In this document: one piece after another, positions 1 through 64,000 of the stretch
Position numbering within the stretch: the stretch's first letter is position 1
How the letters are laid out: the number at the start of each line of letters is the position of its first letter
Assembly: GCA_964566035.1 (NCBI GenBank)
Contig: CAZMHH010000001.1
Coordinates: forward strand, 21,130-85,129
Length of the DNA: 64,000 nucleotides
Reading direction: 5' to 3'
From: an uncultured Thermodesulfobacteriota bacterium
GTDB lineage: Bacteria > Desulfobacterota > WTBG01 > CAIYCZ01 > CAIRTM01
Notes under the pieces: generated by a model
What the model saw: the letters and a program-made list of their open reading frames with translations, nothing else
Databases searched by the model: none
Told to the model about the DNA's origin: nothing
Position numbers and translations under genes: made by a program

Positions 1-1590
1 ACATTATACAGCATCCTGTTCCATTTCCTTATGGCTGCTGAAGGCAGGGATTACTCCTGGATAACAGGGTTTTACTGGACGCTTGTCACTATGACAACAC
101 TCGGGTTTGGAGACATAACTTTTACAAAGGACATAGGACTCTTTTTTTCAATTATTGTGGTCATTTCCGGCATTATCTTTCTGCTTATTCTTCTGCCCTT
201 TGCTGTGATTAAATTCTTCTTCGCTCCCTGGTTTGAAGAACATTCCAGAAGACTATACCGCCACGAGCTTCCACCAAAAACAGAAAATCATATAATCATT
301 ACCAACTATGAACCTGTAACAATTTCATTAATAGATAAACTCAATGCTTATAATAAAGATTATGTTGTGATAGTAGATGATTACACTCAGTCAAAGGAAC
401 TTTATGACCAGAATGTAAAGATTGCTGTAGGCCATCTTGATGATCCTGAAACATACATAAAAATGCGTATCAACAATGCAGCACTTGTTGTTGCAACTAA
501 CAGGGATGAGGTAAACACAAACATCGCTTTCACTGTAAGGGAATTAAATGAAAATATCCCTGTTATTACAACAGCAGACTCTCCTCACTCTGTTGACATC
601 CTTTTGATGGCTGGAAGTTCAAAGGTTATTGAACTTCCAGATATTCTCGGCAGATCATTGGCTGGTTGGGTACTTGGGGGATATTTCCAGGCAAACACAA
701 TCGCCAGACTTGATGATCTTTTAATTGTTGAAACACCCGCCATCAGCACACCTCTTGTAGGAAAAACACTTGCAGAAAGCAGGTTGAGAGAATTGATAGG
801 GGTAACGGTAATAGGTGTCTGGGAGAGAGGAAAATTTGAGATTGCCGACAGAAACACTAAAATCAACCGATCAACTGTTCTTATAATGGCTGGGAATGAA
901 GAACAGGTTGCAAAATACAATGAGGTTTATTCTTTTTATCAGATTACAAAATATGCGGGTGACCCGGTTATTATATTTGGAGCTGGAAGAGTGGGAGAAG
1001 CTATTGCAGAAAAACTTCATGATCAGGGAATACAGTTTTTAATAATCGAGAAAAATCCAAGAAGAATTAAAGACGACCCCTGTTACATAATGGGAGATGC
1101 TGCTGACATTCAAACACTTCAAAAAGCCGGACTTGAAAAAGCTCCTGCAGCAATTATAACCACCCATGATGATGCAATAAATATATATCTCGCAAAATAC
1201 CTGAGAAGTCTTCGCCCTGATCTGCAGATTATAAGCAGGGCTAACCTGGACAGAAACGTGTCAACCCTGCACCGTGCCGGGGCAGATTTTGTAATGTCCT
1301 ACTCATCACTAGGAGCAAATACAATCTTTAATTTTCTCATGAACAAGGATATGTTCATGCTGGCAGAAGGGTTGAACATCTTCCGGCTTGCTGCTCCAAC
1401 ATCTCTTATCGGGAAAAACCTTGCTGAATCTAACATAAGGCAATTAACCGGATGTACTTTAATAGGTATTAAATCAAACGGTAAAGTTATAATTAACCCT
1501 GATCCACAGCTTCCAATTAAGGAGCACACAGAACTAATAATGACCGGTAAGCATGAGTCGGAACTACTTTTTATTCAGACTTTTAAATAG
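1..1590 (+). CDS. Potassium channel, 5'-partial (pore helix and selectivity filter TTLGFGDITF present) with two C-terminal RCK/TrkA-N NAD-binding domains (GAGRVGEAIAEKL)
   Basis: The frame is open from base 1, so the gene is truncated by the window edge. It has the TxGFGD K+ selectivity filter and a GxGxxG Rossmann motif. Confidence 0.75.
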   Translation, partial: TLYSILFHFLMAAEGRDYSWITGFYWTLVTMTTLGFGDITFTKDIGLFFSIIVVISGIIFLLILLPFAVIKFFFAPWFEEHSRRLYRHELPPKTENHIIITNYEPVTISLIDKLNAYNKDYVVIVDDYTQSKELYDQNVKIAVGHLDDPETYIKMRINNAALVVATNRDEVNTNIAFTVRELNENIPVITTADSPHSVDILLMAGSSKVIELPDILGRSLAGWVLGGYFQANTIARLDDLLIVETPAISTPLVGKTLAESRLRELIGVTVIGVWERGKFEIADRNTKINRSTVLIMAGNEEQVAKYNEVYSFYQITKYAGDPVIIFGAGRVGEAIAEKLHDQGIQFLIIEKNPRRIKDDPCYIMGDAADIQTLQKAGLEKAPAAIITTHDDAINIYLAKYLRSLRPDLQIISRANLDRNVSTLHRAGADFVMSYSSLGANTIFNFLMNKDMFMLAEGLNIFRLAAPTSLIGKNLAESNIRQLTGCTLIGIKSNGKVIINPDPQLPIKEHTELIMTGKHESELLFIQTFK

Positions 1591-1685
1591 TTGATTCTGG
1601 ATTGCAATAAGTTTATTTGTTTGTGGTCGTAATCAACTATTCTTATCTATCATATATAAGCAAATAACTCCGTGCACAGGATAAA

Positions 1686-2639
1686 ATGGAGAAGATTAAA
1701 ATAGGCATAAGTGCTTGTCTTTTAGGACAAAATGTTCGATATAACGGCGTTCATAAGCTTGACAGGTTTCTGGCTGAAACACTTGGACAGTTTGTAACAT
1801 TCATTCCTGTATGCCCTGAAACAGAATGCGGCATGGGTACACCGCGTGAACCTGTTTGTCTGGCAGGAGAGGTTCACAAGCCAAGACTTGTTACCGTTAC
1901 AACAAACAGAGACTTAACAGAACAGATGCTGTCATGGGGAAGATTAAAACTGAGCAAACTCAAAACAGAAGAACTATTCGGTTTTATCTTTAAAAGCAAA
2001 TCTCCAAGCTGTGCATTGCACGGGGTTAAAGTATATGATCCCACAACCATGAAATCCTCCAATAGCGGCACCGGGTTATTTGCCCGCATTATTATGGAGC
2101 ATTTTCCAGAGCTGCCTGTTGAAGATGAGGAACACATGCACGATCCTGTTTTACGTGAAAACTATATTGAGCGTATTTTTGTATTTAAAAGATGGGTGAC
2201 GCTGTCTGCTCAGCAAAAAACCGCAGGGAAACTTGTCGATTTTCATACTAAACACAAAATGCTTTTCCTCGCACACAGCCCCAAACACTACAGACTTATG
2301 GGCAAACTTGTCTCCCAAAATAGCTGTGAGATGGATATTGCTGAAAAATACTCAAACTACAGGAAACTTATGATTGAAACACTTGCCATTAAATGTACCG
2401 TTAAAAAACATGTAAACGTTTTGCAGCATATAATGGGATATTTTAAAAAAAATATCTCAACCGACCAGAAAAAAGAACTTCTTGAAACCATCGACAGATA
2501 TCACGAAGATCATATTCCTTTAATTGTTCCTGTAACCCTCATTAACCATTATGTACGTAAATACAGCAAGGAATATTTAGCCCGTCAGTTATATCTTAAC
2601 CCCCATCCTGCAGAGCTGAAACTTAGAAATCATGTATAG
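1686..2639 (+). CDS. DUF523 (TudS-like, Cys-rich N-term GISACLLG..VRYNG) fused to DUF1722 (YbgA-like) protein
   Basis: The N-terminal motif is typical of DUF523 and the C-terminal half is YbgA-like. An RBS precedes the ATG. Confidence 0.5.
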   Translation: MEKIKIGISACLLGQNVRYNGVHKLDRFLAETLGQFVTFIPVCPETECGMGTPREPVCLAGEVHKPRLVTVTTNRDLTEQMLSWGRLKLSKLKTEELFGFIFKSKSPSCALHGVKVYDPTTMKSSNSGTGLFARIIMEHFPELPVEDEEHMHDPVLRENYIERIFVFKRWVTLSAQQKTAGKLVDFHTKHKMLFLAHSPKHYRLMGKLVSQNSCEMDIAEKYSNYRKLMIETLAIKCTVKKHVNVLQHIMGYFKKNISTDQKKELLETIDRYHEDHIPLIVPVTLINHYVRKYSKEYLARQLYLNPHPAELKLRNHV

Positions 2640-2735
2640 ATCAGTTTATATATTTATTTAACTTGATTTTATCAACCATACTGTTAAAATATTTTTGACA
2701 TTACTACTTACTACCAATCTTAAGAGGAGAAAAAG

Positions 2736-3329
2736 ATGAAAAAACTTTTAAGCGGTATGTTTATTCTTACAGCAATGTTGTTTGGCTTTACACCGGGCTG
2801 TATTCCCATTGAGCCTAACTATGAAACAGTAACAATCGGAAAACAAGTCTGGATGGCAAAAAACATTAATATTGAAACCGGAAACAGTTGGTGTTATGAC
2901 AATGACCCTCGCAACTGTGAAATATATGGAAGGTTATATGACTGGGAAACAGCAATGAATGTTTGCCCATCCGGCTGGCATCTTCCAAGTTATGAAGAGT
3001 GGACTAAGCTGGTTGACAGTCTTGGTGGTGTGAATTTTGCGGGTAGCAAAATGAAATCAACAGGCACAATCGAAACAGGCACAGGACTGTGGAGTTCTCC
3101 CAATACAGGTGCCACAAACTCAAGCGGGTGGTCAGGTTATCCAGGTGGCTGGAGGGAACAAGATGGCAGTTTCCACAACCTGGAAAAAAGCGGTTTATGG
3201 TGGAGTTCCAGTGAATATATCACATCTGATTCTCATTACCTTCTCCTGAATTATTACGAGGTCATTGTAAACAGATACACCGCCAATAAACAAACCGGTA
3301 TGTCTGTACGTTGTCTCAGGAACTGGTAA
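2736..3329 (+). CDS. Lipoprotein with Fibrobacter-succinogenes-major-paralogous (FISUMP, TIGR02145-like) domain
   Basis: Signal peptide with lipobox (FTPGC). Conserved YGRLYDWETA..CPSGWHLPS.EEW..L and WWSS motifs are shared with the ORFs at 15276 and 19023. Confidence 0.6.
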   Translation: MKKLLSGMFILTAMLFGFTPGCIPIEPNYETVTIGKQVWMAKNINIETGNSWCYDNDPRNCEIYGRLYDWETAMNVCPSGWHLPSYEEWTKLVDSLGGVNFAGSKMKSTGTIETGTGLWSSPNTGATNSSGWSGYPGGWREQDGSFHNLEKSGLWWSSSEYITSDSHYLLLNYYEVIVNRYTANKQTGMSVRCLRNW

Positions 3330-3378
3330 TTTGACCACAATTCAAGTAATAAGCACCAAGGGACAAATTTATGCAGGT

Positions 3379-4191
3379 TTATTTTGCAGTCGGTTTAAAT
3401 AGAGGTTCTCCGAATTTATCCTTTCCAAAATCCTCAATAATTTTCTGTCCTGCCGCTGAGGTAACCCAGTCAATGAGTTGATTTGCTCTGTTAATTTGTA
3501 CCGTTGGACACTTATCAGGATTAACAGCTATTATGCTGTACGGGTTTATTAGATGCTCATCTCCTTCAGAAAGAACCTTAAGGCTTAGTCTATCTTTCAT
3601 AGCAAGATATGTTCCTCTATCAGTAATGGTATAAGCATTTCTTTCATCCGCAATAACAAGCACTGCTCCCATACCCTGTCCCACCTCGCTGTACCATGTA
3701 CCTTTTGGCTCAATACCGGAGAGGTTCCAAATTATTTTTTCCTTTACATGGGTACCGGACTCATCACCTCTTGAAATAAACTGTGCCTTGGTCACGGCTA
3801 TTTTTCTCAAAGCATCGCCTGCACTTTTACAACCCTTTATTCCGGCAGGGTCACTTTCATGCCCAACGATAACAAAATCATTTACCATAACAGATTTTTT
3901 GTTTATACCCTTCCCCGAATTTATAAACTCTTTTTCAGCATCCGGGTCATGGACAAGCAGCACATCAACATCGCATTGTCTGCCGAGTGCAAAAGCATTG
4001 CCACTTCCGACAGCAATAACATCAACTTTTACATCAAATTTTTTCTCAAATGGCGGCAAAAGCACTTCCAATAATCCGGAATTATCCGCACTTGTAGTGG
4101 TGGCAAGCCGGAACCGCTCCTGGGCAAAAACTCCTGATGCAAACAGAAAAGAGAAACTAACAAAAAATAAAATGATTAAAATTCTTTTCAC
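3379..4191 (-). CDS. TupA-like periplasmic tungstate/oxyanion-binding protein (PBP-like, COG2998-type)
   Basis: Signal peptide and an ATTTSADNSGLLE motif characteristic of TupA-family binding proteins. No permease is adjacent. Confidence 0.5.
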   Translation of the reverse strand: MKRILIILFFVSFSFLFASGVFAQERFRLATTTSADNSGLLEVLLPPFEKKFDVKVDVIAVGSGNAFALGRQCDVDVLLVHDPDAEKEFINSGKGINKKSVMVNDFVIVGHESDPAGIKGCKSAGDALRKIAVTKAQFISRGDESGTHVKEKIIWNLSGIEPKGTWYSEVGQGMGAVLVIADERNAYTITDRGTYLAMKDRLSLKVLSEGDEHLINPYSIIAVNPDKCPTVQINRANQLIDWVTSAAGQKIIEDFGKDKFGEPLFKPTAK

Positions 4192-4208
4192 TGCCCTTAC
4201 TCCTTTTT

Positions 4209-5093
4209 CTATTGATTATATTCTCTAACAGCCCTTGTAAGATACGATATCGTTTTATATCCGTAATGATTCTGACCAGTAAAAATTTGGCTTTGAGCAA
4301 AGCCCAAAAAATAAATATGGCATGCGGCATAGGTAAACTGCTCATATGTTGTTGACGACCAGTAATACCATGATCTTGTATTGGAAAAAAAATCAGTATT
4401 TATTGCCGGATTAAACCGATATCTATTCTGTATTGTTTCAAGCTCATCACATGTTGGCATCCTCCAGTCTGTCCATCCGCCAAAAGCTGACTCATTCACA
4501 GCCTCGATAAATCGCTCGGTATTTTCTCCATCCCCCCATTCTCCTGGGTCTCCACCGTTTGTTTCAGGATTGGCATCATACCATGTATAAACATTATCAG
4601 CATCATGGGGGTTTGAATAATTAATAACATAATCCCTGTCCCGTTTCACTTCCCATAACAAACCTGTTGTTACATCATATACCATTGCCCATTGTGCTGC
4701 ATCCTCATTAAGTTGCTCCCCTCTGTCATCAATTTTTATAAACCGGGAACTGCTGATATTAAGCCTGACTGAATCAGAACCTACAACCTGGTTGTATGAA
4801 TCCGTAACCATAAGGGTGACAATATATTGACCCTTACGATCAAATGAATAAACCATATTATCTGAATTTCCACCAGCACCGTCTCCGAAATCCCATCTGT
4901 ATTTATACCCTGCATCAGAATCACCTTCAAGATATATTTCGCATTCAAAACTGATTAACTCTCCCCCTGAATAAAAAGCATTGTTTAAAGGTGAAATAAT
5001 CCTTACCGTTTGTGTTTCACAGCAACAGCAATACAGACAAAAAAAGGCTGACAAAACAGCAAGTAGTGTGCCTGAGTTTTTTTTAGTGTTCAT
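4209..5093 (-). CDS. Lipoprotein with C-terminal DUF1566 (Lcl C-terminal-like) domain
   Basis: Signal peptide with a Cys-rich lipobox region. C-terminal WRMPT.DEL and YWSST motifs are typical of DUF1566. Confidence 0.45.
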   Translation of the reverse strand: MNTKKNSGTLLAVLSAFFCLYCCCCETQTVRIISPLNNAFYSGGELISFECEIYLEGDSDAGYKYRWDFGDGAGGNSDNMVYSFDRKGQYIVTLMVTDSYNQVVGSDSVRLNISSSRFIKIDDRGEQLNEDAAQWAMVYDVTTGLLWEVKRDRDYVINYSNPHDADNVYTWYDANPETNGGDPGEWGDGENTERFIEAVNESAFGGWTDWRMPTCDELETIQNRYRFNPAINTDFFSNTRSWYYWSSTTYEQFTYAACHIYFLGFAQSQIFTGQNHYGYKTISYLTRAVREYNQ

Positions 5094-5102
5094 TTTAAAA
5101 CC

Positions 5103-5507
5103 TTACTTTAAATAGCCTGAAAAAAACAGAAACTCCACAAATTCAAAATCCATAAACGAAGAGCCTGTTCCAAAGATAAAATCAGCCAACCTGAAACCTG
5201 TAAACATCAGCAGAAGACTTTTCTCTGTTTTATTGTAGTTGGGAGTCGAAAAAACACCTGCGAAACCACCCCCAAAAGGAATATAAGCACCGACCCCTTC
5301 ATATTTATCAATAAGAAACGTCAGGTTTTCATTGAACGAAATTGTTATGGATGAATCAGAAATACCCCTGCCGTAAATAAAAACCTTATATTCATGGCCG
5401 CTAAACTCATTCATTGCTGTCTGAGAATATCCGCTTGGAACCCAAAGCAATAAAATAACAGCTGCTGTAAAAATCCATTTAAAAATAGACATGATTTTAC
5501 TATTCAT
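5103..5507 (-). CDS. Small secreted hypothetical protein
   Basis: Signal peptide present. Tightly spaced with the downstream gene on the same strand. Confidence 0.3.
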   Translation of the reverse strand: MNSKIMSIFKWIFTAAVILLLWVPSGYSQTAMNEFSGHEYKVFIYGRGISDSSITISFNENLTFLIDKYEGVGAYIPFGGGFAGVFSTPNYNKTEKSLLLMFTGFRLADFIFGTGSSFMDFEFVEFLFFSGYLK

Positions 5508-5536
5508 TAAACCTCCAAATATATTTAATATATCGG

Positions 5537-5569
5537 GAGCAGAAAGAGACTGCTCCCGATATTAGACAG
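5537..5569 (-). terminator. Intrinsic terminator hairpin (13-bp perfect stem ATATCGGGAGCAG/CTGCTCCCGATAT) after the cytochrome gene
   Basis: Perfect inverted repeat immediately 3' of the stop at 5573, with an A/T-rich tail. Confidence 0.5.
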
Positions 5570-5572
5570 AAA

Positions 5573-7384
5573 CTATTTTATCAAATCCAGAAAAGAGGGA
5601 CTGTTTAAATCATTTTTAAGGGACAAAAGATCTGAATTAAGAGCATTGCTGCCCAGAAAACTTATAAGAGCCATAAAATCTTCGACAATAGGAATGATTG
5701 TTTTACTTATATCCACATCCTTGCCTTCAAGCAGCATCCTGACATAGGGGGCCGCCTGATACATTGAGGAAAACAGTTTTTCTTTTACAACAGGAAATGC
5801 TACTGAAAGAAAAATAACCTCAGGCGCATGCTTGTAGTAAGCTTTGATATAGGACTTGCCTGCCTGGCTTTTTGCCATTACCTTGTCTCTGTAGGTTCTG
5901 AAAAGAGAAAGAATCTCCTGATTGTCACCTGAAACAAAAGATAATGCACATGGAGACGGTGGATCATCACCTTTTTCAGTTAGGCTGAAATCAACAGTTG
6001 AGGATACACCATCAGATACGTCAACCGTTGCAGTTGCGTTCTGATACCCGGTTTTGCTTACAGTAAGTTTATATTCCATATCTGTTTTTCCGCACACAAC
6101 ACCTGTCATTTTAAAATAACCCTGAGCATCAGTAAATACCAGATATCCGCCTTTGTCTGTTTTCACTGCGGCTCCCTGAACCGGATCGCCTGTTTCCGAA
6201 TCAGCAACATTTCCCTCTATTGAACCGTTTCTTAAATTTCCGTAAATAATTATCTGATTGTTGTCAACATACTGCCACCCACCTTCTGTCCAGTTAAAAT
6301 CTGTTGTTCCTTCAGGAAGTGGACCTACTTTTATAGCAACCGTTGTTCTGGGTGAAGCCCCGGCATTATGATCAGTGTAAATTTCATCCTGATCATATGG
6401 CCATGGTTCATCATCTTTATCCGGTGAGGTTGCCTGTCTGTCAGGATAACCAGGCTTATTCTGAGGGGGTACCACTCTGTACGGGCCACTTCCATCCAGT
6501 TTGTTTTCAGCGTTAAGAAAACCTGGCTCAAGATAAGAATCATTGATTTTATATGCCAATATCAGCCACAAACCGCCATCAACATTAATCGGATCTCCGT
6601 GATTTCGTCCTGCACACATGGGAGCACTGTAATCTACCCAGCCTCCGTTTGCGGCATCAGCTTCCTGGTCATACCAGAAGGTTGCCTCAGGATAGGTATC
6701 ATTAATCCAGTAATTTGACCCGCCCGATTCAAAATCAAAGTTCTGCAGCCAACCGTCCGGAGAATATACCACAACTGTATTGCTGTCAGCTTTTATGCCG
6801 GTCTCCTCAAGAAGGTCTTTTATGATAACACCCGTATAATTGGCATAATAATCATATCCGTCCGTCCCGCCCCTTGCTGTATTCATCAGCATAAACTGTG
6901 AATGGGCAGGCATTGCCTCTATATCCTCCAGATTATAAATAAAATAGGGGGCCGGAACAAGTGATGGATTGTCATCTGGATCACCGGGAAATGTCAAAGC
7001 ATTTATCTCTTCAATATTTGTATATCCGTCACCATCGGAATCCAAGCCTTCAATCTTTCCAAAAGTATCTACCTTAAACCTGCCTGCACTTTTATAATCC
7101 ACTCCATAGCTGTTTAATGTATCAGCTATATCTGTGTAGTCTTCTCCGTAATTTGTTACAATATGACACCACTGACAGTTTCCAACAGGACGCGGTCCCC
7201 GTTTTGTTTCCACCTCTCCGCCAATGTGACACAGGGCACAGTCATCAATCCTTGTTCCAACCTTATCAGGATATGCTTCCTGAAACACAGGACTGTCCAT
7301 CTCGCCCATGTGATGATAAGCCCCGAATGCTGTACCTGACAGCAGCATAAATATAACTGAAACACTTATAAACCATTTCTTCAT
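5573..7384 (-). CDS. Exported di-haem c-type cytochrome domain protein (CALCH, CQWCH) with dockerin/Ca-binding-like DSDGDGYTNIEE motif and carboxypeptidase-regulatory-like domain
   Basis: Signal peptide. Two CxxCH motifs near the N-terminus and a CarboxypepD_reg-like segment (GYFKMTGVV). 26 nt downstream of the porin gene, so probably co-transcribed. Confidence 0.5.
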   Translation of the reverse strand: MKKWFISVSVIFMLLSGTAFGAYHHMGEMDSPVFQEAYPDKVGTRIDDCALCHIGGEVETKRGPRPVGNCQWCHIVTNYGEDYTDIADTLNSYGVDYKSAGRFKVDTFGKIEGLDSDGDGYTNIEEINALTFPGDPDDNPSLVPAPYFIYNLEDIEAMPAHSQFMLMNTARGGTDGYDYYANYTGVIIKDLLEETGIKADSNTVVVYSPDGWLQNFDFESGGSNYWINDTYPEATFWYDQEADAANGGWVDYSAPMCAGRNHGDPINVDGGLWLILAYKINDSYLEPGFLNAENKLDGSGPYRVVPPQNKPGYPDRQATSPDKDDEPWPYDQDEIYTDHNAGASPRTTVAIKVGPLPEGTTDFNWTEGGWQYVDNNQIIIYGNLRNGSIEGNVADSETGDPVQGAAVKTDKGGYLVFTDAQGYFKMTGVVCGKTDMEYKLTVSKTGYQNATATVDVSDGVSSTVDFSLTEKGDDPPSPCALSFVSGDNQEILSLFRTYRDKVMAKSQAGKSYIKAYYKHAPEVIFLSVAFPVVKEKLFSSMYQAAPYVRMLLEGKDVDISKTIIPIVEDFMALISFLGSNALNSDLLSLKNDLNSPSFLDLIK

Positions 7385-7410
7385 TATTACCTCCTTTTTT
7401 TTAGATTACG

Positions 7411-8841
7411 TTAAAATTCAAGCTGAAAACGTGTAATAAAAGAATTTTCAACTGCACGGTAGTAGGAATAACCCTTCCAGCTTGTTCCGAGAAACAAAGG
7501 AGACGAAAATTTTGTCCGGCTGTATTCAAACGTTATTCGCATCATGCTGTTAAGATACCAGTTCAGATTTGCTGTAATTGAATATGCCTGTCTTACGCTG
7601 TAACCTTCATGCACCAGATACTCATAAACAATCCGCTCTGCCTCAAAATCAGCATATCTGAACGCAACCCCGAAGGCCCCCCAGTCTCTCTGTTTGATAT
7701 CAAAGCTTCTCCTTGGTCTTATTTTTTTTAACACACCTCCTTTCATTTCCGGTTTCTCTCCTGTTAACATCAAAAGAAAGCCTGCATACCAGCTTCTGAC
7801 ATAGAAATCAAAAGGGTCTGTATTGGCAAGCTTGACCCCGTCATAGCTGTTCTCAACAAATTCACCCATCAGCAGCAATGGCCCCAGTGTATATGCGGCC
7901 TCAAGACCGTATCTCTGCATACTGTCAACCTGCTGGGTAATATTGAATTTTGCTCTTGCCTGGACAGTAAAAAAGGCTGTTCTGGCAGGGGTTCTTACCT
8001 TGAAATTAAAATCAGAAGTATCAAGCCTTGCATAAGAATACCCGCCGCCCAGATGAAGTCCTCTAAGAAACCAGATATTTGTCTTATAGAATGGTCTTAA
8101 TACAATACGCCCTGTATATTCCTTATCCTTTTTTTGACTTCTTCTCTGAGCATCACGACCGTCTCCGTTAAACATGCCCAGACCGTAATTTACTGTTTCA
8201 CCTAAAAGTTTGCCGTGAAGCATAACCCCAACATCCCGTTCAGGCGTAAGATAGTAGATAAAAGATCTTTCATTAAACGGGAGATATTTATCCGATATGA
8301 GATGTTCCAGGCTAAAAGGTTCCTTGAACTGTCCGACCCTGAGCTGAATTTGCGGAAAATAGTCAAAATTCAAATAAGCATCAATCAGTCTGTTTGAACT
8401 GCCTCCCTCAAGTTCCGCTTCAAGTTTATAGGTAAAGTAATTATAAATCCTGCCCTTTGAAAAAAGCCTTGCCCGCCTGATATCAAAGTCATTTCTCACC
8501 GGATAGCTCTTTCCGAAAACAAGGCTGTCAGCCTGAATGACACCGCCGATAGTTGCTTCAAAGGTTTTATTATCCGTTGCAAAATGGACCCCTTCATCAT
8601 AGAAGATATCAACCTTCTTCTGCCCGTCTTTCAATTTTAAGGTTTCTCTGCTTTGGGCAATCTCCGCACTTTCAGCTCTTTCCTCGTCAAGGATATGCTG
8701 AATATCCCGAACCTGCTCCTCTGTCAAAGCGCCGTTTATCTTTAAATATTCGAGCAGTTTTTCATCAGCAAGGGGACCGGAAAAGACAGAGGAGGGTAAT
8801 AAATATATAGCCAATAATATAGTTAAATAAAGTTTTTTCAA
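7411..8841 (-). CDS. Outer-membrane porin, phosphate-selective porin O/P-like family
   Basis: Signal peptide, beta-strand amphipathic pattern and a C-terminal aromatic residue (…RFQLEF). Preceded by tandem riboswitch-like leaders. Confidence 0.55.
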   Translation of the reverse strand: MKKLYLTILLAIYLLPSSVFSGPLADEKLLEYLKINGALTEEQVRDIQHILDEERAESAEIAQSRETLKLKDGQKKVDIFYDEGVHFATDNKTFEATIGGVIQADSLVFGKSYPVRNDFDIRRARLFSKGRIYNYFTYKLEAELEGGSSNRLIDAYLNFDYFPQIQLRVGQFKEPFSLEHLISDKYLPFNERSFIYYLTPERDVGVMLHGKLLGETVNYGLGMFNGDGRDAQRRSQKKDKEYTGRIVLRPFYKTNIWFLRGLHLGGGYSYARLDTSDFNFKVRTPARTAFFTVQARAKFNITQQVDSMQRYGLEAAYTLGPLLLMGEFVENSYDGVKLANTDPFDFYVRSWYAGFLLMLTGEKPEMKGGVLKKIRPRRSFDIKQRDWGAFGVAFRYADFEAERIVYEYLVHEGYSVRQAYSITANLNWYLNSMMRITFEYSRTKFSSPLFLGTSWKGYSYYRAVENSFITRFQLEF

Positions 8842-8956
8842 TACAGCTCCTTGTTGTCAATAGACTTTGAATATTATTTCTTTGAAAAGATTATATCCAC
8901 TGATCTTATCTTACTTGGGGCAGGGGTTTTTACGATAATTCAGACTGTTTCGTGGG

Positions 8957-9120
8957 CAATAAAAAAGCCGGGCTCCTTTTTTTCGGAAAAGAAGACCGGC
9001 TTATATCCAGTCATTTAACTCCTTTCCAAATTCAGGAGGCTAAAAGGCTTTCGCCTCTGCCCTTTCGACCGCGCTCCATAGGCTTAATTTATGCCTTTAG
9101 GAGAAAACAGCTCGGAGTCA
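8957..9120 (-). promoter_or_regulatory. Candidate riboswitch, copy A (aptamer about 9019-9120 plus intrinsic terminator 8957-9002) in the leader of porin gene 7411..8841
   Basis: On the minus strand it reads 5' CUCCGAGCUG…GCGCGGUCGAAAGGGCAGAGGCGAAAGCC…CCUCCUGAAUUUGGAAAGG. The terminator is AAGCCGG…CCGGCUU followed by U6. It is homologous to copies B to E. Confidence 0.5.
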
Positions 9121-9218
9121 GTCATTATTCATTGATGAGACTGCTGTTCATCTCTTGATATTAATGCATCATGTTAATTCCTGTTGCTTTAATGGATTAT
9201 ATACCTGCCCTTATACAA

Positions 9219-9381
9219 ACAAAAAAAGCTACTGCCCTGTCTGGAAAGGCAATAGCTTTTTAAATATGTATATTAAAAGCAGTTTTCCCTTTCCAAACAC
9301 GGGAGGTAAAGCCCTTTCGGATTTTACCCTTTCGGCTGCATTCTCATGGCATAAATTGCTTTAGAGATACCAGCTTGGGAA
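9219..9381 (-). promoter_or_regulatory. Candidate riboswitch, copy B (aptamer about 9285-9381 plus 12-bp terminator 9226-9259 and U7), tandem with and upstream of copy A
   Basis: The minus strand reads UCCCAAGCUGG…GCAGCCGAAAGGGUAAAAUCCGAAAGGGCUUUACCUCCCGUGUUUGGAAAGGG. Then comes the stem AAAGCUAUUGCC/GGCAGUAGCUUU followed by U7. Confidence 0.5.
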
Positions 9382-9452
9382 TTATTTATAATAATGTATA
9401 GCACGTTGAGTTTAAATAGTCAAGTTTTTTTAACTTTTTTTCTGTATTGGCA

Positions 9453-10283
9453 TCATCCTTTATAAATAATAGTGCCAACATGTTCTCCCTCAAGGGCTTT
9501 TGTTAAATTACCCTCTTCAAGCCCGTTGATGATCTGAATACTGTCCATGACCTCGCTGTTCATCAGAATATCCAGACAGGGTCTTTCAATAATCAGGTCG
9601 TCGAAATCTCTCTCAATAAGTTCATTGACGCTAATTGTAGGAATAAATTCAGCACTATCATTTTTTTTTGGATCATCAGAATAAAGCCCATTCTCATCTT
9701 TAACCATTATACACTGTTTTGCTCCGATTAAATTGGCAAGCAGAACAGTACCGGCATCGGTGCGGTGTTGAGGAACTCGTCCGTCTTTTGATGGGATTGA
9801 AAAGAAATCATACGGTGGCATGCCCTGCATCACCGGAATGCAGCCCTCTGCAAAATAAGTATAGAGCCTGATAATCTCATGCTCATCTATGCAGATTCCG
9901 CCATGTGTAGAAAGAAGCATCGACAGCAAAAGCGCATTCTGCTCCGACACAGAGCTTCCAAATTTGGCAATCACGCCTGTAGGCATGCCCATTTCAATTC
10001 CGATGGCATAAATATGCCTGCTGCGGGTCCCTCCCCCTGTTGTAATAAGCATCTTGTGCTTCTTTTTGCACTCGGCAATCTCTTTTATAATCTTAGGCAG
10101 TGCCTTAACCCCCCTGTCACAGATGGACTGCCCGCCTATCTTAAGCACTGTCACATCCGGAAACAGTCTCTGCTGTGGCGAATATTCCAAACCCTTGAGG
10201 AAAGTTTTACTGATAAGGCTTTCTCCCATAAGACGGCTCTTAACATGAAGTCGCCGCCCGTCTTTATCTCGAACAAGTGACAT
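9453..10283 (-). CDS. Amino-acid-kinase-fold protein (UMP kinase / molybdenum-storage-protein MosA/MosB-like)
   Basis: VLKIGGQS motif of the amino acid kinase family. Last gene of the Mo/W transporter operon. Confidence 0.55.
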   Translation of the reverse strand: MSLVRDKDGRRLHVKSRLMGESLISKTFLKGLEYSPQQRLFPDVTVLKIGGQSICDRGVKALPKIIKEIAECKKKHKMLITTGGGTRSRHIYAIGIEMGMPTGVIAKFGSSVSEQNALLLSMLLSTHGGICIDEHEIIRLYTYFAEGCIPVMQGMPPYDFFSIPSKDGRVPQHRTDAGTVLLANLIGAKQCIMVKDENGLYSDDPKKNDSAEFIPTISVNELIERDFDDLIIERPCLDILMNSEVMDSIQIINGLEEGNLTKALEGEHVGTIIYKG

Positions 10284-10314
10284 AGTATATTATCCCTATT
10301 GTTAAATAAACGGC

Positions 10315-10527
10315 TTACTTTTCACTGCAGCCGTCCTTAAGCGGCTCTGCTTTCAAAAACACAAGTTCAGCGCCTACTTCCTGTGCAATGGTCTCAATCT
10401 CTTTTTTTCGGAAATGATCCGCATATACCGAAAGATCCACATCGCTTACGGCAACAATCCGGAAACGGGGCTTTTTCTCCCCCTTGTCAACCTTAAGCCT
10501 CTCTCTGTAAAATATTTTTCCTGCCAT
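10315..10527 (-). CDS. Small hypothetical protein (70 aa)
   Basis: Sits in the operon between the kinase-fold gene and the ABC ATPase. No motif recognised. Confidence 0.3.
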   Translation of the reverse strand: MAGKIFYRERLKVDKGEKKPRFRIVAVSDVDLSVYADHFRKKEIETIAQEVGAELVFLKAEPLKDGCSEK

Positions 10528-10683
10528 AACTGTTCACCTTTCCTTTAATAAGGTTTATATAACTGCTTACATATATAGGCTTAAAGTTATATAATGTCAA
10601 CAGAAAATTTAAATAATGATGGGGCATAAGAAATAAAAATTACCCAAAATACGTACTTTGCCTGTTTACATGGACATATTTAT

Positions 10684-11724
10684 CTACATAGCCCAAAGGG
10701 AGCGAAGTTTAAGAATGCCGTGCACCGTCTGCCCCTGCCGGACATTCAGGGCATCAAAGTGCTGCAGTGCCATCTCAACACGCAGGGATTCGGAATCGAC
10801 CTTCAACAACACATGGACAGACTCGCCTGCTATGCTGATATCCGTGATAACCCCTTCAAACCTGTTGATTGGTGGACCAGGGGCTCTACATCCGGAAATA
10901 TATACATCATAGGGAAGAATCGCCACCCGGTTTACGGGTCTGCCTTCATCAGGTATCAGCAGTTTGATTCCTGCCCATTGAACCTCAACCAGTCCGTTAT
11001 CCAGTGATACACAGCTTTTGCATGTCAGCACATTGGGTTTTTCAAGAAACCCCTGCCCATGAGTCATAGGCGCATGCATGACATCCTCTGTTTTCCCGAC
11101 ACTCTCTATCTTCCCCTCATTAATCACTGCGATGCGATCAGCCAGTTCCCGTGCCTCGGCAAGGTCATGGGTGACAAAAAGCGTGGTCACCCCGAGCTTC
11201 TTCTGCTGTTTCTTAAACTCCTGCCGAAGATACCGGGATGTTCTGAAATCCAGCCCTGAAAACGGTTCATCCAGCAGCAAAATTTCAGGCTTGCACGCAA
11301 CCGCCCTGGCAAGCGCAACCCGCTGTTTCTCTCCGCCACTCAGTTTGTCAGGGTAGCGGTTCCGCAGGGATTCTATCCTGAAAAGCGACAAAAGCTCTTC
11401 TGTCCGGGAAAGATTTTCCTTAAGGTTTTTTTTTGTCGGTTTGAGAGCAAGCATCAGATTCTGTTTGACCGTTAAATGGGGAAAAATCAGTTTATCCTGA
11501 AACACATAGCCCACCCTGCGGCGCTGTGCCGGCAGCCGGTCAACCGGTGTGCCGTAAAACAAAACACTGCCGATGTAAGGGGCAAGCCCTGCCACAACAT
11601 TGAGAAGGGTTGTTTTGCCCGCACCCGATGGACCAACCATTACAAGAAGCTCTCTGTCGGCAATCTCGAGACTTACCCTGTTCAGGACATAGTTGCTGAT
11701 CTCTTTAAACATAATTCCGGACAT
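10684..11724 (-). CDS. modC: ABC transporter ATP-binding protein, molybdate/tungstate type (ModC/WtpC-like) with C-terminal MOP/TOBE domain
   Basis: Walker A GPSGAGKTT, ABC signature LSGGEKQRVALAR, Walker B LLLDEP, and a C-terminal about 130 aa TOBE-like domain. Confidence 0.75.
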   Translation of the reverse strand: MSGIMFKEISNYVLNRVSLEIADRELLVMVGPSGAGKTTLLNVVAGLAPYIGSVLFYGTPVDRLPAQRRRVGYVFQDKLIFPHLTVKQNLMLALKPTKKNLKENLSRTEELLSLFRIESLRNRYPDKLSGGEKQRVALARAVACKPEILLLDEPFSGLDFRTSRYLRQEFKKQQKKLGVTTLFVTHDLAEARELADRIAVINEGKIESVGKTEDVMHAPMTHGQGFLEKPNVLTCKSCVSLDNGLVEVQWAGIKLLIPDEGRPVNRVAILPYDVYISGCRAPGPPINRFEGVITDISIAGESVHVLLKVDSESLRVEMALQHFDALNVRQGQTVHGILKLRSLWAM

Positions 11725-12521
11725 TATACCCCTCCAGCAACAGTCAAAGCATTTTTCCTTGATCTGCCCAGCATTTTAATGATTAGCAGGAGAGCAAACC
11801 CGCTCATCAGAAGCAGCCAGGCACATGCCAGCGCCAGTCCCAATTCACCGCTGCTGATATTGAGATATACTGAAACCGGCAGCGTTGCGGTCTTGAAACG
11901 AGTTGCGCCCGCAACCATCAGCGTAGCGCCAAACTCACCCAGCGCCCTTGCCCAGGCAAGCACAGCGCCGGTTAAAATCCCCTGCCATGCCAGAGGCAGG
12001 GTAATATACATGAAAATCTGCCATCTTTCAAGCCCGAGCGTAAGCCCTGCCATTTCATACCGATCGTTCACCCCCTCAAAAGCAACTTTTGAACTTCTGA
12101 TAACAATCGGAAGACAGATAAATGTCTGCGCAACAATTGCCCCGAGCGGTGTAAACACTACATGAATGCCCAGACGAAAAAGACTTCCCCCCAGCCAGTC
12201 CTGTCCGAATAGAAACAGAAGCCCGATACCCGCAACAAGAGGTGTCATAACCAGCGGCAGATCAAGCAGGGTATCAATAACCGGTTTAAACGGAATTTTA
12301 CGCCGAGCCAGTATGTATGCAGACGGAACACCAAGCAGAAGCGATGCAACCACCGCAGCAAGTGATGTCAGCAGGCTGAGTCTTAAAGCAAAAAGGGTCT
12401 CCTTTGAGCTCAATGCCCTAACGATTTCCACAGGAGAAACATGAAACAGGATTGCCGCAAGCACGCCGCAAACAAACAGTGTAGAAACTATTAAAGGAAT
12501 CACTATTAAAAATCGTTTCAT
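11724..12521 (-). CDS. modB: ABC transporter permease, molybdate/tungstate type (ModB-like)
   Basis: Six-TM profile and EAA-like loop (GATRFKTATLPVSV). The stop overlaps the start of the ATPase gene. Confidence 0.7.
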   Translation of the reverse strand: MKRFLIVIPLIVSTLFVCGVLAAILFHVSPVEIVRALSSKETLFALRLSLLTSLAAVVASLLLGVPSAYILARRKIPFKPVIDTLLDLPLVMTPLVAGIGLLFLFGQDWLGGSLFRLGIHVVFTPLGAIVAQTFICLPIVIRSSKVAFEGVNDRYEMAGLTLGLERWQIFMYITLPLAWQGILTGAVLAWARALGEFGATLMVAGATRFKTATLPVSVYLNISSGELGLALACAWLLLMSGFALLLIIKMLGRSRKNALTVAGGV

Positions 12522-12603
12522 AGATCAAAAGTTAGAAGATGTAAGAAACTATATACGGGTTGTAATGTAAAATAAAATACTGCTTGATAATTAAAATACC
12601 CTG

Positions 12604-13326
12604 TTATGCAGACCTGCTGCAAAACCGCTCCCATCCCATGAGATGCGCCGCTCCGGCTATAGTTGTGCCATAAAAAATAGTCGGTTTTGCTGATAAAAAG
12701 CTGGTGATAGTATCATTGACCAGCACGGTTCCGGTAACAAGCAGAATATCCGCCCATTCAACAGCCTCATCTGTTTTTTCAGGTCCCTCGATAGATATTC
12801 CGAATTTTTCTGTCCCGATATTTTGTTTATCCATATCCAGCACCCGGATGTTGAAGATAGATGAGAGAGATTCAATCATTCGGGGCTGAAATCCAATCTG
12901 TGTTATTTTTACAATTCCATAATGCTCGCTGATATATTTGGTCAGAACATTTGCACACTCCTTCGGAGATTCATCCTTACAATGAACCGTGCCTTCTATC
13001 AAGCCCAGACTTCGCAGCACCGCATTCAGCGTTGCCACAAACAGAGCCCTTCTGAAATTGTTTCGAAGCTCCATTTTTAAGACATCATTGATACTCCCGC
13101 TGAAATCTCCATAATGATCGGTAAATGCCTGCCCGAAAGCCCCTTTGAAATCCGCCTGCATCAGGAATTCTTTGCCCTGCTGCAGTGGAAAATCCTTATC
13201 TTCCGGATCACCTATGGCTTCCTTTATTGTCAATGCCCGCGCGGTAACTGTAATATGTTCATCTGAAAGATTATTCCTTAAACACACTTCCCTCAGTTTT
13301 TGTCTCAGTATTTCATAAATATCCAT
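12604..13326 (-). CDS. DUF364/DUF4213-like Rossmann-like domain protein (putative metal-chelation fold)
   Basis: Paralog of 13604..14380 (…ILLVTGTVLVN…). The likely start is the internal MDIYEIL codon, which has a good RBS. The ORF track extends it to 13356. Confidence 0.45.
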   Translation of the reverse strand: MDIYEILRQKLREVCLRNNLSDEHITVTARALTIKEAIGDPEDKDFPLQQGKEFLMQADFKGAFGQAFTDHYGDFSGSINDVLKMELRNNFRRALFVATLNAVLRSLGLIEGTVHCKDESPKECANVLTKYISEHYGIVKITQIGFQPRMIESLSSIFNIRVLDMDKQNIGTEKFGISIEGPEKTDEAVEWADILLVTGTVLVNDTITSFLSAKPTIFYGTTIAGAAHLMGWERFCSRSA

Positions 13327-13339
13327 AAAATTATTTCCC

Positions 13340-13563
13340 TTCAAGTTAGCTCGCAACTGGTAGCTGGTAATGTAATATAACCTTCGGTTTGCTTCGCATG
13401 TAACCCTGGTGAAACAAAATCATAAAAGGTTTCACAGGACAAGCATGATACATAGCTCATAGTTAAATCAAAACCCTATCGTGGTCGTAATCGTAATCGC
13501 TATCGAAATCGGTATCGGTATCGTTTTATAATGTGTTTCGGTGCGCGCGGCGCAACCTACAAC
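13340..13563. repeat. Composite intergenic repeat block (agctcgcaactggtagctggt; atcgtggtcgtaatcgtaatcg… hexamer-periodic run; GC palindrome ggtgcgcgcggcgcaacc)
   Basis: Sub-motifs recur at 18765-18861 (in reverse orientation), at 24463-24495, and at 30686-30703 (ggtgcgcacggcgcac). Confidence 0.5.
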
Positions 13564-13603
13564 TGCATGTTCCATAAAACAGTGCTGAATGGTGCATCAT
13601 TTT

Positions 13604-14380
13604 TTAGTTGCCCTCCAAAACAAGGTTGACCTTTTTAGAATATTTCATAAAAAACCGTGTGCCGCCCGCCTCACTGACCACACGCAGAATCGCAGGAACA
13701 TCATTAGCCACAACACCTGAAAGATGGGTTATCCCCCGTTTTCTGAAAATACCCGGCACCATCGGTGTAGAAGGACCCAAAACCGCCTTGACCCGGCAGC
13801 CGGATGCATAGTCTGCAAGATGATCAAAGCTTTGGTTGACCAGAGAGGTTGCCGTAATAATTACCACAGAACAGGAAGGCAGGAGTTCACCTGCTTTTTC
13901 TTCAGGATAAAGCCCTTCGGCTCTGGAGATGTTCTTTTCAAAAATAATCAACTCGCCTGCCTGCTGCCGGATGACCGGAACAAGTGGTCCGAAGAAACCG
14001 ACCATGCCGACCCGGTCTTGCTTTGTCAGCGAAACTGCATCCAGAAAATCCCCTTGCAGGCTCTTAAAATCCTGCTGCAGTTTCCTTATTTCATCCGGGG
14101 TATTTAACAGCGCATTTGCAGCCGCCAGTCCGACCCCCCTCTCAAGCATCGACGCCGAAGACATATATGGCAACACATCCCGAACCGGGCTTCCGGCAAC
14201 AGGTCTTTTCCCCTGAAATACTGTACACCCTGTTTCCAGCACATCTCGAACCGTGCCGGCAAGCCCGACACTGCCGGTATCAAGCTGCACAGCCGTATAG
14301 CCCAAGCCGATCCGGACATCTGCAACCTTTATATCACTCGCTTTTTCAAGGGCAGCGGCGGTTACGTCTTCAAGGATCAT
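13604..14380 (-). CDS. DUF364/DUF4213-like Rossmann-like domain protein, first gene after riboswitch copy C
   Basis: Likely start MILEDVT at 14380, with RBS AAAGGGGA. Contains a VIITATSLVN Rossmann-like motif. The ORF track extends it to 14476, into the terminator hairpin. Confidence 0.45.
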   Translation of the reverse strand: MILEDVTAAALEKASDIKVADVRIGLGYTAVQLDTGSVGLAGTVRDVLETGCTVFQGKRPVAGSPVRDVLPYMSSASMLERGVGLAAANALLNTPDEIRKLQQDFKSLQGDFLDAVSLTKQDRVGMVGFFGPLVPVIRQQAGELIIFEKNISRAEGLYPEEKAGELLPSCSVVIITATSLVNQSFDHLADYASGCRVKAVLGPSTPMVPGIFRKRGITHLSGVVANDVPAILRVVSEAGGTRFFMKYSKKVNLVLEGN

Positions 14381-14412
14381 ATCTGTTTCCCCTTTTCTAT
14401 TGCTGTAATAAT

Positions 14413-14592
14413 AAACAAAAAAAGCCCCTGCCTTATAAATCTGTGGATGAAAAAGGCAGGGGCTTGGCTTAGGCAAAAACCACTGTTGTTTGAGTCCCTA
14501 TCCAACCACGGGAGGCAAAGCCCTTTCGGGTATTGCCCTGTCGGCTGCATTTCATAGACTATTATAGCCGTTAGAACTGACAGCTTTGGGAG
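14413..14592 (-). promoter_or_regulatory. Candidate riboswitch, copy C (aptamer about 14493-14592, 12-bp terminator 14424-14465 plus U-run) in the leader of the DUF364/ModBC operon
   Basis: The minus strand reads CUCCCAAAGCUG…GCAGCCGACAGGGCAAUACCCGAAAGGGCUUUGCCUCCCGUGGUUGGAUAGGGA. Then comes AGCCCCUGCCUU…AAGGCAGGGGCU followed by U7, 30 nt before the RBS. Confidence 0.55.
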
Positions 14593-14675
14593 TTTTTAAT
14601 CATTTTAATACGCTATTTGATTATAATATGATTATCAACATATATTTAACGCTTGACAGATTCATATTTTTAGCA

Positions 14676-14704
14676 TATTATAATCTAATAATAATTACTT
14701 GTCA
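14676..14704 (-). promoter_or_regulatory. Sigma70 consensus promoter (TTGACA-N17-TATAAT) driving the copy-C leader
   Basis: The reverse complement of 14676-14704 is TTGACAagtaattattattagatTATAAT. Confidence 0.5.
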
Positions 14705-14742
14705 ACTCTATTTGTAGTTTTTTTAAAATTAAAAATAATGCA

Positions 14743-15195
14743 GTGATGAAAACAATCAGAGAAGCGTTACATACTATTAAAAAAATCAGGGGATTTAAAA
14801 CTGACGCTGATCTTGCAGAGGATATGGACATATCACTGAACACCATGAGAAGCTGGATTAGAAACGAATCTATTACAAAACAGATCATTGCCTACTGCGC
14901 AAAACATAACATAAGCATTGATGAAACCCTGCTTGATATCCGCATTTTTAACAAAGACCGCTGCGAGCTTTGCGCTGCAAGACTGCAATGCGATGAATAC
15001 CGCAGAGCCACCAGCAATTCGCTGGTCGTTAACGAGGATATGTTCAGCCCCAAAACAATCCTGATCAACACGCATCTGACGGAAAGTATCTCATGGAAAA
15101 TGTTTCAACAGAATATCCTCAAATCAGAATGTGCCTTTGACCTTGAATTGATAGACAGAATACTGATTGAACTGCATCAGACGACTTTGGATTAG
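14743..15195 (+). CDS. Putative HTH protein (phage CI-repressor-like N-terminal HTH)
   Basis: The N-terminal 60 aa resemble the CI-repressor HTH (…DADLAEDMDISLNTMRSWIRN). Divergent from the riboswitch-C promoter. Confidence 0.35.
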   Translation: MMKTIREALHTIKKIRGFKTDADLAEDMDISLNTMRSWIRNESITKQIIAYCAKHNISIDETLLDIRIFNKDRCELCAARLQCDEYRRATSNSLVVNEDMFSPKTILINTHLTESISWKMFQQNILKSECAFDLELIDRILIELHQTTLD

Positions 15196-15275
15196 TGCGC
15201 TATGAATGGTTTTTTTTTTTTAAATGTATTTTTTTTATATAAACAAAAGTTGATTACATTTATTTCGGAGGCATT

Positions 15276-15878
15276 ATGAAAAAAGAGTTGTTTATTTTAG
15301 CGATAATATGGTCCTTGTTATTTGCAATGGGCTGCGATCCCACCTATACTGACACCAGGGACGGACAGGTCTATAAAACTGTAAAAATAGGAAGTCAATG
15401 GTGGATGGCTGAAAACATGAATTACGAAATGGATAACAGTTGGTGCTTTGAAGACGAACAGGGTAACTGCGACACCTATGGCAGGTTATATGCGTTTGAA
15501 ACAGCGCTCACTGCATGCCCTTCAGGATGGCGTCTGCCAGACAATAAAGACTGGAACATCCTAATCGACTATCTGGGAGCCATAGAAACTGCGGGCGGCA
15601 GGATGAAGGCTACAGGAACCCTTCAGGATAGCTCCGGTTACTGGCTAAAACCGAATACAGGAGCCACAAATGAAAGCGGATTTTCAGGTTTGCCGGGTGG
15701 CTCACGCAGCGGCTTTGGACATTTCAACCGGTTGGGAAGCGACGGCTACTGGTGGAGCGCTACAGACAACCAGGGGGGTAGCGCCATACTGTGGCGGCTG
15801 AGTAACAGAAGCAGCAGCATATCCGAGGACAGCTACCTGAAACAATACGGACTTTCTGTGCGCTGCATCAGGAATTAA
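15276..15878 (+). CDS. Lipoprotein with FISUMP domain (paralog of 2736 and 19023)
   Basis: Lipobox LLFAMGC and YGRLYAFETA..CPSGWRLP motifs. Confidence 0.6.
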   Translation: MKKELFILAIIWSLLFAMGCDPTYTDTRDGQVYKTVKIGSQWWMAENMNYEMDNSWCFEDEQGNCDTYGRLYAFETALTACPSGWRLPDNKDWNILIDYLGAIETAGGRMKATGTLQDSSGYWLKPNTGATNESGFSGLPGGSRSGFGHFNRLGSDGYWWSATDNQGGSAILWRLSNRSSSISEDSYLKQYGLSVRCIRN

Positions 15879-15928
15879 GAACAATTATTGTTAGTGGTTT
15901 ATGTTCAATGAGTTATGATTGAAACCGG

Positions 15929-16744
15929 TTAATGCTTATTTTGTCCAAGCCTCAAAAAACCGAAACTTTCAAACACTGCAACCGCTTCTTCTGATGCAAG
16001 ATACTCCTGCAATGCAGTGGCGGCGTCAATATTTTTTGTAGCTGAAAGCACGGCAGCCGGCACAATCTCTTCATCATAATATTTATCAGCAATCACAATC
16101 ATTGCTACACTCTCACTGAACTGAAAAGCGTCTGCTCGTCCAACAATGGAAGCATCCACAACGCCTTGAGAAACGTACATTGCAAGCTGTTTTACCGTCG
16201 CGCCGTAAACGACAACATTAGCCTCAACCCCCTCCATAATCCCAGCCCGCTGAAGAATGGTCTGAGCAGTTTTCCCAAACGCCATCGCTTGAGAATCACC
16301 CAGCGCCAGTCTAAGTCCGGGCTTTGCCAGATCATGTAGAGATTTAATCTCCCCCTCTTTTGATCTGTTTACAGCAATGACCGGCGTATGCGAAACAACA
16401 GGTTTCCAGCTCACAATTTTGCCCTGCTCATCTAACTGCTGTATATAGATAAATGAACCCGGCAGAAAAACATCACCTGTGCCGGAAACGGTTATTTTTG
16501 TCATCAGTTTCCCGCTCCCGGCATAATCCACTATAACAACGTGCCCTGTTTTTTTCTGAAAAATCTCCATAAGCCGGTCAACCGGATGTCTCAGCCCAGC
16601 CCCGGCATACAGGCGCAACTCCGCGGCAACAGAAGCTGTCGCATTAACCGACAGGTAAAGCATCAAAAGGGCGCAAACACCGGTTAAAATGAATCTTGTC
16701 ATAGGGGCAGCGCCCGACTGTTTTTTTCTAATTTTATTTCTCAT
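15929..16744 (-). CDS. modA: Molybdate/tungstate ABC transporter periplasmic binding protein (ModA/WtpA-like)
   Basis: Signal peptide and PBP type-2 fold motifs (YAGSGKL, GDVFLPG). The likely start is MRNKIRKK with RBS GGAGGA. The ORF track extends it to 16822, overlapping the porin gene. Confidence 0.6.
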   Translation of the reverse strand: MRNKIRKKQSGAAPMTRFILTGVCALLMLYLSVNATASVAAELRLYAGAGLRHPVDRLMEIFQKKTGHVVIVDYAGSGKLMTKITVSGTGDVFLPGSFIYIQQLDEQGKIVSWKPVVSHTPVIAVNRSKEGEIKSLHDLAKPGLRLALGDSQAMAFGKTAQTILQRAGIMEGVEANVVVYGATVKQLAMYVSQGVVDASIVGRADAFQFSESVAMIVIADKYYDEEIVPAAVLSATKNIDAATALQEYLASEEAVAVFESFGFLRLGQNKH

Positions 16745-16776
16745 AGAATACTGTCCTCCATCGTTTACTTGTTCTA

Positions 16777-18216
16777 TCACAGGAGCCCTTTGCTGAACCG
16801 GTATTCCCACTGAACAAAGCACCAGTTTGCCGGTCGATTGGACGCCATTGTTTTGGCAAACGTATCAGGCCAAAACCGCCCGAATCCTGCCATGACCCTG
16901 TTGCCGTACGGCAGTCTGAGCGTTGCGACAACATCAAACTCTTTGCCCACGCTTTTTCCGCTGCTGCCCGTCCTGTCCCGGTATATCTGCTGGTTCAGGT
17001 ACCAGGCATCCTTCCGTTCAGCAAGCATAAACTTATGAAATTCAAATTTTATATCAAGCCACGATGCCGGACTGAGCTCAATATTTGCCTGCAAATCCTG
17101 AAGGTTCATCCAGTGAAACAGATTCATCCTGCCATACATCTGATCCCTTGCGCCAAAGGCGCCATGAAAGGTTCGGCACACCCCGTCATCGGGATTGTCA
17201 TCTCCTGAAGCGTAACTGTATTCTATGCTCAACCGGGGGTTAAACCTCATCGGAAGATTGTATGCCAACATCAGGTGATAACCGTATGCCCTCAGGTTGT
17301 CTTTTGCGAAATCGCCCCGTTCCTGAAGCAGTGTCGCGTCAAAATCAAAACGCTTGATATTTTTGCCGGAAATTCTCACCCCCGCATACCATGAATCAAG
17401 TGCGCCCTGCTTTCGATAAGTAACACGGCTGCCGTCGGGCTGAAGATAGTAACCCTGCTTTTCCCCCCTGTAACGTCGATGATGGTCTCTTTTGGTAAAC
17501 ACCATCGGTTCGACCGATATCTCAAAGGTTTTCTGTAGAACATCATACCTGGCATAAAGACCGATGCTCTCAAATTCATGTCGATGCCTCAGACTGAACC
17601 TTTGGACATCATGGAGCATATTGCGGCCGTAATAGATATCAACAAACCCCCGCTGATGCTTCCATGATATCTTGGCGGCATCCCAAATATAACGCCCTGA
17701 ATTGCCCCACTGACCGGGCCCAAACACCCGGTTGTTGCCGTAGGCGATTAACTGTCTGCCTATTTTAAAACCAAGCCCTGCATCAAATAGATTTTTAACC
17801 TCGATAAATGTCGTATAGAGTTCCCAGTAATCCTTGTTCGGGTTGTTCTCAAATTGATGGGTATTGTTGTAAAACGCTGAATCCGGCAGTGCGCTGCCCC
17901 AGCAGGTGGAATGCTGTCCCCACAGGGCAATATGTATTTTATCGGTCGGATACCAGTCCACCCCCGCCCTGAAGCGTCCCAGCAGAAAACCGTCATCAGT
18001 TTTTCCCCTTGCAGGTCTTTCCCCGTAGTATTTCTGATTGAAATTATCATAAAATTCATACCTCAGCCGGAGATTTGAACTAAATGTGAGTCTCTTTTTT
18101 TCTGTTTCGCATGCGGACTGCTGTTTTGCCTGAAGCAAAGATGAACAGAGCAGCAACATGGCCATTAAAAAAATTACTGAACAGATTTTTTTTACTATAT
18201 TACATTGTGCCTTCAT
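16777..18216 (-). CDS. Outer-membrane beta-barrel porin (alginate-export/putative porin-like), first gene after riboswitch copy D
   Basis: Signal peptide, alternating amphipathic strands, and a C-terminal …RFSKGLL. Immediately upstream of modA-like. Confidence 0.5.
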   Translation of the reverse strand: MKAQCNIVKKICSVIFLMAMLLLCSSLLQAKQQSACETEKKRLTFSSNLRLRYEFYDNFNQKYYGERPARGKTDDGFLLGRFRAGVDWYPTDKIHIALWGQHSTCWGSALPDSAFYNNTHQFENNPNKDYWELYTTFIEVKNLFDAGLGFKIGRQLIAYGNNRVFGPGQWGNSGRYIWDAAKISWKHQRGFVDIYYGRNMLHDVQRFSLRHRHEFESIGLYARYDVLQKTFEISVEPMVFTKRDHHRRYRGEKQGYYLQPDGSRVTYRKQGALDSWYAGVRISGKNIKRFDFDATLLQERGDFAKDNLRAYGYHLMLAYNLPMRFNPRLSIEYSYASGDDNPDDGVCRTFHGAFGARDQMYGRMNLFHWMNLQDLQANIELSPASWLDIKFEFHKFMLAERKDAWYLNQQIYRDRTGSSGKSVGKEFDVVATLRLPYGNRVMAGFGRFWPDTFAKTMASNRPANWCFVQWEYRFSKGLL

Positions 18217-18240
18217 ATTTTTCCTTTATCTTGCCAGATA

Positions 18241-18410
18241 TAAAAAAAAACGCTGCCTTATCTATCGGTGGAAGAACATGGCAACGGCTTTAATAAAAAC
18301 CCCTGTTGCGTGAATCCCTATCCAACCACGGGAGGCAAAGCCCTTTCGGACAAAGCCCTGTCGGCTGCTCCTCATGGGCTGTTATGACCGTTAGAAGAAA
18401 ACAGCTTCAG
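18241..18410 (-). promoter_or_regulatory. Candidate riboswitch, copy D (aptamer about 18313-18410, terminator 18251-18287 plus U9) in the leader of the porin/modA unit
   Basis: Nearly identical to copy C through the CCGACAGGGCUUUGUCCGAAAGGGCUUUGCCUCCCGUGGUUGGAUAGGGA core. A 7-bp stem and U9 lie just before RBS AAAGGAAAAAU-ATG. Confidence 0.55.
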
Positions 18411-18505
18411 AACCTACAATCAGTTTATGCTACTAAAGTATTATATTTTGACTATTAATATCCATATAAAATTCCATTCAGTCACATTATGCTAAATTGT
18501 AATCT

Positions 18506-18534
18506 AATATTAATCACCTGTCAACTCTTTTTTT
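18506..18534 (-). promoter_or_regulatory. Sigma70-like promoter (TTGACA-N17-TACAAT) driving the copy-D leader
   Basis: The reverse complement is TTGACAggtgattaatattagatTACAAT. It lies in the same position as the copy-C promoter within the 250-bp duplicated block. Confidence 0.45.
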
Positions 18535-18834
18535 GAAAATAATTGAAATTGATTTATTTAATTGATCTTCCTGCTGGATACAGGTAACATTGCGCCGATT
18601 GAATTGATTTAAAACGAGGGCAATTTTAGTGACTTAAAAGTTATTTTTTTGCATTATCTGGCAAAAAATATTTCAGTGGAGGGAAATAGCCTTGAAAACA
18701 GGAGACAGAAGTCAGAGGTCAGCTTTCAGGTATCAGCAAAAAACAGGAGTCAGAGCAATAGCAAAAACCGACTACGATCACGACCACGAAAGGGTTTTGC
18801 TGACAACTGATACCTGACAGCTGCTTATTGCTAC

Positions 18835-18885
18835 CAGCTAACCCGGGCATTGTATTGGTTCCGGCTTGTCCGGTTTGGGTTTTAA
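18835..18885. repeat. Short structured intergenic repeat ('R element': cccgg.ca…ttggttccggNttgtccggtt), copy 1 of 3
   Basis: Shares about 45 nt with 24518-24562 and 30915-30958. Contains the internal palindrome CCGGAC…GTCCGG. Confidence 0.5.
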
Positions 18886-19022
18886 GTTTTAGGTTAAATT
18901 TTAAGATTGATAACAGAAAAGAATGGGTTAGAAGATTCTTTTGCTTTGAGTTTTTTTGGTTTTTTTCATCTTTTATGCTTGTATGCTTTTGTGCTTTCAA
19001 ATTAGAGGGTGTCCAGGATTAA

Positions 19023-19877
19023 TCAATTTTTGATACACCGCACAGATCCGGCATAAATTTTGTGGGCAATACCCCTGTGAATCTCAGCGTTAAAATAACG
19101 CAGCACCCTGAAATAGGAAAAATCCACACCATTATCGTTCGAACACCACCAGTAACCGTCAATACCAATCCCGTAAAACTCCCCGCCGGGGTAACGTCTG
19201 CCGCCGGGCAGTCCTGAAAACCCGCTTGAGTTGACCCCCGATGTATTGGGGGATTCCCATAGTCCCGTGCCGCCCTGCAGGGTTCCTGCTGCCTTCATCC
19301 TGCCGCCTGCAATACTTTCTCCCCCAAGATAATCTGCCAGCAGGTCCCACTCCACGTCAGACGGCAGGTGCCAGCCTTCAGGACAGGCATCTGTTGCGTT
19401 TTCCCAGTCATAAAGTCTGCCGTAGAGCAGACAGTTATCATCTGTTTCGTCATAGCACCAACTGTTCTGAATGCTGTAATTTAAATTTTCCGCCATCCAG
19501 AGCTGAGACCCGATTCGTATGGTTTTATATGTCCTGTCATCCCTAGGATCGGTCATTTCTCCGTAATCCGGCTCAGGATAAACTATCTGCTCAAAGTTTG
19601 CAATCAGCACCCGGCTGTGGAACACTGTGAAGGTGTAATTCGCATTTGTTGTCAAAATCTGATCATCTTCTGTCCAGGAAACAAACCGATATCCTTCAGA
19701 AGGTATGGCAGACACGCTAATCTCACTTATTCTTTCAAACAGACCGCCGCCCTCTACCCTCCCCCCTTCCTCAGGACGGGCAATAAGGGTAATCTCCAAA
19801 GGCTCATCCGGTTCACAGCCTGATGCAAACAGGAAGAGTGTCAGCAGAATTAAGAATATACAAGACTTGGTTTTCAT
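19023..19877 (-). CDS. Lipoprotein with FISUMP domain (paralog), longer N-terminal region
   Basis: Lipobox LFASGC and YGRLYDWENA..CPEGWHLPS motifs. Confidence 0.6.
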   Translation of the reverse strand: MKTKSCIFLILLTLFLFASGCEPDEPLEITLIARPEEGGRVEGGGLFERISEISVSAIPSEGYRFVSWTEDDQILTTNANYTFTVFHSRVLIANFEQIVYPEPDYGEMTDPRDDRTYKTIRIGSQLWMAENLNYSIQNSWCYDETDDNCLLYGRLYDWENATDACPEGWHLPSDVEWDLLADYLGGESIAGGRMKAAGTLQGGTGLWESPNTSGVNSSGFSGLPGGRRYPGGEFYGIGIDGYWWCSNDNGVDFSYFRVLRYFNAEIHRGIAHKIYAGSVRCIKN

Positions 19878-19892
19878 GTTTGAATCCTCTTC

Positions 19893-20492
19893 TTAAAAAT
19901 TAACTTTATTGTCATACCGCGGATTTGTTAAATGTTGATACATCTCCGGCGTATCAACATCAATTCCTGCAAGGGCATCAGAAATATTAACCGTGCGCAG
20001 ACTGTCAGGGTGATGCTGAATAACCTGCCTTCCGCCAACATCCCCTGTAAGCGCCATAAGGCTGTTTTTAAAGCGTGAAGGAAAAATAACAGGATTTCCA
20101 CGCTCCCCATTGTATAACGGCACAACAATTCTGTCTTTATCCTTCCACCAGAGGGTAATCAACCCATCGATTGTTTCGGAGTTCAAATACGGCTGATCCC
20201 CAACCAGAAACATATAGGCTTCTGTTTTATCCGCTACGGAACAAACCCCCAGTATTACCGAAGCGCTCTGTCCTTCCGAAGCATTCGGGTTGAAGATTCT
20301 TCTGACATTGTATGACCTGACAGCATTGCCGACTTTTTCGTTCTGATAGATAACAATCAGCTCATCAAGAAGCGAGTTACTTGCAGCCCTGACCACCCGC
20401 TCAATAACCGGTACCCCTTCAATCAGAAGAAGGAGTTTTTCCTGCTTCATCCTTTCAGAAAACCCCGATGCCAGTATTATCCCGCTAACCAT
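19893..20492 (-). CDS. MobA-like NTP-transferase, probable molybdenum cofactor cytidylyltransferase (MocA-like)
   Basis: N-terminal ILASGFSERM nucleotidyltransferase motif. Lies in the xdh-family accessory cluster. Confidence 0.6.
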   Translation of the reverse strand: MVSGIILASGFSERMKQEKLLLLIEGVPVIERVVRAASNSLLDELIVIYQNEKVGNAVRSYNVRRIFNPNASEGQSASVILGVCSVADKTEAYMFLVGDQPYLNSETIDGLITLWWKDKDRIVVPLYNGERGNPVIFPSRFKNSLMALTGDVGGRQVIQHHPDSLRTVNISDALAGIDVDTPEMYQHLTNPRYDNKVNF

Positions 20493-20507
20493 TTACCGAG
20501 ACACCTT

Positions 20508-21359
20508 TCATGATGAATATATACGCCCACTGGAAAGACAGGATATGATAACCCCTGAAATATCTGATACGCTCCCTTTTTTCATAACCGTCTCAGCAAT
20601 GCGTTTTGCCGCGATTCTTCTCAGCGCATTCTCTGCCTTGTTCAGCAGAACATATCTGAAACTGGAACGGCAGACCCCCTTGAACAGTCCCCGTTCAGAA
20701 AGAATCAGACTGACGAGCAAATTCCTGCCGATCTTTTTTCCGATATAACCGCCAGTTACTGAACAGAAGAGATGGGGTCTGTGCACATATTTGTCAATCA
20801 GCGGTTTTCCAAGCGCATCGAGTCCAATCACCCCGACCGTTTTTGTGGTCTTCCGGGGGACTACCGGCTCATAATCAGCAGGGGCTTTTACAGGTTTCCG
20901 CTTAGCCCCGTCTGCCTCAACCAGTATAAACTCAAATTTTTTTTCACTAAATATTGTATCAACTGCCTCAGGAGACACGCCAAAGAGTTTTCCTTTCTGA
21001 TCATCAATCCGGTCCCCGAAACAGACCGCAGTACCGGCACAGGATTCAGGAAAACAGTCCTTCACATCACCTGACAACATCAGCCTGTCAAACAGAAAGG
21101 CTTCCCGTCTTGCCATCTGTGTCGTGGTGGTTACCAGCACTTTTTTACCTTCGGCTTTAAGTTCCTGAGAGAGTGTATGGATGGCAGAAGATTTCCCGCC
21201 CCCCCCTACAAAACAGATAAGTTCCTGAGATTGCAAATTAAGAGCTTCTGACAATTTCATGACCTTCTTATGCCCTGGGATTGCAGCAGGGCGACTGTTT
21301 AGCCCCGGTGTAACCGGCGCTTCTGACCTGTATGATTTCAGCAAGAATGGAGACAGCAA
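20508..21359 (-). CDS. YqeC-like selenium-dependent molybdenum hydroxylase accessory protein (P-loop GGGGKSS)
   Basis: P-loop motif and size resemble the YqeC family. Positioned between mocA-like and xdhC. The 5' end overlaps xdhC in the track, so the true start may be internal. Confidence 0.45.
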   Translation of the reverse strand: MLSPFLLKSYRSEAPVTPGLNSRPAAIPGHKKVMKLSEALNLQSQELICFVGGGGKSSAIHTLSQELKAEGKKVLVTTTTQMARREAFLFDRLMLSGDVKDCFPESCAGTAVCFGDRIDDQKGKLFGVSPEAVDTIFSEKKFEFILVEADGAKRKPVKAPADYEPVVPRKTTKTVGVIGLDALGKPLIDKYVHRPHLFCSVTGGYIGKKIGRNLLVSLILSERGLFKGVCRSSFRYVLLNKAENALRRIAAKRIAETVMKKGSVSDISGVIISCLSSGRIYSS

Positions 21360-22065
21360 TCTCAGCCGGGGTATTTGCCCCGATATTTAATCCTACCGGT
21401 GAATGAACAAAGTCGATAGCCTCCTGACTCACCCCGTTTTCTTTCAGCCTCTCAAAGCATTTTGCAACCTTTGCCCTGCTTCCGATCATGCCAAGGTAGC
21501 GGCAGGGTTTATCAATACATTTTTCAAGCACCTCAAAATCAAAGGCATGTTTATGGGTAAGAATTACAATATAGGTAATTGGGCTGAATGATACTTTATC
21601 CATAGCAGATAAATAATCCTCAGCAATAACATTGTCTGCCCACGGCAGACGACTGCTGTTGGCAAACTCCTGCCGGTTATCCACAACCGTTACATGGAAA
21701 TCAAGCATTTTGCCAATTTGAGCAATACAGGTTCCGATATGTCCAGCCCCAAAAACAACCAGTTTCGGCGCAGGCACCAGAGGTTCAAGAAATACCGCCA
21801 TCCCTCCCCCGCAGGCCATGCCGATATCCTTCAGTTCATGTCGGACTATTTTTGCCTTCCCGCCGCTCATCATTTCAAGCGCCTCATCAATAATCATCTT
21901 TTCGATAGCCCCCCCGCCGATGGTTCCTGAAATGCTTCCGTCAGACCGGACAAGCATTCTGGCTCCCTCTTCTCTTGGGGCTGAGCCGATGGATTCGATA
22001 ACAGTGGCAATCACCAACGGCTGATTTGTTTTTTTTGCCTCAATAATCTCTTGAAAAATGTCCAC
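21268..22065 (-). CDS. xdhC: XdhC/CoxI-family molybdenum hydroxylase maturation protein
   Basis: XdhC N-terminal and Rossmann-like domains (VVFGAGHIG). Confidence 0.7.
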   Translation of the reverse strand: MDIFQEIIEAKKTNQPLVIATVIESIGSAPREEGARMLVRSDGSISGTIGGGAIEKMIIDEALEMMSGGKAKIVRHELKDIGMACGGGMAVFLEPLVPAPKLVVFGAGHIGTCIAQIGKMLDFHVTVVDNRQEFANSSRLPWADNVIAEDYLSAMDKVSFSPITYIVILTHKHAFDFEVLEKCIDKPCRYLGMIGSRAKVAKCFERLKENGVSQEAIDFVHSPVGLNIGANTPAEIAVSILAEIIQVRSAGYTGAKQSPCCNPRA

Positions 22066-24451
22066 TTTCTCTCCTTTTCACATACTGTTTAACTATCTTT
22101 TCAGGGGTAATCGGGGCTTCTGTAAATTGCATCCCGACAGCATTATAAATTGCATTTGCACACGAACATATTGCACCGATAAGAGCCGATTCTCCGCAGT
22201 TTTTAGCACCAAGCGGTCCTGAAGGATTCGGGGCTGTTTCAACCAGAATAATCTTTACCTCAGGCATATCCGAGGGTCCAAACATCTTGTAATCATTAAA
22301 ATTGTTGTTGAGTACCCTGCCTCTATCATCATAGAAATAGTCTTCGCTCAGTAAAAAACCCAACCCCTGCTGCAATCCGCCTTCAAGCTGTCCTTCAACA
22401 GAAGGGGGATGTATGGCTCTTCCAATATCATGGGCGTGTACAATTTTTAACACCACCACCTCTCCGGTTTCAATATCAACCTCTACCTCCGTCATCGTTG
22501 CTCCGAAAGGAGCCATAGAATACTGTGAGTAATAATTTGATGTAGTTTGAATTTGTTCCGGAAACTGATTGTTTTTGGCTCTGAAATTATAAGAGCTATT
22601 GCCCGCACAATCTGCAGCCACACGGCTTAAATGTATTTTTTTATGTCCGGGAATATCCTTTACAACTATTGTTTTTGTATCATCTATTTCAAGCAGATCC
22701 GTTTCTACACCAAGCAGTTGACCTGCCCGTTCAAGCAGTCGTTTCCTTAAACTCCTGCAGGCTTCCATCACAGCAGGTGCAACACAGTATAGAGTACTGC
22801 TCACATAAGCCCCAATGTCAAAACCCAGTTTATCTATATCTTCGGGCTTAAGACGTATATCCTCTACCGGAAAGCCAAGCGTTTCAGCAGCAAGCTGAGT
22901 TATAACCGTGTACCCCCCAGTGCCAAGATCAGATATCGATGCAGTAAGTTCTACAGTACAGTCCTCATTCAACTTCGCAGTACAGGTTGTATGCTCAAGC
23001 ATTAATGGCCATGCACCATTTGTCTGACTCGTAATGCCAAGTCCTATCCCCCTTCGCTTTGAACCGGTCTGCTTTTTATATCTTTTCTGTTTTTCATACC
23101 ATCCCATCTCTTTTGCCGCGGACTCAAGGCAATCGTTGAGACCATCTGAAGAGCTCGCACATCCCTGAAGCCATGTTTCATCACCTGTGGATTTGTGCCA
23201 CCTTTTTCGCCATTCAATCGGATCAAATCCAAGTATTGTGCACATTCTCTCAATAAGCTGCTCCTGGGCAAATGCTATCTGCGGGTTGCCATAGCCTCTG
23301 AATGCTCCGGCAGGGGCTTCATTGGTATAATAAGCATCTGCCTTCATCTTCATTGCGCTCCACTTATACAAGCCATGTAGAAAAGCTGCTGCACAATACA
23401 GTGGACCCAATCCATGAGTATAATAGCCCCCTTTTCTCGCAGTAAAGTGAGCAGCAACACAAACGGGTACGCCATTCTTTTTAAATCCCATTTTCATCCG
23501 GATTATTCCGGGATAGCGTGTCTCTGAAGCCACAAAGTCTTCCTCACGCAAAAATTCCATTCTTACAGGATGACCCGGCACTGCCATTGCAAGTGCGCAT
23601 ACATGAGGCTCTCCAATCATACCAAGCCTCGCACCAAAGCCTCCCCCAACAGTGGGCTGGACTAGCCTGACCCTTGAAAGGGGGAGCTCAAAAAGCTCGG
23701 CTAACAGCACCTGCACCGGCTTTGGCATCCGGGTGGAGGTCCAGATGTTCAGACATCCCCCCTCATCATAGAAAGCCACATAAGCATGGTTCTCCATTTG
23801 ACACTGCTTCTGCTTTGGCACAGTAAATGTATCTTCTACAATCAGATCACATTCATCCCAAAGCTGATCAGGGGTTCTGCCTTTCTTGTCATTCCAGCCA
23901 TAAGACTTTCCCGGAAAAAATGCTTCCGGCAGTTCGCAGGCAAGGTTTCCTGGCTTTAAATCTGTAAACAGATAACCATTCTTCTTCTTTCCCTCTTCTA
24001 TAGAAGCTTCAGCCGTCAAATAAACAGGGAGAGGCTCATAGGTTATTTTAATCTTCTCTGCCGCCCTTTCGGCAGCCTCTTCGGTTGCGGCTATAATGCC
24101 ACAAATTGCATCACCCTGATGTTTTACAGTTTTGTTAAAAATGTTGATGTCTGCGATTTCACCGAAAACATCATTAACAGCCTCCGGTACCAAAAGTTTC
24201 ACAACCGTTGTATTGTAACACTTTTTTGCGACATCATCAGGTCCTAATATCTTTATGACTTCCGGAACTTTCAATGCATCTGAAAAATCGAGTGTTTTAA
24301 TCCGGGCATGCGCATATTCCCAGCAGCGCACTATTTTGCCATAGTACATTCCCGACAGAGTGATATCTCCGGCATAAACTGCGCGTCCGGTTGCTTTATC
24401 TCCGGAATCAACCTTCGGGATTCTTTTTCCAATTACTGTATCACACATCAC
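22040..24451 (-). CDS. Xanthine dehydrogenase/aldehyde oxidoreductase-family molybdopterin-binding large subunit (copy 1)
   Basis: The ald_xan_dh fold. The N-terminus is nearly identical to the paralog at 26168. RBS AGGATAG. Confidence 0.85.
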   Translation of the reverse strand: MMCDTVIGKRIPKVDSGDKATGRAVYAGDITLSGMYYGKIVRCWEYAHARIKTLDFSDALKVPEVIKILGPDDVAKKCYNTTVVKLLVPEAVNDVFGEIADINIFNKTVKHQGDAICGIIAATEEAAERAAEKIKITYEPLPVYLTAEASIEEGKKKNGYLFTDLKPGNLACELPEAFFPGKSYGWNDKKGRTPDQLWDECDLIVEDTFTVPKQKQCQMENHAYVAFYDEGGCLNIWTSTRMPKPVQVLLAELFELPLSRVRLVQPTVGGGFGARLGMIGEPHVCALAMAVPGHPVRMEFLREEDFVASETRYPGIIRMKMGFKKNGVPVCVAAHFTARKGGYYTHGLGPLYCAAAFLHGLYKWSAMKMKADAYYTNEAPAGAFRGYGNPQIAFAQEQLIERMCTILGFDPIEWRKRWHKSTGDETWLQGCASSSDGLNDCLESAAKEMGWYEKQKRYKKQTGSKRRGIGLGITSQTNGAWPLMLEHTTCTAKLNEDCTVELTASISDLGTGGYTVITQLAAETLGFPVEDIRLKPEDIDKLGFDIGAYVSSTLYCVAPAVMEACRSLRKRLLERAGQLLGVETDLLEIDDTKTIVVKDIPGHKKIHLSRVAADCAGNSSYNFRAKNNQFPEQIQTTSNYYSQYSMAPFGATMTEVEVDIETGEVVVLKIVHAHDIGRAIHPPSVEGQLEGGLQQGLGFLLSEDYFYDDRGRVLNNNFNDYKMFGPSDMPEVKIILVETAPNPSGPLGAKNCGESALIGAICSCANAIYNAVGMQFTEAPITPEKIVKQYVKRRESGHFSRDY

Positions 24452-24459
24452 AAACTATC

Positions 24460-24562
24460 CTGATGGTAGCTCGTAGCTCATAGCTCGTAGCTGGTGGCAA
24501 AAGCAAAAAAAAACAACTGCCCCGGACAGCCATTTTATTGGTTCCGGATTGTCCTGGTTAGG
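24460..24562. repeat. Composite intergenic repeat block (gtagctcgtagctcatagctcgtagctggtgg plus R element copy 2)
   Basis: The hexamer-periodic tagctNgtagct run is related to 13345-13372 and 18848-18861. The R element matches 18850-18885 and 30915-30958. Confidence 0.5.
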
Positions 24563-25272
24563 TGCTATAAAAACGTAAGCAGAACCGTTTCGTATCAAAC
24601 ACGCATGTTTTCATAAACCGTTGGGCTGCCGACAGAAAGCATTACCCGGGACTAAAGCATCATTTAATCATTATCTACAGTTTACAGAGGATATGAAATA
24701 GAGTCAATAGAATGCAGATTCAGGACTAAACAAAGCCATAATGTCTTTTAACTGCAAATGGATAATGTCACCTCAATGCTTGGCACATTAATTTTTGGTA
24801 TGCATTTTGGAGCGGGAATAAAGAATGACGATTCGGAAAATCTTTTTGTTTTGAACGAATGAAAGAGACTGCGAGAGTGATATCTGTAACATCCTGTAAC
24901 TGCTTTTACATTACCCCGGTTTTGGCTGATAATCTTTTGAGTCCAGCTCTTCTCGGGATTAAACAAAAAAAACGGAGCAGAAGCGGAATGTCTGACAACT
25001 GCAATCAGATTTTGTTACAAGCCATTTACCTGCATGCTAAGACAAAGTCATGCTTAAATTTGGCGTAGCTAACAGCTTTTTTGCTCATCAGCTTAATATC
25101 TCATTTGATTATCAGCTCTTTTGGGGATAGATATTTTTTTGCTTCTTACTAAGTTGTCAAGAATTAAATAATAATCCTATTTAAATCGCATAGTGCGACG
25201 TAATAAGTTGATCATCCTGCAAAAGCTCGAAAAAAAGACCTGTGAACAATTCCATTCATCTGGGTCGGATAG

Positions 25273-26163
25273 CTATGTTTTGACATACAGCTCTCTTGAC
25301 AGATACAGTATTGCTTCAACCACTGCACCGCCGATTGCGCGAGCCTTATCAAAAATGGTATAACAGTAACTGTGTACCCCTCTGGGATCAACATCGCCAA
25401 TTTTGAGATTCTTTTCAACCTCAGATCCGTTCTGAATCAGTCCGTGTATTACACCTGAAATCTCTGCTTTAACAGCAAAAGTATCCACATAGGCAATGAT
25501 ATCATCCTTGATAACCGTATCACCGATTGCTTTGACATTTCGAATCCTTCCGCTGCACGGCGCCCTTAAAACCCGTTCCCGGGCATACCCAAGCAACGGC
25601 ACAGAAACCCCTGTATCTGCAGAGGCATATCCATGAAAGATAAGTCTGCCCAGATCATGCCCTTCAAGGGTTTCCACAACAACATCAACCTCAACACCGG
25701 CATTGAACCCGGGGCCAAGTCCGATGGTTATCGGAGCCATTTCCCGATACGTTCCAAGATTTTTCTTGGCAAGTGTTGCATCAACAACCACATCCGGTTT
25801 GACAATGCCAACACTGACAGCTTCCGGATCAACAAGCACAGGCACATATCCATTTTCCCAGGCTTGATAAGCATCTTCAGGCGCTTCAATTTTTACAGCG
25901 GTAAGATCTTCTACGGTTACCCTGCCATCAGTAACTGCCAGTGCATAAGCAACCGTGCGCCTGACCACAAGGGGCTTTTCCAGTTCAAGAACAAGGGTTC
26001 TGAATCCGCACCTGTGCAGTCTGTAAATAACACCGCTGGCAATATCGCCGCCTCCCCTCACAATTACGGTTGAATCAATCTGAATCATGTTTTTTTTCGG
26101 AAGCAAATAACAATATAAACCCGGCACCCCATGTAAATAAGGGATGCCAGGAATATAAGTCAA
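25273..26163 (-). CDS. YqeB-like selenium-dependent molybdenum hydroxylase system protein
   Basis: Size and position immediately downstream of a Mo-hydroxylase large subunit. Family recognition is from memory only. Confidence 0.45.
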   Translation of the reverse strand: MTYIPGIPYLHGVPGLYCYLLPKKNMIQIDSTVIVRGGGDIASGVIYRLHRCGFRTLVLELEKPLVVRRTVAYALAVTDGRVTVEDLTAVKIEAPEDAYQAWENGYVPVLVDPEAVSVGIVKPDVVVDATLAKKNLGTYREMAPITIGLGPGFNAGVEVDVVVETLEGHDLGRLIFHGYASADTGVSVPLLGYARERVLRAPCSGRIRNVKAIGDTVIKDDIIAYVDTFAVKAEISGVIHGLIQNGSEVEKNLKIGDVDPRGVHSYCYTIFDKARAIGGAVVEAILYLSRELYVKT

Positions 26164-26167
26164 TATT

Positions 26168-28552
26168 TTATTTTTTTACGCCGCCGTTTTTCTTTATGGC
26201 AGCCAGCACCCGCTCAGGTGTAATAGGTGCTTCTGTTATCTGTATGCCAATAGCATCATTAATGGCATTTGCCACTGATCCGATTGGTCCCATTAATGCA
26301 GATTCACCGCAGCTTTTTGCTCCAAAAGGTGCTACGGGATCAGGCGCTGTTTCAACAAGCGTAATATGGCTTTCTGCCGGCATATCCGATGCCCCAAACA
26401 TCTTATAGTCTGTAAAATCGTTATTCAGACAGAGCCCGTTTTTGTCATAATAAATATCCTCGCTCAGGATATATCCCAGACCCTGGTGGGCGCCGCCTTC
26501 AAGCTGTCCTTCAACAGACGGCGGATGAATGGCTTTACCAATATCATGGGCATTGGACAGGGCAAGCACTTTGACCTCTCCGGTTTCAATATCAACCTCT
26601 ACCTCGGCACAGCAGGCTGCAAAAGGCGGCGAACAGTGCTTTACAAAATCACTGTAGTGCGCAACTATCTGACCCGGAATACCAATGGTTTTTCCTGTAG
26701 CCGGATCATCAAAACTGTAAATGCTTTGATGCGCTATGGTACGGGCATTTATTTTCTTTTCAGGATCCCACGGACAGATTATCTCCTTATCCTCTCCAAA
26801 CTGAACATCCTCATCCTTCAACTGAAGATTCAGTGCCGCCCTATGGAGAATCTCTTTTTTCAGCAGTTCGGCAGTCTGCATCACAGCTCTTCCTACACAG
26901 TAAATGGTACGGCTGGCATGAGCACCGATATCAAAACCATTGACATCAGAATCACAGCATTTCAGATGAACATCTTCCATAGGCCAGTTAAGGGCTTCTG
27001 CTGCAATCTGGGTAATAGCAGTATGACCGCCTGTTCCAAGATCAGACACCGATGCCATGATCTCAACTGTGCAGTCCTCATTGAGCCTCATGATTACATT
27101 TGAATGTTCAAGCAGCATGGGCCAGGCACCGCTGGTATGCTGCATAATACCTATACCCAAGCCCCGTCTTTTGGTTCCGGTCTGCTTTGCATACTCTTTT
27201 TTCTTCCTGTCCCATCCAATTTTCTTCTTCGCATCTTTTATACAGTCATCCAGTCCGGTTGAAGCAAATTTGACTCCTTTTAACCATGTTTCATCGCCTA
27301 TTCCCTTTGCCCATTTTTTCCGCCACTCTATCGAATCAATACCGAGCTGGTTACAGGCGCGATCTATCAACTGCTCAACACCGAATGTGTTTTCAGGGTT
27401 TCCGTATCCGCGGTATGCACCGAAGGGCACCATGTTGTTGAACCATATTTCAGCTTTACACCCCATCGCCTGCCATTTGTACATACCGTGCATAAATGCA
27501 GCCGTACAGAAGGGAGGACCTGAACCATGTGTATAGTATCCGCCTTTGAGCACCTGGTAATCTCCGTAACAGGCAACCGGTGTCCCGTCTTTTTTAAAAC
27601 CGGCTTTTACATAAAAATGACCCGAAGCCCTGCTCTCAGATGCCACCCAGTCTTCTTCACGCAGGTACTCTATTTTCACCGGCACGCCCGGCATTGCCAT
27701 CGCCATTGCACAGACATGCGGCTCTCCGATCATTCCCAGCCGGCACCCGAAGCCGCCGCCAATAGGGGTCTGAATTACCCTGACACGGGTCAACGGCAGT
27801 TCAAAAAGTTCTGCCAGCAGGTTCTGGACAAGCTTGGGCATCTGAGTGGATGTCCAGCAGGTCAGCCTGCCTCTGTCATCATACTGGGCAATATAGGAAT
27901 GATTTTCCATCTGCACCTGCTTCTGACGGGGCACATAAAAGGTGTCTTCGACGATAATATCGGCATCCTTGAATTTTTCATGGACATTTTTTCCATCCGC
28001 TGCATTCCACCCGTACTCACCGTTGGGGAAAAAGGAATCGGGGAAGTTTGCCGCCAGATTACCAGGTTTTAAAGGGGTAAACTGAATAGCATCCTTTTTC
28101 TTTGACTCCGCCGCGGTCATAATGACAGGCAGTGGTTTATACTCAATCTTTACAAGTTCAGCGGCGCGTTCAGCCGCCTTTTCATTTTTGGCTATAATAC
28201 CGCATACAGCATCGCCCTGATGTTTAACGCGTCCGTTGAAAATATTCAAATCTGCGATTTCTCCAAAAACATCCGAAAACACAGCAGGAACAAGCAGTTT
28301 CATAATCGTAGTATTATAATTTCTTTTGGTAACCTCTTTGGGTCCGAGACATTTTACCACACCCGGAACTTTTTTTGCATCAGAAAAGTCGATCTTGACG
28401 ACCTCTGCATGGGCATATTCCCAACAGCGGACGATTTTTCCATACAGCATTCCCTCCATCTGTATATCGGCCGCATACTTGCAACGCCCCGTTGCTTTTT
28501 CGCGGGCATCAAGCTTCGGAATACGCTGCCCGATTACTGAATATTGACTCAT
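26168..28552 (-). CDS. Xanthine dehydrogenase-family molybdopterin-binding large subunit (copy 2). The true start is MSQYSVIGQRIPKLD.
   Basis: The internal ATG at 28552 has RBS GAAAAGGAGA, aligns with the N-terminus of the paralog at 22040, and sits 26 nt after the 2Fe-2S gene stop. The ORF track's upstream extension to 28723 overlaps that gene. Confidence 0.85.
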   Translation of the reverse strand: MSQYSVIGQRIPKLDAREKATGRCKYAADIQMEGMLYGKIVRCWEYAHAEVVKIDFSDAKKVPGVVKCLGPKEVTKRNYNTTIMKLLVPAVFSDVFGEIADLNIFNGRVKHQGDAVCGIIAKNEKAAERAAELVKIEYKPLPVIMTAAESKKKDAIQFTPLKPGNLAANFPDSFFPNGEYGWNAADGKNVHEKFKDADIIVEDTFYVPRQKQVQMENHSYIAQYDDRGRLTCWTSTQMPKLVQNLLAELFELPLTRVRVIQTPIGGGFGCRLGMIGEPHVCAMAMAMPGVPVKIEYLREEDWVASESRASGHFYVKAGFKKDGTPVACYGDYQVLKGGYYTHGSGPPFCTAAFMHGMYKWQAMGCKAEIWFNNMVPFGAYRGYGNPENTFGVEQLIDRACNQLGIDSIEWRKKWAKGIGDETWLKGVKFASTGLDDCIKDAKKKIGWDRKKKEYAKQTGTKRRGLGIGIMQHTSGAWPMLLEHSNVIMRLNEDCTVEIMASVSDLGTGGHTAITQIAAEALNWPMEDVHLKCCDSDVNGFDIGAHASRTIYCVGRAVMQTAELLKKEILHRAALNLQLKDEDVQFGEDKEIICPWDPEKKINARTIAHQSIYSFDDPATGKTIGIPGQIVAHYSDFVKHCSPPFAACCAEVEVDIETGEVKVLALSNAHDIGKAIHPPSVEGQLEGGAHQGLGYILSEDIYYDKNGLCLNNDFTDYKMFGASDMPAESHITLVETAPDPVAPFGAKSCGESALMGPIGSVANAINDAIGIQITEAPITPERVLAAIKKNGGVKK

Positions 28553-28577
28553 CTTTATTCTCCTTTTCAAAAATTTA

Positions 28578-29078
28578 TCACTTTTTAGCAGCCATAACTT
28601 CACCAGCCGATGATACTGCCTCGACAATTTTGGTATATCCTGTACACCGGCATATATTGCCCTCGAGCCCCAGACGAATCTCTGCTTCTTTTGCCTTCGG
28701 GTTATTCTCAAGAATATCCACACTCTTCATAATCATACCGGATGAGCAGAACCCGCACTGTATGGCTCCCTTTTCAACAAATGCCTGCTGAACCGGATGA
28801 AGTTTACCGTTTTTCTCAAGGCCGCCGACAGTATAAATCTTCTTGCCATCCATCATGGCAGCAAGTACCAAACATGAATCAATTGCTTTTCTGCCGGTGG
28901 GATATTTTTTATCTTCTACAAGCACCGTGCAGGCGCCGCATTCACCTCTGCCGCAGCAGTGTTTAACATCCGTTAATTTCAACTGATCTCTAATTACATG
29001 CACCAGAGTATCGCTGTCATCAACGGCAATATTGTATTCCTCCCCATTAATAAACAGGGTTATGGGACGTTTCTTCAT
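28578..29078 (-). CDS. [2Fe-2S] iron-sulfur small subunit of molybdenum hydroxylase (CoxS/XdhC-type)
   Basis: Plant-type CGRGECGAC motif and a second 2Fe-2S motif CGFCSSG…CRCTGY. Confidence 0.85.
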   Translation of the reverse strand: MKKRPITLFINGEEYNIAVDDSDTLVHVIRDQLKLTDVKHCCGRGECGACTVLVEDKKYPTGRKAIDSCLVLAAMMDGKKIYTVGGLEKNGKLHPVQQAFVEKGAIQCGFCSSGMIMKSVDILENNPKAKEAEIRLGLEGNICRCTGYTKIVEAVSSAGEVMAAKK

Positions 29079-29112
29079 AATGACTTCTCCTGTAACTGTT
29101 ATTATTTAAAGA

Positions 29113-29982
29113 TTATGTGTTACATGCAGCCTGCAAAACCCGTTTTACAACAACACCGGATACGTGTTTGCGATATTCTGCTGTTGAACGGACATCATCT
29201 ATCGGTTTGACATTTTGGGGAATTATGTCCGCAATCTCAGTTAGAAGTTTATCGGTAATTGCTGTATTTGTCATCATATCTTCTGCTTTTTTGATACGAA
29301 TGGTGGTCGGCGCTACAGCACCCACGGCGATTCGGGCAGCGCTGCATTTTTTCCCGTTCATTTCAAGACAGACTGCAGCGTTGACTTTCGAAAGGTCAAA
29401 GGTCATCCGGGTAATCCGGCTGAATGCGGAGCACTGGTTTTTATCTGCTGGAGGCAGTTTCAATTCAACTGCAATCTCGTCCACGCTTCTATTAATTTTT
29501 CCATAGTCAATAAAAAAATCATCAATGGGAACCTCTCTTTTTCCTGATGTACTCTGCAACACAACGGTCGCGCCCAGCGCCAGCGCAGCGCAGCAACAAT
29601 CGCCTGAGGGAGAAGCCCTTAAAATATTGCCAAGAACAGTTGCCGAGTTTCTGATTTGAGGCGAACCGAGTGCTGATGCCGCCTGCCACAGGGCATTGTA
29701 GTGCTTCTTCACTTTGGCATCCTGCACCAACTGATACACAGAGGTCATCGCCCCGATGTTCAACCCTTCAGTATTTGAATAGTTTATGTAATCAAGACCC
29801 GGTATTTCACCCAGTGCAAGAACATATTTTGCCTTCAATCCCTTTTGAAACATGATCATAAGGTCTGTGCCACCGGCGAGAACTGCAGCCTTCTCACCAT
29901 ACTGCGAAGCCAAACCAACTGCTTCTTCAATGCTTTTCGGCTTAAGCAGCTCAAATTCCGGCAGAATTCGGCTATTACTCAT
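29113..29982 (-). CDS. FAD-binding medium subunit of molybdenum hydroxylase (CoxM/XdhB-type)
   Basis: FAD_binding_5 motifs (AGGTDL) and a CO-dehydrogenase flavoprotein C-terminal domain. Confidence 0.8.
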   Translation of the reverse strand: MSNSRILPEFELLKPKSIEEAVGLASQYGEKAAVLAGGTDLMIMFQKGLKAKYVLALGEIPGLDYINYSNTEGLNIGAMTSVYQLVQDAKVKKHYNALWQAASALGSPQIRNSATVLGNILRASPSGDCCCAALALGATVVLQSTSGKREVPIDDFFIDYGKINRSVDEIAVELKLPPADKNQCSAFSRITRMTFDLSKVNAAVCLEMNGKKCSAARIAVGAVAPTTIRIKKAEDMMTNTAITDKLLTEIADIIPQNVKPIDDVRSTAEYRKHVSGVVVKRVLQAACNT

Positions 29983-30899
29983 TTTGTTTCCTCCTTAATC
30001 GTTTTTGATTTGGGTATTTACATAGATTCCATTAGCGGCTTACCTGTTTTATTGCCCTACACTTTATGCAACAGTCATCACCCCCTTTCGAGCGTAAACA
30101 CAACCATCATTATCTCATTATCTTTATTCAAGCCGCATTTATAGTAGTGAATAAAAAATACCTATGTCAGTCTTATTTATTTTAAATAGGATTTCGGGTG
30201 ACGACAATAATGGTTCAGGACAGTTATCAACAAGGTGATTATGTCCCCTGACTTTGGCGTTCAATAGATACTCCTTGACTTATGCACATTCCATACGGAC
30301 ACACTGACACCAGTCAATTAAAGGGGGTTCAGATATGATGGACCTGTAAAAAGTCTAAAAAGCTCCCCCTCTCCCTGAAATGAACTGATAATTTCCGCTC
30401 CTGGCTGGATCAAGCTGTTAAGGAAATGCACAAAAACAGGCTAAAGCTGAAGATATGACGTAACTACTCAGCCCATAGACGATCAGTTTGCCCTGTCAAA
30501 GGTTTCTTCAAAGCAAAAGAGCATAATTTTTATCACCTCACCAAGCCCCGGGAAGAGCTATTAAGCAAAGGCAATAAAAACAGCTGTCGACTTCCAGCAA
30601 AGGGGTTTTTTATGTTTAAGGCGTAAGCCTTTTATCGGTTTTGCTGACATCTGGCTGCTGATAGCTGACAGCTCCTTTTTATTCGGTGCGCACGGCGCAC
30701 TATCCCTTACCGCTTCCCTCTTACTTAAATCTTAAAACCTAAAACTTTATTATTACCCTTACCCCTCCTGTTTTTATTAATCCTTCATCCTTTGTTTCCC
30801 CCGCCTGCCCCATGAAACCTTCATTGATTCTGTTTCATTGGGGTTACCCTCTTTTGCTTTTGTTTAACAGGGGCCTGCCCTGTTAAATCTGTTTTGATT

Positions 30900-32165
30900 T
30901 TATTTAAACAGGCGAACTGACCCGGACATACGTCTTTTGGGTTCCGGCTCGTCCGGTTCAGCTCTATTGTAATATTGCCCAATATCATAGTTCATCTGGG
31001 CAAAGGGAGTGGGATAGTGTTCAGCAATTTTTCTTTTTTTGTAATAGACACACCACGTACCATTAAGCAGCCTGCGCACTTCCACGCGCGCCATCGCATA
31101 TGAAATGCGGTCAACTCCCGGTGAAATTTTAATTCCCACACCGTTTATAGTAACGGTATTATTGCAATCAACCGTTCTCTCATAATAACGGCTGCAAATT
31201 CGACATAGATCAACATGTTCAGGAACTTCCCGCCATGCCTGTCTCCTGCTCTGCGGTGCAAAGGAACATCTGTAATTGTAGTCATAGAGAAACTGTCTAT
31301 CAAGAAACAGATTGCCCTCCCTTATGTTTTGAATTGCATGTTTTGCTATCTCATCTGCAAGCAGGCTTTCAAGTCTAAAAAGAAGATTTACAGCATTTCT
31401 TCTTGGAATATGCTCATGTTTGATGCCAAGTTCTTCAAGCGCCCGTTCAACAGGGTTTGTTTCAGGGAACCCCTGGAGTTCTTCCTTTATGGTCATGTTT
31501 TTTTTTCTTACTTTTACTGCATTTCGGCTATGCTGACAAAGAGATTGCGGAATTCCGCATCTAATAAGCATTTTTTTTAAAAGCCATAAATAACCGTCTG
31601 TAGTTTCTGTTGCAAAGAAATTAGCACACAAACATCTTAATGTGGTCATATCCACAGCAGCCATAAAACAACACTCAGGATGTGGATCAGGAAACCATTT
31701 TTGGGTCAGCCCTCCCCAGAGTACCATACCCCCTTCCTTTCCGGACAGGCTGTAAGATTTGGTGCGTCTAACTCTTTTCTGCACATGCTTGGGGCCGGGA
31801 TTTTCAGAAGCTAATATTTTTCTGACCGTTTCCCGACTGACTTCAATTTGATGATTTTGAAGAAGTTTTTCAGAAATCTGTGTATAGTTCAGTCCACGAT
31901 AAAGGGATTGAGAAAGAGATATGATGAATTTTCTCATATCATCATCAATCGCAAGAGCAGGTTTTTTGCCTTTATTGCCATGTTGCAGCCCTGACAGCCC
32001 TTTTTCCTTAACTGTTTTTTTAAGTCGTTTTGCCTGCCTGTAACTGATGCCTATACATTCGGCTGCCTCGCGCAATGTAATGCAACCATTAAGCACTTTT
32101 TCGATATAGTAAAATCTATTCTGCTGTTTTTTATCCGGTTTTATTTTTTCCATGATAATATTCAA
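30900..32165 (-). CDS. IS-like HTH plus integrase-core (DDE-type, ISNCY/IS481-like) transposase homolog. The second catalytic Asp is apparently replaced.
   Basis: N-terminal HTH (ITLREAAECIGISYRQAKRL), and central D…E residues aligned with the paralog at 33617. Terminal inverted repeats were not found. Confidence 0.4.
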   Translation of the reverse strand: MNIIMEKIKPDKKQQNRFYYIEKVLNGCITLREAAECIGISYRQAKRLKKTVKEKGLSGLQHGNKGKKPALAIDDDMRKFIISLSQSLYRGLNYTQISEKLLQNHQIEVSRETVRKILASENPGPKHVQKRVRRTKSYSLSGKEGGMVLWGGLTQKWFPDPHPECCFMAAVDMTTLRCLCANFFATETTDGYLWLLKKMLIRCGIPQSLCQHSRNAVKVRKKNMTIKEELQGFPETNPVERALEELGIKHEHIPRRNAVNLLFRLESLLADEIAKHAIQNIREGNLFLDRQFLYDYNYRCSFAPQSRRQAWREVPEHVDLCRICSRYYERTVDCNNTVTINGVGIKISPGVDRISYAMARVEVRRLLNGTWCVYYKKRKIAEHYPTPFAQMNYDIGQYYNRAEPDEPEPKRRMSGSVRLFK

Positions 32166-32348
32166 AATTATAGCCGATCAAATTATATTATAATTTAGCT
32201 TGATAAAATTGATTTGTAAATACCTTTATATCTTTGATAATTGCAATCTGAATATGTCCCAAGTGAAAACAAAAAGATAAATATATGACATTTTCCTTAT
32301 GCATAAATGTGTCATTATCATTTGGTAGTAAATTTATCCATGAAGGGT

Positions 32349-32376
32349 TTGACAAATGAAAAAGGTATGGTACAAT
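32349..32376 (+). promoter_or_regulatory. Sigma70 promoter (TTGACA-N16-TACAAT) driving the copy-E leader
   Basis: The sequence is TTGACAaatgaaaaaggtatggTACAAT, about 25 nt upstream of the conserved 5' CUCCAAGCC of the element. Confidence 0.5.
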
Positions 32377-32403
32377 TTAAAATAAATATTAAATATACTT
32401 ATC

Positions 32404-32560
32404 TCCAAGCCGTTGTTTTCTAAGGTCACAGAGACTATGATGCGCGGCCGAAAGGGTTTTGTTCGAAAGGACACTGCCTCCCGTGGCTGGAAAGGAGAAT
32501 AGGCACAGGAATTATAAAAGACCTGTCCCCGGTTCTGCCGCGGACAGGTCTTTTTTTTGG
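32404..32560 (+). promoter_or_regulatory. Candidate riboswitch, copy E (aptamer 32404-32505, 10-bp terminator 32519-32551 plus U8) in the leader of the MoCF_biosynth-domain gene
   Basis: The plus strand reads CUCCAAGCCG…GCGCGGCCGAAAGGGUUUUGUUCGAAAGGACACUGCCUCCCGUGGCUGGAAAGGAG. Then comes AGACCUGUCC…GGACAGGUCU followed by U8 and RBS GAAAGGGAAAAU-ATG. Confidence 0.55.
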
Positions 32561-32573
32561 TGAAAGGGAAAAT

Positions 32574-33605
32574 ATGATAACCGTACCGGTCAGAGATGCC
32601 GTAGGTATGACGCTTGGACATGATATCACACGTATTATTCCTGGTGATTTTAAGGGAGTAGCATTTAAAAAGGGGCATATTATCTCCTCTGAAGACATTG
32701 ATGAGCTTCTAAAAATCGGCAAGGAGAATATTTTCGTGCTGGAGCTCGGCAATGGAATTATTCATGAAAATGACGCAGCGCTTAGAATTGCAAAAGCAGC
32801 CTGCGGTCAGGGAATTGTTTTTTCCCAGCCCGCCGAAGGAAAGGTGGAATTTCATGCCGACTGTTTCGGTCTGCTTAAAATCAATACACATGCCCTTCTT
32901 GAAATCAACCTGCATGAAGGCATTATATTCTCCACCATACATTCAGACCATATTTCAGAAAAATCTCAAAAGCTCGGCGGGACCCGGATTATTCCGCTGG
33001 TTATTGAAGAACAAAAAATTGTAGAGATAGAAACCATCTGTAGCAGATGTTATCCTCTTATTCAAATTAAACCCTTAAAAAAACATAAAGTAGGGATAGT
33101 AACCACAGGTAGTGAGATATACCACAAGCGGATTGAGGATAAATTCGGTGCGGTTTTAACAAGGAAGTTTGAGGCACTTGGCATGGATATTCTCAAGCAG
33201 GTTATTGTTGATGATGATACGGCAATGATTTCACATGCCATAACAGGACTCATACGGGATGGAGCCGATTTTATTGCCACCACAGGCGGAATGTCTGTTG
33301 ACCCGGATGATGTTACCCCGTCCGGAATTAAAGCAGCAGGCGGTAAAATTATATCCTACGGAGCACCCGTTCTGCCCGGGGCAATGTTTCTTCTTGCATT
33401 GATTAATAATGTTCCGGTGGTCGGATTGCCGGGCTGTGTAATGTATGTCAACACGAGCATATTCGAGCTTGTTGTGCCAAGAATTCTTGCAGGAGAGAGC
33501 GTTTCACGGAAAGAGATCGCCATGCTTGGACATGGCGGGTTCTGCTACAGTTGCCATGAGTGCCGGTACCCGCAATGCAGTTTCGGCAAAGGTGCTAATT
33601 ATTAA
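32574..33605 (+). CDS. Molybdopterin-binding (MoCF_biosynth / MogA-MoeA-like) domain protein with C-terminal Cys cluster
   Basis: A GGMSVDPDDVTP motif typical of the MoCF biosynthesis domain, and a C-terminal CYSCHECRYPQC. Confidence 0.55.
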   Translation: MITVPVRDAVGMTLGHDITRIIPGDFKGVAFKKGHIISSEDIDELLKIGKENIFVLELGNGIIHENDAALRIAKAACGQGIVFSQPAEGKVEFHADCFGLLKINTHALLEINLHEGIIFSTIHSDHISEKSQKLGGTRIIPLVIEEQKIVEIETICSRCYPLIQIKPLKKHKVGIVTTGSEIYHKRIEDKFGAVLTRKFEALGMDILKQVIVDDDTAMISHAITGLIRDGADFIATTGGMSVDPDDVTPSGIKAAGGKIISYGAPVLPGAMFLLALINNVPVVGLPGCVMYVNTSIFELVVPRILAGESVSRKEIAMLGHGGFCYSCHECRYPQCSFGKGANY

Positions 33606-33616
33606 AAGAGACTATA

Positions 33617-34831
33617 ATGATGAACTCCAGGCTATTGGAAAAATGGCAGATAATAAAGCAGGTTATTGAGGGAAGTAAAACCCTTAAACATGCTAGCCGT
33701 GAGCTTGCGGTCAGTTACCGGCAGGCAATCCGTATTAAAGATTCAGTCACTAAACACGGGATTCGCGGACTTATTCACGGCAATACCGGCAGAAAACCTG
33801 TAAACACCCTTAATCCTGAGGTTCAGGCGCTTATACTGAGGCTCTCAAAGGATAGCTATGCCGGATTATGCGACACACTTTTTTCCGAGCATCTGTTTAA
33901 ACAGCATAACATCTCCGTAAGCAGGGAAACAGTTCGTAAAATAAGAAGAGCCGCCGGTATAAAACCAGTACAGATCAAACGCTCTTCCAGAACAAAAGAA
34001 TTGATTGCCAAACCCAAAGAAGGCAGAAGAATAATGTGGTATGCATTAAATAACAGATGGTTTGGCGATCAGTTCTATCCCTGCTGCCTCCTTGCGGCAA
34101 TTGATGAAGCAACCTACCGATGCATCGCAGCCCGTTTTTTTCCATACGAAGAAATATCCTGCTATCTTCTGCTCTTAAAAGAGATTATTAGCAATTGGGG
34201 TATTCCCCACAGTATCATTCAGGAGAGCAATGATATTCTAAAACGTTCTTCAAACGACTGGAGCATTGAAGAGGAGCTACAGGGATATCAGACCCCTACA
34301 CAGGTGGAACGTGCTTTGCATGAACTGAATATTGAAATCATTTATACAACAAATAAACGACAGAAAAGCAAACTGACACAACTTTTCAGTCAGTTCCATA
34401 ATGAGATTACCTCTGAAATACTCAAAAAAAATGTTTCAGATATCAGAGAGGTAAATATTTTTTTAAATAATTTCATGTCTGAATTTAACAAAAATTATGC
34501 TGTTCAGGAAACACGGGTTATAAAGGTTTGGAAGAGCCCCCCTTCTGCAAAGGAAGTGGATAGAATATGCAGTTACTATTATGAAACTAATGTCAAACCC
34601 AACAATACGGTTGTGATCGGTCGGGTCAAAATCAAACTGCCTGCCAAGTGGGAAAGTCTTGCATATTCCGGGGTAAAGATTGAGGTACGGCAACTGCTTG
34701 ATGGGACATGGAAAGTCTATTACCAAAAACAGCCCATAGCCGAGCTTACCGAAAGCTCCAAAATTGAAATAAAAAAAACAAAAGTTAACAGCCTTCAACC
34801 TGACATCCGGATACATGAAGCAAGGGTTTAA
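33617..34831 (+). CDS. IS-like HTH plus integrase-core (DDE: AAIDEAT / ESNDIL / QVERAL) transposase homolog, paralog of 30900..32165
   Basis: About 30% identity to the other copy across the full length. It starts only 11 nt after the MoCF gene stop. Confidence 0.4.
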   Translation: MMNSRLLEKWQIIKQVIEGSKTLKHASRELAVSYRQAIRIKDSVTKHGIRGLIHGNTGRKPVNTLNPEVQALILRLSKDSYAGLCDTLFSEHLFKQHNISVSRETVRKIRRAAGIKPVQIKRSSRTKELIAKPKEGRRIMWYALNNRWFGDQFYPCCLLAAIDEATYRCIAARFFPYEEISCYLLLLKEIISNWGIPHSIIQESNDILKRSSNDWSIEEELQGYQTPTQVERALHELNIEIIYTTNKRQKSKLTQLFSQFHNEITSEILKKNVSDIREVNIFLNNFMSEFNKNYAVQETRVIKVWKSPPSAKEVDRICSYYYETNVKPNNTVVIGRVKIKLPAKWESLAYSGVKIEVRQLLDGTWKVYYQKQPIAELTESSKIEIKKTKVNSLQPDIRIHEARV

Positions 34832-35247
34832 ATGGTAATGGCATTGGGTTTAGAAAAAGAAAAGAAGCAGGACTAATAGCTGATAAGCGCTTGCGCGGAG
34901 TTTAGCAAATTATTTTTGAAATCATTTTGCTATAAATCCTCAACTCTGCGCAGCGCCAGGCTATTTATAGACAGAGACAGGTTTTAATATTAAATAAAAG
35001 GAGTGGGACATGATTAGCGATGACTACCTGCCCATCCGTTATCCCTTTTTAGGTCCCCTCCTCTCCTTTTTTATCTGCATTGTCTATAAAACAGGATTAT
35101 TCAATAAAACGAATACATATTCTTCAAAAAGGAGGTTACGGACTACATAAATTATGGAATTACTCTGAATCCAGTTTGATTATTTACAGAACAATTCCGC
35201 ATTTATCAAGATTCTTCAGACAGGGTACAAAAGTAAGCAAGTCAAAA

Positions 35248-36009
35248 CTATTTTCTGTCTTTTAAAAAAGGAAATTCCTTCCTTGTCCTGATGACCTCGT
35301 CTGGGTCTATTTCCGCTGTTAAAAGCTCTTCTCTCTTGTCCCCTGTACAGAGACATTTTCCCATTGGATCATAAACAATTGAATGTCCGTGATAGCCAAT
35401 AGCAATATCAGCACCTGCCCTGTTGACACCTGCAACATAAATCTGATTTTCAATAGCCCGTGCTCTTAGAAGGGTTTCCCAGTGATGTATCCGTTCATCA
35501 GGCCAGTTTGCAATCACAAACACAACACATGCTTTGTCTGCAACATCTCTGAAGACCTCAGGGAACCTGAGATCATAGCAGATAAAAAGACTTGAGGGAA
35601 CATCATCCAGTTCAAATGCTACTGTTTTTTTACCTGCACCATAGCACTTATCCTCTTTTGCATAGCTGAAAGAATGGATCTTTGAGTATGTTGTTAACAG
35701 ATTGCCTTCACGGTCATAAACTGCTGCTATATTTTCAGGCTTCTTTTTTCTCTGTTTCTTTACCGCATATCCTGCAATAATGTTTATTGAATAGTCAGAT
35801 GCAGCTTTGGAACAGAATCTGTGTGTTTCACCGTCTTCATCCTCAGCAACCATTGAGACATTCATTGAAAACCCAGTATTAAACATCTCAGGAAACACAA
35901 CAACATCACACCTTGCACCCGCAGCATCTTTTATAAATGCTTCAGCCTTATTAAGATTTGCCTGTTTGTTTTCCCATTGCACATCCATCTGGGCCAGAGC
36001 TATCTTCAT
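35248..36009 (-). CDS. Carbon-nitrogen hydrolase family protein (nitrilase/amidase superfamily)
   Basis: KIALAQMD…VVVFPE catalytic Glu motif and a conserved Cys region. Confidence 0.75.
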   Translation of the reverse strand: MKIALAQMDVQWENKQANLNKAEAFIKDAAGARCDVVVFPEMFNTGFSMNVSMVAEDEDGETHRFCSKAASDYSINIIAGYAVKKQRKKKPENIAAVYDREGNLLTTYSKIHSFSYAKEDKCYGAGKKTVAFELDDVPSSLFICYDLRFPEVFRDVADKACVVFVIANWPDERIHHWETLLRARAIENQIYVAGVNRAGADIAIGYHGHSIVYDPMGKCLCTGDKREELLTAEIDPDEVIRTRKEFPFLKDRK

Positions 36010-36956
36010 TTTGACTCCTTTTTAAAATTATCCTTAAAAAACCGGGCAACTTTTGCATAATATAAATCCTGTGCAAACATGAGCGTTCCTCCATGAAGAG
36101 CACCATCAACAACCCACAGATCTCTGGGTTCGCATGAAGCTTCGAAAAGAGTATAGGCATGCTTTATGCTTATCATTTCATCATTATCACCTGCAATCAA
36201 AAAAACCGCCCGTGGCGATATATCTGCAATATATCTTTCAGGGTTTACCTGATCCATAAATTTCCCGAACATCAACCGATAAACGATGTTTCCAATTTCA
36301 ATGAACGGATATGGAGGCACATAATAGGCTTTTTTCATTATTTCCGCTGAGATAGTTTTTAGATTTGAAAATGGGCTGTCTGCCACAACTGCAATAACTC
36401 TCTTATCCTTCGCCGAATGAAGAAGGGCAACTGTTCCGCCAAGAGAAAAACCATAAATGCCAATTTTTGAAGTATCCACCTCTGTTCTGTTGTCAAGCAG
36501 GTCAACAGCGGCTCTGACATCCCGCTGTTCATTCAAACCAAGAGAGCAACTTCTGCCTGAACTTTCTCCGTGTGCCCTGAAATCAAACAACAAAACATTA
36601 AAACCACTCTTTACAAGATATGAAGACAGCTCAACAAAATCAGACTTTGACGCCCCAAGACCATGACATATTATTATTGCAGGAGCCCTATTATGAGATT
36701 CTGACGGCAGAAACCAACCCTTTAATTTTACATTATCATCTGCTGTAAACTCAACTTCTTCGAAAGAGAGATTATAATCATAAGGACCGGCTGTTTTTGG
36801 ATATTTTGGCGGATGGGTATTAAGATAAAGGAGTCCGAAAGTGAAAAGCACTACAAAAACCCCTGCAAGTATAATTATTTTTCCCATTATCCAGAACATA
36901 AAAAACCTCAAAACAGCTGTTAAGCTGATGGCTATTGAGCTGTTATGAAAAAACAA
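36006..36956 (-). CDS. Alpha/beta hydrolase (membrane-anchored; GFSLGG nucleophile elbow)
   Basis: HGLGASKS…GFSLGG…Asp/His. N-terminal TM segment. Confidence 0.7.
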   Translation of the reverse strand: MFFHNSSIAISLTAVLRFFMFWIMGKIIILAGVFVVLFTFGLLYLNTHPPKYPKTAGPYDYNLSFEEVEFTADDNVKLKGWFLPSESHNRAPAIIICHGLGASKSDFVELSSYLVKSGFNVLLFDFRAHGESSGRSCSLGLNEQRDVRAAVDLLDNRTEVDTSKIGIYGFSLGGTVALLHSAKDKRVIAVVADSPFSNLKTISAEIMKKAYYVPPYPFIEIGNIVYRLMFGKFMDQVNPERYIADISPRAVFLIAGDNDEMISIKHAYTLFEASCEPRDLWVVDGALHGGTLMFAQDLYYAKVARFFKDNFKKESK

Positions 36957-37077
36957 AAATGTTAAAATATGCTAAATACGTTTTCATAGCTTATAACCCA
37001 TATCATTTCATCTGCGAAACGCTTTTTGACGACAACCGGCTTTAAGGTTTTGTTTATCAGCCAGGTTTCTATTCAGT

Positions 37078-38076
37078 TCACACCGACCATCTCGACTTTG
37101 CATTCATTGAAAAAGGAAATTCGCAGCATTTGCTTATATGACGGCTTCCTGCAAAAGCTATCATTGCAGCATTATCTGTACATAGTGCAGGCAATGGAAT
37201 AAAAACCTCAATATTTTCCAGTTCAGCTCTTTGCCGGAGCCTTTGTCTGAGCATGGAGTTTGATGCAACCCCGCCTGCTACCGCAACAGATTTAACCTTA
37301 AAATATTTAGCAGCTCTTAAAGTCTTTTCAACAAGTATATCAATAACCGCTGTCTGAAAACTTGCAGCAAGATTGTTTTCTTCAGAATCCGTTAATTTGG
37401 TTTTATTTAACTTTTTTACATAGTATAACACAGCGGTTTTAAGTCCGCTGAAACTGAAATCAAATGAATCTGAGTTAAGCATTGGGCGCGGCAGATCTAC
37501 AGCTTTGGAATCTCCTTTTAATGCAAGTTTTTCCACAACAACACCGCCAGGATAGCCAAGCCCGAGAAGTTTTGCGACCTTATCAAAAGCCTCACCCGCT
37601 GCATCATCCCTTGTTCTGCCGACAAGCTGATATGACTTTTCATCTATAAAATATAGATTTGTATGTCCTCCCGAAACAATAAGGCTTACACATGGCAAAC
37701 CCACCCTGTTTTCAATAAACGGAGAGAGAATATGACCCTCAAGGTGATTAATTCCAGCAACCGGAAGTTTCCGGCTGTAGGCAAAAGCTTTTGCAAAATT
37801 TATCCCCACAAGCAGAGAACCCACAAGACCGGGACCCATCGTAACAGCAACTCCGCTGATGTCGTCAAAACCAATTCCTGCTCTCTCAAAAGCCTCCTTT
37901 ACAACGGGAACTATATTCTGCATATGTTTTCGGGATGCAATCTCAGGAACAACACCACCGTATTTTTTGTGATATTCAACCTGAGAAGAAATCACATTTG
38001 AAAGTATCACTTTACCGTCTTTTAAAAGTGCCGCTGATGTGTCATCGCATGATGTCTCAATTCCAAGTAATATCAT
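37078..38076 (-). CDS. tsaD: tRNA N6-adenosine threonylcarbamoyltransferase TsaD
   Basis: N-terminal ILGIETSCDDTS and the HxxGH metal-site motifs of Kae1/TsaD. Confidence 0.9.
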   Translation of the reverse strand: MILLGIETSCDDTSAALLKDGKVILSNVISSQVEYHKKYGGVVPEIASRKHMQNIVPVVKEAFERAGIGFDDISGVAVTMGPGLVGSLLVGINFAKAFAYSRKLPVAGINHLEGHILSPFIENRVGLPCVSLIVSGGHTNLYFIDEKSYQLVGRTRDDAAGEAFDKVAKLLGLGYPGGVVVEKLALKGDSKAVDLPRPMLNSDSFDFSFSGLKTAVLYYVKKLNKTKLTDSEENNLAASFQTAVIDILVEKTLRAAKYFKVKSVAVAGGVASNSMLRQRLRQRAELENIEVFIPLPALCTDNAAMIAFAGSRHISKCCEFPFSMNAKSRWSV

Positions 38077-38262
38077 GGTAGTTAAATATTTCCTGTTGTT
38101 ATTTTATCAGGTTTATAGTAAAAATAATTGTTAAGCTTTTGTCTGGCAAACAGTTACCTTAAGTAAAAAAATTGGTCTTCTGTATTAAACAGTTAAATAG
38201 TTTATAAAAAAAGTACTCCCTGTAAACCAATATTAAATCCGCATGGAAAGGTTGAAGACCCA

Positions 38263-39963
38263 ATGGAAATAAAAACTGATTTTCTTGTAATCGGATCAGG
38301 AATCGCTGGACTGTCTTTTGCTTTAAAAGTTCATAAATATGGAAGTGTTACCATTATTACTAAAAAAGATAAAAAAGAATCCAATACTAATTATGCCCAG
38401 GGTGGAATTGCCGCTGTTGTTGACTCGAACGATTCTTTTGAAAGCCATATACAAGATACTATAACAGCAGGAGTCGGTTTATGCAAGCATGATGTTGTAA
38501 AAACGGTTGTTATTGAAGGACCGGAGAGGATAAAGGATCTTATTGATTGGGGTGTGGATTTTTCAAAAAGATCTAAAGGTTTTGATCTTGGAAGAGAAGG
38601 CGGTCATTCTGCAAGAAGGGTGCTGCATTCAAGCGACCTTACTGGAAAAGAAATTGAGCAGGTACTTCTTAAAAAAGTGGAAGAAGCAGATAATATAACA
38701 ATATTAGAAAATCATATATGCATTGATCTTATCACAGCAAAAAAACTCGGATTAAACGGTCTTAAAACAAACATCTGCTATGGAGCTTATGTTCTTGAAA
38801 GCTACACAGGAACTGTGCACACCTTTATTGCAAAGGCGACACTTCTTGCAACAGGTGGAGCTGGAAAAACATATCTATACACAACAAATCCTGACATTTC
38901 AACCGGTGATGGAGTAGCAGTTGCCTTCAGGGCTGGAGCGAAGATAGCAAATATGGAATTTTATCAGTTCCATCCCACCTGTCTTTTCAATCCTGAAGCA
39001 AAGAATTTTCTTATTTCTGAAGCGGTACGGGGTGAGGGCGGAATTCTGAGACTTAAAGACGGAACACCTTTCATGGAGAAGTATCACTCTTTGAAAGACC
39101 TCGCTCCAAGAGATATAGTTGCAAGAGCAATTGATACAGAGTTAAAAAAAAGCGGTGATGACTGTGTGTTTCTTGATATAACACACAAGAAATTATCTTT
39201 TTTAAAACAACGATTCCCAAACATATATTCAAAATGTATGAGCTATAATATTGATATGGCATCGGTTCCAATTCCTGTTGTTCCGGCAGCCCATTATATG
39301 TGCGGTGGTGTTGTTACAGACCTGAATGGCGAAACAAACATCCACGGGCTTTTTGCATCCGGAGAGACAGCTTGCACAGGACTTCACGGAGCAAACAGGC
39401 TTGCAAGTAATTCTCTTCTTGAGGCAATTGTATTCTCTCACAGGGCATCCACAACTGCTAAAGTTTATATTAAAAACTCTCCGGCTCTATCTGTTTCAAT
39501 ACCTCCATGGGATTCTGGGAATGCAATGGATATTGATGAATCAGTTGTTATATCTCACAACTGGGACGAAATACGAAGGCTGATGTGGAACTATGTTGGA
39601 ATAGTCAGAACAGACAAACGTCTTGAAAGAGCCTGGAACAGGTTTAGACTTCTTCAAAGGGAGATACTCGACTATTACTGGAACTTTATAATCAACTCTG
39701 ATTTGATTGAACTCAGAAACATTGCCACATCAGCTGGTATTATAATTACAAGCGCTATGAGAAGAAAAGAGAGCAGAGGTCTTCATTATAATATTGATTT
39801 TCCTGAAAAATCAGAAAGGTTTGGCAAAAAAGATACAACCATTCAGATCAGGCCGAAGAAGAGCCCTGTGCTGAGCAGAAAAGCTCTATCCTCTGATGCC
39901 GGCAACAAGGGCAAACCTTCCCGCTTTTCCCTTTTCTCTTCTGTGAGAAAAGAAGATATCTGA
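38263..39963 (+). CDS. nadB: L-aspartate oxidase
   Basis: FAD-binding GSGIAGLS and fumarate reductase/succinate dehydrogenase flavoprotein-like motifs. The C-terminal about 35 aa overlap convergent pgeF and may be an over-extension. Confidence 0.85.
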   Translation: MEIKTDFLVIGSGIAGLSFALKVHKYGSVTIITKKDKKESNTNYAQGGIAAVVDSNDSFESHIQDTITAGVGLCKHDVVKTVVIEGPERIKDLIDWGVDFSKRSKGFDLGREGGHSARRVLHSSDLTGKEIEQVLLKKVEEADNITILENHICIDLITAKKLGLNGLKTNICYGAYVLESYTGTVHTFIAKATLLATGGAGKTYLYTTNPDISTGDGVAVAFRAGAKIANMEFYQFHPTCLFNPEAKNFLISEAVRGEGGILRLKDGTPFMEKYHSLKDLAPRDIVARAIDTELKKSGDDCVFLDITHKKLSFLKQRFPNIYSKCMSYNIDMASVPIPVVPAAHYMCGGVVTDLNGETNIHGLFASGETACTGLHGANRLASNSLLEAIVFSHRASTTAKVYIKNSPALSVSIPPWDSGNAMDIDESVVISHNWDEIRRLMWNYVGIVRTDKRLERAWNRFRLLQREILDYYWNFIINSDLIELRNIATSAGIIITSAMRRKESRGLHYNIDFPEKSERFGKKDTTIQIRPKKSPVLSRKALSSDAGNKGKPSRFSLFSSVRKEDI

Positions 39964-40695
39964 GTTGCAGCATGTGCATAGACCGCTGTTTTCTATGTTG
40001 CTGTTTTTAAGCCCTGCAGACAATAACTGATATTTGTTTGCCTCTTTTAAATCAATATAGAATCTGCTTGCCTCTTCTTTTATAATTTTTTCAGCATAAG
40101 GAAACGCTCTGATAAAACTTTCCATTAAAACCCTGCTTACTTCAAAACAACACTTCCCGACAGACGGGCCTATACCGGCAATGATATCTTCAGGAACAGT
40201 CTTAAATTTATTAGCCATGGCATAAACCGTCTTTGCTGCAATAGATCCCAGAGTCCCCTTCCATCCTGCATGAACAACTGCTAAAACCCCATTTTCATTA
40301 TCAAAAAGAATCAAAGGAACGCAGTCTGCAACACGTATCATCAGTAAAATTTCCGGCAGAGAAGTTATAAGGCTGTCATATCCATAAAGCAGAGGGTCTG
40401 CAAGTTGAGTTTCTGCCTGAGACGGTACCTTATCAATAATCGCAATCCTTTTACCATGAACCTGAACAGAGGAAACAAGTCTCCTGTTTTTAAAACCAAT
40501 TGCAGAAAGCAGCAGGCTATGGTTTTCAAGAATGCACTCCTCGGAATCATCTGTTGCTATACCGAGATTAAGACTTGAAAAATTGCCGCTGCTCACACCC
40601 CCGATTCTTGTTGACACACAATGACATAGAGTTGTATAACGGATTAGATTCTCAAAAACAAAAAGTCTCAAACCATTAACAAATATTTCTTTCAT
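39886..40695 (-). CDS. pgeF: Peptidoglycan editing factor PgeF (YfiH/DUF152 laccase-domain protein)
   Basis: DUF152 His/Cys motifs (HG…H…C). Confidence 0.8.
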   Translation of the reverse strand: MKEIFVNGLRLFVFENLIRYTTLCHCVSTRIGGVSSGNFSSLNLGIATDDSEECILENHSLLLSAIGFKNRRLVSSVQVHGKRIAIIDKVPSQAETQLADPLLYGYDSLITSLPEILLMIRVADCVPLILFDNENGVLAVVHAGWKGTLGSIAAKTVYAMANKFKTVPEDIIAGIGPSVGKCCFEVSRVLMESFIRAFPYAEKIIKEEASRFYIDLKEANKYQLLSAGLKNSNIENSGLCTCCNSDIFFSHRREKGKAGRFALVAGIRG

Positions 40696-40701
40696 TGTGC
40701 A

Positions 40702-40986
40702 ATGACTGTAAGAAAAAAAATTATTAAACTTTTAGAGTCTGGCTGTTGGACTGCAAAAGATATTTCAGGCAGTGAGCATATTTCAGAAAAGGACGTACTG
40801 CACCATCTTGAGCATATTCGGAAAACGGTTAAAAACAGTTTTGGTATTCAACCCGCAGTCTGTCTATCCTGTGGTTTTGTTTTTTCAAAGAGAACAAAGC
40901 TAAAGTGCCCAGGCAAATGCCCGATATGCAGGAACGAACATATTCAGGAACCCTGTTTTTTTTCTGTACCCCCCCCAAATTCGTAA
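40702..40986 (+). CDS. Small Zn-ribbon protein (CxxC…CxxC), possible wHTH regulator
   Basis: Two CxxC pairs (CLSCG, CPICR). Its start is only 7 nt from the divergent pgeF start, so the true start is uncertain. Confidence 0.3.
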   Translation: MTVRKKIIKLLESGCWTAKDISGSEHISEKDVLHHLEHIRKTVKNSFGIQPAVCLSCGFVFSKRTKLKCPGKCPICRNEHIQEPCFFSVPPPNS

Positions 40987-41684
40987 AAATTAAACTCTCC
41001 TTTTTCATGCAGAAGAAAATTTCCTGTTGTGACCGTCCATGCAGGAAGTGCATAAAATGTTTTTTTGCCATTTTTATATATCTGTTTTTGATGTCTGTGT
41101 CCGCATATAATAACATCTGTTCCATTTGCAAAACGTCTCTCCATTTCATGGGTTGTAAATTCAAACCTTGACGGAGGCTGGTTTTGTATAGTTTTTTTGC
41201 TTTTTTTTATCATCATGCCGGCTATTAAATTTTCGACAGGTCCAGGCAACACCTTGTCAAGCACCCGGATAACAGGCCATACCCTTTTTTTATAGTTTAT
41301 AAATTTTGTATCAGACAGACAGAGTGTATGACCATGGGCAACAAGTATATTCTTACGGCATAGTTCAATCTCGACCTCCTCTCCCATATATACTATCCCA
41401 AAACATGAGAGCAGTTTTGGGCTAATCAGATAATCCCTGTTTCCGAAAACAAACCCTGTTTGAAAACCATTTAAGGATATCTCCTGCATTTTTTTCAAAA
41501 CAGACATATTATTCTTGATAACTATGGAATTGTTTGCCCAGAAATCAAATAAATCCCCAAGAATAAAAAGATTGCCCTTCTGCTCTATGACCATATCTAT
41601 AAAAGATTTAAAAAGACCTTTTTTCAGGCAGTTATGGCTACTGAGATGAATATCTGCTGTAAAAAATGTTTTTTGATTATCCAT
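40944..41684 (-). CDS. Metallophosphoesterase, UDP-2,3-diacylglucosamine diphosphatase LpxH-like
   Basis: Calcineurin-like motifs DIHLS, GDLFD, GNRD and GH.H. Confidence 0.6.
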   Translation of the reverse strand: MDNQKTFFTADIHLSSHNCLKKGLFKSFIDMVIEQKGNLFILGDLFDFWANNSIVIKNNMSVLKKMQEISLNGFQTGFVFGNRDYLISPKLLSCFGIVYMGEEVEIELCRKNILVAHGHTLCLSDTKFINYKKRVWPVIRVLDKVLPGPVENLIAGMMIKKSKKTIQNQPPSRFEFTTHEMERRFANGTDVIICGHRHQKQIYKNGKKTFYALPAWTVTTGNFLLHEKGEFNFYEFGGGTEKKQGS

Positions 41685-41971
41685 AATTTAGCAGTTTGGC
41701 TGTGTTTGCAAAGCAATGAATTGTGATATGTTTACATTTCCAGGTTACAATAGTAATCGTTAATTCATCAATTCTAAGTTAAGCATTTAACCATTAGTCG
41801 GTTAGTTAACTTACTTCTCTCGCAGTCTATATTTTTTAGGTTTTTCTTGCACAATAGAAAAAACTGTACTAATATGTGCTATATAATAAAACAAATAAGA
41901 CATATTATTTATTATATTGTTTTTTTCTCTATTTAACAAACATTTTAAAACTTATTGATAAAGGATTAAAA

Positions 41972-42508
41972 ATGAACCCTGAAAATGAGCATAATACAGA
42001 AGAAGCTGCAGAGGATTCACTACTTGTCCTGTATCCTGAAAAGAAAGAGGAACTTGAAACCTACATGAAAACCCTTTCAATAGGAACTGATACAGAGATA
42101 AACAGAGGGTTTCTCATCCAGTCTCTCCATAAAGCACAACATATTTTTGGATATCTTCACGAAAGTGTCCAGTTTTATATAGCTTCCAGACTTGGCATAC
42201 ACCTTACAGAAATTTACGGTGTTATAAGCTTTTATTCCTTCTTTACAGACAAACCGGTGGGCAAATACAGAATTAATGTCTGCCTTGGCACCGCCTGTTT
42301 TGTAAAAGGAGCCGATAAAATTCTTGAGGAATTTAAAAGATATTTAAATATTGGTGAAGAAGAAACAACACCTGACAGCAAGTTCTCACTTGGCGGGCTT
42401 CGCTGTGTAGGTACTTGCAGCATGGCTCCTGTTGTTATGGTAAATGAAAGGATTTACGGACATGTAACAAACAGCAGGGTTCCAGATATTCTTCATGACT
42501 GTAAATAA
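41972..42508 (+). CDS. hydC: NuoE-like [2Fe-2S] thioredoxin-fold subunit of electron-bifurcating [FeFe]-hydrogenase (HydC)
   Basis: CLGTAC…CVGTCSMAP motif. The true start is MNPENEH, with an RBS. The ORF track starts at 41876. Confidence 0.75.
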   Translation: MNPENEHNTEEAAEDSLLVLYPEKKEELETYMKTLSIGTDTEINRGFLIQSLHKAQHIFGYLHESVQFYIASRLGIHLTEIYGVISFYSFFTDKPVGKYRINVCLGTACFVKGADKILEEFKRYLNIGEEETTPDSKFSLGGLRCVGTCSMAPVVMVNERIYGHVTNSRVPDILHDCK

Positions 42509-42633
42509 ATGATTTTAAGCAAGAAAGTTGAAAAAATATCAGGACTCGTTAAAACCAATCCTGCCACCGACTATGTTGTTTTAAACAATATGCATAACTA
42601 TTAATATAAAACCTTTAGGGAAGCTAAATTTCC

Positions 42634-44412
42634 ATGGATAAATTTAAAATATTTGTTTCAAAAAGCACATGCGCAATAGCTGCCGGAGCTGAAAAGGTAG
42701 GGGATTCACTGGTTGAAGAGGCAAAATCCTCCTTGCATAATTATAAAATTGAAATTGTAAACACTGGATGTATGGGGCTCTGCTACTGTGAACCTACAAT
42801 TGAAGTATATGACAGCAGCTCAGGTAAAGGTATAATATATGGCAATGTAAAACCTGAAAATGCACCTATTATAATAAACTCAGGTCTTTTCCCTTCACAG
42901 GGACTCGATGTTGTTGAAAAAACCTGGTACTACCCTGAAATTGAAGAAAATACAAATAATGTATCCCAGGCAAGAATAGTTCTTAAAAACAGCGGAAGGA
43001 TTGACCCTGAAAATATTGACCACTACATAGAAAAGGATGGCTATACTGCTCTGAAAAAAGCAGTTTTCACCACCCCCCATAATATTATCGACGAGATAAC
43101 AAGTTCTGGTTTAAGGGGAAGAGGAGGCGGAGGATTCCCTACAGGTGTAAAGTGGAAAACAGCATTTGAACAAGTATCTGATCAAAAATATATTATATGC
43201 AATGCTGACGAAGGCGATCCCGGTGCTTTTATGGACAGGGCTGTTTTAGAAGGAGACCCCCACAGTGTCCTTGAAGCAATGGCTATATGCGGTTATGCAA
43301 TTGGGTCTTGCCACGGAATAGTTTATATAAGAGCTGAATACCCTTTAGCAATAAACAGACTTGAAACCGCAATAAATCAGGCAAGGAAGAGAGGCTTTTT
43401 GGGAAAAAACATTTTGGATTCGCCTTTCTGTTTTGATATTGAGATTAAGTTCGGAGCCGGAGCTTTTGTATGCGGTGAGGAAACTGCCCTTATCAAATCA
43501 ATAGAAGGCAAGAGGGGAGAACCTGTTTTCAAACCCCCATATCCAGCAATATCAGGTTTATGGGGAAAACCTACTGTTGTGAACAATGTTGAAACATTTG
43601 CAAATATTCCGGCTATAATAAGAAAAAGTGCAGGCTGGTTCAGAAAAATAGGCACAGACAAATCTCCCGGAACAAAAGTGTTTGCTCTGGCTGGAAAAAT
43701 AAATAATGTTGGTCTAATTGAAGTTCCGATGGGAATATCTGTAAGGGATGTAATTTTTAATACAGGCGGCGGCATAGCAGACAACAAAGAGTTCAAAGCT
43801 GTCCAGACAGGCGGACCTTCTGGTGGATGCATAACAGCAAAAGACCTCGACACGCCCGTTGAATACGATACACTCAAGTCTCTGGGCTCAATAATGGGCT
43901 CTGGAGGTATGATTGTGATGGATAATGAGGACTGCATGGTCAATGTTGCAAGATACTTTCTTGAATTTACTCTGGATGAGTCCTGCGGTAAATGCACCCC
44001 CTGCCGGATAGGCAACAAAAGGCTTCATGAAATGTTGACAGATATCTGCAACGGCAGAGCAGATTCTGGGATTATAGCAAAACTCCGTACTCTTTCAGGA
44101 ATAATAAAAGATACTGCTCTTTGCGGTCTTGGTCAATCCTCACCAAACCCTGTAATTTCAACTCTTAACAGCTTTGAACATGAGTATCTGTCTCACATTA
44201 TTGAGAAAAAATGTCCTGCAGGAATATGCAAAAAACTAATTGTTTATACAATACAGGATAACTGCACCGGTTGTACAGTATGTGCCAGAAACTGTCCGGT
44301 TTCGTGTATAGAGGGGGAAAGGAAGAAAAAACATACAATAGATCAGAACAGATGCATAAGGTGCGGCGTCTGCTTTGCATCATGTAAATTTCATGCCATT
44401 AATAAAAAATAG
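42634..44412 (+). CDS. hydB: NuoF-like NADH-binding FMN flavoprotein subunit with N-terminal 2Fe-2S and C-terminal 2x[4Fe-4S] (HydB)
   Basis: GRGGGGFPTG FMN site, SLBB and 4Fe-4S CxxCxxCxxxCP motifs. Confidence 0.85.
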   Translation: MDKFKIFVSKSTCAIAAGAEKVGDSLVEEAKSSLHNYKIEIVNTGCMGLCYCEPTIEVYDSSSGKGIIYGNVKPENAPIIINSGLFPSQGLDVVEKTWYYPEIEENTNNVSQARIVLKNSGRIDPENIDHYIEKDGYTALKKAVFTTPHNIIDEITSSGLRGRGGGGFPTGVKWKTAFEQVSDQKYIICNADEGDPGAFMDRAVLEGDPHSVLEAMAICGYAIGSCHGIVYIRAEYPLAINRLETAINQARKRGFLGKNILDSPFCFDIEIKFGAGAFVCGEETALIKSIEGKRGEPVFKPPYPAISGLWGKPTVVNNVETFANIPAIIRKSAGWFRKIGTDKSPGTKVFALAGKINNVGLIEVPMGISVRDVIFNTGGGIADNKEFKAVQTGGPSGGCITAKDLDTPVEYDTLKSLGSIMGSGGMIVMDNEDCMVNVARYFLEFTLDESCGKCTPCRIGNKRLHEMLTDICNGRADSGIIAKLRTLSGIIKDTALCGLGQSSPNPVISTLNSFEHEYLSHIIEKKCPAGICKKLIVYTIQDNCTGCTVCARNCPVSCIEGERKKKHTIDQNRCIRCGVCFASCKFHAINKK

Positions 44413-44426
44413 GATTCTCTTTTATC

Positions 44427-46163
44427 ATGATAACACTGACCATAAACGACAAAATAATAGCAATTAATAAGGGGACGACAATTCTTGATGCTGCAAAAAA
44501 AGCAGGTATTAACATACCAACCCTATGCCATATGGACCTGGAGCCATTCAGCAATGACCATACAATAGGTTCATGCAGGGTATGCGTTGTCGAGGTTGAA
44601 GGACAATCCAACCTTGCCCCCGCATGCTGCACAGAAGTTAAAGAGGGGATGGTTGTCAGGACAAATACTCTGCGTTCAATAATAGCAAGAAGAGCAATGG
44701 TGTCGCTGCTTCTTTCCAACCATCCCAAAGACTGTCTTACCTGTGAAAAAAATCTCGAATGCGAACTGCAGCAACTTGCTATGAGCATGGGACTTCATCA
44801 TCTGATGTTTCCAGGAGAAATGGCTCACCACGCAGTTGATCTTGCAAACGAAGCTATAGTAAGGGACCCCAATAAATGTATAATGTGCCGCCGATGTGAA
44901 ACAGCATGCAATAAAATTCAGACTGTAGGGATTCTATCAGGTGTTAAAAGGGGATTTAATGCTTATGTTGCCCCTACCCTTGAAAAACCATTAAGCCAGA
45001 CAAAATGCACCTTTTGTGGACAGTGTGTTTCAGTATGCCCCACAGGTGCATTGACTGAGATGAACATAAAAAGCTCAATATGGATGGCTCTGGCAGACAG
45101 TTCAAAAACAGTTGTAGTACAGACAGCCCCTGCTGTCAGGGTTGCAATAGGAGAAGAGTTTGGAATGTCGCCAGGCAGTATAGTTACAGGAAAGCTTGTT
45201 TCAGCTTTAAGGATGCTGGGATTCAAGAGAGTCTTTGACACTGATTTTGCTGCCGACTTAACAATTATGGAGGAGGCAACTGAACTCGTTGACAGGCTTA
45301 AAACCGGAGAAAATCTGCCAATTCTTACATCCTGCTGTCCGGGGTGGGTTAAGTTTCTTGAACATCAGTTTCCGGATCTTCTCAATATACCATCTACTGC
45401 AAAATCCCCGCAACAGATGCTCGGCGCAATAACCAAAAGCTATTATGCTCAAAAAACAGGGATCAGACCTGAAGACATAATAATGGTTTCTGTGATGCCT
45501 TGTCTGTCAAAGAAATATGAGGCTTCAAGACCCGAATTTTCCAAAAACGGGGTAAGGGATGTTGATTACGTGCTTTCGACAAGAGAGCTTGCTTCAATGA
45601 TATCAGAAATTGGTATTGATTTTACAGGTCTTGACGATTCTGAGTTTGACAGTCCACTTGGTGAGTCAAGCGGAGCGGCAGTGATATTTGGAAGTTCCGG
45701 AGGAGTAATCGAGGCAGCTCTGCGCACATGTGCGGATTTTCTCACAGGCGAGAATATAAGAAACATTGACTTTCGTGAAGTAAGAGGACTGGAGGCGACA
45801 AAAGAAGCTGTTATAAGTATTGGGGGTAAAGAGCTAAGAGTGGCATGCACATCCGGGCTTGGAAACACAAGAAAGCTTCTTGAAAAGATAAGACACAAAG
45901 AGGAATTTTACCATGCAATAGAGGTTATGGCATGTCCCGGAGGGTGTTTAAACGGAGGGGGTCAGCCTTTCAGTCATTACAGAGAAGATATTCTTGAAAA
46001 AAGAAAAGAAGCAATATACAGGACAGACAGGGAAATGCCTGTAAGAAAATCTCATCAGAACCCATCGATCCAGAAACTTTACAGGGATTTTCTCGGTAAA
46101 CCCGGAAGCACAAAAGCCCATGAACTGCTCCACACCAGATATATTAAGAGGGAGAACAGATAA
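44427..46163 (+). CDS. hydA: [FeFe]-hydrogenase catalytic subunit HydA (N-terminal 2Fe-2S/4Fe-4S ferredoxin domains plus H-cluster)
   Basis: H-cluster motifs TSCCPGW, MPCxxK and MACPGGCxxGGGQP. Confidence 0.85.
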   Translation: MITLTINDKIIAINKGTTILDAAKKAGINIPTLCHMDLEPFSNDHTIGSCRVCVVEVEGQSNLAPACCTEVKEGMVVRTNTLRSIIARRAMVSLLLSNHPKDCLTCEKNLECELQQLAMSMGLHHLMFPGEMAHHAVDLANEAIVRDPNKCIMCRRCETACNKIQTVGILSGVKRGFNAYVAPTLEKPLSQTKCTFCGQCVSVCPTGALTEMNIKSSIWMALADSSKTVVVQTAPAVRVAIGEEFGMSPGSIVTGKLVSALRMLGFKRVFDTDFAADLTIMEEATELVDRLKTGENLPILTSCCPGWVKFLEHQFPDLLNIPSTAKSPQQMLGAITKSYYAQKTGIRPEDIIMVSVMPCLSKKYEASRPEFSKNGVRDVDYVLSTRELASMISEIGIDFTGLDDSEFDSPLGESSGAAVIFGSSGGVIEAALRTCADFLTGENIRNIDFREVRGLEATKEAVISIGGKELRVACTSGLGNTRKLLEKIRHKEEFYHAIEVMACPGGCLNGGGQPFSHYREDILEKRKEAIYRTDREMPVRKSHQNPSIQKLYRDFLGKPGSTKAHELLHTRYIKRENR

Positions 46164-46202
46164 GATAAAAATTGAATATTTCAAGAACCTGTTAGAATCT
46201 TG

Positions 46203-47114
46203 TCACTCAAAAATCACCAGAACATTATCAGCTTCCTGAGCTATAAATTCTCTCATTAAAACAGCAATTTTATGGAATGAATTTTCATCAATATCAAATC
46301 CGTTCTTATTGATAAAATCAAGAACCGGTGGTGTAAGTATCTTTGATGTTTCAACCTCCTCTTCTTCGTCAATACATGTAAAACCCTCAAGCTTTGTAAA
46401 AATATTTGCAAGAAAAGCAATTATTGATGCGGATGTGTTATTTTTGTCATGCCAGGGGGCATGATGATAGCATATTTGCATTACAACTCCCTGCGGAATT
46501 TTCCAGCGCTGAAGAAGGTTTGCGGCAATCTGATAATGGGTTGTTCCTAAAACTTCTTTCTCTGCCCTGCTGAAAGTAGAATTATTTTCAGTTATATAAT
46601 CAATTATTCTGGAGAAATCCTCTTTAAAATACTGAGCTATAATTAGCTTGCCTATATCATGCATCAATCCTGAAAGGAAAAAAGAACCATCATCCAATAT
46701 ATCAAAATATTTACCAAGATATTTTGACATCTGACTGCAGATAATTGAGTGCCGCCAGAATCTCTTAATATCAAGCCTGTCTCCTGCACTGTTAAAATGT
46801 TTCTGCATGGAAAAACCAAGGACAATATTTCTTACTTCATTAAAGCCAAGAAGTATAAGAGCCCTTTCAACAGTGTTTACATTGTTGATAAACCCGTAAA
46901 AGGATGAATTAGCAAGTTTCAGAATCTTCAAGGCCAAGGGCGGATCTTGTTCAACAAGATCCAAAATCTGTTTAAATGTTACATCATCTTTATTTTTAAA
47001 CAGCTTTTGAATATATTCACCAACTGCAGGTATGGTTGGAATTTCTTCTATCTTGTTTACTATTTTTTCAATTTTTTTATTTTTATCCATAATTCTGTTC
47101 TCTTTTCTGTTCAA
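46203..47114 (-). CDS. HDOD domain protein
   Basis: HD-related output domain motifs. Last gene of the GspE-like/MinD-like operon. Confidence 0.65.
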   Translation of the reverse strand: MNRKENRIMDKNKKIEKIVNKIEEIPTIPAVGEYIQKLFKNKDDVTFKQILDLVEQDPPLALKILKLANSSFYGFINNVNTVERALILLGFNEVRNIVLGFSMQKHFNSAGDRLDIKRFWRHSIICSQMSKYLGKYFDILDDGSFFLSGLMHDIGKLIIAQYFKEDFSRIIDYITENNSTFSRAEKEVLGTTHYQIAANLLQRWKIPQGVVMQICYHHAPWHDKNNTSASIIAFLANIFTKLEGFTCIDEEEEVETSKILTPPVLDFINKNGFDIDENSFHKIAVLMREFIAQEADNVLVIFE

Positions 47115-47143
47115 TAAGTCCTACGCCAGCACTGTAATCCGCT

Positions 47144-48511
47144 CTATTTTTTTTGTTCATTTTGTTGTAAATAACGTTTTGGGATATAGTTTTCAAAATC
47201 GAGTTTGATCGGCTTCTTAACACTGTTTTGAAGCTGTTCATCTGACTGTTTTGTTGATTTAATAATTCCGCTGCCATTAGAGGCTATTGATTCACGCATA
47301 AGTTTTATTTCTGAAGAGACAGAACTTATGCTTTCAACAAGTTTGTTAAAAAAAACCTGTCGATTCTGGTATGAAAAGGGGTTTTCATCCTTTGGCAAGG
47401 GCTGCTTTATATGCAATTCGTTATTATCTTCTGTTTCCTGGATTTCTGTTTTTTCTTTTATAGCAGAATCCGGGGTCAGCTCTTTTATAACCGCATCCTT
47501 CTTGTCTGGTTCATCTGTTGAAACTTTTTCGTCATAACCATTATCCTTTATTGAAGACGGCGTCAAGAATTGTTCTTTTGAAACTGCTAAAGATGGCTTT
47601 GGGGAAATATTTTCAGCAGGAGACTGGGGCTCATTCTCTACATGCCGATCAGTTTTTTCTTGATTCTCTTCTGTTGCCTTGAAATGGAGCCTTCCGGAAA
47701 ACAGAGATATAAAACGTTTTAAAAACTGGTCAGGAGTCTGATTTTGAAAACCCTCCTCTTTCTGTTTTACAAGATTTGCAGCTATTGCTCGTATGCATTT
47801 TGACGCTGAGGTTTCGGGATATAACAGAATAAAAGGTTTTTGTCTCTCTACAGCCTCTTTAACTTTTGCATCTTCAACTATAAATCCTAATGGCTGTATA
47901 TCAACGGAAAGATATTTTTTTACCACATCTCGAAATTTTATATAAGTATTTTTTGCTACATTTGTATTCTTACAGCCATTGACAACAACCTTTACAGGAG
48001 CAGAAAAACCGTTAAGGCACAATACCTTTAAAAGCGCATATCCATCAGTTAGGGAAGTCGGCTCTGAGGTTATTACCAGTGTTAAAACATTTGCCGAAAG
48101 ACAGAATGAAACAACGTTGCGTGCTACACCGGCAGAAGTGTCAAAGAAGAGATAATCATAGTTCTCAAGACATGAGAATGATTTAATAAGCTTATCAGTC
48201 TGCTCTGGCTCAAGATCAGCTATCTTTTCCACACCTGAACTACCAGGTATTATGTCAATACCGTGATAGTTTTTCATGATAATATCCTGCAGAGGAACAT
48301 CATGATAAATAACGTCCTCTATTGTCTTCTCTGTATAGATTCCAAAAAGTATATTGATATTTGCAAGCCCAAGATCGGCGTCAAAAACACATGGTAAAAA
48401 CCCCTGAGAAGCAAGCTGGACGGAGAGATTTGCTGTAAGACTTGTTTTACCCACCCCTCCTTTACCGCTTGTAATTACAATTATTTTTGTCATTTTATCA
48501 ATTGTCTCCAA
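47144..48511 (-). CDS. MinD/ParA/FlhG-family P-loop ATPase with about 200-aa low-complexity acidic C-terminal extension
   Basis: Deviant Walker A SGKGGVGKTS. The start overlaps the stop of the GspE-like gene. Confidence 0.7.
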   Translation of the reverse strand: METIDKMTKIIVITSGKGGVGKTSLTANLSVQLASQGFLPCVFDADLGLANINILFGIYTEKTIEDVIYHDVPLQDIIMKNYHGIDIIPGSSGVEKIADLEPEQTDKLIKSFSCLENYDYLFFDTSAGVARNVVSFCLSANVLTLVITSEPTSLTDGYALLKVLCLNGFSAPVKVVVNGCKNTNVAKNTYIKFRDVVKKYLSVDIQPLGFIVEDAKVKEAVERQKPFILLYPETSASKCIRAIAANLVKQKEEGFQNQTPDQFLKRFISLFSGRLHFKATEENQEKTDRHVENEPQSPAENISPKPSLAVSKEQFLTPSSIKDNGYDEKVSTDEPDKKDAVIKELTPDSAIKEKTEIQETEDNNELHIKQPLPKDENPFSYQNRQVFFNKLVESISSVSSEIKLMRESIASNGSGIIKSTKQSDEQLQNSVKKPIKLDFENYIPKRYLQQNEQKK

Positions 48512-51158
48512 CCGCTGTTATCTCAGCGGCTCCCTTGTTTGAAGATATATCAAAACATACTTTTGAACAATTATATTTTTCAGTAATGATTGAAAAATTT
48601 TCTTTAATAAATTCACTGAACATATTAAGTTTGGCTTCCTTGTATTTTTTGTTAACTGCTTTATTGATAAAGTTATATTTTTCAAGCATTTGTTCAATGG
48701 TGTCTAATTGTTTGTCAGGGTTTGATATTATAAAACTCTGAACAGTCATGCTCTCGGTTGCCTTCTTGCCGCTTCCGTCAAAAAGATTGTCCATAAGATC
48801 ATTGAGATCATTCTGGACCTTTTTCTGGGATTTGAATGTCTTTATTAAATCATGTGGTATTACCCTTATAAGTTCACCCAGAGTTGTATCATTTAGTTTC
48901 ATCAGTCCATCTTCAAGCATTGATTTCATGCCTGATTCAATGGCAATCTTCTTTATCTCTGACTCAGAAGACCTTTCGCTTATTGCAGCGGAAATCTCCT
49001 TGTCAATAACAAATATCTCTGAAATAAGGGTTCTTCCCTTATAACCCGTAAAATTGCATGACTCGCAACCCGCACCCTGAAAGAAATTAAGGTGTGATGG
49101 ATAAGAGTCAAAAATAACACGCCATTCGTCCTCTGAAGGAATATATTCCTTCTTGCAGAATGGGCATATTTTTCTAAGTAACCTTTGCGCAACCACTGCA
49201 AGCAGACAAGATGCAATCTGCGCATGGTCGATTTCAAGGTCAAGAAGACGGGATACAGCGCTTATTGAATCATTTGTATGAATGGTGCTGAGCAGAAGGT
49301 GCCCGGTTTGCGCTGCATCAAAACCTATCTGGGCTGTTTCAGAATCCCGCATTTCACCAACAAGAATAATGTCAGGATCACTTCGCAGGAATGACCTCAG
49401 AAGACGGGGAAAGGTTATACCAATTTTTGGCTGTATCTGAGTCTGCATAATACCCGGAAAACTGTATTCAATTGGATCTTCCGCGGTAATAATTTTAACC
49501 CCGGGACTATAAACATGAAGCAGGGCTCCGTAGAGTGTTGATGATTTTCCGCTTCCTGTAGGCCCCGACACAAGAACCATTCCTGCTGAACTCTTAAGCA
49601 GACGCTTCATGGGATCGAGAACATGAGGTGAATGCTGAAGGTTTTCAAGACCTACGTTTGCTTTTCTTGAATCAAGTATTCTTATTGTTACATTTTCTCC
49701 GACAATAGCCCTGCAGGTAGCAACACGAAAGTCAATATCAAACTTGTCTTTTTTTGCAGTATCATAAAAGTTGATCCTGAACACTCCGTCCTGAGGAAGC
49801 CTTTTTTCGGCAATATCTAAATTCGACATGACTTTGATTCGAGATATAATTGCCCCTGCCTTCTCTTTTATCCGTCTTCTAAGCCAGTCTATTTTTGTCT
49901 CCTCAAGAACACCATCTATTCTGAAACGAAGTTTGGGACCTTTTCTATCCTGCTCGATATGGATATCGCTTGCGTTGTGAACAATTCCATATTTTATGAT
50001 ATAATTGACAACCTCTTCCGCTTCCATGTCCTGATAACCCCTGGCATAGGGCTTGTCATCATCATCAGCAAGGGTCTCGTCAAATTCAAAATCCATAAAA
50101 TTTACATCCATCGTCTCTTCTGTATCATCAACTTCTGATTCATCAAGTTTAATCTTTTTGCTGTAAAGCAGCTCAAAGAGTTCATCAAATTTCTCCTCTG
50201 TTATAAAACAGCATGAGATACTGAGATTGGGATAGAGGCTGCGAAGTTCATCAATAAAATTGTGCTTTATTGGTCTGCATATTGCGACTTGAAGCTCTTT
50301 ATTCATTAAGGAAACAGGCAGAACAAGGTTTTTTTCTGCATATTTCTGTTTTATTACGTTGACAAGTTCATTTTTTTCGGAAGGGTTGTAGGAAAAATCG
50401 TTTAAAGGCATATAAGGTAAATTATACCTTTTTGAATAGGCAATCTGGAGTTGTTCTGAAGTGATAAACTTTTTACGGAGCATTATTTTTTCAAGAGACT
50501 CAGATGTCCCCGCCTGCTCACGTTTTGCCTCATTAACTATTGAATCACTTATAAATCCAAGCCTGAGCAAAATATCTGATATTTCACCCTGTTTATTATA
50601 TTTTTCAAGAACATAGTTAAGATCATAAATACTGACAACATTCATTTCACAGAGAATTTCCCCTAACGTCCTTGTAATCTTCTGCCGGCGAAGAGCGTTC
50701 TGGAGATCGTTTTCTGTTATTAGTTTAAGGTCAACAAGCACATGTCCAATCTTAGGGGACGATATCTGCTCTTTTAAAAGGTTGCCAAGATCATCATTGC
50801 TGAGCATCCCAAGCTTTACTAAAACCTCCCCTATCATCTGTCCCGGAAGTTTCTTATTCAATGCCTCTGCAAGTTCATCTTTGGTAATATAGCCCTTTTC
50901 AATGGCAAGGGATCCAATATTTTTACGTAAATTTGGATGATTTAGAGCTTCTTCAAGGTCATCTTCAGAGATATAACCTAACTTAACAAGAAGTTTACCA
51001 AGAGGCAGTTTTGCTGATTTTTTTTCTTCTTCCTGCTGTTTGAGAGCTTTTTCAATATCCTTCACCTTGGCATAACCTTCTGATACAAGAAGATCTCCTA
51101 TTTTAAGCGGAGATACTGCTGTTTTGCTAACATTTTTATTTAACACAACGCTTCCCAC
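48498..51158 (-). CDS. GspE/PilB-family secretion ATPase homolog with about eight tandem MshEN-type 24-aa motifs at the N-terminus and a about 170-aa C-terminal extension
   Basis: Walker A GPTGSGKSS, Walker B DIILVGEMRD, His box, and a tetracysteine Zn site CPFC…CESC. The N-terminus has repeated [LI]Gx[LI]LVxxGYI[ST]xx[DQ]LxxAL motifs. Confidence 0.75.
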   Translation of the reverse strand: MGSVVLNKNVSKTAVSPLKIGDLLVSEGYAKVKDIEKALKQQEEEKKSAKLPLGKLLVKLGYISEDDLEEALNHPNLRKNIGSLAIEKGYITKDELAEALNKKLPGQMIGEVLVKLGMLSNDDLGNLLKEQISSPKIGHVLVDLKLITENDLQNALRRQKITRTLGEILCEMNVVSIYDLNYVLEKYNKQGEISDILLRLGFISDSIVNEAKREQAGTSESLEKIMLRKKFITSEQLQIAYSKRYNLPYMPLNDFSYNPSEKNELVNVIKQKYAEKNLVLPVSLMNKELQVAICRPIKHNFIDELRSLYPNLSISCCFITEEKFDELFELLYSKKIKLDESEVDDTEETMDVNFMDFEFDETLADDDDKPYARGYQDMEAEEVVNYIIKYGIVHNASDIHIEQDRKGPKLRFRIDGVLEETKIDWLRRRIKEKAGAIISRIKVMSNLDIAEKRLPQDGVFRINFYDTAKKDKFDIDFRVATCRAIVGENVTIRILDSRKANVGLENLQHSPHVLDPMKRLLKSSAGMVLVSGPTGSGKSSTLYGALLHVYSPGVKIITAEDPIEYSFPGIMQTQIQPKIGITFPRLLRSFLRSDPDIILVGEMRDSETAQIGFDAAQTGHLLLSTIHTNDSISAVSRLLDLEIDHAQIASCLLAVVAQRLLRKICPFCKKEYIPSEDEWRVIFDSYPSHLNFFQGAGCESCNFTGYKGRTLISEIFVIDKEISAAISERSSESEIKKIAIESGMKSMLEDGLMKLNDTTLGELIRVIPHDLIKTFKSQKKVQNDLNDLMDNLFDGSGKKATESMTVQSFIISNPDKQLDTIEQMLEKYNFINKAVNKKYKEAKLNMFSEFIKENFSIITEKYNCSKVCFDISSNKGAAEITAVGDN

Positions 51159-51587
51159 TTCAGTTATCCTTTTATGTAGGTTGAAAAATGTTAAAACACT
51201 GAAAAAAATAAAACCCTGTTCATACAGAAAAAATCTTCTGATTATTCCTTGTTTTTTGCTGTATGTTTTTTATTTTGCTCTCTTTATTTATCTCTGTTAT
51301 CGGACTATTTTATAATTATTTTAGTTTTTTATAAAAAATAACATGTTTTAATTATGATATCAATACAAAATCATCAAGATTTAATCAATCTTGATGGACC
51401 GGTAAAAAGTCCCCCGCTGTCAACTCGAAAGCAGCAAGAGGTCTCATAAAAGATTGAAATAAAGGGATTTATCAATTCATTTGAAATGACAAAAAAGGTG
51501 GATTTCATTGCTTTTTGCGTATCAATAAACTTTATAACTAATAAAAGCAGACCGGGGTTACAACATCAAACACTTAAATGATATTTT

Positions 51588-52139
51588 TTATCCAAGTCTG
51601 TATTTTTTGCTGCCTTCCTCATAAAGATCCCCTCCATATATATCATTTACAACAAAAGCGTGGAATCCTTCAACTGTAATCCTCCTTAAAGCTTCAGCTC
51701 CAAGTTCCTGATATGCAATAACCTCTGACTCTTTTATTGTTTTTGAAATAAGCGCACCCGCACCTCCTACAGCTGCAAAATAGACTGACTTATACTCTAT
51801 CATAGCCTCTTTTACCTGTATTGAACGAGCCCCTTTTCCTATCATGCCTCTCAAACCTTCTGCAATAAGGCGTGGGGTATATACATCCATCCTTCCACTT
51901 GTAGTGGGGCCTGCAGAACCTATTACACTACCCGGGGGTGCGGGTGTCGGTCCCATATAATAAATTGTCTGATCCTTCAAATCAAAAGGAAGACTTTCTC
52001 CTCTTTCAAGGGCTTCAATAAAGCGTTTGTGAGCCGCATCTCTTGCCACATAGAGTATTCCGTTTAAAACAACCTCATCCCCAGTTCTAAGGCTTTCAAC
52101 TGTTTTAATATCAAGGGGAAGATTTATGGAAAGTTTCAT
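51588..52139 (-). CDS. Fe-S hydro-lyase beta subunit (class I fumarate hydratase / tartrate dehydratase beta)
   Basis: Fumerase_C domain. Confidence 0.8.
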   Translation of the reverse strand: MKLSINLPLDIKTVESLRTGDEVVLNGILYVARDAAHKRFIEALERGESLPFDLKDQTIYYMGPTPAPPGSVIGSAGPTTSGRMDVYTPRLIAEGLRGMIGKGARSIQVKEAMIEYKSVYFAAVGGAGALISKTIKESEVIAYQELGAEALRRITVEGFHAFVVNDIYGGDLYEEGSKKYRLG

Positions 52140-52201
52140 TTTTTTACCCTTTTGTTATACACCCGTTAAATATTTATTTTTATAACAATCTTTTTTACTT
52201 A

Positions 52202-53047
52202 TCAGATTATTGCCTCTTTATGTCTTGCACTATGGCACTGAATATTGACCGCAACAGGCAGGCTTGCAATATGGCAGGGGAAAGTCTTAACATGCACAGC
52301 AAAAGCTGTAACCCTACCTCCAAATCCTTGCGGGCCTATTCCAAGGGCATTTATTCTTTTAAGCAACTCCCTTTCAAGTTCGGCATTAGCGGGATCATCG
52401 CTTGGTTTTCCAGTCTCTCTCAAAAGAGCCTCTTTTGCTATAAGCATTGATTTCTCTGCTGTTCCGCCTATGCCAACTCCTATGATCAGCGGTGGACAGG
52501 GATTACCTCCAGCCTCACGAACTGTTTCCACAACAAAATCTATTATTCCTGATCTTCCATCAGATGGTTTTAGAACCTTAAATCTGCTCATATTCTCACT
52601 TCCCCCGCCTTTTGGAACAACAGTTATCTTAAGATTGCTGCCTGAAACTATTTTTGAGTGTATAATGGGAGGGGTGTTGTCATTTGTGTTTTTTCTTTCA
52701 GAAAAAGGCTTATCTACAATTGATTTTCTTAGGTATCCACCGGCATAGCCCTTGCTGACTCCCTGGGCAAGGGCTTCATATAGATTTCCCCCTATGATAT
52801 TAACATCCTGCCCAAACTCAATAAATATAACTGTTGCTCCGCAGTCCTGACAGAGAGGTATTTTTTCCTGCTCGGCAATTGAAGCATTTTCAAGAAGCAT
52901 CTCAAGAACCTGTCTGCCAGACTCTGATTGCTCAGTCCTGATAGCTTTTTTTATTGCGGACTTAACATCATCTCCTAAAAAAACAGCTGCTTCCATACAT
53001 AGGCGGGCAACAGTTGATATTATCTCTTCTGCCTTTATATCTTTCAT
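52202..53047 (-). CDS. Fe-S hydro-lyase alpha subunit (class I fumarate hydratase / tartrate dehydratase alpha)
   Basis: Fumerase N-terminal domain with Cys ligands (CQDCG…C). Confidence 0.8.
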   Translation of the reverse strand: MKDIKAEEIISTVARLCMEAAVFLGDDVKSAIKKAIRTEQSESGRQVLEMLLENASIAEQEKIPLCQDCGATVIFIEFGQDVNIIGGNLYEALAQGVSKGYAGGYLRKSIVDKPFSERKNTNDNTPPIIHSKIVSGSNLKITVVPKGGGSENMSRFKVLKPSDGRSGIIDFVVETVREAGGNPCPPLIIGVGIGGTAEKSMLIAKEALLRETGKPSDDPANAELERELLKRINALGIGPQGFGGRVTAFAVHVKTFPCHIASLPVAVNIQCHSARHKEAII

Positions 53048-53181
53048 AGCATAACCCCATGTTAGTTATATAACTCTATTAAATTGATTATTATCAATTT
53101 TGTCAATCATTTTAAACAAAAAAGCCCCTCAATCATTTAGACAGAGGGGCTTTTTTTACAATACGAAATACATTATAAAGT

Positions 53182-54708
53182 CTATTGAAGAGGGAAAGCA
53201 ACTCCAGGAGCCATAAACCCTTTAGGATCAACAACCTGTTTTATAACCTTTGCCATTGCAAAATGGTCGGGGCATTCAGTCCATGTCCTTCCATCTCTTC
53301 CAACACCAAGAGGGGCCATTCCGTAATCTTCATTCATCTTCTGGAATCTTGCCTTTACCTCACCAACCATGGGAAGGAACTGGCGGCTTGCAAAATCAAG
53401 CACAAATATAACCTCACCTGCCGCATTACAGTGACCGCCCATTGAAAGATAGGTCTGTCCGCAGCTTGCATAAAGTCTTACTATTGGATGCGGGTGGTTT
53501 AGAAATTCAGGATTTTTCCTGCACACATCCTGATAAGCCTCCATTCCATTTTTCATGAAAAGTTCCAGTTTTTCCATTGTGTCAAAAACACCGCCTGATA
53601 CAAATATACCGCCAGAGTCATGTTTGCCATTGAATGTGCCGCATATTTTAGGACTGTTACACTGCTGCCAGCCCGCTGCATTTGCCTCATGGCCATCGAG
53701 TATTGCAACCATCCATTCAGGCATTGGAACACCTCCATATTTTTGAAGCAGCTTTATGCAGGCTTTTCTCTCATACTCAACCTTGTTTTTTGTGCCTCTG
53801 AAAGACATACCGATAAGGTTTATATCCTGAGTAGCTTTTACAAAGTCTGCACCTTCCTGCCAGTGCTGGCTGGAATAAAGTGCATGGGTCCAGCATCCTG
53901 GCCCCATAACAGTAGCTCCGCATGCATATTCGCTTTTAATAACAGCATTCATTGCTTCACATGCTTCTCTTAAGGTTTTAAAAGTAACCCAGAGTGAACC
54001 AACCTCAGGAGGGGTGGCAAAGAACCTGAACTCCATCTCTGTTACAATTCCATAGCCGGCATTTGCAAAGAAAGGAAGATATGTCATAGAGGGACCAGGG
54101 CCATGAGACCAGCCTGGAGAGTCGGGATTCAACATAGACCCTGTTCTTACAGTTTCACCACTTGGCAGCACCATCTCCATTCCTGTAACAGAATTTATAC
54201 CCATTCCGTCAAGGTAACCAGCCATCTTGTTCTGCCCTGTAAAAACCTGATAGGGAACAAATAGAGAAGTACCGGGGCTTCCTCCAAAGTAAGGTCTGTA
54301 ACCAAAATCCATATCGCGTATCAACTGGCTTACCTGCAAACCTGTAGCTCCCGGCTGAGCCTTTACTACCATTCGCTCTTTATCAACTGTAACCTTCTGC
54401 ATTCTGTGAAAATCAAATGTTATACCCACATTTGGTTTTCCGGGAATAGATCCGATAAGAAGAACCGTTCCACCACCTATTGCATAAAGAGGTATCTTAT
54501 TGCTTTCTGCAATTTTAACTATAGCCTGAACATCTTTAGTCGATCCCGGCATTACAACGACAAGGGGGTGGTTTTCAGGATACAGCGCTCCCTGCCCAAA
54601 ATGAGTAAGAACATCTGAACCATAATAATAACCAGTCAGATCATCTGTTCTAACCCAGTCCGCACCGACAATTTTTTTTAGCCTTTTGATTAAATCATCT
54701 TTCTTCAT
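53182..54708 (-). CDS. FAD-linked oxidase (FAD_binding_4, GlcD/D-lactate dehydrogenase-like)
   Basis: FAD_binding_4 motifs (GGGT). Start and stop are coupled to the Fe-S gene. Confidence 0.7.
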   Translation of the reverse strand: MKKDDLIKRLKKIVGADWVRTDDLTGYYYGSDVLTHFGQGALYPENHPLVVVMPGSTKDVQAIVKIAESNKIPLYAIGGGTVLLIGSIPGKPNVGITFDFHRMQKVTVDKERMVVKAQPGATGLQVSQLIRDMDFGYRPYFGGSPGTSLFVPYQVFTGQNKMAGYLDGMGINSVTGMEMVLPSGETVRTGSMLNPDSPGWSHGPGPSMTYLPFFANAGYGIVTEMEFRFFATPPEVGSLWVTFKTLREACEAMNAVIKSEYACGATVMGPGCWTHALYSSQHWQEGADFVKATQDINLIGMSFRGTKNKVEYERKACIKLLQKYGGVPMPEWMVAILDGHEANAAGWQQCNSPKICGTFNGKHDSGGIFVSGGVFDTMEKLELFMKNGMEAYQDVCRKNPEFLNHPHPIVRLYASCGQTYLSMGGHCNAAGEVIFVLDFASRQFLPMVGEVKARFQKMNEDYGMAPLGVGRDGRTWTECPDHFAMAKVIKQVVDPKGFMAPGVAFPLQ

Positions 54709-55862
54709 TATCGACCCTCCTTTCCTGTATAACCAAGAGCCTGTGCTGCAAGGGTGGTTATATCCACAACCTTAAAATCTTTTGGTTTGCTTCCCTGCAT
54801 GTTGGCATAACAGAAAGGACAGGCTGTGAGCATAATTTTTGCTCCTGTGGCTTTTGCCTCGTGCCAGCGATTTGCTGCATATTTCTTCGCAAGAGATGGA
54901 TTGTTTGCAAGCACACCGCCCCCTGCTCCGCAGCAAAGAGAATTGTTGCCGGTACGCCACATTTCCTTGAACTCCAAACCAAGAAGTTTTATTACTTCTC
55001 TTGGCGCTGCATATTCCTTCGCATAACGTCCTAAATGGCAGGGATCCTGATATGTAACTGAAGGCAGTTTTAGTTTCTTGGCCTTTTTCTTCTTAAGCGT
55101 GTCTCTGTAAAGATTTGTTATTGAAACAAAATCAGCACCGCTTCTTGTAAATCTCTTTAATACCGAAAGACTTTCTGGGTTGTAAACATATACAGTTTTT
55201 ATACCGCATTCCTCAATTTTTTCATCAATGATACCCATGGCATCCTGCAGTTCTTCTTCGAATCCTGCATTGATAAGAGCAGAACTTACCGGGGGAAGAG
55301 GATTACGGCAAAAGCAGCCGACTTTTTTGCCTGACTGTTTAATGATAAAACCAATTTCTTTCAGTTTTGCTGAATTTGAAAAAACTGTATTATCTGCAAA
55401 GAACAGAATGTCTGACTTACCACCATCACTGAGATCAATAATACCATGTTCCTTTAGCAAATTCAGCTTTTGAGATTTTGGAACTTTAAGAGTATCAGCT
55501 GCAGATTTAATACCTTTAGGTTTAAATTTATCAGGAACGGAACATCTCAACTCCTCAATTATTGATATTGCAGGAGTATGACGATAGCCTCTCTGACACA
55601 GATCTTCACAGTAACCGCAGAGAGTGCAGGAGTAAAGCACTTTTGCAAGGTCTTCATTCCATTTCAGATCACCCATAGCAATACCCCTTGCAAGATACAT
55701 CAACCCTGCAGGTTCATAAGCACCGAAAAATGTCATACCGCAAGGACACTGGGTTGAAAATGATATATCTGGAACCTCGTCCTGTGAAACACCGCGGCAT
55801 GTTCCGCATCGGTTACAATGCAGCGCTTTTTCCAGAAGTATTTCTTTATTCAAAGCAGTCAC
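54708..55862 (-). CDS. (Fe-S)-binding protein with 2x[4Fe-4S] and CCG domains (GlcF/HdrD-like)
   Basis: CNRCGTCR…, CTLCGYCEDLC, and C-terminal Cys-rich CCG repeats. Confidence 0.75.
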   Translation of the reverse strand: MTALNKEILLEKALHCNRCGTCRGVSQDEVPDISFSTQCPCGMTFFGAYEPAGLMYLARGIAMGDLKWNEDLAKVLYSCTLCGYCEDLCQRGYRHTPAISIIEELRCSVPDKFKPKGIKSAADTLKVPKSQKLNLLKEHGIIDLSDGGKSDILFFADNTVFSNSAKLKEIGFIIKQSGKKVGCFCRNPLPPVSSALINAGFEEELQDAMGIIDEKIEECGIKTVYVYNPESLSVLKRFTRSGADFVSITNLYRDTLKKKKAKKLKLPSVTYQDPCHLGRYAKEYAAPREVIKLLGLEFKEMWRTGNNSLCCGAGGGVLANNPSLAKKYAANRWHEAKATGAKIMLTACPFCYANMQGSKPKDFKVVDITTLAAQALGYTGKEGR

Positions 55863-55868
55863 CTCCTT

Positions 55869-57146
55869 CTAAAGCCCCAGTTTTCCTGGGTTCATAATGT
55901 TTTTTGGATCAATTGCTTTTTTCAAAGCACGCACTAGTTTAAAATTATCAGGATATTTTTTTGCAACCATGGGCGCAATCAGCACAGATGGTCTTGGAAA
56001 AACAACCCCTGTTTTTAAGAGTTCGGAACAGATAGATACATATTTTTTCCTTGATTCTTGTATTTCCAAATCCCTGTAGCGAAGATCCGGTTGGTAGTAA
56101 AAACAGCCTCCAGCCTGAAGAGGAAGGAGTATCGAGCCCGAATTTCTGGGAAAAAGCTTTACTGTATCCTGAATCTGTTTTGCCGTTGCAACCATAACAA
56201 ACGGAGCCCAGCCTTTTGCACTGTTATGAATAGATGCTCCGGTTGGTGACTTAATTTGTGAAATAATATTAGAGGCAGCATCCTTTGCTCCCTTTATGCC
56301 GGAGAGAAATTTTCCGCCAAGCTGCTTTGCAATGGCAGCCATGTCTTTTGCTTTGTATGCTATTTCACCTGTATCAGCACCTCTGTTTACTATAACAACT
56401 GTCCATGCAGGCATATCTGCTGTAGGCTTTTCACCAATAAGCTCTGCAAAATAGGTTTTATTAACAGCAAACAACTCATGGGGCTCTTCCGTAAACATAA
56501 AAGCCTTCAATGCTTTTGTTGCAGCATTGATGTTAACACAGGGGAAGAACATTACCTCTTTCTTTGGCATGTCAGTTTTTAAACTCACAGCAGCCTTTGT
56601 TATTATTCCAAGTGAACCTTGAGCCATGCAGAAAAGCCTTGCAACCATCGCAAAGGATACTCCCCAGGAATATTTATCAGGTCTGTCCTGTGACATTGCC
56701 ATCTGTCCGGTTGCAAACCGATTGCCGTCTGCTCTGTAGCCTTCCATTGTCAGCATTTCCCATGGATGATATTTGGGCCAGACATAAAGAGGCATCATTT
56801 CAAGATAAGTTGATAAAACTGAAGCGGTCTTTGGAACATCAACAGCAGTCAGTGGTCTAAGACCGTCTTTTTGACAATATTTATCAAGCTCTTCAAAAGT
56901 AACTCCCGGCTCCACAACTGCATTCCTGTTAAGTCTGTCATAGTAAATGCCTTTTAACCCTGAAAGGTCAACTGAGAGCGCATTTTTAACTGAAGGAAGG
57001 TGCGTATCCTGAAGGTTTGTGCCCGAACTTACCGGAACAAGAGGTGTTTTATTCTTGTTTGCTTTATTGATAATTTCCTGAACATCCTCTGCACTTTCAG
57101 GTTTAACTGTTTTTTCTATTTCATAATCCGAAAAAAAAGTGCTCAT
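55869..57146 (-). CDS. FAD-linked oxidase (FAD_binding_4 plus FAD-oxidase_C, GlcE-like)
   Basis: FAD_binding_4 N-terminal domain, and C-terminal …ALKKAIDPKNIMNPGKL. Confidence 0.65.
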   Translation of the reverse strand: MSTFFSDYEIEKTVKPESAEDVQEIINKANKNKTPLVPVSSGTNLQDTHLPSVKNALSVDLSGLKGIYYDRLNRNAVVEPGVTFEELDKYCQKDGLRPLTAVDVPKTASVLSTYLEMMPLYVWPKYHPWEMLTMEGYRADGNRFATGQMAMSQDRPDKYSWGVSFAMVARLFCMAQGSLGIITKAAVSLKTDMPKKEVMFFPCVNINAATKALKAFMFTEEPHELFAVNKTYFAELIGEKPTADMPAWTVVIVNRGADTGEIAYKAKDMAAIAKQLGGKFLSGIKGAKDAASNIISQIKSPTGASIHNSAKGWAPFVMVATAKQIQDTVKLFPRNSGSILLPLQAGGCFYYQPDLRYRDLEIQESRKKYVSICSELLKTGVVFPRPSVLIAPMVAKKYPDNFKLVRALKKAIDPKNIMNPGKLGL

Positions 57147-57572
57147 CTATTTACCACCTCCTTTCATGCATTCCTGCAGCATAATCATAAAACTTACAAC
57201 AAGAGCACCATTGTGGTGATCTGCCTGAGCTTTAATATTTTTCTGGTCATTGTTCATGGCAACAAGCACAGGCGGATAATCTTTTTTCTTTGACAAAAAG
57301 ATTTCCTTAAACTTCTTTTCATCGAGATTCCAGGACAAAAAAGGCGACTTGGACTTTTTCCTTTCAACACTTATTCTATCACCATTCCAGTTGACAACTA
57401 CTGGCTGTGGTAATCCTTTAATATTGAAGGAAAGAAGATCACCTTTCTTTGTCGCAGGGTATCCCTTGGGATTCAGTCTTTGCAGCCTCGAGTTCAGGGC
57501 TTGGTCGTTCTGCATTGATGTTTCCCACTTGCTTAAAGCATCATTCATAACAAACCCCCGTAAATAAATCAA
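57147..57572 (-). CDS. Hypothetical small protein (possible SCP2-like lipid-binding fold)
   Basis: No strong motif. Sits in the operon between the amidohydrolase and the FAD oxidase. Confidence 0.3.
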   Translation of the reverse strand: MIYLRGFVMNDALSKWETSMQNDQALNSRLQRLNPKGYPATKKGDLLSFNIKGLPQPVVVNWNGDRISVERKKSKSPFLSWNLDEKKFKEIFLSKKKDYPPVLVAMNNDQKNIKAQADHHNGALVVSFMIMLQECMKGGGK

Positions 57573-57732
57573 TAAAAATTAATAAGAACCTGTATATATT
57601 GAAAAGGAGTGTTTATCAGATTAGAAGCATAGACAAACACCCCTTTTTAAAATAATCTATTTTTTTAAGTAACTATAAAGCATTGCAGATGAATTGAAGA
57701 TAAACATCATAGCTTTAACTCTACCACAATAA

Positions 57733-58764
57733 TTAAACTACAACACCCTGATTCGGGGCAGAGGAAATACTCTCCCAGTTTACAAACTTTCTGAAGTTAT
57801 CACCCATCAGCTTATGCTTAAATTCCATTGTAAGTGGCATAGTCATAATATTGTCAATCATAGACCTGTAAACAGGAAGTGTCAATGGAAAGTCTGTCCC
57901 GTAGAAAACCTTGTCAGGCATAAAAAACTCCAAGAACCTCATATGATCCAGATCCCAGTAATATTTAAAATGCATTAGCGTTGGATGAGGAATTGTTATA
58001 TCAGTATACATATTATCAAATTTCATAACATTCCACAACCCCTGCATGGGGTTGTTGAAAACACCGCAATGGAGTTGGAGAATTTTAAGATTTGGAAAAT
58101 CCATCCCCACATCATCAAGATACATTGGATCCTGGTACTTTGCTCTTGTTCCCGGAAGTTCTTCAACACCTGTGTGGACCTGAAGATGCATGCCAAGCTC
58201 AACCATCTTTTCATAGGCAGGATAAAGATCAGGATTATTGGGATAACCTGCCGTAGGAGTATGAAACTTACAGCCAGGGAACCCATTTTCATGAGCAGAT
58301 ATTACCATTTCAACTGCAGCCTGTTTTCCATATCTTGCATGAACACCGCCTACAGCGGTAAAACGCCCCGGAAAAGCATCGATAAATTCCTTCTTAACAT
58401 ATTCATTTGGAACATACCATTTCCAGCCGTCAGGGTTTCCGGGATACGGGTCTGTAATACCATGAATAGCCTGAAGACACATACCCTCAACATTACAGTC
58501 ATCCATGTATTTGATAAATACCTCCGGTGTCATGTTTGGACATTCTTCAGCTGATGTAATAATTTTTGTGGGATTTGGATCTCCGAGGAAGACCCTTGCC
58601 CCCATCATGCTTCGCGCCACAACACTGTTGCCGCACCAGAAATCAATACAACCCGGCCTATCCTTAATACCTTTCTTTTCGAGACCCGGATGACCATGAC
58701 TGTCAAAAAACTTAAAAGGCTTTTGCATAAGCATTTTTTCAATAGTTCCCTGCTCTTCACTCAT
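57733..58764 (-). CDS. Amidohydrolase-2 family TIM-barrel metal-dependent hydrolase/decarboxylase
   Basis: FFDSHGHPG N-terminal His pair, plus later His/Asp ligands. Confidence 0.6.
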   Translation of the reverse strand: MSEEQGTIEKMLMQKPFKFFDSHGHPGLEKKGIKDRPGCIDFWCGNSVVARSMMGARVFLGDPNPTKIITSAEECPNMTPEVFIKYMDDCNVEGMCLQAIHGITDPYPGNPDGWKWYVPNEYVKKEFIDAFPGRFTAVGGVHARYGKQAAVEMVISAHENGFPGCKFHTPTAGYPNNPDLYPAYEKMVELGMHLQVHTGVEELPGTRAKYQDPMYLDDVGMDFPNLKILQLHCGVFNNPMQGLWNVMKFDNMYTDITIPHPTLMHFKYYWDLDHMRFLEFFMPDKVFYGTDFPLTLPVYRSMIDNIMTMPLTMEFKHKLMGDNFRKFVNWESISSAPNQGVVV

Positions 58765-58876
58765 ATCTTTCTCCTTTCCATTATAATCAAGTTATTTAAA
58801 AATTTGATCAGGCTTCATAAAAAAGGCCTTTTTTCTTAAATGTTATCTCTATTTTTACCGCCAGTTACTTCTACAT

Positions 58877-60556
58877 CTATAACACCTTAACCATCTCTGC
58901 AAGCTGCTCCGGCGGTATAACCTCAGGAGTTGTGGCATAAGGCGGATTAGATATATTTTCAGGATCAAACTCTTTTTTCAACTCCTTGACAAGAAGATGG
59001 ACATTAAAGAACATGGGTCCCAGCAGATCATATGCAGGTCCAAGAAGACACACGGAAGCTCCTGCGCTCTTGTCTGCAAGCATTCCTTTTAGAGAACCAA
59101 GGAGAAGCTGAATAGCCTCTTTTGCTTTTTCAGGCTCCTGCTCGGGCCAAAGATCTGTTGTCATCAAAGCTCCATACCCCTTTTCAAGAGGACTTATCCA
59201 GCCGCCGTGAAAACTGATCGGCAGGAGATGTTTGCCTTTTCCTTCTTCTTTTAATTCCCTTCTCTGCTGCCGGTTTGCCCTCAGTATTTCATCTGTTACA
59301 GCATCTATTGAGTCAAGACAGGCTGTTCCCTGGTGAAAACAGTCACTTGGACGGCTGAGTCTCATAGAATGCCCTGTTCTTATCCAGTCATTTGTAATAC
59401 GCATCCATACTTTATATCTTTCCCTGTCCATTGGATCCTGTGATTCTTCGGACAGGAAAACACCTCCCATCTTCTCAACAATTGCCTTCAGCACTTTTTC
59501 CTCATATTCAAGCTGTTCAAGAGAGGTAATAGCACAAAGAGCAACAATATTATAGCCATGGGGATAGAAATCCTCTCTGGCTCCCCTATGAAACTCCTCT
59601 TTTGACCTTGCAGCCCATGTCCACATGAACTGTTTCGCGTTGTGCTGAACAACAACGGCAAGCTCTGCTCTTGCAATCTCGTAATGAAGATCGCATGACC
59701 AGCGAAGCTGCTCTTCTTCTTTTTCAGGATATGCTTTAATGTTTTCAGGGAAATCAATCATATACCATCTGACTTTATCAGAGGGGAAATACGACTCTTT
59801 TTCAACCGCATTTCCTTGAGTTGGAAATACTGCAGGACCTGGCCATGGGAAAAGCCTTGTGGAAATCTTTGTCACCATGCCCATACCGCCGGCATGTCCA
59901 AACTGAGCACCCCGGAAAAAACCTCGAAGATCAGGTCCTGGCCCGTCATTCCATATCCAGTCTTCTTCTTTTGCTGCCTGGGCAACAGAACCGCTCTTGA
60001 GTATTTCACCATTTGGCAAAACAACTTCAAAGGAAAGAAGTTGGTGAGCACCCAGACCCGATAACCATGAGTTTCCGTAAGCACCATGCCATTGAATGTT
60101 TGCCAGTGCTGAAACCTGCGCCCCGGCAGGGGGTGATGGATGGGTGCAACCTACCTTCATCGCTTCCGCCTGAAGTGCTGCAAAACTGACATATGGTTCT
60201 ATAACCGCATACATATTGTGTTTGTCAATCTTTAATATCTTATCCATTCTTTTGGGGTCAACTATAACCGTTCCGGTTCTATTAGGAAATGCACTGTTTA
60301 TCATTCCGGACCCTCGGGGAATAACCGGAAACTTATATCTTTTTGCAAGCTTGTATATTGCCTGCACTTCATCAGTTGAAGAGGGAAGGACAACACAGGA
60401 AGGTCTCATCTGAACACCGATCATTGCCCTTTGAATACAACCATCAGCAGTCCACTGAACACGGGAATAGGATTGGCAGAGAACAGGATCATCTGTGGCA
60501 AAATCCTCACCAACCACATCTTTTAATGCTTTTAATGCAATTTCTGAATAAGCCAT
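58877..60556 (-). CDS. FAD-linked oxidase (FAD_binding_4; VAO/PCMH-type)
   Basis: FAD_binding_4 N-terminal domain (PRGSGM) and a long cap/substrate domain. Confidence 0.7.
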   Translation of the reverse strand: MAYSEIALKALKDVVGEDFATDDPVLCQSYSRVQWTADGCIQRAMIGVQMRPSCVVLPSSTDEVQAIYKLAKRYKFPVIPRGSGMINSAFPNRTGTVIVDPKRMDKILKIDKHNMYAVIEPYVSFAALQAEAMKVGCTHPSPPAGAQVSALANIQWHGAYGNSWLSGLGAHQLLSFEVVLPNGEILKSGSVAQAAKEEDWIWNDGPGPDLRGFFRGAQFGHAGGMGMVTKISTRLFPWPGPAVFPTQGNAVEKESYFPSDKVRWYMIDFPENIKAYPEKEEEQLRWSCDLHYEIARAELAVVVQHNAKQFMWTWAARSKEEFHRGAREDFYPHGYNIVALCAITSLEQLEYEEKVLKAIVEKMGGVFLSEESQDPMDRERYKVWMRITNDWIRTGHSMRLSRPSDCFHQGTACLDSIDAVTDEILRANRQQRRELKEEGKGKHLLPISFHGGWISPLEKGYGALMTTDLWPEQEPEKAKEAIQLLLGSLKGMLADKSAGASVCLLGPAYDLLGPMFFNVHLLVKELKKEFDPENISNPPYATTPEVIPPEQLAEMVKVL

Positions 60557-60612
60557 TTTTCCTCCTTGCTGCTGTAATTTAACATACAGCTTTATATATT
60601 TGTATATTTATT

Positions 60613-62115
60613 TTATAAATTCATTTTTCCGGGATTTAAGGTTCCGTTTGGATCAAGAATCTTCTTTATTTTCTTAATGGTTTCAAAACTATAGCCTGAA
60701 CGGGAGAAAATAGTATCAGCCCAGTCATAATATGGTCTATAAAAGAAGGCGCCTTCGTTTATCAAGGTTTCGAAAGCCCTTCTTTGAAAACGTTTCACAA
60801 TATCAGTAGTTTTCGAATCATCAGGATTACAGGGAATACCAAACTCAACATGACATACCCGTGCTCTCTGTCTTGGCTGAATATAGAGTCCAAGGTTTCT
60901 GGTGTCAATCCCGAACTCCCCTGCCAGTTCATTAAAAATTGACCAGTATCCGGGAATCTTGTCAAGTCCTGATGAAAATACAATATCAAGACATCCGCCA
61001 AGCTGTCTGTCTTTCCAGTAGACATCACCTTCCCAGGGACTTGTAAGCATGTTCTGCAACCCTACATTGCCGTCAGGAACCGATGGCAATGTCTCAGTAA
61101 CACTGCACTGATACTGCTCTGCAATCTCATTAACAGCTTTTTCCTCATAGTCTATTCTTTCTTCAGGGAAAAACTGTCCGCCCCATAGATTCAGAACTAT
61201 ACAATAACTTGGAAGCCTTTGAGCAAGTTTTGCAATCTCACTTTCAGTTTCTGCAAGTATTGAGGCCATATCGTATGCATTCAGCAAGAAACATTCGTGT
61301 CCAATCTCTCTATGCTGAATAGCATAAAACGGAAGTACAGCATTTTCGAGTTTATCAAAAGGAATAAAAACAACCTTCTGAAGCAATGGCTTGTGGAATA
61401 TTTTTACATTCATAAGAGTGTTGACGCCGAATGTTCCCTGATTCCCGGTCATAAGCCTCCACCAGTCAATTCCAGGGCCGCCTATACTGCAAAGATCCGA
61501 CCTTGTTTTGTCAGGTATCTCCTCAGCCGGCATGCTGTCTATCGACATTGCTCCTGTTCTCATAAGTTCACCGGTCCCCCAAACAAACTCCATCGTCCTC
61601 AAAGGTTCATCACATTCGGTCTTTGCGGAAAGAACCGGCTCTCTTTCTAAAACACTTGTAATAACCGATTTGTCTTTTCTGGCAAGAAGGGGATTAAGTG
61701 GCTGCATTCCATGTTTAGCAAGCTCATCTTTCAGTTCGCCAAATGTTACTCCAGGTTCAATAAGAGCCCAGCGGTTTCTTGTATCAACCCTCGGGATTCT
61801 CTTCATTCCAGAAAGGTCTAAAATAATGCCCCCCTCCTCTGGAATACCCGTACCATAGGTTCCTGTGCCCGAACTTCTCGGGACAACAGGGATGCTGTTA
61901 TCGTCTGCAAACTTTATAACGCCCATAACTTCTTCTCTATTCATTGCTCTTACCACAACATCGGGCATCCTTGCCGGCATGAGGCTTGTGTCAGATGAAT
62001 ATTTCTTCAAAGTTTCAATTTCAGTATGGACATTTTCCTTGCCCACTACCTTTGACAGGGCATCAACAATACTGTTTAAAGTTGTTGCTGGCTCAGTATT
62101 CATATCCTTCTCCAT
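60613..62115 (-). CDS. FAD-linked oxidase (FAD_binding_4; VAO/PCMH-type), paralog
   Basis: FAD_binding_4 (PRSSGTG) and a C-terminal …ILDPNGTLNPGKM. Confidence 0.7.
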   Translation of the reverse strand: MEKDMNTEPATTLNSIVDALSKVVGKENVHTEIETLKKYSSDTSLMPARMPDVVVRAMNREEVMGVIKFADDNSIPVVPRSSGTGTYGTGIPEEGGIILDLSGMKRIPRVDTRNRWALIEPGVTFGELKDELAKHGMQPLNPLLARKDKSVITSVLEREPVLSAKTECDEPLRTMEFVWGTGELMRTGAMSIDSMPAEEIPDKTRSDLCSIGGPGIDWWRLMTGNQGTFGVNTLMNVKIFHKPLLQKVVFIPFDKLENAVLPFYAIQHREIGHECFLLNAYDMASILAETESEIAKLAQRLPSYCIVLNLWGGQFFPEERIDYEEKAVNEIAEQYQCSVTETLPSVPDGNVGLQNMLTSPWEGDVYWKDRQLGGCLDIVFSSGLDKIPGYWSIFNELAGEFGIDTRNLGLYIQPRQRARVCHVEFGIPCNPDDSKTTDIVKRFQRRAFETLINEGAFFYRPYYDWADTIFSRSGYSFETIKKIKKILDPNGTLNPGKMNL

Positions 62116-62795
62116 TTCTTTTTGTTTTATTGTTTGACACTTTAAATCTATATTTTAAGTTTTATTTTTTTATTGTAATATATCAATTAATTTATTTGAC
62201 ATACAGACAAACATGGGATAACCTGCGGTAAGTCAAACTGAATTTTGGTCATAAACCTCAATAAAAACCCTGCCTGAGCCTTTTTGCTTTCACCTGTATT
62301 TTTACTCCTTTTTTCTTGATTCGGAACGACTCAGTTTTCAATTAGTACAGGGTAATTTAACATGGAGGTAATGTCAAGAAAAAACTTTACCTAACTAATT
62401 AAAATGTCTAAATAATAAAGCAATGTAAGCCTTCATGACACAGAATTAATCTTACCATAACAATTTATTATTTCACATCAGTAACTTTAAACCCTTTGAT
62501 AATTTATATCATATTATAAACAGAATGCAACCACATTAGGCATCATTTAAACAATACCAACTTTTTTGAGCTAAAAACTCATGAATACTTCCGCTGTTTA
62601 TAACACCTGATGTTTTCCTGTTAATATTGCTTTTTCACTTGATATGCATCAATGACAGAACAGGCTAAATAGCTGTTGGGATTTCCTGAAAAACCAACGG
62701 ATGGTTCAATTTAATTAATCATTAAAAAACCACTTCTGTTTTAGTTGCACTTTTCTGGAAACCATAACCAAAGGCTATGATTTTACTGAAGCCAA

Positions 62796-63767
62796 TCAAG
62801 AGCATAACCAGCAGGCAACCCTGCGACCATCTTTTTTTTCTTCAAGAGGCGGTTGTTTTTTCATGCATATATCCTTTCTGTCAATATAGCATCTGTTATA
62901 AAAAACACACCCGTCTTGAATATCTGAAATGCCAGGGACTTCACCCTTTAGTATAATCCTTTTCTTTCTACTTGATATGTCAATCGATGGGACCGAGGAG
63001 AGAAGAGCTTTGGTATAGGGATGCATAGGTGTGCTGAAAAGACTGACTTTGGGAGCAAGTTCAACTATTTTTCCAAGATACATTACAGCAACCCTGTCAC
63101 TTACATATCTCACCACGCTCAAATCATGTGAGATAAAAAGATATGTCAGGGAAAACTGCTTCTGTAAGTCCATAAGAAGATTAATTGTCTGAGCCTGTAT
63201 GGAAACATCCAGAGCAGAAACAGGTTCATCAGCCACAATTACCTCCGGTTTCAGACTCAGGGCTCTGGCAAGGCCAATTCTCTGTCGCTGTCCGCTGCTG
63301 AACTGGTGAGGATAACGGTTGTACTGGTCTTTCTGAAGTCCTACAATCTCCATCAATTGCAGGACACCCTGCTTGATAGCTTTGGGTGGCATTATTTTAT
63401 GAATATATAATGGTTCGCCGATTATATTTCCTGCTGTCTTTCTCGGGTTTAAAGATGAAAAGGGGTCCTGAAATACAATTTGAACCCTTTTTCTGAAATC
63501 CTTGAGTCCTTTCTTATTAAGAGCGAAGATATCACTCCCCTGGAAAAGAATTGTCCCGCTGTCGGGCTGTTCAAGCCGCAGGATCATTCGCGCAACGGTG
63601 GATTTGCCACATCCGCTCTCTCCAACAAGTCCCAATGTTTCTCCTTTATGTAAAGACAGGCTCAAATCTTTTACAGCATCTACCTTGACATTCTTTCCTG
63701 AGAAAAAACCTGTGGAGGACAGAAAACTTTTTCTAAGATTTATTATATCAATCAGATTATTTTCCAT
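62796..63767 (-). CDS. Oligopeptide/dipeptide ABC transporter ATP-binding protein (OppF/DppF-like) with C-terminal oligo_HPY domain
   Basis: Walker A GESGCGKST, signature FSSGQRQRIGLARAL, Walker B, and a C-terminal Cys-containing extension. Confidence 0.8.
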   Translation of the reverse strand: MENNLIDIINLRKSFLSSTGFFSGKNVKVDAVKDLSLSLHKGETLGLVGESGCGKSTVARMILRLEQPDSGTILFQGSDIFALNKKGLKDFRKRVQIVFQDPFSSLNPRKTAGNIIGEPLYIHKIMPPKAIKQGVLQLMEIVGLQKDQYNRYPHQFSSGQRQRIGLARALSLKPEVIVADEPVSALDVSIQAQTINLLMDLQKQFSLTYLFISHDLSVVRYVSDRVAVMYLGKIVELAPKVSLFSTPMHPYTKALLSSVPSIDISSRKKRIILKGEVPGISDIQDGCVFYNRCYIDRKDICMKKQPPLEEKKDGRRVACWLCS

Positions 63768-64000
63768 AATTCAGTAAATTAACCACAAAACCTGCAGCAA
63801 AAACCCTTTAACAGTCAAAATTATTATCAAGTTGATTAGTTAAGCAGTTCAATATAAAAACTGCCGAGGAAACATGGGCAAGCCCCATTACGAAAAAATT
63901 AATTATAATGCCAGCACCTGACAAAATGTTTTTCCGATTCACCATTTTTTTTATAGGGCAGCAAGGGAGGCTCCTGTTCAAAACACCTCTCAAACACTTT

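Follow-up and report, generated by a model that had tools for sequence, protein, structure and literature searches.

The window, that is, the whole 64,000-nucleotide stretch of DNA analysed here, is a molybdenum-cofactor island that carries five Moco RNAs together with genes for XDH-family enzymes, XdhC, YqeC, and MocA-like and MoeA-like proteins. Within it, a minus-strand operon runs from an RF01055 aptamer through genes for DUF364a, DUF364b, ModB, a ModC-like ATPase, a 70-aa ORF and a MosB-like protein (Table 1). An earlier sequence-only reading of positions 9453-14380 had described a riboswitch followed by six minus-strand genes, and this content, order and strand were borne out; the start sites used for the 258-, 240- and 70-aa proteins also agree with the gene calls of the public record.

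Table 1. Features of the operon and of the two flanking riboswitch units
Feature	Position	Strand	Evidence or remarks
Upstream unit	15929-18524	-	Promoter 18496-18524, P3-less riboswitch 18298-18424, channel, ModA
Alginate_exp-type outer-membrane channel	16777-18216	-	Upstream unit
ModA binding protein	15929-16822	-	TIGR01256 101.6 bits (cut-off 62.5); signal peptide by inspection
Predicted sigma-70-type promoter, TTGACA-17-TATAAT	14677-14705	-	12/12 consensus, best of 9.9-kb scan
Moco-class riboswitch aptamer, RF01055	14479-14603	-	50.3 bits (gathering score 36)
Expression platform, terminator hairpin	14417-14464	-	AGCCCCTGCC / GGCAGGGGCT, then T7; read from sequence
DUF364a, canonical two-domain DUF4213+DUF364, 258 aa	13604-14380	-	PF13938 3.7e-19, PF04016 1.8e-39
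Hexamer-periodic repeat, about 8 x GATNNC	13485-13523	-	Inside DUF364a/DUF364b spacer
DUF364b, divergent DUF364-fold protein, 240 aa	12604-13326	-	PF04016 33 bits (cut-off 23)
ModB-type ABC permease, NifC-like clade	11724-12521	-	TIGR01581 235.4 bits (cut-off 210.3)
ABC ATPase, C-terminal TOBE-type domain, ModC/WtpC-like	10684-11724	-	PF00005 1.7e-34; TOBE_2 21.5 bits (cut-off 21)
Possible internal promoter, TTGACA-17-TATATA	10572-10600	-	Ahead of 70-aa gene; 10/12 matches, by eye
Small conserved partner, 70 aa, MAGKIFYRER...	10315-10527	-	Homologue clusters; ribosome-binding site AGGAAAGG
MoSto-family subunit, beta-like, 276 aa	9453-10283	-	PDB MosB 1e-68; PF00696
Tandem P3-less Moco riboswitches	9002-9392	-	82.2 and 52.9 bits; ahead of porin...TupA operon
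Downstream unit	3379-8841	-	Porin, 603-aa, 134-aa, PKD/Lcl_C, TupA-like; Pfam and NCBIfam
Porin_O_P porin	7411-8841	-	First gene of downstream unit
603-aa CarboxypepD_reg, 134-aa and PKD/Lcl_C proteins	Between porin and TupA-like gene	-	
TupA-like binding protein	3379-4191	-	Last gene of downstream unit

The operon promoter, predicted by consensus match only, precedes the aptamer by 74 nt. The riboswitch ahead of the operon scored above the gathering score, and in the cmscan alignments the columns of the P3 hairpin are deleted from it, stem P3 being absent from all five Moco RNAs of the window. Such P3-less RNAs are the proposed Tuco-sensing class, which Regulski et al. found to be correlated with Tuco metabolism (PMC2408646). 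The terminator hairpin has a loop of 22 nt, for which reason the scan tool overlooked it; 3' of the hairpin are a GGGGA ribosome-binding site and the ATG of DUF364a at 14380. In the gaps separating the six genes, the terminator scan detected no terminator-like hairpin. The spacer between DUF364a and DUF364b measures 277 nt, and its GATNNC repeat is untranslatable, since it has no start codon and its GAT frame is closed by a stop just before the repeat. The 156-nt gap before the 70-aa gene holds a promoter-like motif that the scan did not list because the final base of its -10 element is not T, and which constitutes weak evidence for an internal promoter of this gene. Because of these two gaps and the motif, co-transcription of the six genes is not established.

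The assignment of both upstream proteins to DUF364 withstood searches with PF04016 and PF13938, hhalign and Foldseek. DUF364a, in which no signal peptide was found, matches the PDB entries 3npg and 3l5o at about 5e-16. DUF364b aligns with the DUF364a family (hhalign probability 96%, E 3.7e-9), and the best Foldseek matches of its AF2 model (pLDDT 86) are the same two DUF364 crystal structures (E 9e-8). Judged by their sequences, the two are not close paralogues (BLASTP not significant, E 0.15). The DUF364b family comprises 2106 members of about 241 aa each, with His115-Cys116...Cys124...Cys236 invariant, and its homologues adjoin Mo/W ABC transporters at loci L089-L091 and L018. A linkage of DUF364 to Mo/W transporters has already been published (PMC2954201; bioRxiv 10.1101/2024.03.05.583561), including cofitness of modABC+DUF364 with nifH (bioRxiv 10.1101/2024.03.05.583561).

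The permease falls just under the modB equivalog TIGR02141 (177.8 versus a cut-off of 182.6). The ATPase, whose start overlaps the ModB stop, remains under the cut-offs of its best NCBIfam models, WtpC (250/440) and ModC (199/285). Its supposed MOP domain stood as a C-terminal domain with a borderline TOBE_2 match, but not as the Mop-type PF03459. No binding-protein gene occurs between 14380 and 9453, as had been claimed; however, the same-strand unit on either side encodes one, ModA upstream and a TupA-like protein downstream, and both units bear the same riboswitch class, so the apparent absence reflects where the operon boundaries fall. ModA does lie behind its own riboswitch. The TupA-like gene, previously called an orphan, is indeed without TupBC, but it closes a riboswitch-controlled porin operon with intergenic gaps of only 9-65 nt. 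Each of the tandem riboswitches ahead of that operon comes with a terminator, a strong one at 9223-9261 and a weaker one at about 8965-9005, and no terminator lies between the MosB-like stop at 9453 and the first tandem aptamer.

The last gene of the operon had been read as a kinase-fold protein related to Mo storage. Against the PDB, its product matches MosB at 1e-68 over 256 residues (46% identity in the alignment), MosA at 3e-44 and UMP kinases at 2.4e-10 or weaker, which places it with the MoSto subunits and not with PyrH. Relatives are automatically named "uridine kinase" at NCBI, and PF00696 is a fold common to both groups. An ordinary UMP kinase is nevertheless effectively refuted: scores on the NCBIfam PyrH models fall well short of the cut-offs (TIGR02076, 67.5 versus 158; TIGR02075, 43.5 versus 243.9), PDB UMP kinases trail MosB by 58 orders of magnitude, and the genomic context is Mo/W-related, Mo/W ABC transporter genes flanking 32 of the 42 loci of at least 15 kb. 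By its sequence, the protein is a genuine MoSto homologue. Its family, with more than 3699 homologues, is present in at least 457 species genomes, among hosts of the Syntrophales, Syntrophorhabdales, Smithellaceae and Desulfobacterales, and forms a distinct clade (89% bootstrap).

The nucleotide-site motifs KIGGQS, TGGGTRSRH, RTD.G and VKDE.GLY..DPKK are common to MosB and invariant in 25 family members. Invariance extends to the Met of GMPPY, whose position is presumably that of the gate Met-beta149; Brunle and co-workers reportedly proposed in 2019 that this residue is a gate for pushing molybdate and that beta is the pumping subunit. The residues alpha-Glu129, alpha-His140 and alpha-His156, which we take to be covalent or coordinating cluster ligands of MoSto, are not conserved: the first aligns with Asp in the window protein and Gly in the family consensus, and the others with an invariant Tyr and an invariant Asp, respectively. 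Any cluster chemistry would therefore have to differ from that of MoSto. This lack of alpha-type ligands, together with the fully conserved amino-acid-kinase catalytic motifs, would also suit an enzyme, namely an ATP-dependent kinase that activates an oxyanion or metabolite for cofactor synthesis, working with the 70-aa protein and, elsewhere, with a frequent third partner that resembles the ATP-using TiaS kinase domain (NCBIfam 1.5e-6 and 2.9e-6; PDB 3amt and 4rvz, about 2e-5). MoSto itself is said to have been proposed, again by Brunle in 2019, to phosphorylate molybdate transiently. However, the full-length identity to the pumping subunit, gate Met included, and scores below threshold for all known kinase families make an enzyme distinctly improbable. 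Since the protein groups with MoSto subunits, cytoplasmic storage is a reasonable inference, its storage function, ATPase activity and oligomeric state being extrapolated from Azotobacter MoSto.

The sequence-only reading had offered no interpretation of the 70-aa ORF, which has no match in Pfam or NCBIfam. Its homologues form 760 clusters, all nameless and without a Pfam domain. Its AF2 model (pLDDT 80) has a beta-beta-alpha-beta core, for which a search of the PDB returned no structural relative, and the protein is not homologous to the MoSto subunits. This gene immediately precedes the MosB-like gene at 78 of 79 testable species loci and at all 13 metagenome loci. The conserved unit is thus this pair and not the whole operon, and the module boundaries first drawn did not hold: the combination of DUF364, ModBC and kinase-fold genes is present in the window, but about 100 related loci contain no second instance of the full six-gene arrangement. 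In most relatives a TiaS-kinase-like gene precedes the pair. It is missing from the window; the module here may be incomplete, or this third gene may be located at another genomic site.

An alternative reading is that the pair is an autonomous cassette with its own promoter, which came to lie downstream of DUF364-DUF364-ModBC without functional coupling. Consistent with this, a TonB receptor and HicAB precede the pair in the closest relative (82% identical), where the window has the DUF364 and ModBC genes; 16 of 17 other loci scanned lack a Moco riboswitch beside the cassette, and the promoter-like motif stands directly in the gap. On the other hand, all genes share one strand, no terminator-like hairpin separates ModC from the 70-aa gene, and a Mo/W ABC transporter nearby is the rule, though the partner varies; at L104 too, a ModC-like fragment lies directly 5' of the small gene. 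We consider mere juxtaposition rather unlikely. At L012, porin, 603-aa and 134-aa genes behind three tandem riboswitches adjoin the storage module.

The metal would be Mo and/or W, and the module may plausibly be a tungsten store. The same machinery could hold tungstate alone, as a "WSto" serving the tungstoenzymes of anaerobes, with riboswitches that sense the tungsten cofactor and not Moco. TupA-like genes lie near the module at 31 of 80 species loci, in TupA-TupA-TupB-ATPase operons, compared with ModA-like genes at 10, and NF041772 TupA is the sole NCBIfam match of these binding proteins, but at about 250 bits it remains under the equivalog cut-off of 400. The hosts listed above also point to tungsten. 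Against it, the window permease is of the ModB/NifC type (63 bits on the TupB model, where 320 are needed), the nearer binding protein is ModA, and the island has genes for XDH-family enzymes alongside XdhC and MocA-like genes. Enzymes of that family classically use Mo. The P3-less form of all five RNAs favours tungsten, although its link to Tuco is a correlation only. Moreover, Azotobacter MoSto also stores W (PMC6448029), with W clusters in PDB 2ogx (PMC6294228), and the TOBE protein Tub is the only tungsten store characterised so far (PMC11980592). A store dedicated to tungsten is possible, with somewhat less than an even chance.

The reading that we prefer, with a probability of roughly 55%, is that the locus is a segment of a cofactor-starvation regulon that acquires group-6 oxyanions (molybdate and/or tungstate) and hoards them in a MoSto-like cage. 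Abundant pterin cofactor would bind the P3-less aptamer, and the hairpin and U-run would then stop transcription before DUF364a; under cofactor scarcity, read-through would yield all six proteins, provided that they are co-transcribed. ModB and the TOBE-bearing ATPase would form the inner-membrane translocator, probably fed by ModA and possibly by TupA from the neighbouring units, each made together with the outer-membrane channel of its unit. The DUF364-fold pair may assist in the cytoplasm, as accessory enzymes or by handling the imported metal, which DUF364b may bind via its His/Cys motif. The MosB-like protein would assemble from one beta-like subunit type into a hexameric cage, like its UMP-kinase and MoSto relatives, and use ATP to load its cavity with the oxyanion in the form of polyoxometalate clusters, with the basic 70-aa protein as a putative stoichiometric partner or lid. 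Sequestration would keep free cytoplasmic oxyanion low and so relieve trans-inhibition of the importer through the TOBE domain. However, it is not self-evidently logical that a store should be induced under cofactor starvation.

In comparison with known systems, we infer a MoSto-like store made of a single beta-like subunit type and a conserved 70-aa partner, widespread in anaerobic Deltaproteobacteria and frequently adjacent to tungstate transporters; a literature search found no description of this form. No second MoSto paralogue occurs within 10 kb on either side at any of the 80 species loci, whereas three other sampled MoSto clades (P0123, P0124 and P0126) are tandem gene pairs. The MoSto alpha subunit has AFPPYHHH where the present family has GMPPY, and the Azotobacter MoSto genes likewise form a tandem pair, whereas the clade described here combines one subunit gene with the 70-aa gene.

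The sequence-only reading had given the gene content and order of the operon correctly, and its features can be placed along the minus strand from 14705 to 9453 (Table). The 258-, 240- and 70-aa products are called identically in the public record. Inside the operon, 277 nt separate the two DUF364 genes and 156 nt precede the 70-aa gene, the latter gap containing a promoter-like TTGACA-17-TATATA sequence. A single six-gene transcript spanning both gaps is assumed here. Base composition does not set the storage genes (the 70-aa gene and the kinase-fold gene) apart as a recent insertion. The 277-nt spacer holds, outside any open reading frame, about eight hexamer-periodic repeats (GATACC GATACC GATTTC GATAGC GATTAC GATTAC GACCAC GATAGG). 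On the opposite strand, a near-consensus promoter (11/12) lies back to back over that of the operon and leads into a gene for a 150-aa HTH protein of the CI-repressor type, a possible local protein regulator.

Table. Features of the operon and its surroundings (positions in the window)
Feature	Position	Strand	Evidence or remark
Promoter TTGACA-17-TATAAT	14705-14677	-	12/12 consensus match
RF01055 Moco-class aptamer	14603-14479	-	50.3 bits; gathering score 36
Predicted terminator hairpin, GC-rich, 10 bp, then seven T	14464-14417	-	read from sequence
DUF364a, 258 aa, GGGGA ribosome-binding site ahead	14380-13604	-	PF13938 and PF04016
Hexamer-periodic repeats	13485-13523	-	in the 277-nt spacer
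DUF364b, 240 aa	13326-12604	-	PF04016, 33 bits
ModB-clade permease	12521-11724	-	TIGR01581, 235 vs 210 bits
ABC ATPase, start overlapping ModB stop	11724-10684	-	borderline TOBE_2 tail
70-aa ORF	10527-10315	-	no family match
Amino-acid-kinase-fold protein, 276 aa	10283-9453	-	PF00696 at 3.6e-26
Moco RNA, first of tandem	9392-9270	-	hairpin 9261-9223
Moco RNA, second of tandem	9129-9002	-	own terminator
603-aa CarboxypepD_reg protein	5573-7384	-	
TupA-like protein	3379-4191		
Promoter, near consensus	14653-14705	+	11/12
CI-repressor-type HTH gene, 150 aa	14743-15195	+	
ModA	15929-16822	-	
Moco RNA	18298-18424	-	
Fib_succ_major paralogue	2736-3329	+	lipoprotein-like
Fib_succ_major paralogue	15276-15878	+	lipoprotein-like
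Fib_succ_major paralogue	19023-19877	-	lipoprotein-like
XDH-family island	19893-29982		
HTH_29/HTH_32-type gene	30900-32165	-	transposase-like
Moco RNA, fifth	32391-32513	+	
MoCF_biosynth gene	32574-33605		
HTH_29/HTH_32-type gene	33617-34831	+	transposase-like

The kinase-fold protein closing the operon had been likened to the molybdenum storage protein (MoSto), with membership among the UMP kinases (PyrH) as the competing possibility. When all PDB sequences were searched, its top match, over the full length, was MosB of Azotobacter vinelandii (E 1e-68), followed by MosA at 3e-44, while UMP kinases began at 2.4e-10; the protein groups with MosA and MosB. A PyrH identity finds an echo in the automatic name "uridine kinase" that relatives bear at NCBI, though at JGI they bear that of "molybdenum storage protein", and it fails on the family models, both PyrH models scoring far below cut-off (TIGR02076, 67.5 against 158.05 bits; TIGR02075, 43.5 against 243.9), as did every NCBIfam amino-acid-kinase enzyme model. 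Judged by its sequence, the protein is a MoSto homologue, with alignment identities of 46% to MosB and 32% to MosA.

MoSto is a small superfamily: among 1.84 billion representatives at 50% identity, 59 clusters reach E<=1e-30. In an unrooted neighbour-joining tree that held no UMP kinase sequences, the window protein and the representatives P0083 and P0122 formed a separate clade (89% bootstrap), and the beta and alpha clades of Azotobacter reached 98% and 100%. Just 3% of replicates grouped the window clade with the Azotobacter beta sequences, and monophyly of alpha and beta reached only 50%. One representative, P0135 (732 aa), carries its MoSto-family domain behind an apparently membrane-embedded N-terminal region of ~460 residues, which hints at a membrane-tethered form.

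The nucleotide-site motifs KIGGQS, TGGGTRSRH, RTD.G and VKDE.GLY..DPKK are identical to MosB and invariant across 25 family members. The same holds for the methionine of GMPPY, which we take to be Met-beta149 of MosB; the alpha subunit reads AFPPYHHH at this position. It is past this residue that ATP bound by the beta subunit reportedly drives molybdate through the cage wall (Brunle et al. 2019). Glu129, His140 and His156 of the alpha subunit are presumably its cluster ligands. At the Glu129 position the window protein has Asp and the family consensus Gly, and where the alpha subunit has the two histidines it has Tyr143 and Asp159, both invariant. By sequence, the window protein possesses the beta-type ATP groove and gate methionine of MoSto and lacks the alpha-subunit ligand set. 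In MoSto, His and Glu residues of the alpha subunit bind the clusters covalently (PMC6294228).

Close relatives of the MosB-like protein occur in at least 457 genomes when one genome per GTDB species is scanned. The neighbourhoods of the best 80 of these were analysed by searching six-frame open reading frames with the window's proteins; their hosts are Syntrophales, Smithellaceae, Syntrophorhabdales and Desulfobacterales, including the cultured Syntrophus buswellii DM-2 and Syntrophorhabdus aromaticivorans UI. Of the 79 loci with sufficient upstream sequence, 78 have a gene for a homologue of the 70-aa protein immediately ahead of the MosB-like gene, the sole species locus where none was detected being L082 (740-1570), and the pair recurs in 13 metagenome loci. 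No second MoSto paralogue was found within 10 kb on either side in any of the 80 species loci, and the window likewise has a single gene. Since the three other clades sampled (P0123, P0124 and P0126) carry their kinase-fold genes as tandem pairs, as Azotobacter does, the window clade has a distinct architecture made of one beta-like subunit and a small partner.

The module usually has a third, unstudied member. In 57 of 68 testable loci, the gene directly upstream of the small gene encodes a protein of ~240 aa (for example L002 9028-9747 and L028 8991-9740, plus 55 other loci) that weakly resembles methanogenesis marker 11 and TCKD, the kinase domain with which TiaS uses ATP. The 64-kb window contains no such gene. 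A fragment of this family also precedes a sister-clade MoSto gene, at L087.

Mo/W ABC genes accompany the module in 32 of the 42 loci of at least 15 kb; across loci, TupA-like genes are neighbours in 31, ModA-like genes in 10 and DUF364 genes in 9. The idea that the six genes of the window together form a conserved module had to be abandoned: the combination is repeated in none of the 80 genome loci or 13 metagenome loci, nor beside the closest relative (82% identical), which has a TonB receptor and HicAB upstream instead.

The 70-aa protein has 760 homologous clusters, all annotated "hypothetical" and lacking a Pfam or NCBIfam model. Its family has a basic N-terminus and invariant K4, R8, R10, R21 and H38, and the AF2 model predicts a beta-beta-alpha-beta core (pLDDT 80) for which a Foldseek search of the PDB returned nothing significant (best E 0.086, TM 0.45, to NDUFS4-like chains of complex I). 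That it is a decayed piece of a MoSto subunit is rejected, as an hhalign comparison with the MoSto family gave a probability of 0.06% and thus no sign of homology to the MoSto subunits. Among the 50% representatives, no fusion of the small protein to a MoSto-like protein was found. The sole weak match, P0148, appears to owe its fused form to frameshifted read-through.

Five Moco RNAs lie in the window. All span positions 1-135 of the RF01055 model, scoring 50.3 bits for the operon aptamer and 82.2, 66.1, 52.9 and 40.6 bits for the others, and none of the five alignments retains the P3 columns. By sequence features this places them in the P3-less class, for which sensing of the tungsten cofactor (Tuco) is only proposed; Regulski et al. 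found P3-less RNAs to track tungsten-cofactor metabolism (PMC2408646). Behind the operon, with no intervening terminator, stand two tandem P3-less aptamers, each with a terminator of its own. Transposase-like genes flank the fifth riboswitch and a MoCF_biosynth gene.

The tandem pair fronts a tight operon encoding a Porin_O_P porin, the 603-aa CarboxypepD_reg protein, a 134-aa protein, a PKD/Lcl_C protein and the TupA-like protein. A similar arrangement occurs at L012, where three tandem riboswitches (7911-8430, minus strand) precede homologues of the porin (531 bits), the 603-aa and the 134-aa proteins, beside a storage module. The combination of tandem riboswitch and porin suggests that molybdate or tungstate crosses the outer membrane by a sharply switched route of its own; no mention of a porin was found in PMC2408646. 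Apart from L012, where it lies upstream of the porin, no Moco riboswitch was detected in the other 16 of 17 loci scanned, and some riboswitch-free loci have a HTH_17/PBP_like regulator gene beside the transporter genes. At least five other genomes also encode a homologue of the 603-aa protein close to the storage module (L012 4652-6442, L035 7240-8727, L048 11660-13312, L068 3285-5036 and L016 34-1335); the protein may be part of the uptake route.

Upstream, on the minus strand, a promoter and riboswitch precede an Alginate_exp-type outer-membrane channel and ModA. The operon had been described as devoid of a binding protein. This is true between 14380 and 9453, but ModA and the TupA-like protein, which belong to different binding-protein families and are each encoded together with an outer-membrane channel, lie in the flanking units. 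Similarly, the TupA-like gene called an orphan does lack a TupBC partner, but as the last gene of a riboswitch-fronted porin operon it is neither isolated nor unregulated. CysPTWA works with two binding proteins, and by analogy ModA and TupA might share a single ModBC here. The permease exceeds the cut-off of TIGR01581 (Mo_ABC_porter, a hypothetical equivalog; 235.4 vs 210.3 bits) and falls just short of that of TIGR02141 (modB; 177.8 vs 182.6). The ATPase scores below the ModC (TIGR02142, 199.3 vs 285) and WtpC (249.8 vs 440) equivalog cut-offs, its TOBE_2 domain is borderline (21.5 vs 21 bits), and PF03459 is absent from it. Three lipoprotein-like paralogues with a Fib_succ_major domain are scattered through the Mo/W island, one of them in the space that separates the ModA unit from the operon.

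Both proteins at the head of the operon had been assigned to DUF364, and HMM searches bear this out, PF04016 exceeding its gathering score in each. DUF364a is a textbook member (PF04016 135.2 bits, PF13938 69.2 bits; about 5e-16 by sequence to PDB 3npg and 3l5o). DUF364b is far more remote: PF04016 reaches 33 bits against a cut-off of 23, PF13938 is undetected, and BLASTP gives no significant match to DUF364a. However, profile-profile comparison with a DUF364a-type alignment gave 96% probability (E 3.7e-9), and the AF2 model (pLDDT 86.3) has 3npg and 3l5o as its only strong PDB matches (probability 1.00, over 237 and ~200 columns, respectively). As modelled, DUF364b, though very divergent, belongs to the DUF364 fold with its enolase-N-like and Rossmann-like domains. 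Its subfamily (2106 hits, ~241 aa) has invariant His115, Cys116, Cys124 and Cys236; the His-Cys-x7-Cys stretch, an insertion relative to DUF364a, where the motif is missing, may serve to bind a metal or a cluster.

DUF364b homologues also stand beside SBP_bac_11-permease-ATPase genes in L089-L091 and L018. Inside two of these transporter operons lies a gene (L089 8778-10532, L090 7592-9346) for a radical-SAM protein of 584 aa that matches Peripla_BP_2 weakly; this echoes the DUF364/radical-SAM pairing of methyl-azetidine biosynthesis (PMC12930334). The linkage of DUF364 to Mo/W transporters was reported with the first structure (PMC2954201), and in Methanococcus maripaludis modABC and DUF364 are cofit with nifH (bioRxiv 10.1101/2024.03.05.583561). 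The family's only biochemistry, from 2026, concerns Streptomyces Orf5, which cyclises methylated SAM to methyl-azetidine-carboxylate (PMC12930334). Because Orf5 is the only characterised member, DUF364 proteins are best regarded as SAM-fold enzymes with a conjectural role in metal uptake.

We propose that shortage of the cofactor would open the riboswitches, and that the outer-membrane channels, the binding proteins and ModBC would import the oxyanion. A hexameric, single-subunit cage of the MoSto type would then sequester it together with the 70-aa partner, spending ATP, and would also keep the TOBE-regulated importer active; the DUF364 proteins would act on or with the imported metal. The proposed storage mechanism draws on homology and gene neighbourhood. 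As to the metal, tungsten is indicated by the P3-less riboswitch class and by the Tup genes that neighbour the family, molybdenum by the ModA and ModB types and the XDH-family island of the window. That island encodes enzymes of a classically molybdenum-dependent family, with XdhC, YqeC and MocA-like genes, despite the P3-less riboswitches. We give a chance of roughly 30% to the reading that the lone beta-like MoSto subunit and its 70-aa partner, mostly with the TiaS-kinase-like protein, form a widespread, hitherto unrecognised tungsten polyoxometalate nanocage of strict anaerobes, in this lineage placed with uptake under tungsten-cofactor riboswitch control. If true, the nanocage would rank as the first tungsten store driven by ATP, and it would supply tungstoenzymes in syntrophs and sulfate reducers among the Deltaproteobacteria.

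Earlier work had described MoSto, the Moco riboswitch with its tandem and P3-less forms, and the linkage of DUF364 to transporters. MoSto has been said to have "no known homologs" (PMC6448029) and termed "rare" (PMC3627308), and ATP-dependent cage storage is viewed as a trait of some nitrogen fixers (PMC11980592). In a literature search that took in few subscription journals, we found no description of a MoSto made from one subunit type, of the 70-aa and frequent TiaS-kinase-like partners, of a spread of MoSto in anaerobes beside tungstate transporters, or of a MoSto relative in a riboswitch-fronted operon. In contrast to MoSto as an Azotobacter rarity, at least 457 anaerobic Deltaproteobacteria, counted as species-level genomes, carry a sister form with a different subunit recipe and an unstudied, obligate small partner, mostly beside tungstate transporters. 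Should this form store metal, the hoarding of a scarce element by tungsten-dependent syntrophs would be explained, and a simpler one-subunit cage would be at hand for protein-templated polyoxometalate work. The loci also offer defined genetic contexts for DUF364 function, for the ligand of the P3-less Moco RNA and for the outer-membrane entry of molybdate or tungstate.

Compared with known systems, the window form resembles MoSto of Azotobacter vinelandii (PDB 2ogx, 4f6t, 6gu5) in its amino-acid-kinase fold, full-length homology, ATP-site motifs and setting among Mo/W uptake genes. However, MoSto is an (alpha-beta)3 heterohexamer from adjacent mosA and mosB, whereas the window form has one subunit gene; Azotobacter has no counterpart of the 70-aa protein that attends the window clade (78/79 loci), nor is its MoSto accompanied by the TiaS-kinase-like protein usual there. 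The hosts of the window clade are strict anaerobes with mostly Tup-type neighbours, again unlike Azotobacter, and the window form differs further in its riboswitch-fronted operon. The Tub/Mop molbindins, stores built of TOBE domains, share the presumed role of a cytoplasmic molybdate or tungstate reserve (PMC11980592) and are unrelated in fold; they take up a few oxyanions passively, whereas a cage of the MoSto type uses ATP to store roughly 100 metal atoms in the form of polyoxometalates (PMC6448029). As in ModABC/CysPTWA-type importers with TOBE trans-inhibition, a ModB-clade permease is combined with an ATPase bearing a C-terminal TOBE-type domain, but the window operon has no binding-protein gene of its own. 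The riboswitches match the Moco riboswitch of the E. coli moaA type (RF01055) over its full length and have terminator-type expression platforms, but unlike it they have no P3, the stem of the Moco-specific class. Tandem copies are also described for S. wolfei and G. metallireducens (PMC2408646); outer-membrane channel genes and an operon with a MoSto-like store are not among the Moco RNA targets listed in the available part of that paper. The DUF364 pair, finally, shares the fold with Dhaf4260 (3l5o) and PH1506 (3npg) and, as do many members of the family, stands beside Mo/W ABC genes; Orf5 serves antibiotic biosynthesis, a comparable pathway for which is not evident in the window, and in contrast to known DUF364 systems two very divergent members are set here side by side.

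Follow-up and report, generated by a model that had tools for sequence, protein, structure and literature searches.

The window, a stretch of 64,000 nt from an uncultured Thermodesulfobacteriota bacterium, contains two minus-strand transcription units for molybdate or tungstate uptake, each preceded by a riboswitch cassette, which we refer to as copies C and D. The unit driven by copy C (10684..14380; Pfam, NCBIfam) comprises genes for a DUF4213/DUF364 protein (14380-13604), a DUF364-like protein (13356-12604) and modB-like (12521-11724) and modC-like (11724-10684) transporter components, all assigned with the same two libraries. The unit driven by copy D (15929..18216; Pfam, TIGR01256) consists of a porin gene of the Alginate_exp family (18216-16777; PF13372) and modA (16822-15929; PF13531), the latter scoring 101.6 bits against TIGR01256 at a cutoff of 62.5. 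The metal context is mixed: next to the modA equivalog and molybdenum enzymes of the xanthine dehydrogenase family, TupA-like and WtpC-like matches were found below threshold. On the plus strand, divergent from copy C, lies a gene for a 149-aa helix-turn-helix (HTH) protein with four invariant cysteines, a candidate local regulator (14746..15195; PF07022, Phage_CI_repr, a marginal 24 bits at a cutoff of 22). The initial annotation had noticed this gene and the absence of an equivalent next to copy D, and indeed a tblastn search recovered no HTH relic upstream of D.

The same annotation described a duplication of about 250 bp, with similarity not only over the aptamers but also over some 120 nt of 5′ leader, and differing terminators. 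Pairwise alignment returned a single, continuous blastn HSP from promoter to terminator T-run (14417-14713 versus 18242-18532, 299 columns, 71.6% identity, E 1.4e-37). The duplication and its extension beyond the approximately 100-nt aptamer core were thus borne out, but its size was not: the block measures about 295 nt and runs from 4 nt 5′ of the sigma70 -35 box through the T-run, terminators included (copy C, 14417..14713, minus strand, delimited by the HSP and by segment tests; copy D, 18242..18532, minus strand, delimited by the HSP against copy C). When the segments were tested one by one, the promoter blocks agreed in 29 of 33 positions, the aptamers in 77% and the terminators in 61% (z 5.7, 0/1000 shuffles), while the 120 nt beyond the promoter end of the block bore no similarity at all (z = 0.0). 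The terminators are therefore homologous and the claim that they differ was wrong. The leader is the least conserved segment (43/75 positions, 57%, z 2.2, 24/1000 shuffles, p ~0.02); the similarity claimed for it is weak when C and D are compared on their own, and its conservation became significant only once orthologous loci were added. The sharpness of both block edges, at the -35 box and at the T-run, agrees with the earlier suggestion that the regulatory module was copied as a unit.

A marginal leader, and the inflation of matches by AT-rich sequence, could be taken to mean that only the aptamers are homologous and that strong sigma70 promoters and AT-rich leaders resemble each other through convergence or chance. 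The segment tests together with the ortholog alignment rule this out, and we give it next to no credence. Spacer positions are identical in 14 of 17 cases, and both copies have AGAG before the -35 box; the terminators are homologous within one unbroken HSP, C and D have a derived 5-nt insertion in common, and the identical architecture recurs in 8/8 other lineages found through HTH homologs. The 33-nt block AGAGTTGACA...TAYAAT occurs twice in the window, versus 0 expected occurrences.

Both promoters named in the initial annotation were located. In copy C, the promoter P1 (14677..14709, minus strand) consists of AGAG, the -35 box TTGACA (14705-14700), a 17-nt spacer and the -10 box TATAAT (14682-14677) and matches the consensus in 12/12 positions; in copy D (18496..18528, minus strand) TTGACA (18524-18519) is followed after 17 nt by TACAAT (18501-18496), an 11/12 match. 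All ten loci have the pattern TTGAC[AG]-N17-TAnnnT with a spacer of exactly 17 nt throughout, and it is retained even in the ortholog L018, which lacks the riboswitch. Judged by its match to the consensus, P1 is the predicted riboswitch promoter. A second promoter, predicted for the HTH gene on the plus strand of copy C (14653..14681, 11/12 match), has its -35 box TTGACA at 14653-14658, within the riboswitch leader, and its -10 box TATTAT 17 nt further on at 14676-14681, such that the -10 boxes of the two promoters overlap by 5 bp. TTGA[AC]A is found at the matching site in all seven loci scanned (copy C and six orthologs), with a -10-like hexamer 17 nt away or, in L014 and L015, read at 18 nt; wherever the spacer is 17 nt, the scanned orthologs keep the 5-bp overlap. 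Copy D lacks this -35 element at the corresponding position. Each -35 box falls at about +12 to +17 of the opposite transcript, and given these positions and the shared 5 bp, the two modes of RNA polymerase binding would exclude each other.

The aptamers of copy C (14479..14603, minus strand, 50.3 bits) and copy D (18298..18424, minus strand, 40.6 bits and thus near the gathering threshold of 36) both match the Moco/Tuco riboswitch model RF01055 over its full length (positions 1-135). In all five riboswitch copies of the window the P3 positions are deleted, which places them in the P3-less subclass, still within RF01055. The P3 stem sets the Moco type apart from a proposed Tuco type, and P3-less RNAs have been linked to the tungsten cofactor (PMC2408646). 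An alignment of eight cassettes of the class (RNAalifold) yielded 54 base pairs; compensatory changes support 13 of these, which lie in the aptamer and the terminator. The intrinsic terminator of copy C (14417..14465, minus strand) has arms at 14465-14453 and 14434-14422 and a T7 run at 14423-14417 (hairpin -26.1 kcal/mol, then U7), that of copy D (18242..18286, minus strand) arms at 18286-18280 and 18257-18251 and a T9 run at 18250-18242 (-14.0 kcal/mol, U9). An alternative structure, mutually exclusive with the terminator, pairs the terminator's 3′ arm and apical part with the P5 hairpin and with P4 (3′ strand). The pairs of this antiterminator can form in 88.4% of sequence-by-pair cells as compared to 45-55% with slid partners, its nine doubly changed cells were reached in 0/500 shuffles, and it is the minimum free energy structure of the 3′ half in 6/9 cassettes, among them D but not C. 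Going by what is known of the family, cofactor binding would stabilize the aptamer and let the terminator form, stopping transcription ahead of the transport genes, i.e., the element would act as an OFF switch.

Orthologous loci were retrieved through homologs of the HTH protein and represent eight other lineages, all on metagenomic contigs. The HTH gene is divergent from a P1-type promoter at a fixed gene-cassette distance in 8/8 of these lineages, a figure from which, as synteny was sampled via the HTH homologs, the number of class cassettes without an HTH gene cannot be read; a P3-less RF01055 riboswitch follows at the matching 71-73 nt in seven of the eight. Wherever the operon is intact on the contig, the uptake genes form one operon with the porin gene and/or modA in first position. 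The second DUF364 gene, modB and modC of unit C are 59-73% identical to their counterparts in the single operons of L008, L014 and L015, and the porin (65-68%) and ModA (50-56%) of unit D correspond to the genes that open the single operons of L008 and L014. Taken together, the genes of both units have their orthologs (50-73%) in consecutive positions of one operon (L008, L014, L015). The comparison shows the ancestral state: one cassette back-to-back with the gene for the 149-aa HTH protein and driving porin-modA-DUF364-modB-modC. Judged from the gene content, the operon is split here into porin-modA, behind copy D, and DUF364-modB-modC, behind the HTH-linked copy C; a porin stub that L007 retains behind its cassette also speaks for such a fission. 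Each half has kept a cassette, so both would stay under one control.

C and D have 11 exclusive shared derived columns, including the 5-nt terminator insertion, while other pairs have at most five, and on the basis of these columns the two are identified as old sister copies of one complete cassette. Their overall identity of 74% does not exceed that of either copy to the orthologs, which makes the duplication old. Gene conversion between C and D may have occurred.

The distribution could also be ascribed to a cassette that is itself a mobile element, or is carried by one, and inserts upstream of molybdenum or tungsten genes. We regard this as highly improbable. The cassettes of L007 and L017 are 95% identical and their downstream genes differ, as the idea would predict, but the difference in L007 amounts to a truncation that left a porin stub behind the cassette. 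Both junction regions contain a 31-nt repeat (18769-18799 and 13469-13499) that is part of a palindromic element; however, by inspection the block ends without terminal inverted repeats or target-site duplications, and neither transposase similarity nor a relic of a transposase adjoins D. No IS and no HTH relic was detected at the junctions, and the promoter pattern and a 20-mer of the aptamer core had 0 matches in two large public genome and metagenome collections and hence gave no sign that the cassette has spread.

The leader is best considered with copy D and the orthologs side by side. The distance from the -10 box to the aptamer is 71-73 nt in 9/9 aptamer-bearing cassettes of the class (seven other lineages, C and D), as opposed to only 2-14 nt in other Moco copies of the same genomes, and the long leader pointed out in the initial annotation is thus a conserved property. 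Three blocks stand out. Block B5, which is the -35 box of the HTH gene, is conserved in 6/7 columns, and L020 also has it (TGTCAAG). Block B6 (GATAATCATATTATAAT in copy C, 14620..14636, minus strand; class consensus ATAATCAAAATATAAT) contains a -10-like hexamer 16 nt upstream of the aptamer and is conserved in 12/16 columns in at least 7/8 HTH-linked cassettes; in copy D (AATAGTCAAAATATAAT, 18440..18456, minus strand) 11 of the 12 conserved columns are retained. Block B7 (copy C, 14597..14612, minus strand; class consensus ATCATTAAATGATYA) is conserved in 13/16 columns, ten of which persist in D; the Rfam aptamer model begins with its 3′ half, and a 13-nt palindrome in the block is present in most orthologs and degenerate in both C and D. 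Copy D also retains the class-conserved columns of P1 (-35 box 5/5, spacer 9/10, -10 box 3/3) and keeps 38 of 43 such columns of P1, B6 and B7 versus 2/6 of B5 (18472-18479), a difference with a hypergeometric p of ~0.007, worked by hand from these counts. B5 is conserved in every locus that has the HTH gene and has decayed in D, which lacks the gene. The most likely reading of the long leader is that of a mainly DNA-level feature, its signals probably being shared with the neighboring regulator gene. An inverted repeat that B6 forms with the P1 spacer (TTTTGATTAT) was discarded as a candidate signal: it stays within AT-rich chance in 9/10 loci and there is no co-variation within loci.

The conserved leader had been taken to suggest that the functional RNA extends further 5′, and this was not supported. 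In such a scenario a P0 helix between B6 (UAAUCA) and the 5′ end of the aptamer (UGAUYA), or an AUCAU/AUGAU hairpin, would modulate formation of the P1 stem. RNAalifold does propose a B6:B7 helix, the two helices are possible in 91-93% of sequence-by-pair cells versus 6-64% with slid partners, the minimum free energy folds of L007 and L017 lengthen the P1 stem with the AUGAUC segment, and B6 and B7 are kept in D despite the missing HTH gene. The covariation of both candidate helices does not, however, exceed that of shuffled data (the observed score is reached in 301/500 and 500/500 shuffles): the leader columns are conserved at the level of sequence only, while the true helices of the same RNAs covary. 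Moreover, the two helices compete for a single 3′ strand, B7 has degenerated in its palindromic half in both C and D, other Moco copies in these genomes function with the aptamer 2-14 nt from the -10 box, B5 is accounted for as the HTH -35 box, and L018 has kept P1 although it has no riboswitch. We consider a leader that is part of the functional RNA unlikely.

A further proposal, compatible with a leader acting mainly at the DNA level, reads TATAAT in B6 as the -10 box of a proximal promoter P2, the leader then being present in the P1 transcript only. P2 would have to be activator-dependent, because it is without a -35 box: no -35-like hexamer lies 16-18 nt upstream, and a TG extension is missing as well. 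The conservation of the hexamer is -10-like (A2 invariant, T6 in 7/8), it lies about as far from the aptamer as do the sole promoters of copies A, E, L014b and L014c, MAFFT places it against the -10 boxes of A and E, and it is kept in D. On the other hand, it reads TATGAC in L011 and AATAAT in L020, the flanking ATCAAA is equally conserved and not needed by a -10 element, and P1 is already near-consensus, so tandem promoters appear to us a possible but rather doubtful addition.

The HTH protein has about 20 homologs at 61-70% identity, and only six full-length representatives of 50%-identity clusters were found among 1.84 billion. Four cysteines in the C-terminal half (C51, C73, C76 and C82, C-x21-C-x2-C-x5-C) are invariant down to 34% identity. 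A profile search of the PDB yielded a psq-type HTH as the sole match (2elh_A, 4.7e-5), and in the AF2 model the N-terminal helices are confident, with a pLDDT of 63.6 for the whole model. Pfam and NCBIfam gave no match past residues 7-60, and the S24 peptidase/dimerization domain of CI/LexA repressors is absent, as are TOBE or Mop matches, i.e., the molybdate-binding domains of the ModE type. From the marginal PF07022 match and the synteny we infer a DNA-binding role, and the synteny at conserved distance in all eight other lineages makes it more plausible that the protein acts on the shared promoter region. There, it would be a local regulator, and it would act in trans on copy D, the P1 spacer and B6 of which remain.

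In summary, we put a probability of roughly 0.7 on a picture in which an old duplicated cassette of P1, a 71-73-nt leader, a P3-less aptamer and a terminator serves the two parts of a split uptake operon, with a leader that works mainly at the DNA level. A more far-reaching proposal, which we put forward tentatively as possible, is that the HTH protein belongs to a rare, undescribed family of dedicated regulators of molybdenum or tungsten uptake, that by way of the overlapping promoter it gates the operon before the riboswitch does so a second time, that B6 and B7 are the operators and that D is a target in trans. If true, this would be a hard-wired two-sensor module of protein plus RNA, in which a cofactor signal is integrated with another input such as a metal, redox or Fe-S signal.

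The riboswitch itself is known; what is new is its conserved pairing with an uncharacterized four-cysteine HTH protein. Copies C and D resemble the P3-less RF01055 riboswitches described earlier (Regulski et al. 2008, PMC2408646) in their full-length covariance model matches, the same covarying helices, a location upstream of molybdate or tungstate transport genes and an expression platform with an intrinsic terminator. Multiple and tandem copies per genome have precedents, with eight in D. hafniense and at least 15 in S. wolfei (PMC2408646). The class presented here differs from the described members in the fixed 71-73-nt gap between -10 box and aptamer, which holds conserved blocks, and in its consistent pairing with a divergent HTH gene. 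In E. coli, moaABCDE combines ModE- and FNR-dependent promoters with a Moco RNA (PMC2408646). The likeness lies in a protein factor at the promoter plus a Moco riboswitch in the 5′ UTR of a molybdenum operon, the protein control being a prediction in our case. The factor in E. coli is ModE, an HTH protein with Mop/TOBE domains encoded elsewhere, whereas the candidate here is a divergently encoded four-cysteine HTH protein with an overlapping promoter and no Mop/TOBE; furthermore, the moa riboswitch acts on translation and the one here would act by termination.

Autoregulated divergent pairs of regulator and target with overlapping promoters are well known from Tn10 tetR/tetA and many LysR-type systems. 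The locus is similar to these in that a regulator gene and its target operon diverge from overlapping promoters, the operator here being putative, and in such an arrangement one short region can control regulator and target alike. Unlike in tetR/tetA-type pairs, the target transcript additionally carries a riboswitch, and a second copy of the target promoter, without a regulator gene of its own, is present in trans.

RF01055, the family of the Moco/Tuco riboswitch, has five full-length matches in the window (41.5% G+C), and these aptamers are family members of a P3-less subclass, the P3 stem being missing in all five. Copies C (14603-14479) and D (18424-18298), both on the minus strand, are surrounded by a Mo/W island with genes for TupA-like binding, amino-acid-kinase-family, MobA-like, YqeC and XdhC proteins, two xanthine-dehydrogenase-family enzymes and a MoCF_biosynth protein. 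Copies A (9392-9270, 82 bits) and B (9129-9002, 53 bits) form a tandem on the minus strand (9002-9392), each followed by a hairpin and then a T-run, with the amino-acid-kinase-family gene (9453-10283) on one side and a Porin_O_P gene (7411-8841) on the other; S. wolfei and G. metallireducens provide precedents for tandem Moco RNAs (PMC2408646). Copy E (32391-32513, plus strand) and its MoCF_biosynth gene are flanked by two paralogs of about 400 amino acids (30900-32165, minus; 33617-34831, plus) that are 38% identical and carry HTH_29/HTH_32 N-termini. A 412-aa gene occupies the equivalent position in L014, a metagenomic contig from another lineage, and the two paralogs may be conserved partners rather than transposases.

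The initial annotation had described a duplicated block of about 250 bp at C and D, made up of promoter, leader and aptamer and followed by differing terminators. The duplication is real, as blastn returned one single HSP (14417-14713 versus 18242-18532, 71.6% identity, E 1.4e-37), and the near-consensus sigma70 promoters (P1) were matched on the minus strand exactly as TTGACA-N17-TATAAT (14705-14677, C) and TTGACA-N17-TACAAT (18524-18496, D); the promoter-containing block of 33 nt has two, and only two, occurrences in the window versus none expected. The extent, on the other hand, had to be revised. When the regions were cut into segments and each pair was globally aligned and scored against 1000 dinucleotide shuffles, the 120 nt upstream of the promoter showed no identity (z 0.0), and similarity set in abruptly with the promoter block (29/33 identical, z 7.7) and extended through the 73-nt leader (57% identity, z 2.2, score reached by 24/1000 shuffles) and the aptamer (77%, z 15.7) into the post-aptamer/terminator segment (61%, z 5.7, score reached by 0/1000 shuffles). 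The terminators are therefore homologous, similarity is not confined to the aptamer core, and the duplicated unit comprises about 295 nt, from 4 nt 5' of the -35 box to the terminator T-run. Within it, promoter block and terminator are clearly alike and the leader, when C and D alone are compared, is the least similar segment. Such a sharp-ended block from promoter to terminator supports the proposal that the regulatory module was copied or moved as a unit. Overall, C and D are 74% identical and neither is closer to the other than to orthologs from other lineages; a 5-nt terminator insertion is among the 11 derived columns that only these two have in common, compared with at most five for any other pair. 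Judged by these sequence characters, C and D are old sister copies. The degenerate promoter block and a 20-nt aptamer core each gave 0 matches in public genome-contig and metagenome-contig collections.

Downstream of the two cassettes, unit D consists of an Alginate_exp-family porin gene followed by modA, and unit C of DUF4213/DUF364, a second DUF364-like, modB-like and modC-like genes. A single cassette-driven operon with the order porin-modA-(small ORF)-DUF364-modB-modC is present on four contigs of other lineages (L008, L014, L017 and L018), and L015 has a single operon modA-DUF364-modB-modC. The genes of both units are orthologous to the corresponding genes within these single operons, with 65-68% identity for the porin and 50-56% for modA (unit D), and 62-64% for DUF364b, 69-73% for modB and 59% for modC (unit C). 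On contig L007 (4425-4658, minus), the cassette has 95% identity to its L017 counterpart but precedes only a 77-aa N-terminal porin stub (68% identity), after which comes a rhodanese gene; a rearrangement immediately behind the cassette has cut this uptake operon short. The single operons elsewhere and the porin stub on L007 therefore indicate that the ancestral order was the HTH gene discussed below, divergent from cassette-porin-modA-DUF364-modBC. By gene order and orthology, the uptake operon of the present genome is split, with one cassette per half, C having retained the ancestral upstream neighbor (the HTH gene) and D the ancestral downstream neighbor (the porin gene).

Ancestral-type operons lack the first gene after C, DUF4213/DUF364 (13604-14380, minus, 258 aa). 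The most similar homologs, at 68% identity, reside in non-syntenic TrmO_N-DUF364-Fer4 (ferredoxin) clusters near which no RF01055 match was found, such that the gene seems to have been added where the operon was split; these homologs provided no route to orthologous loci. The genome indeed lacks an HTH gene at D, as initially annotated, and neither an HTH nor a transposase relic was found in the 490-nt non-coding gap upstream of D or at the rearrangement junctions. Within this gap, about 110 bp (18713-18823) make up an imperfect palindrome; 31 nt of it recur in inverted orientation, with 90% identity, in the intergenic gap between DUF364a and DUF364b (13469-13499), so that repeats occur at both presumed rearrangement junctions; further positions of the repeat are 24531-24563 and 30637-30667. 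Three Fib_succ_major paralogs (44-51% identical) adjoin the TupA-like gene (2736-3329, plus), cassette C with the HTH gene (15276-15878, plus) and cassette D (19023-19877, minus), respectively. Those beside C and D, considered as possible members of the duplicated region, are about 50% identical, as is the third paralog, and have opposite orientation; behind the HTH gene, orthologous loci instead have a gene for a PF27704 methyltransferase-like protein. The amino-acid-kinase-family gene (276 aa), the product of which is possibly of the molybdenum-storage type, and a 70-aa ORF (together 9453-10527, minus) close the unit driven by C, and the same pair ends a modABC operon on L011 (66% and 58% identity).

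The ORF located beyond the C promoter (14746-15195, plus) encodes a protein of 149 amino acids with a marginal Phage_CI_repr HTH match (24 bits versus a cutoff of 22). About 20 homologs have 61-70% identity and nearly all of them are 149 aa long. On each of the contigs retrieved for eight homologs, the HTH gene and a molybdate-uptake operon are transcribed divergently, and seven of these lineages have an RF01055 aptamer, encoded on the other strand, whose 5' end is separated from the HTH start codon by about 140 nt (143 nt in copy C); as the loci were sampled through HTH homologs, this shows that the gene goes with the cassette and does not cover the converse. On L018 (4700-5000, minus), the HTH ortholog is accompanied by a TTGACA-N17-TACTAT promoter and no Moco riboswitch was detected even at E <= 1; in the leader there, TGATTAT occurs as two direct repeats, and a different hairpin that resembles a terminator precedes a 154-aa ORF and the porin gene. 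The family is rare, with six full-length representatives among 1.84 billion clusters at 50% identity and other matches restricted to the HTH, and Cys51, Cys73, Cys76 and Cys82 are invariant down to 34% identity. Neither a Mop/TOBE nor an S24 domain was found, among solved structures the sole relative is a psq-type HTH, and confidence in the AlphaFold2 model (mean pLDDT 63.6, mostly <50 at residues 84-131) is limited to the N-terminal HTH. Given the strict synteny and the overlap of the promoters, the protein is a candidate local regulator.

P1 has an exact 17-nt spacer in 10 of 10 loci, and in all members of the class that have an aptamer, 71-73 nt separate the end of the -10 box from it, compared with 2-14 nt for the best promoter of other Moco copies in the same genomes (A, E and two in L014). 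A long leader is thus conserved and specific to the class, and to this extent the initial annotation was right. In an alignment of the eight HTH-linked cassettes plus D, columns conserved in at least seven of the eight were found in the P1 -35 box (5, all kept in D), spacer (10/17, 9 kept) and -10 box (3, all kept), and in three leader blocks, B5 (TGTCAAG; 6/7, 2 kept), B6 (ATAATCAAAATATAAT; 12/16, 11 kept) and B7 (ATCATTAAATGATYA; 13/16, 10 kept). Read on the plus strand, B5 is TTGACA or TTGAAA and is followed, after 17 nt (18 nt as read in L014 and L015), by a hexamer similar to a -10 box; the best-conserved loci have TATTAT, TAATAT or TACTAT there. The HTH gene's own promoter therefore has B5 as its -35 box, and its -10 element overlaps that of P1 by 5 bp where the spacer is 17 nt. 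B5 is conserved in all seven loci scanned (window C and six orthologs), the same block occurs in L020, and it is decayed in D, which retains 38/43 conserved columns of P1, B6 and B7 versus 2/6 of B5 (hypergeometric p ~0.007). D thus represents a natural deletion experiment, from which it would appear that B5 serves the HTH gene and B6 and B7 the riboswitch unit.

The initial annotation had taken the conserved leader as a sign that the functional RNA extends further 5'. This part of the proposal is not supported. The two leader helices that can be drawn (B6 with the aptamer 5' end, and a small B7 palindrome) form in 91-93% of cells and show no covariation, the observed score being reached by 301/500 and 500/500 shuffles; aptamer and terminator of the same sequences have 13 compensatory pairs. 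Conserved sequence without covariation, the HTH promoter element embedded in the leader and the riboswitch-less L018 ortholog that keeps P1 point to constraints at the DNA level. That B6, which resembles a -10 element, is the -10 element of a proximal promoter devoid of a -35 box is a live alternative and compatible with such constraints. Several other candidates were rejected. An inverted repeat of TTTTGATTAT (P1 spacer) and ATAATCAAAA (B6), about 51 bp apart, considered as an operator, has, in 9/10 loci, a match expected by chance from AT-rich sequence and matches across loci as well as within them, and its 10-mer, with 29 matches in the window versus 16 expected, is too common to inform. 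Leader ORFs of 14 codons, spotted by eye in C and D, differ in frames and stops and lack a Shine-Dalgarno sequence, and a 10-codon ORF from the B7 ATG lies inside the aptamer and has CTG in D; both were ascribed to chance. Single-sequence folds of the full transcripts were uninformative (z -4.7 for C, driven by aptamer and terminator; z -0.9 for D).

At its end, each cassette has a terminator hairpin (-14 to -29 kcal/mol) with a U-run behind it. In an alternative fold, the apical part of the terminator and its 3' arm are instead paired with the P4 3' strand and the P5 hairpin. This antiterminator forms in 88.4% of cells versus 45-55% with slid partners, has four compensatory pairs and nine doubly changed cells (reached by 0/500 shuffles), and is, for six of nine cassettes (D among them, C not), the MFE structure of the 3' half. 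The expression platform fits a standard termination OFF switch: the terminator would form when the aptamer is ligand-bound, and the free aptamer would be unfolded by the antiterminator. Ligand binding is assumed by analogy with the family (PMC2408646).

The riboswitch itself is already known, and several copies per genome are ordinary, with multiple and tandem Moco copies having been described (PMC2408646); it is the module architecture that is new. A full-text literature search found no paper on a pairing of a Moco riboswitch with a four-cysteine HTH gene, which is weak evidence of absence. The locus provides a clean natural case of an operon split together with duplication of its entire 5' control cassette, promoter to terminator, by which both halves would stay co-regulated, a conserved pairing of a riboswitch subclass with a small four-cysteine HTH gene, and, in the regulator-less D, a separation of decayed HTH-serving leader elements from retained elements of the riboswitch unit. 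If the HTH protein is a Mo/W- or redox-responsive regulator, an uncharacterized protein family would gain a function and the locus would become a compact model for protein and RNA sensing in one nutrient pathway. A transcription-factor layer over a Moco RNA is known from E. coli moaA with ModE and FNR (PMC2408646). Unlike the described Moco RNAs, the class represented by C and D has a fixed long leader with conserved blocks and is paired with a four-cysteine HTH gene via overlapping divergent promoters, and in C and D the entire cassette is duplicated alongside an operon split.

Follow-up and report, generated by a model that had tools for sequence, protein, structure and literature searches.

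Three co-directional genes were identified on the minus strand of the window, which is the whole 64-kb stretch of DNA that was analyzed. These genes encode a PilB/GspE-class ATPase, a MinD/ParA-like ATPase, and an HDOD protein (Table 1), and their Pfam assignments confirm the three-gene set described in an earlier note on this DNA. The ATG codons at 48493 and 47090 are the likely starts of the ParA-like and HDOD genes, respectively. The ParA-like start lies 4 nt from the ATPase stop, and GGAG is present within the 3' end of the ATPase gene. The ParA-like protein is identical to database protein P0272 (449 aa). No Rfam element was found at 51000-51700, and no c-di-GMP riboswitch is present. The genes around the triad in the window encode hydrogenase, fumarase, and glycolate-oxidase-like proteins. 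The pilin, T2SSF, secretin, and PilMNO families were not found among ORFs of at least 120 aa in the window, and the absence of pilin, PilC/GspF, and secretin genes nearby that had been reported for this DNA is confirmed for these ORFs. The flagellar genes flhF, fliA, and fleQ were not found among the neighbors in the window, and none is conserved in related loci. The ATPase and the ParA-like protein had no match to the PADLOC anti-phage models. For the HDOD protein, PADLOC gave only a weak HD-domain match of 18.8 bits to Cas3c.

Table 1. Features of the three-gene operon and of its upstream region, with positions in the window.
Feature	Position	Strand	Description
PilB/GspE-class ATPase gene	48498..51158	-	886 aa; GTG start, AAGGA 8-9 nt upstream
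Module A, MshEN_N-type	50934..51104	-	Motifs 1-2, aa 19-75, 9-residue spacer; NF053729 51.0 bits
Module B, MshEN_N-type	50766..50921	-	Motifs 3-4, aa 80-131; NF053729 45.7 bits; aligns with MshE 5HTL motifs I-II, E 4e-8
Module C, MshEN_N-type	50598..50753	-	Motifs 5-6, aa 136-187; NF053729 49.1 bits
Module D, degenerate MshEN_N at the canonical position	50427..50585	-	Motifs 7-8, aa 192-244; NF053729 29.6 bits, under the cutoff of 38
MshEN_C / T2SSE_N1 alpha-beta subdomain	50157..50426	-	aa 245-334; Pfam PF05157 41.8 bits; AF2 pLDDT ~90
Acidic, poorly conserved linker	50025..50156	-	aa 335-378; pLDDT <50; mean conservation 0.47
N2 and catalytic ATPase core	48864..50021	-	aa 380-765; Walker A/B, Asp box, His box, Arg fingers
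Zn tetracysteine CPFC...CESC	49056..49166	-	C665, C668, C698, C701
Variable 40-aa linker ahead of the C-terminal domain	48744-48863	-
Family-specific C-terminal domain	48501..48743	-	aa 806-886, beta-alpha-alpha-beta-beta; AF2 pLDDT 84-97
FlhG/FleN-type MinD-family ATPase gene	47144..48493	-	449 aa from ATG 48493; ORF to TTG 48511 (47144-48511)
FlhG-like tail	47147..47701	-	Short conserved segment, variable acidic/Pro-rich linker, conserved C-terminal ~60 aa (47177-47359); 44 orthologs aligned
HDOD gene, single-domain	46203..47090	-	295 aa from ATG 47090; ORF to TTG 47114 (46203-47114)
Promoter-like hexamers before the ATPase gene	51307-51363	-	Consensus scan only
Terminator-like hairpin 3' of the upstream fumarase gene	51372-51396 (in 51307..51396)	-	Consensus scan only

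The operon is conserved in sulfate-reducing Desulfobacterota, and the triad is specific to the Desulfobacterota. The three genes occur together in 36 loci and the ATPase and ParA-like genes in 9 more, and co-occurrence of the triad in other genomes was borne out in approximately 45 Desulfobacterota loci. Dozens of loci with differing flanks share the gene order ATPase, ParA-like, HDOD. This recurrence and the 4-nt junction identify the three genes as a module; they are tightly coupled and are kept together as the flanks change. No other neighbor of the triad is conserved, and no pilus platform gene adjoins it in the window or in 53 related loci. PilT-like genes are located approximately 5.6 kb downstream of the triad in two loci. 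GGDEF/DGC genes were found near the triad in one of the 53 loci, which is no enrichment, and GGDEF, EAL, and PilZ genes are not systematically nearby. ParA-HDOD fusion proteins exist, and an FlhG-like-HDOD fusion is also found without an adjacent ATPase. The ATPase has a sister paralog that is shorter, has neither the C-terminal domain nor the two partners, and is encoded within an MSHA-type pilus cluster. This cluster contains genes for a PilM-like protein, a secretin, an MshM-like AAA protein, and a canonical 569-aa ATPase. In two MAGs, the triad (L017, L023) is accompanied by the sister-paralog cluster (L057, L058) with its canonical ATPase. Public annotations name the orthologs PilB or T2SS/T4P ATPase.

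The ATPase is predicted from its motifs to be catalytically intact. Pfam T2SSE covers aa 380-758 (3e-110), and the closest PDB entry is M. xanthus PilB, 3jc8 (aa 191-764, E 5e-100). More than 110 full-length orthologs were found with identities of 50-66%. The Walker A/B motifs and the Asp and His boxes are each conserved at 90% or more in 114 orthologs, in which the tetracysteine is also conserved, and the full secretion-ATPase core with a Zn tetracysteine was as previously described. The score with the PilB equivalog model TIGR02538 is 460 bits, which is under its cutoff of 675.65, and that with the GspE model TIGR02533 is 446.7 bits, which is under 630.25. The C-terminal extension, once given as approximately 170 aa, is actually approximately 120 aa (766-886) and consists of a linker and an 80-aa domain with a confidently predicted fold. 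This domain had no fold match in the PDB with E <0.001 and no match in Pfam or NCBIfam. In related loci the domain goes together with the ParA-like and HDOD partners, a link made up of essentially two clades and one outlier that are not phylogenetically independent.

Eight 24-residue helix-loop-helix repeats occupy aa 19-244 of the ATPase. They start at aa 19, 52, 80, 108, 136, 164, 192, and 221, with a period of 28 except for the first spacer. The NCBIfam model NF053729, a 53-aa MshE-related c-di-GMP motif, matched four stretches with 135.8 bits (cutoff 38; E 3e-40). This is far beyond chance and bears out the eight tandem MshEN-type motifs of the earlier note, whose six example peptides are all present in the translation. 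The HMM scan that it suggested was positive with NF053729; the Pfam model named MshEN, PF05157, matched only aa 245-334 and not the repeats. The repeat region had been put at approximately 330 aa. The repeats stand, but they end at aa 244 and are followed by MshEN_C (aa 245-334) and the acidic linker (aa 335-378). There is a single MshEN_C region and one complete MshEN domain, and the other three modules lack MshEN_C. These results show that the N-terminus is composed of four MshEN_N-type four-helix modules, of which three are extra and the degenerate fourth is part of the complete MshEN domain. AF2 modeled the N-terminus with 16 helices and a mean pLDDT of 80.5 (about 80-94 in the helices), and the helices of module A are at 20-26, 32-49, 53-59, and 65-72. 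The alignment of module B with MshE 5HTL joins aa 76-138 to residues 5-68, and the M. xanthus PilB and TIGR02538 alignments begin at aa 191-193. Foldseek matched the N-terminal model (aa 1-372) to PilF GSPII-B, MshE 5HTL, and X. citri PilB-N with a target-normalized TM of ~0.8 over ~145 columns. The c-di-GMP-bound PilF GSPII-B and MshE 5HTL/8PDK are among the structural matches. As the Foldseek output does not contain the aligned query residues, we infer that the match is placed on module D and MshEN_C (aa 192-334).

Whether these modules can bind c-di-GMP can be considered residue by residue. The residues at positions 1/24 of the two motifs are K/Q and P/P in module A, N/K and M/Q in module B, and K/Q and T/Y in module C. 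Pairs A-C each lack one terminal Gln24 (P, K, Y) and have P, N, M, or T as the first residue of at least one motif. Position 10 of module C is K/N in place of G, a change that the family also conserves. In pair D of this protein, S and E take the place of Gly3, and the family majority has G there. The relaxed published binding pattern is fitted by two of the eight motifs (motifs 1 and 3), and there is no pair in which both motifs fit. In motifs 1-6, Gly3 is 94-100% conserved and positions 2, 17, and 21 are hydrophobic throughout, most being 85-100% conserved (range 37-100%). The hydrophobic residues at these three positions hold the guanines (PMC5013675). The non-binder XpsE has the changes G11V, G40L, L29R, and L54H. 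In PilF, nM binding tolerates K, L, and other hydrophobic residues at position 1, as in GSPII-B with K and L, and the loss of one of two Gln24 still leaves sub-µM binding (PMC11731258). [quoted passage not shown] GSPII-A has an NF053729 score of 55.7 bits vs 29.6-51.0 for the pairs here and 86 for MshE. Since a non-binder outscores every pair here, the match indicates homology and not binding. The assignment of c-di-GMP-binding motifs thus stands as MshEN_N homology; it does not establish binding or gating, as no pair fits the consensus, GSPII-A scores higher, and only one of 53 loci has a GGDEF gene nearby. Gating of the ATPase by c-di-GMP is plausible.

The second protein was assigned to ParA/CbiA/AAA_31 by Pfam and has a deviant Walker A, SGKGGVGKT, with the signature Lys. 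Among PDB entries it gave 164 bits with FleN (5j1j), 150 with FlhG (4rz2), and ~90 or less with MinD, and it is under the NCBIfam MinD cutoffs. By sequence, this partner is FlhG/FleN-like and not a generic ParA. The alignment to FlhG 4rz2 reaches residue 291 of 295 of the chain, where FlhG has its amphipathic helix. The conserved segment at this position is FLKRFISLFSGRL, for which the family consensus is FWKRCLGLFKSPL, and ~185 further residues lie beyond it.

The third protein matched Pfam HDOD (PF08668) over the full profile (1-196 of 196) with 182.4 bits, the gathering threshold being 22.9 (E 9e-54). Its closest PDB entry is 3hc1, an HDOD protein of G. sulfurreducens (E 3e-28), in which the di-iron site consists of five His plus one Asp (PMC12075610). 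In the alignment to 3hc1, these ligands fall on H122, H152, D153, H193, H217, and H218, with conservation of 90% or more across 38 orthologs. The protein keeps all di-metal ligand positions (five His and one Asp) and is predicted to hold a metal site. Its HDOD relatives are 3HC1, SadB, and GsmR, and the match to HDOD is full-length here. SadB lacks most of the di-metal ligands and is a proteolysis adaptor, whereas the HDOD protein here keeps the ligands. No report of an HDOD protein together with a PilB-type ATPase was found in the literature searched.

Several known systems resemble parts of the operon. Thermus thermophilus PilF and Deinococcus PilB, (MshEN/GSPII)3-T2SSE, share a PilB-class core with a Zn site and several N-terminal MshEN-type modules, and three matches to the N-terminus come from PilF, as do the top structural matches. 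Binding of c-di-GMP is seen for some PilF modules but not for one. In PilF the repeated unit is the complete GSPII domain with N and C subdomains, whereas here three bare MshEN_N bundles precede one complete domain. A PilF-type (GSPII)n tandem was ruled out by the one MshEN_C and by motifs 1-8 being contiguous at a period of 28 after the first spacer. PilF also lacks the 80-aa C-terminal domain and the FlhG-like and HDOD partners, and serves its organism as the pilus/competence motor. It is true that canonical MshE and PilB carry one pair of motifs, yet multi-MshEN ATPases were already known. The (MshEN)2-4-T2SSE and (MshEN_N)2 architectures were catalogued in 2016, and in public proteins the 53-aa module occurs in as many as 8 copies. 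Vibrio cholerae MshE (5HTL) shares the 24-residue motif, the spacer, and the four-helix bundle with the ATPase here. It differs in having one module with a perfect R-L-G...Q in both motifs, which scores 86 bits vs 30-51 here, and in being encoded in the msh pilus operon; the MSHA-like cluster of the sister paralog recalls this setting.

FlhG/FleN proteins control flagellar number and placement, and FleN antagonizes FleQ, a c-di-GMP-binding ATPase. The likeness lies in the best solved relatives of the second protein (5j1j, 8pb9, and 4rz2, 150-164 bits), the deviant Walker A, and a conserved segment in the place of the FlhG membrane-targeting helix. Here, in contrast, there is no flagellar operon or flhF neighbor, and the C-terminal extension of ~185 aa has a conserved block of its own. 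The FlhG-like protein is paired with a PilB-type ATPase, whereas FleN is paired with an AAA+ ATPase. The Tad pilus offers a parallel in concept only. In it, TadZ/CpaE is a MinD/ParA-family protein beside a secretion-superfamily ATPase, TadA/CpaF, and localizes that machine. An N-terminal receiver-like domain and an atypical Walker A set TadZ apart. TadA/CpaF belongs to a different, smaller ATPase clade, and the Tad locus also has platform and pilin genes. CpaF matches the ATPase here only at E ~1e-7.

The N-terminal array could be a ligand-free scaffold that serves in docking or spacing for the FlhG-like or HDOD protein or in regulation of the hexamer, which we regard as doubtful. Precedents for lost nucleotide binding exist in PilF GSPII-A, in XpsE, and in X. 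citri PilB-N, whose partner is PilZ instead, and the X. citri PilB-N/PilZ complex (7lkm) is among the top Foldseek matches. Every pair deviates at positions 1, 10, and 24, and position-1 S in motif II or position-24 H/R abolishes the binding of GSPII-A constructs. GSPII-A scores above all pairs, and DGC genes show no enrichment around the triad. Conservation of the deviant P52, H74-P75, position-10 K/N, and Y187 also suggests that selection acted on something else than the canonical site. However, Gly3 and the hydrophobic character of positions 2, 17, and 21, features that are typically lost in non-binders such as XpsE, are kept in motifs 1-6, and PilF GSPII-B, whose position-1 residues are K and L, binds at nM affinity.

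It is unlikely that the module has given up its role as a pilus or secretion motor and was co-opted, in a FleN-FleQ-like manner, as a signaling or positioning device for the flagellum, pole, division site, or envelope. The lack of pilus-gene linkage in 53 loci, the unique C-terminal domain, the scores below the PilB (460 vs 675) and GspE (447 vs 630) equivalog cutoffs, the FleN/FlhG-like partner, and the FlhG-like-HDOD fusion without an adjacent ATPase point in this direction. Yet the catalytic and Zn motifs and the N1/N2 platform-docking domains are all conserved, the nearest paralog is within a pilus cluster, two loci have the downstream PilT-like genes, and the gene context points to no alternative target. 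That the ATPase is an ordinary type IV pilus PilB, with pilus genes elsewhere and unrelated neighbors, is very improbable, although its top overall matches are PilB proteins and public annotations say the same of its orthologs. The conserved synteny and 4-nt junction, the score under the PilB cutoff, the extra modules and C-terminal domain, and the canonical 569-aa ATPase in the two MAGs with both loci all argue against it.

The favored reading, which we hold tentatively and at somewhat short of an even chance, is that the intact PilB/MshE-class ATPase, the FlhG/FleN-type ATPase, and the di-metal HDOD protein act together in a licensed motor. The ATPase is taken as a hexameric motor. One or more of modules A-C may retain c-di-GMP binding, probably with a lower affinity than MshE or PilF, and binding would alter the hold of the N-terminus on the motor. 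An ATP-bound FlhG-like dimer at the membrane and the HDOD protein would recruit or license the hexamer, possibly through contacts of the conserved FlhG-like tail with the C-terminal domain of the ATPase, in a manner resembling TadZ-TadA or FleN-FleQ. The target of the motor could then be a type IV pilus (MSHA-like) or T2SS-like platform with genes at another place in the genome, on which it would act in trans. This output is a guess because neither the window nor any of the 53 loci has a platform gene beside the triad. The earlier suggestion that a polar machine may be positioned gains indirect support, as the partner is of the FlhG/FleN type rather than a generic ParA. It is also conceivable, though quite improbable, that the PilB-derived hexamer is a second-messenger integrator. 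With up to 24 sites (4 per subunit), it would be an ultrasensitive c-di-GMP integrator or sponge, whose membrane or polar engagement would be controlled by the FlhG-type protein and a metal/redox-sensing HDOD protein via the new C-terminal docking domain, with a non-pilus, non-T2SS output. The triad is a real, uncharacterized variant of known parts.

Three co-directional ORFs on the minus strand fill positions 46203-51158 of the window. They encode an 886-aa ATPase of the PilB/GspE class, a 449-aa MinD-family ATPase that resembles FlhG and FleN, and a 295-aa HDOD protein, referred to here as the triad. A complete T2SSE core spans aa 380-758 of the PilB/GspE-class ATPase (Pfam, E 3e-110). The closest solved relatives of this ATPase are M. 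xanthus PilB (aa 191-764, E 5e-100), T. thermophilus PilF, Geobacter PilB, and GspE. The Walker A, Asp box, Walker B, His box, Arg-finger region, and tetracysteine (C665, C668, C698, and C701) are each at least 90% conserved in 114 full-length orthologs. The protein scores under the NCBIfam equivalog cutoffs for both PilB (460 vs 675.65) and GspE (447 vs 630.25). Judged by its sequence, it is a distinct subfamily within the PilB/GspE class, and its architecture can be written as (MshEN_N)3-MshEN-linker-T2SSE-linker-CTD, where CTD is a family-specific C-terminal domain.

Coordinates of the triad genes, of other features of the window, and of related loci in other genomes
Feature	Location	Positions	Strand	Remarks
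PilB/GspE-class ATPase gene	window	48498-51158	minus	GTG start, 886 aa
FlhG-like gene	window	start 48493	minus	ATG start, 4 nt past the ATPase TGA; GGAG within the last ATPase codons
HDOD gene	window	start 47090	minus	ATG start, 295 aa; full-length HDOD, 182 bits
Moco riboswitch aptamer	window	9002-9129	minus
Moco riboswitch aptamer	window	9270-9392	minus
Moco riboswitch aptamer	window	14479-14603	minus
Moco riboswitch aptamer	window	18298-18424	minus
Moco riboswitch aptamer	window	32391-32513	plus
Fib_succ_major-domain protein	window	2736-3329	plus
Fib_succ_major-domain protein	window	15276-15878	plus
Fib_succ_major-domain protein	window	19023-19877	minus
HTH_29/HTH_32 ORF	window	30900-32165	minus
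HTH_29/HTH_32 ORF	window	33617-34831	plus
Split triad genes	L046	9962-14826		ATPase 580 + 408 aa; HDOD gene 250 + 72 aa
PilT-like ORFs	L010	18264-20533		adjoining; 360 and 391 aa
PilT-like ORFs	L012	11621-13890		adjoining; 360 and 391 aa
Sister paralog	L057	9950-12088
MSHA-like cluster	L057	4257-20722		surrounds the sister paralog
FlhG-like/HDOD fusion	L061	860-3199		protein P0346
FlhG-like fusion relative	L062	8001-10013		solitary; chemotaxis-type genes (Hpt, REC, MCP) nearby

Eight units of 24 residues are present in the N-terminal region of the ATPase (starts at aa 19, 52, 80, 108, 136, 164, 192, and 221). The repeat period is 28, the exception being the first spacer of 9 residues. The 53-position NCBIfam model NF053729 ('c-di-GMP_motif, MshE-related') matches the protein four times (135.8 bits, cutoff 38, E 3e-40). 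The tandem MshEN-type motifs, put at about eight in an earlier note, were therefore recovered, and all of the peptides it quoted occur in the translation. Its domain boundaries needed correction. The last repeat ends at aa 244, not after about 330 aa, and the C-terminal extension is about 120 aa long, not about 170. The idea that the repeats would score by HMM held for NF053729 but not for the Pfam model named 'MshEN' (PF05157). The latter models the alpha/beta C-terminal subdomain, MshEN_C, and is unsuited to counting repeats; it matched only aa 245-334 of the ATPase and none of the repeats. NF053729 is the suitable model.

The motifs were grouped into four MshEN_N-type modules, pairs A to D (motifs 1-2, 3-4, 5-6, and 7-8). 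HMM scores were rejected as a guide to the pairing register, offset pairs scoring 50.9, 47.4, and 28.4 bits against 51.0, 45.7, 49.1, and 29.6 bits for the in-register pairs A to D. The register was instead inferred from PilB and MshE alignments together with loop lengths in an AF2 model. Residues 76-138 align with residues 5-68 of V. cholerae MshE (5HTL), and PilF aligns to the N-terminus three times. The AF2 model of aa 1-372 (26 sequences, mean pLDDT 80.5) has 16 helices and, behind them, a beta-sheet domain at 259-332. In Foldseek, this model matches MshE, X. citri PilB-N, and c-di-GMP-bound PilF GSPII-B over some 145 columns, with a TM of about 0.8 when normalised to the target. Query positions are not part of the Foldseek output; the match probably covers the last pair and aa 245-334, which together would make up a single complete MshEN domain. 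No tandem repeat was found at the DNA level in the array, which indicates that the repeats are ancient. Since every motif is also separately conserved among orthologs, the array is old and kept by selection.

The second protein of the triad, to which an identical 449-aa database protein exists, had been described as MinD/ParA-like. It is a MinD-type ATPase, but its solved relatives place it nearer to FleN (5j1j, 164 bits) and FlhG (4rz2, 150 bits) than to MinD (at most 90 bits). By sequence it is thus of the FlhG/FleN type and not a generic ParA. It has a deviant Walker A with the signature lysine. Past the ATPase domain there is a conserved segment where FlhG has its amphipathic helix, then a variable acidic/Pro-rich linker and, at the C-terminus, a conserved block about 60 aa long (ORF aa about 385-445). 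Relatives at 40-43% identity carry fused cNMP_binding and PatA_N/DUF4388 domains (P0381, P0383, and P0384). The closest solved relative of the HDOD protein is G. sulfurreducens 3HC1, in which two iron ions are held by five His and one Asp (PMC12075610). All six ligand positions are kept in the HDOD protein and are at least 90% conserved among 38 orthologs. FlhG-like and HDOD domains are fused in the single proteins P0346, P0329 (which has a GAF domain in addition), P0336, and P0354, which argues that the two proteins act together. One MAG (JAQYWL01) carries both the gene for P0346 (L061) and a full triad (L011); no ATPase gene was found in the 860 bp between the P0346 gene and the contig end upstream of it.

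The CTD of the ATPase (aa 806-886) is a beta-alpha-alpha-beta-beta domain behind a variable 40-aa linker (AF2, pLDDT 84-97). It had no match in Pfam or NCBIfam, and its fold had none in the PDB at E <0.001. A profile search, restricted by a word prefilter, returned two fragments only and nothing outside the ATPase family. A related ATPase of about 715 aa is found in seven loci (L052-L058) and scores 764-856 bits to the query, compared with about 300 for canonical PilB. This sister paralog has six repeats and possesses neither the CTD nor FlhG-like or HDOD neighbors; an 812-aa relative (L050) also has no CTD and no partners. The CTD and the partners thus appear and disappear together, which suggests that the CTD may be a docking site for them. 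In L057, the sister paralog is part of an MSHA-like cluster with the order BatA-D/VWA/TPR genes, paralog, PilM-like (633 aa), secretin, MshM/ExeA-like AAA ATPase, and a canonical 569-aa MshE/PilB. This pilus cluster therefore holds two PilB-type ATPases. Two MAGs contain both the triad and a sister-paralog cluster.

Full-length orthologs of the triad ATPase form more than 110 clusters (875-900 aa, 50-66% identity); every named one carries the label Desulfobacterota, Thermodesulfobacteriota, or Desulfobacterales. Among species-representative genomes, 58 loci were retrieved. Those classified below phylum are all Desulfobacterota (Desulfobacterales, Desulfatiglandales, Desulfobulbaceae), and they include a Desulfosudis oleivorans MAG (L013) and an isolate, Desulfurivibrio dismutans AMeS2. 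The co-occurrence raised in the earlier note was found: 36 loci have the order ATPase, FlhG-like, HDOD, and nine more have ATPase with FlhG-like, several of them truncated at a contig end. In D. dismutans (L046) the ATPase and HDOD genes are each split, which could be due to frameshifts, pseudogenes, or assembly errors. No other neighbor is conserved, and the flanks differ wholly between loci. Three neighbors confined to one subclade were judged to reflect lineage synteny and were rejected as members: a divergent gene upstream (about 300 aa), a gene for a zinc-ribbon protein, and a FadB-like gene on the downstream side. GGDEF enrichment around the triad was likewise rejected (one of 53 loci). 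PilT-like ORFs about 5.6 kb downstream of the triad were seen in two loci only (L010 and L012). PADLOC did not assign the triad proteins to any system.

In the window, the triad is flanked by genes for a HydABC-type [FeFe] hydrogenase, fumarase, and glycolate-oxidase-like proteins. As had been noted, pilus genes are lacking: no window ORF that is 120 aa or longer belongs to a pilus or T2SS family. Upstream of the ATPase, Rfam models matched nothing, c-di-GMP riboswitches included. The window also carries an unusually dense Mo/W regulon with five riboswitch aptamers for Moco, the molybdenum/tungsten cofactor (Rfam, 40.6-82.2 bits, all above the gathering score); two of the five form a tandem. 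The genes downstream of these encode porin-like, SBP/ABC transporter, DUF364/DUF4213, and MoCF_biosynth proteins. Two xanthine-dehydrogenase-type Mo enzymes and XdhC, MobA-like, and YqeC genes are present in the same region, and three paralogous Fib_succ_major-domain proteins are dispersed in its transport part. Two ORFs of about 400-420 aa, with HTH_29/HTH_32 matches at the N-terminus only, lie on either side of the riboswitch-controlled MoCF_biosynth gene and may be transposase-like.

On whether the modules bind c-di-GMP, the sequence points both ways. The main binding determinants of MshEN are Gly3, through a backbone amide contact, and the hydrophobic positions of the Leu cluster (PMC5013675). 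In motifs 1-6, Gly3 is 94-100% conserved, and positions 2, 17, and 21 stay hydrophobic (mostly 85-100% conserved, range 37-100%). PilF GSPII-B has nM affinity with K or L at position 1, and without one terminal Gln it retains 0.5-1 uM binding, which is abolished only in the double mutant (PMC11731258). On the other hand, the relaxed published pattern is fitted by motifs 1 and 3 only, and in no pair by both motifs. Pairs A to C each miss one Gln24 (P75, K103, and Y187), and the inter-helix Gly of pair C is replaced by K and N. In this protein, position 3 of pair D is S and E, and the pair falls under the NF053729 cutoff at 29.6 bits. Binding by PilF GSPII-A constructs is lost when motif II starts with Ser at position 1, or with H or R at position 24 (PMC12002112). 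With NF053729, GSPII-A, which experiments show not to bind, reaches 55.7 bits, above all of pairs A to D (MshE scores 86.1), and therefore a match to this model shows homology and not function. Taken together, it is somewhat probable that at least one module binds c-di-GMP. The alternative of a scaffold with no ligand would account for the substitutions but less readily for the conserved Gly3 and hydrophobic positions, and it appears rather unlikely.

The overall mechanism is proposed tentatively, its chances being a little short of even. An active PilB-type hexamer would sense c-di-GMP through its N-terminal MshEN_N stack, with reduced affinity at one site or several. An ATP-bound, membrane-associated FlhG-like dimer and the putatively metal-binding HDOD protein would recruit or license the hexamer, possibly through the CTD and the FlhG-like tail, as translational coupling, co-occurrence, and fusions suggest. 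The motor could then work in trans with a platform encoded elsewhere, that of an MSHA-like pilus or a T2SS-like one, as the sister paralog and the retained N1/N2 docking domains suggest. The same two features speak against an output other than a pilus, in the style of FleN-FleQ; the FlhG/FleN-type partner and the lack of pilus families in the window would suit such an output, which is nevertheless improbable. That the ATPase is an ordinary PilB would agree with its best matches, which are PilB proteins, but hardly with its equivalog scores, CTD, and partners, and can be given very little weight. The observation in the earlier note is thus confirmed, with corrected boundaries, and its interpretation of a c-di-GMP-gated module is partly supported.

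Multiplicity of MshEN_N is not new. Proteins with (MshEN)2-, (MshEN)3-, and (MshEN)4-T2SSE and (MshEN_N)2 have been catalogued (Wang et al., 2016). An exhaustive search with aa 1-245 gave 1769 representatives at E <=1e-3, many of them unrelated and with 3-5 matched stretches. Sampled copy numbers of NF053729 reach eight in CheA/Hpt-like proteins, six in a 466-aa protein, and four in a bona fide PilB. They include the unrelated public proteins P0149, P0164, and P0138 (1158-1184 aa) and P0140 (466 aa), with 6-8 copies in arrays larger than that of the ATPase, some with CheA/Hpt-like segments. The exact layout, CTD, and partner set were not found in the Wang et al. (2016) catalogue or in searchable papers, and the searchable literature on HDOD with PilB or ParA held no account of the triad.

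Few c-di-GMP receptor folds are as widespread as MshEN, and its control of surface behavior is best understood for PilB-type motors. This ATPase family elaborates the theme with bare MshEN_N bundles before one complete domain, a new CTD, and obligate FlhG-like and HDOD partners, and it is confined to the Desulfobacterota, whose c-di-GMP signalling and pilus biology have received little study. The HDOD partnership can be tested directly through the ParA-HDOD fusions. Should the modules prove not to bind, the family would be a clear case of MshEN profile matches over-predicting receptors. If binding is true, the four non-identical sites would form a natural series for graded or cooperative sensing, and HDOD, a domain with no established mechanism, would gain a concrete partner and assay.
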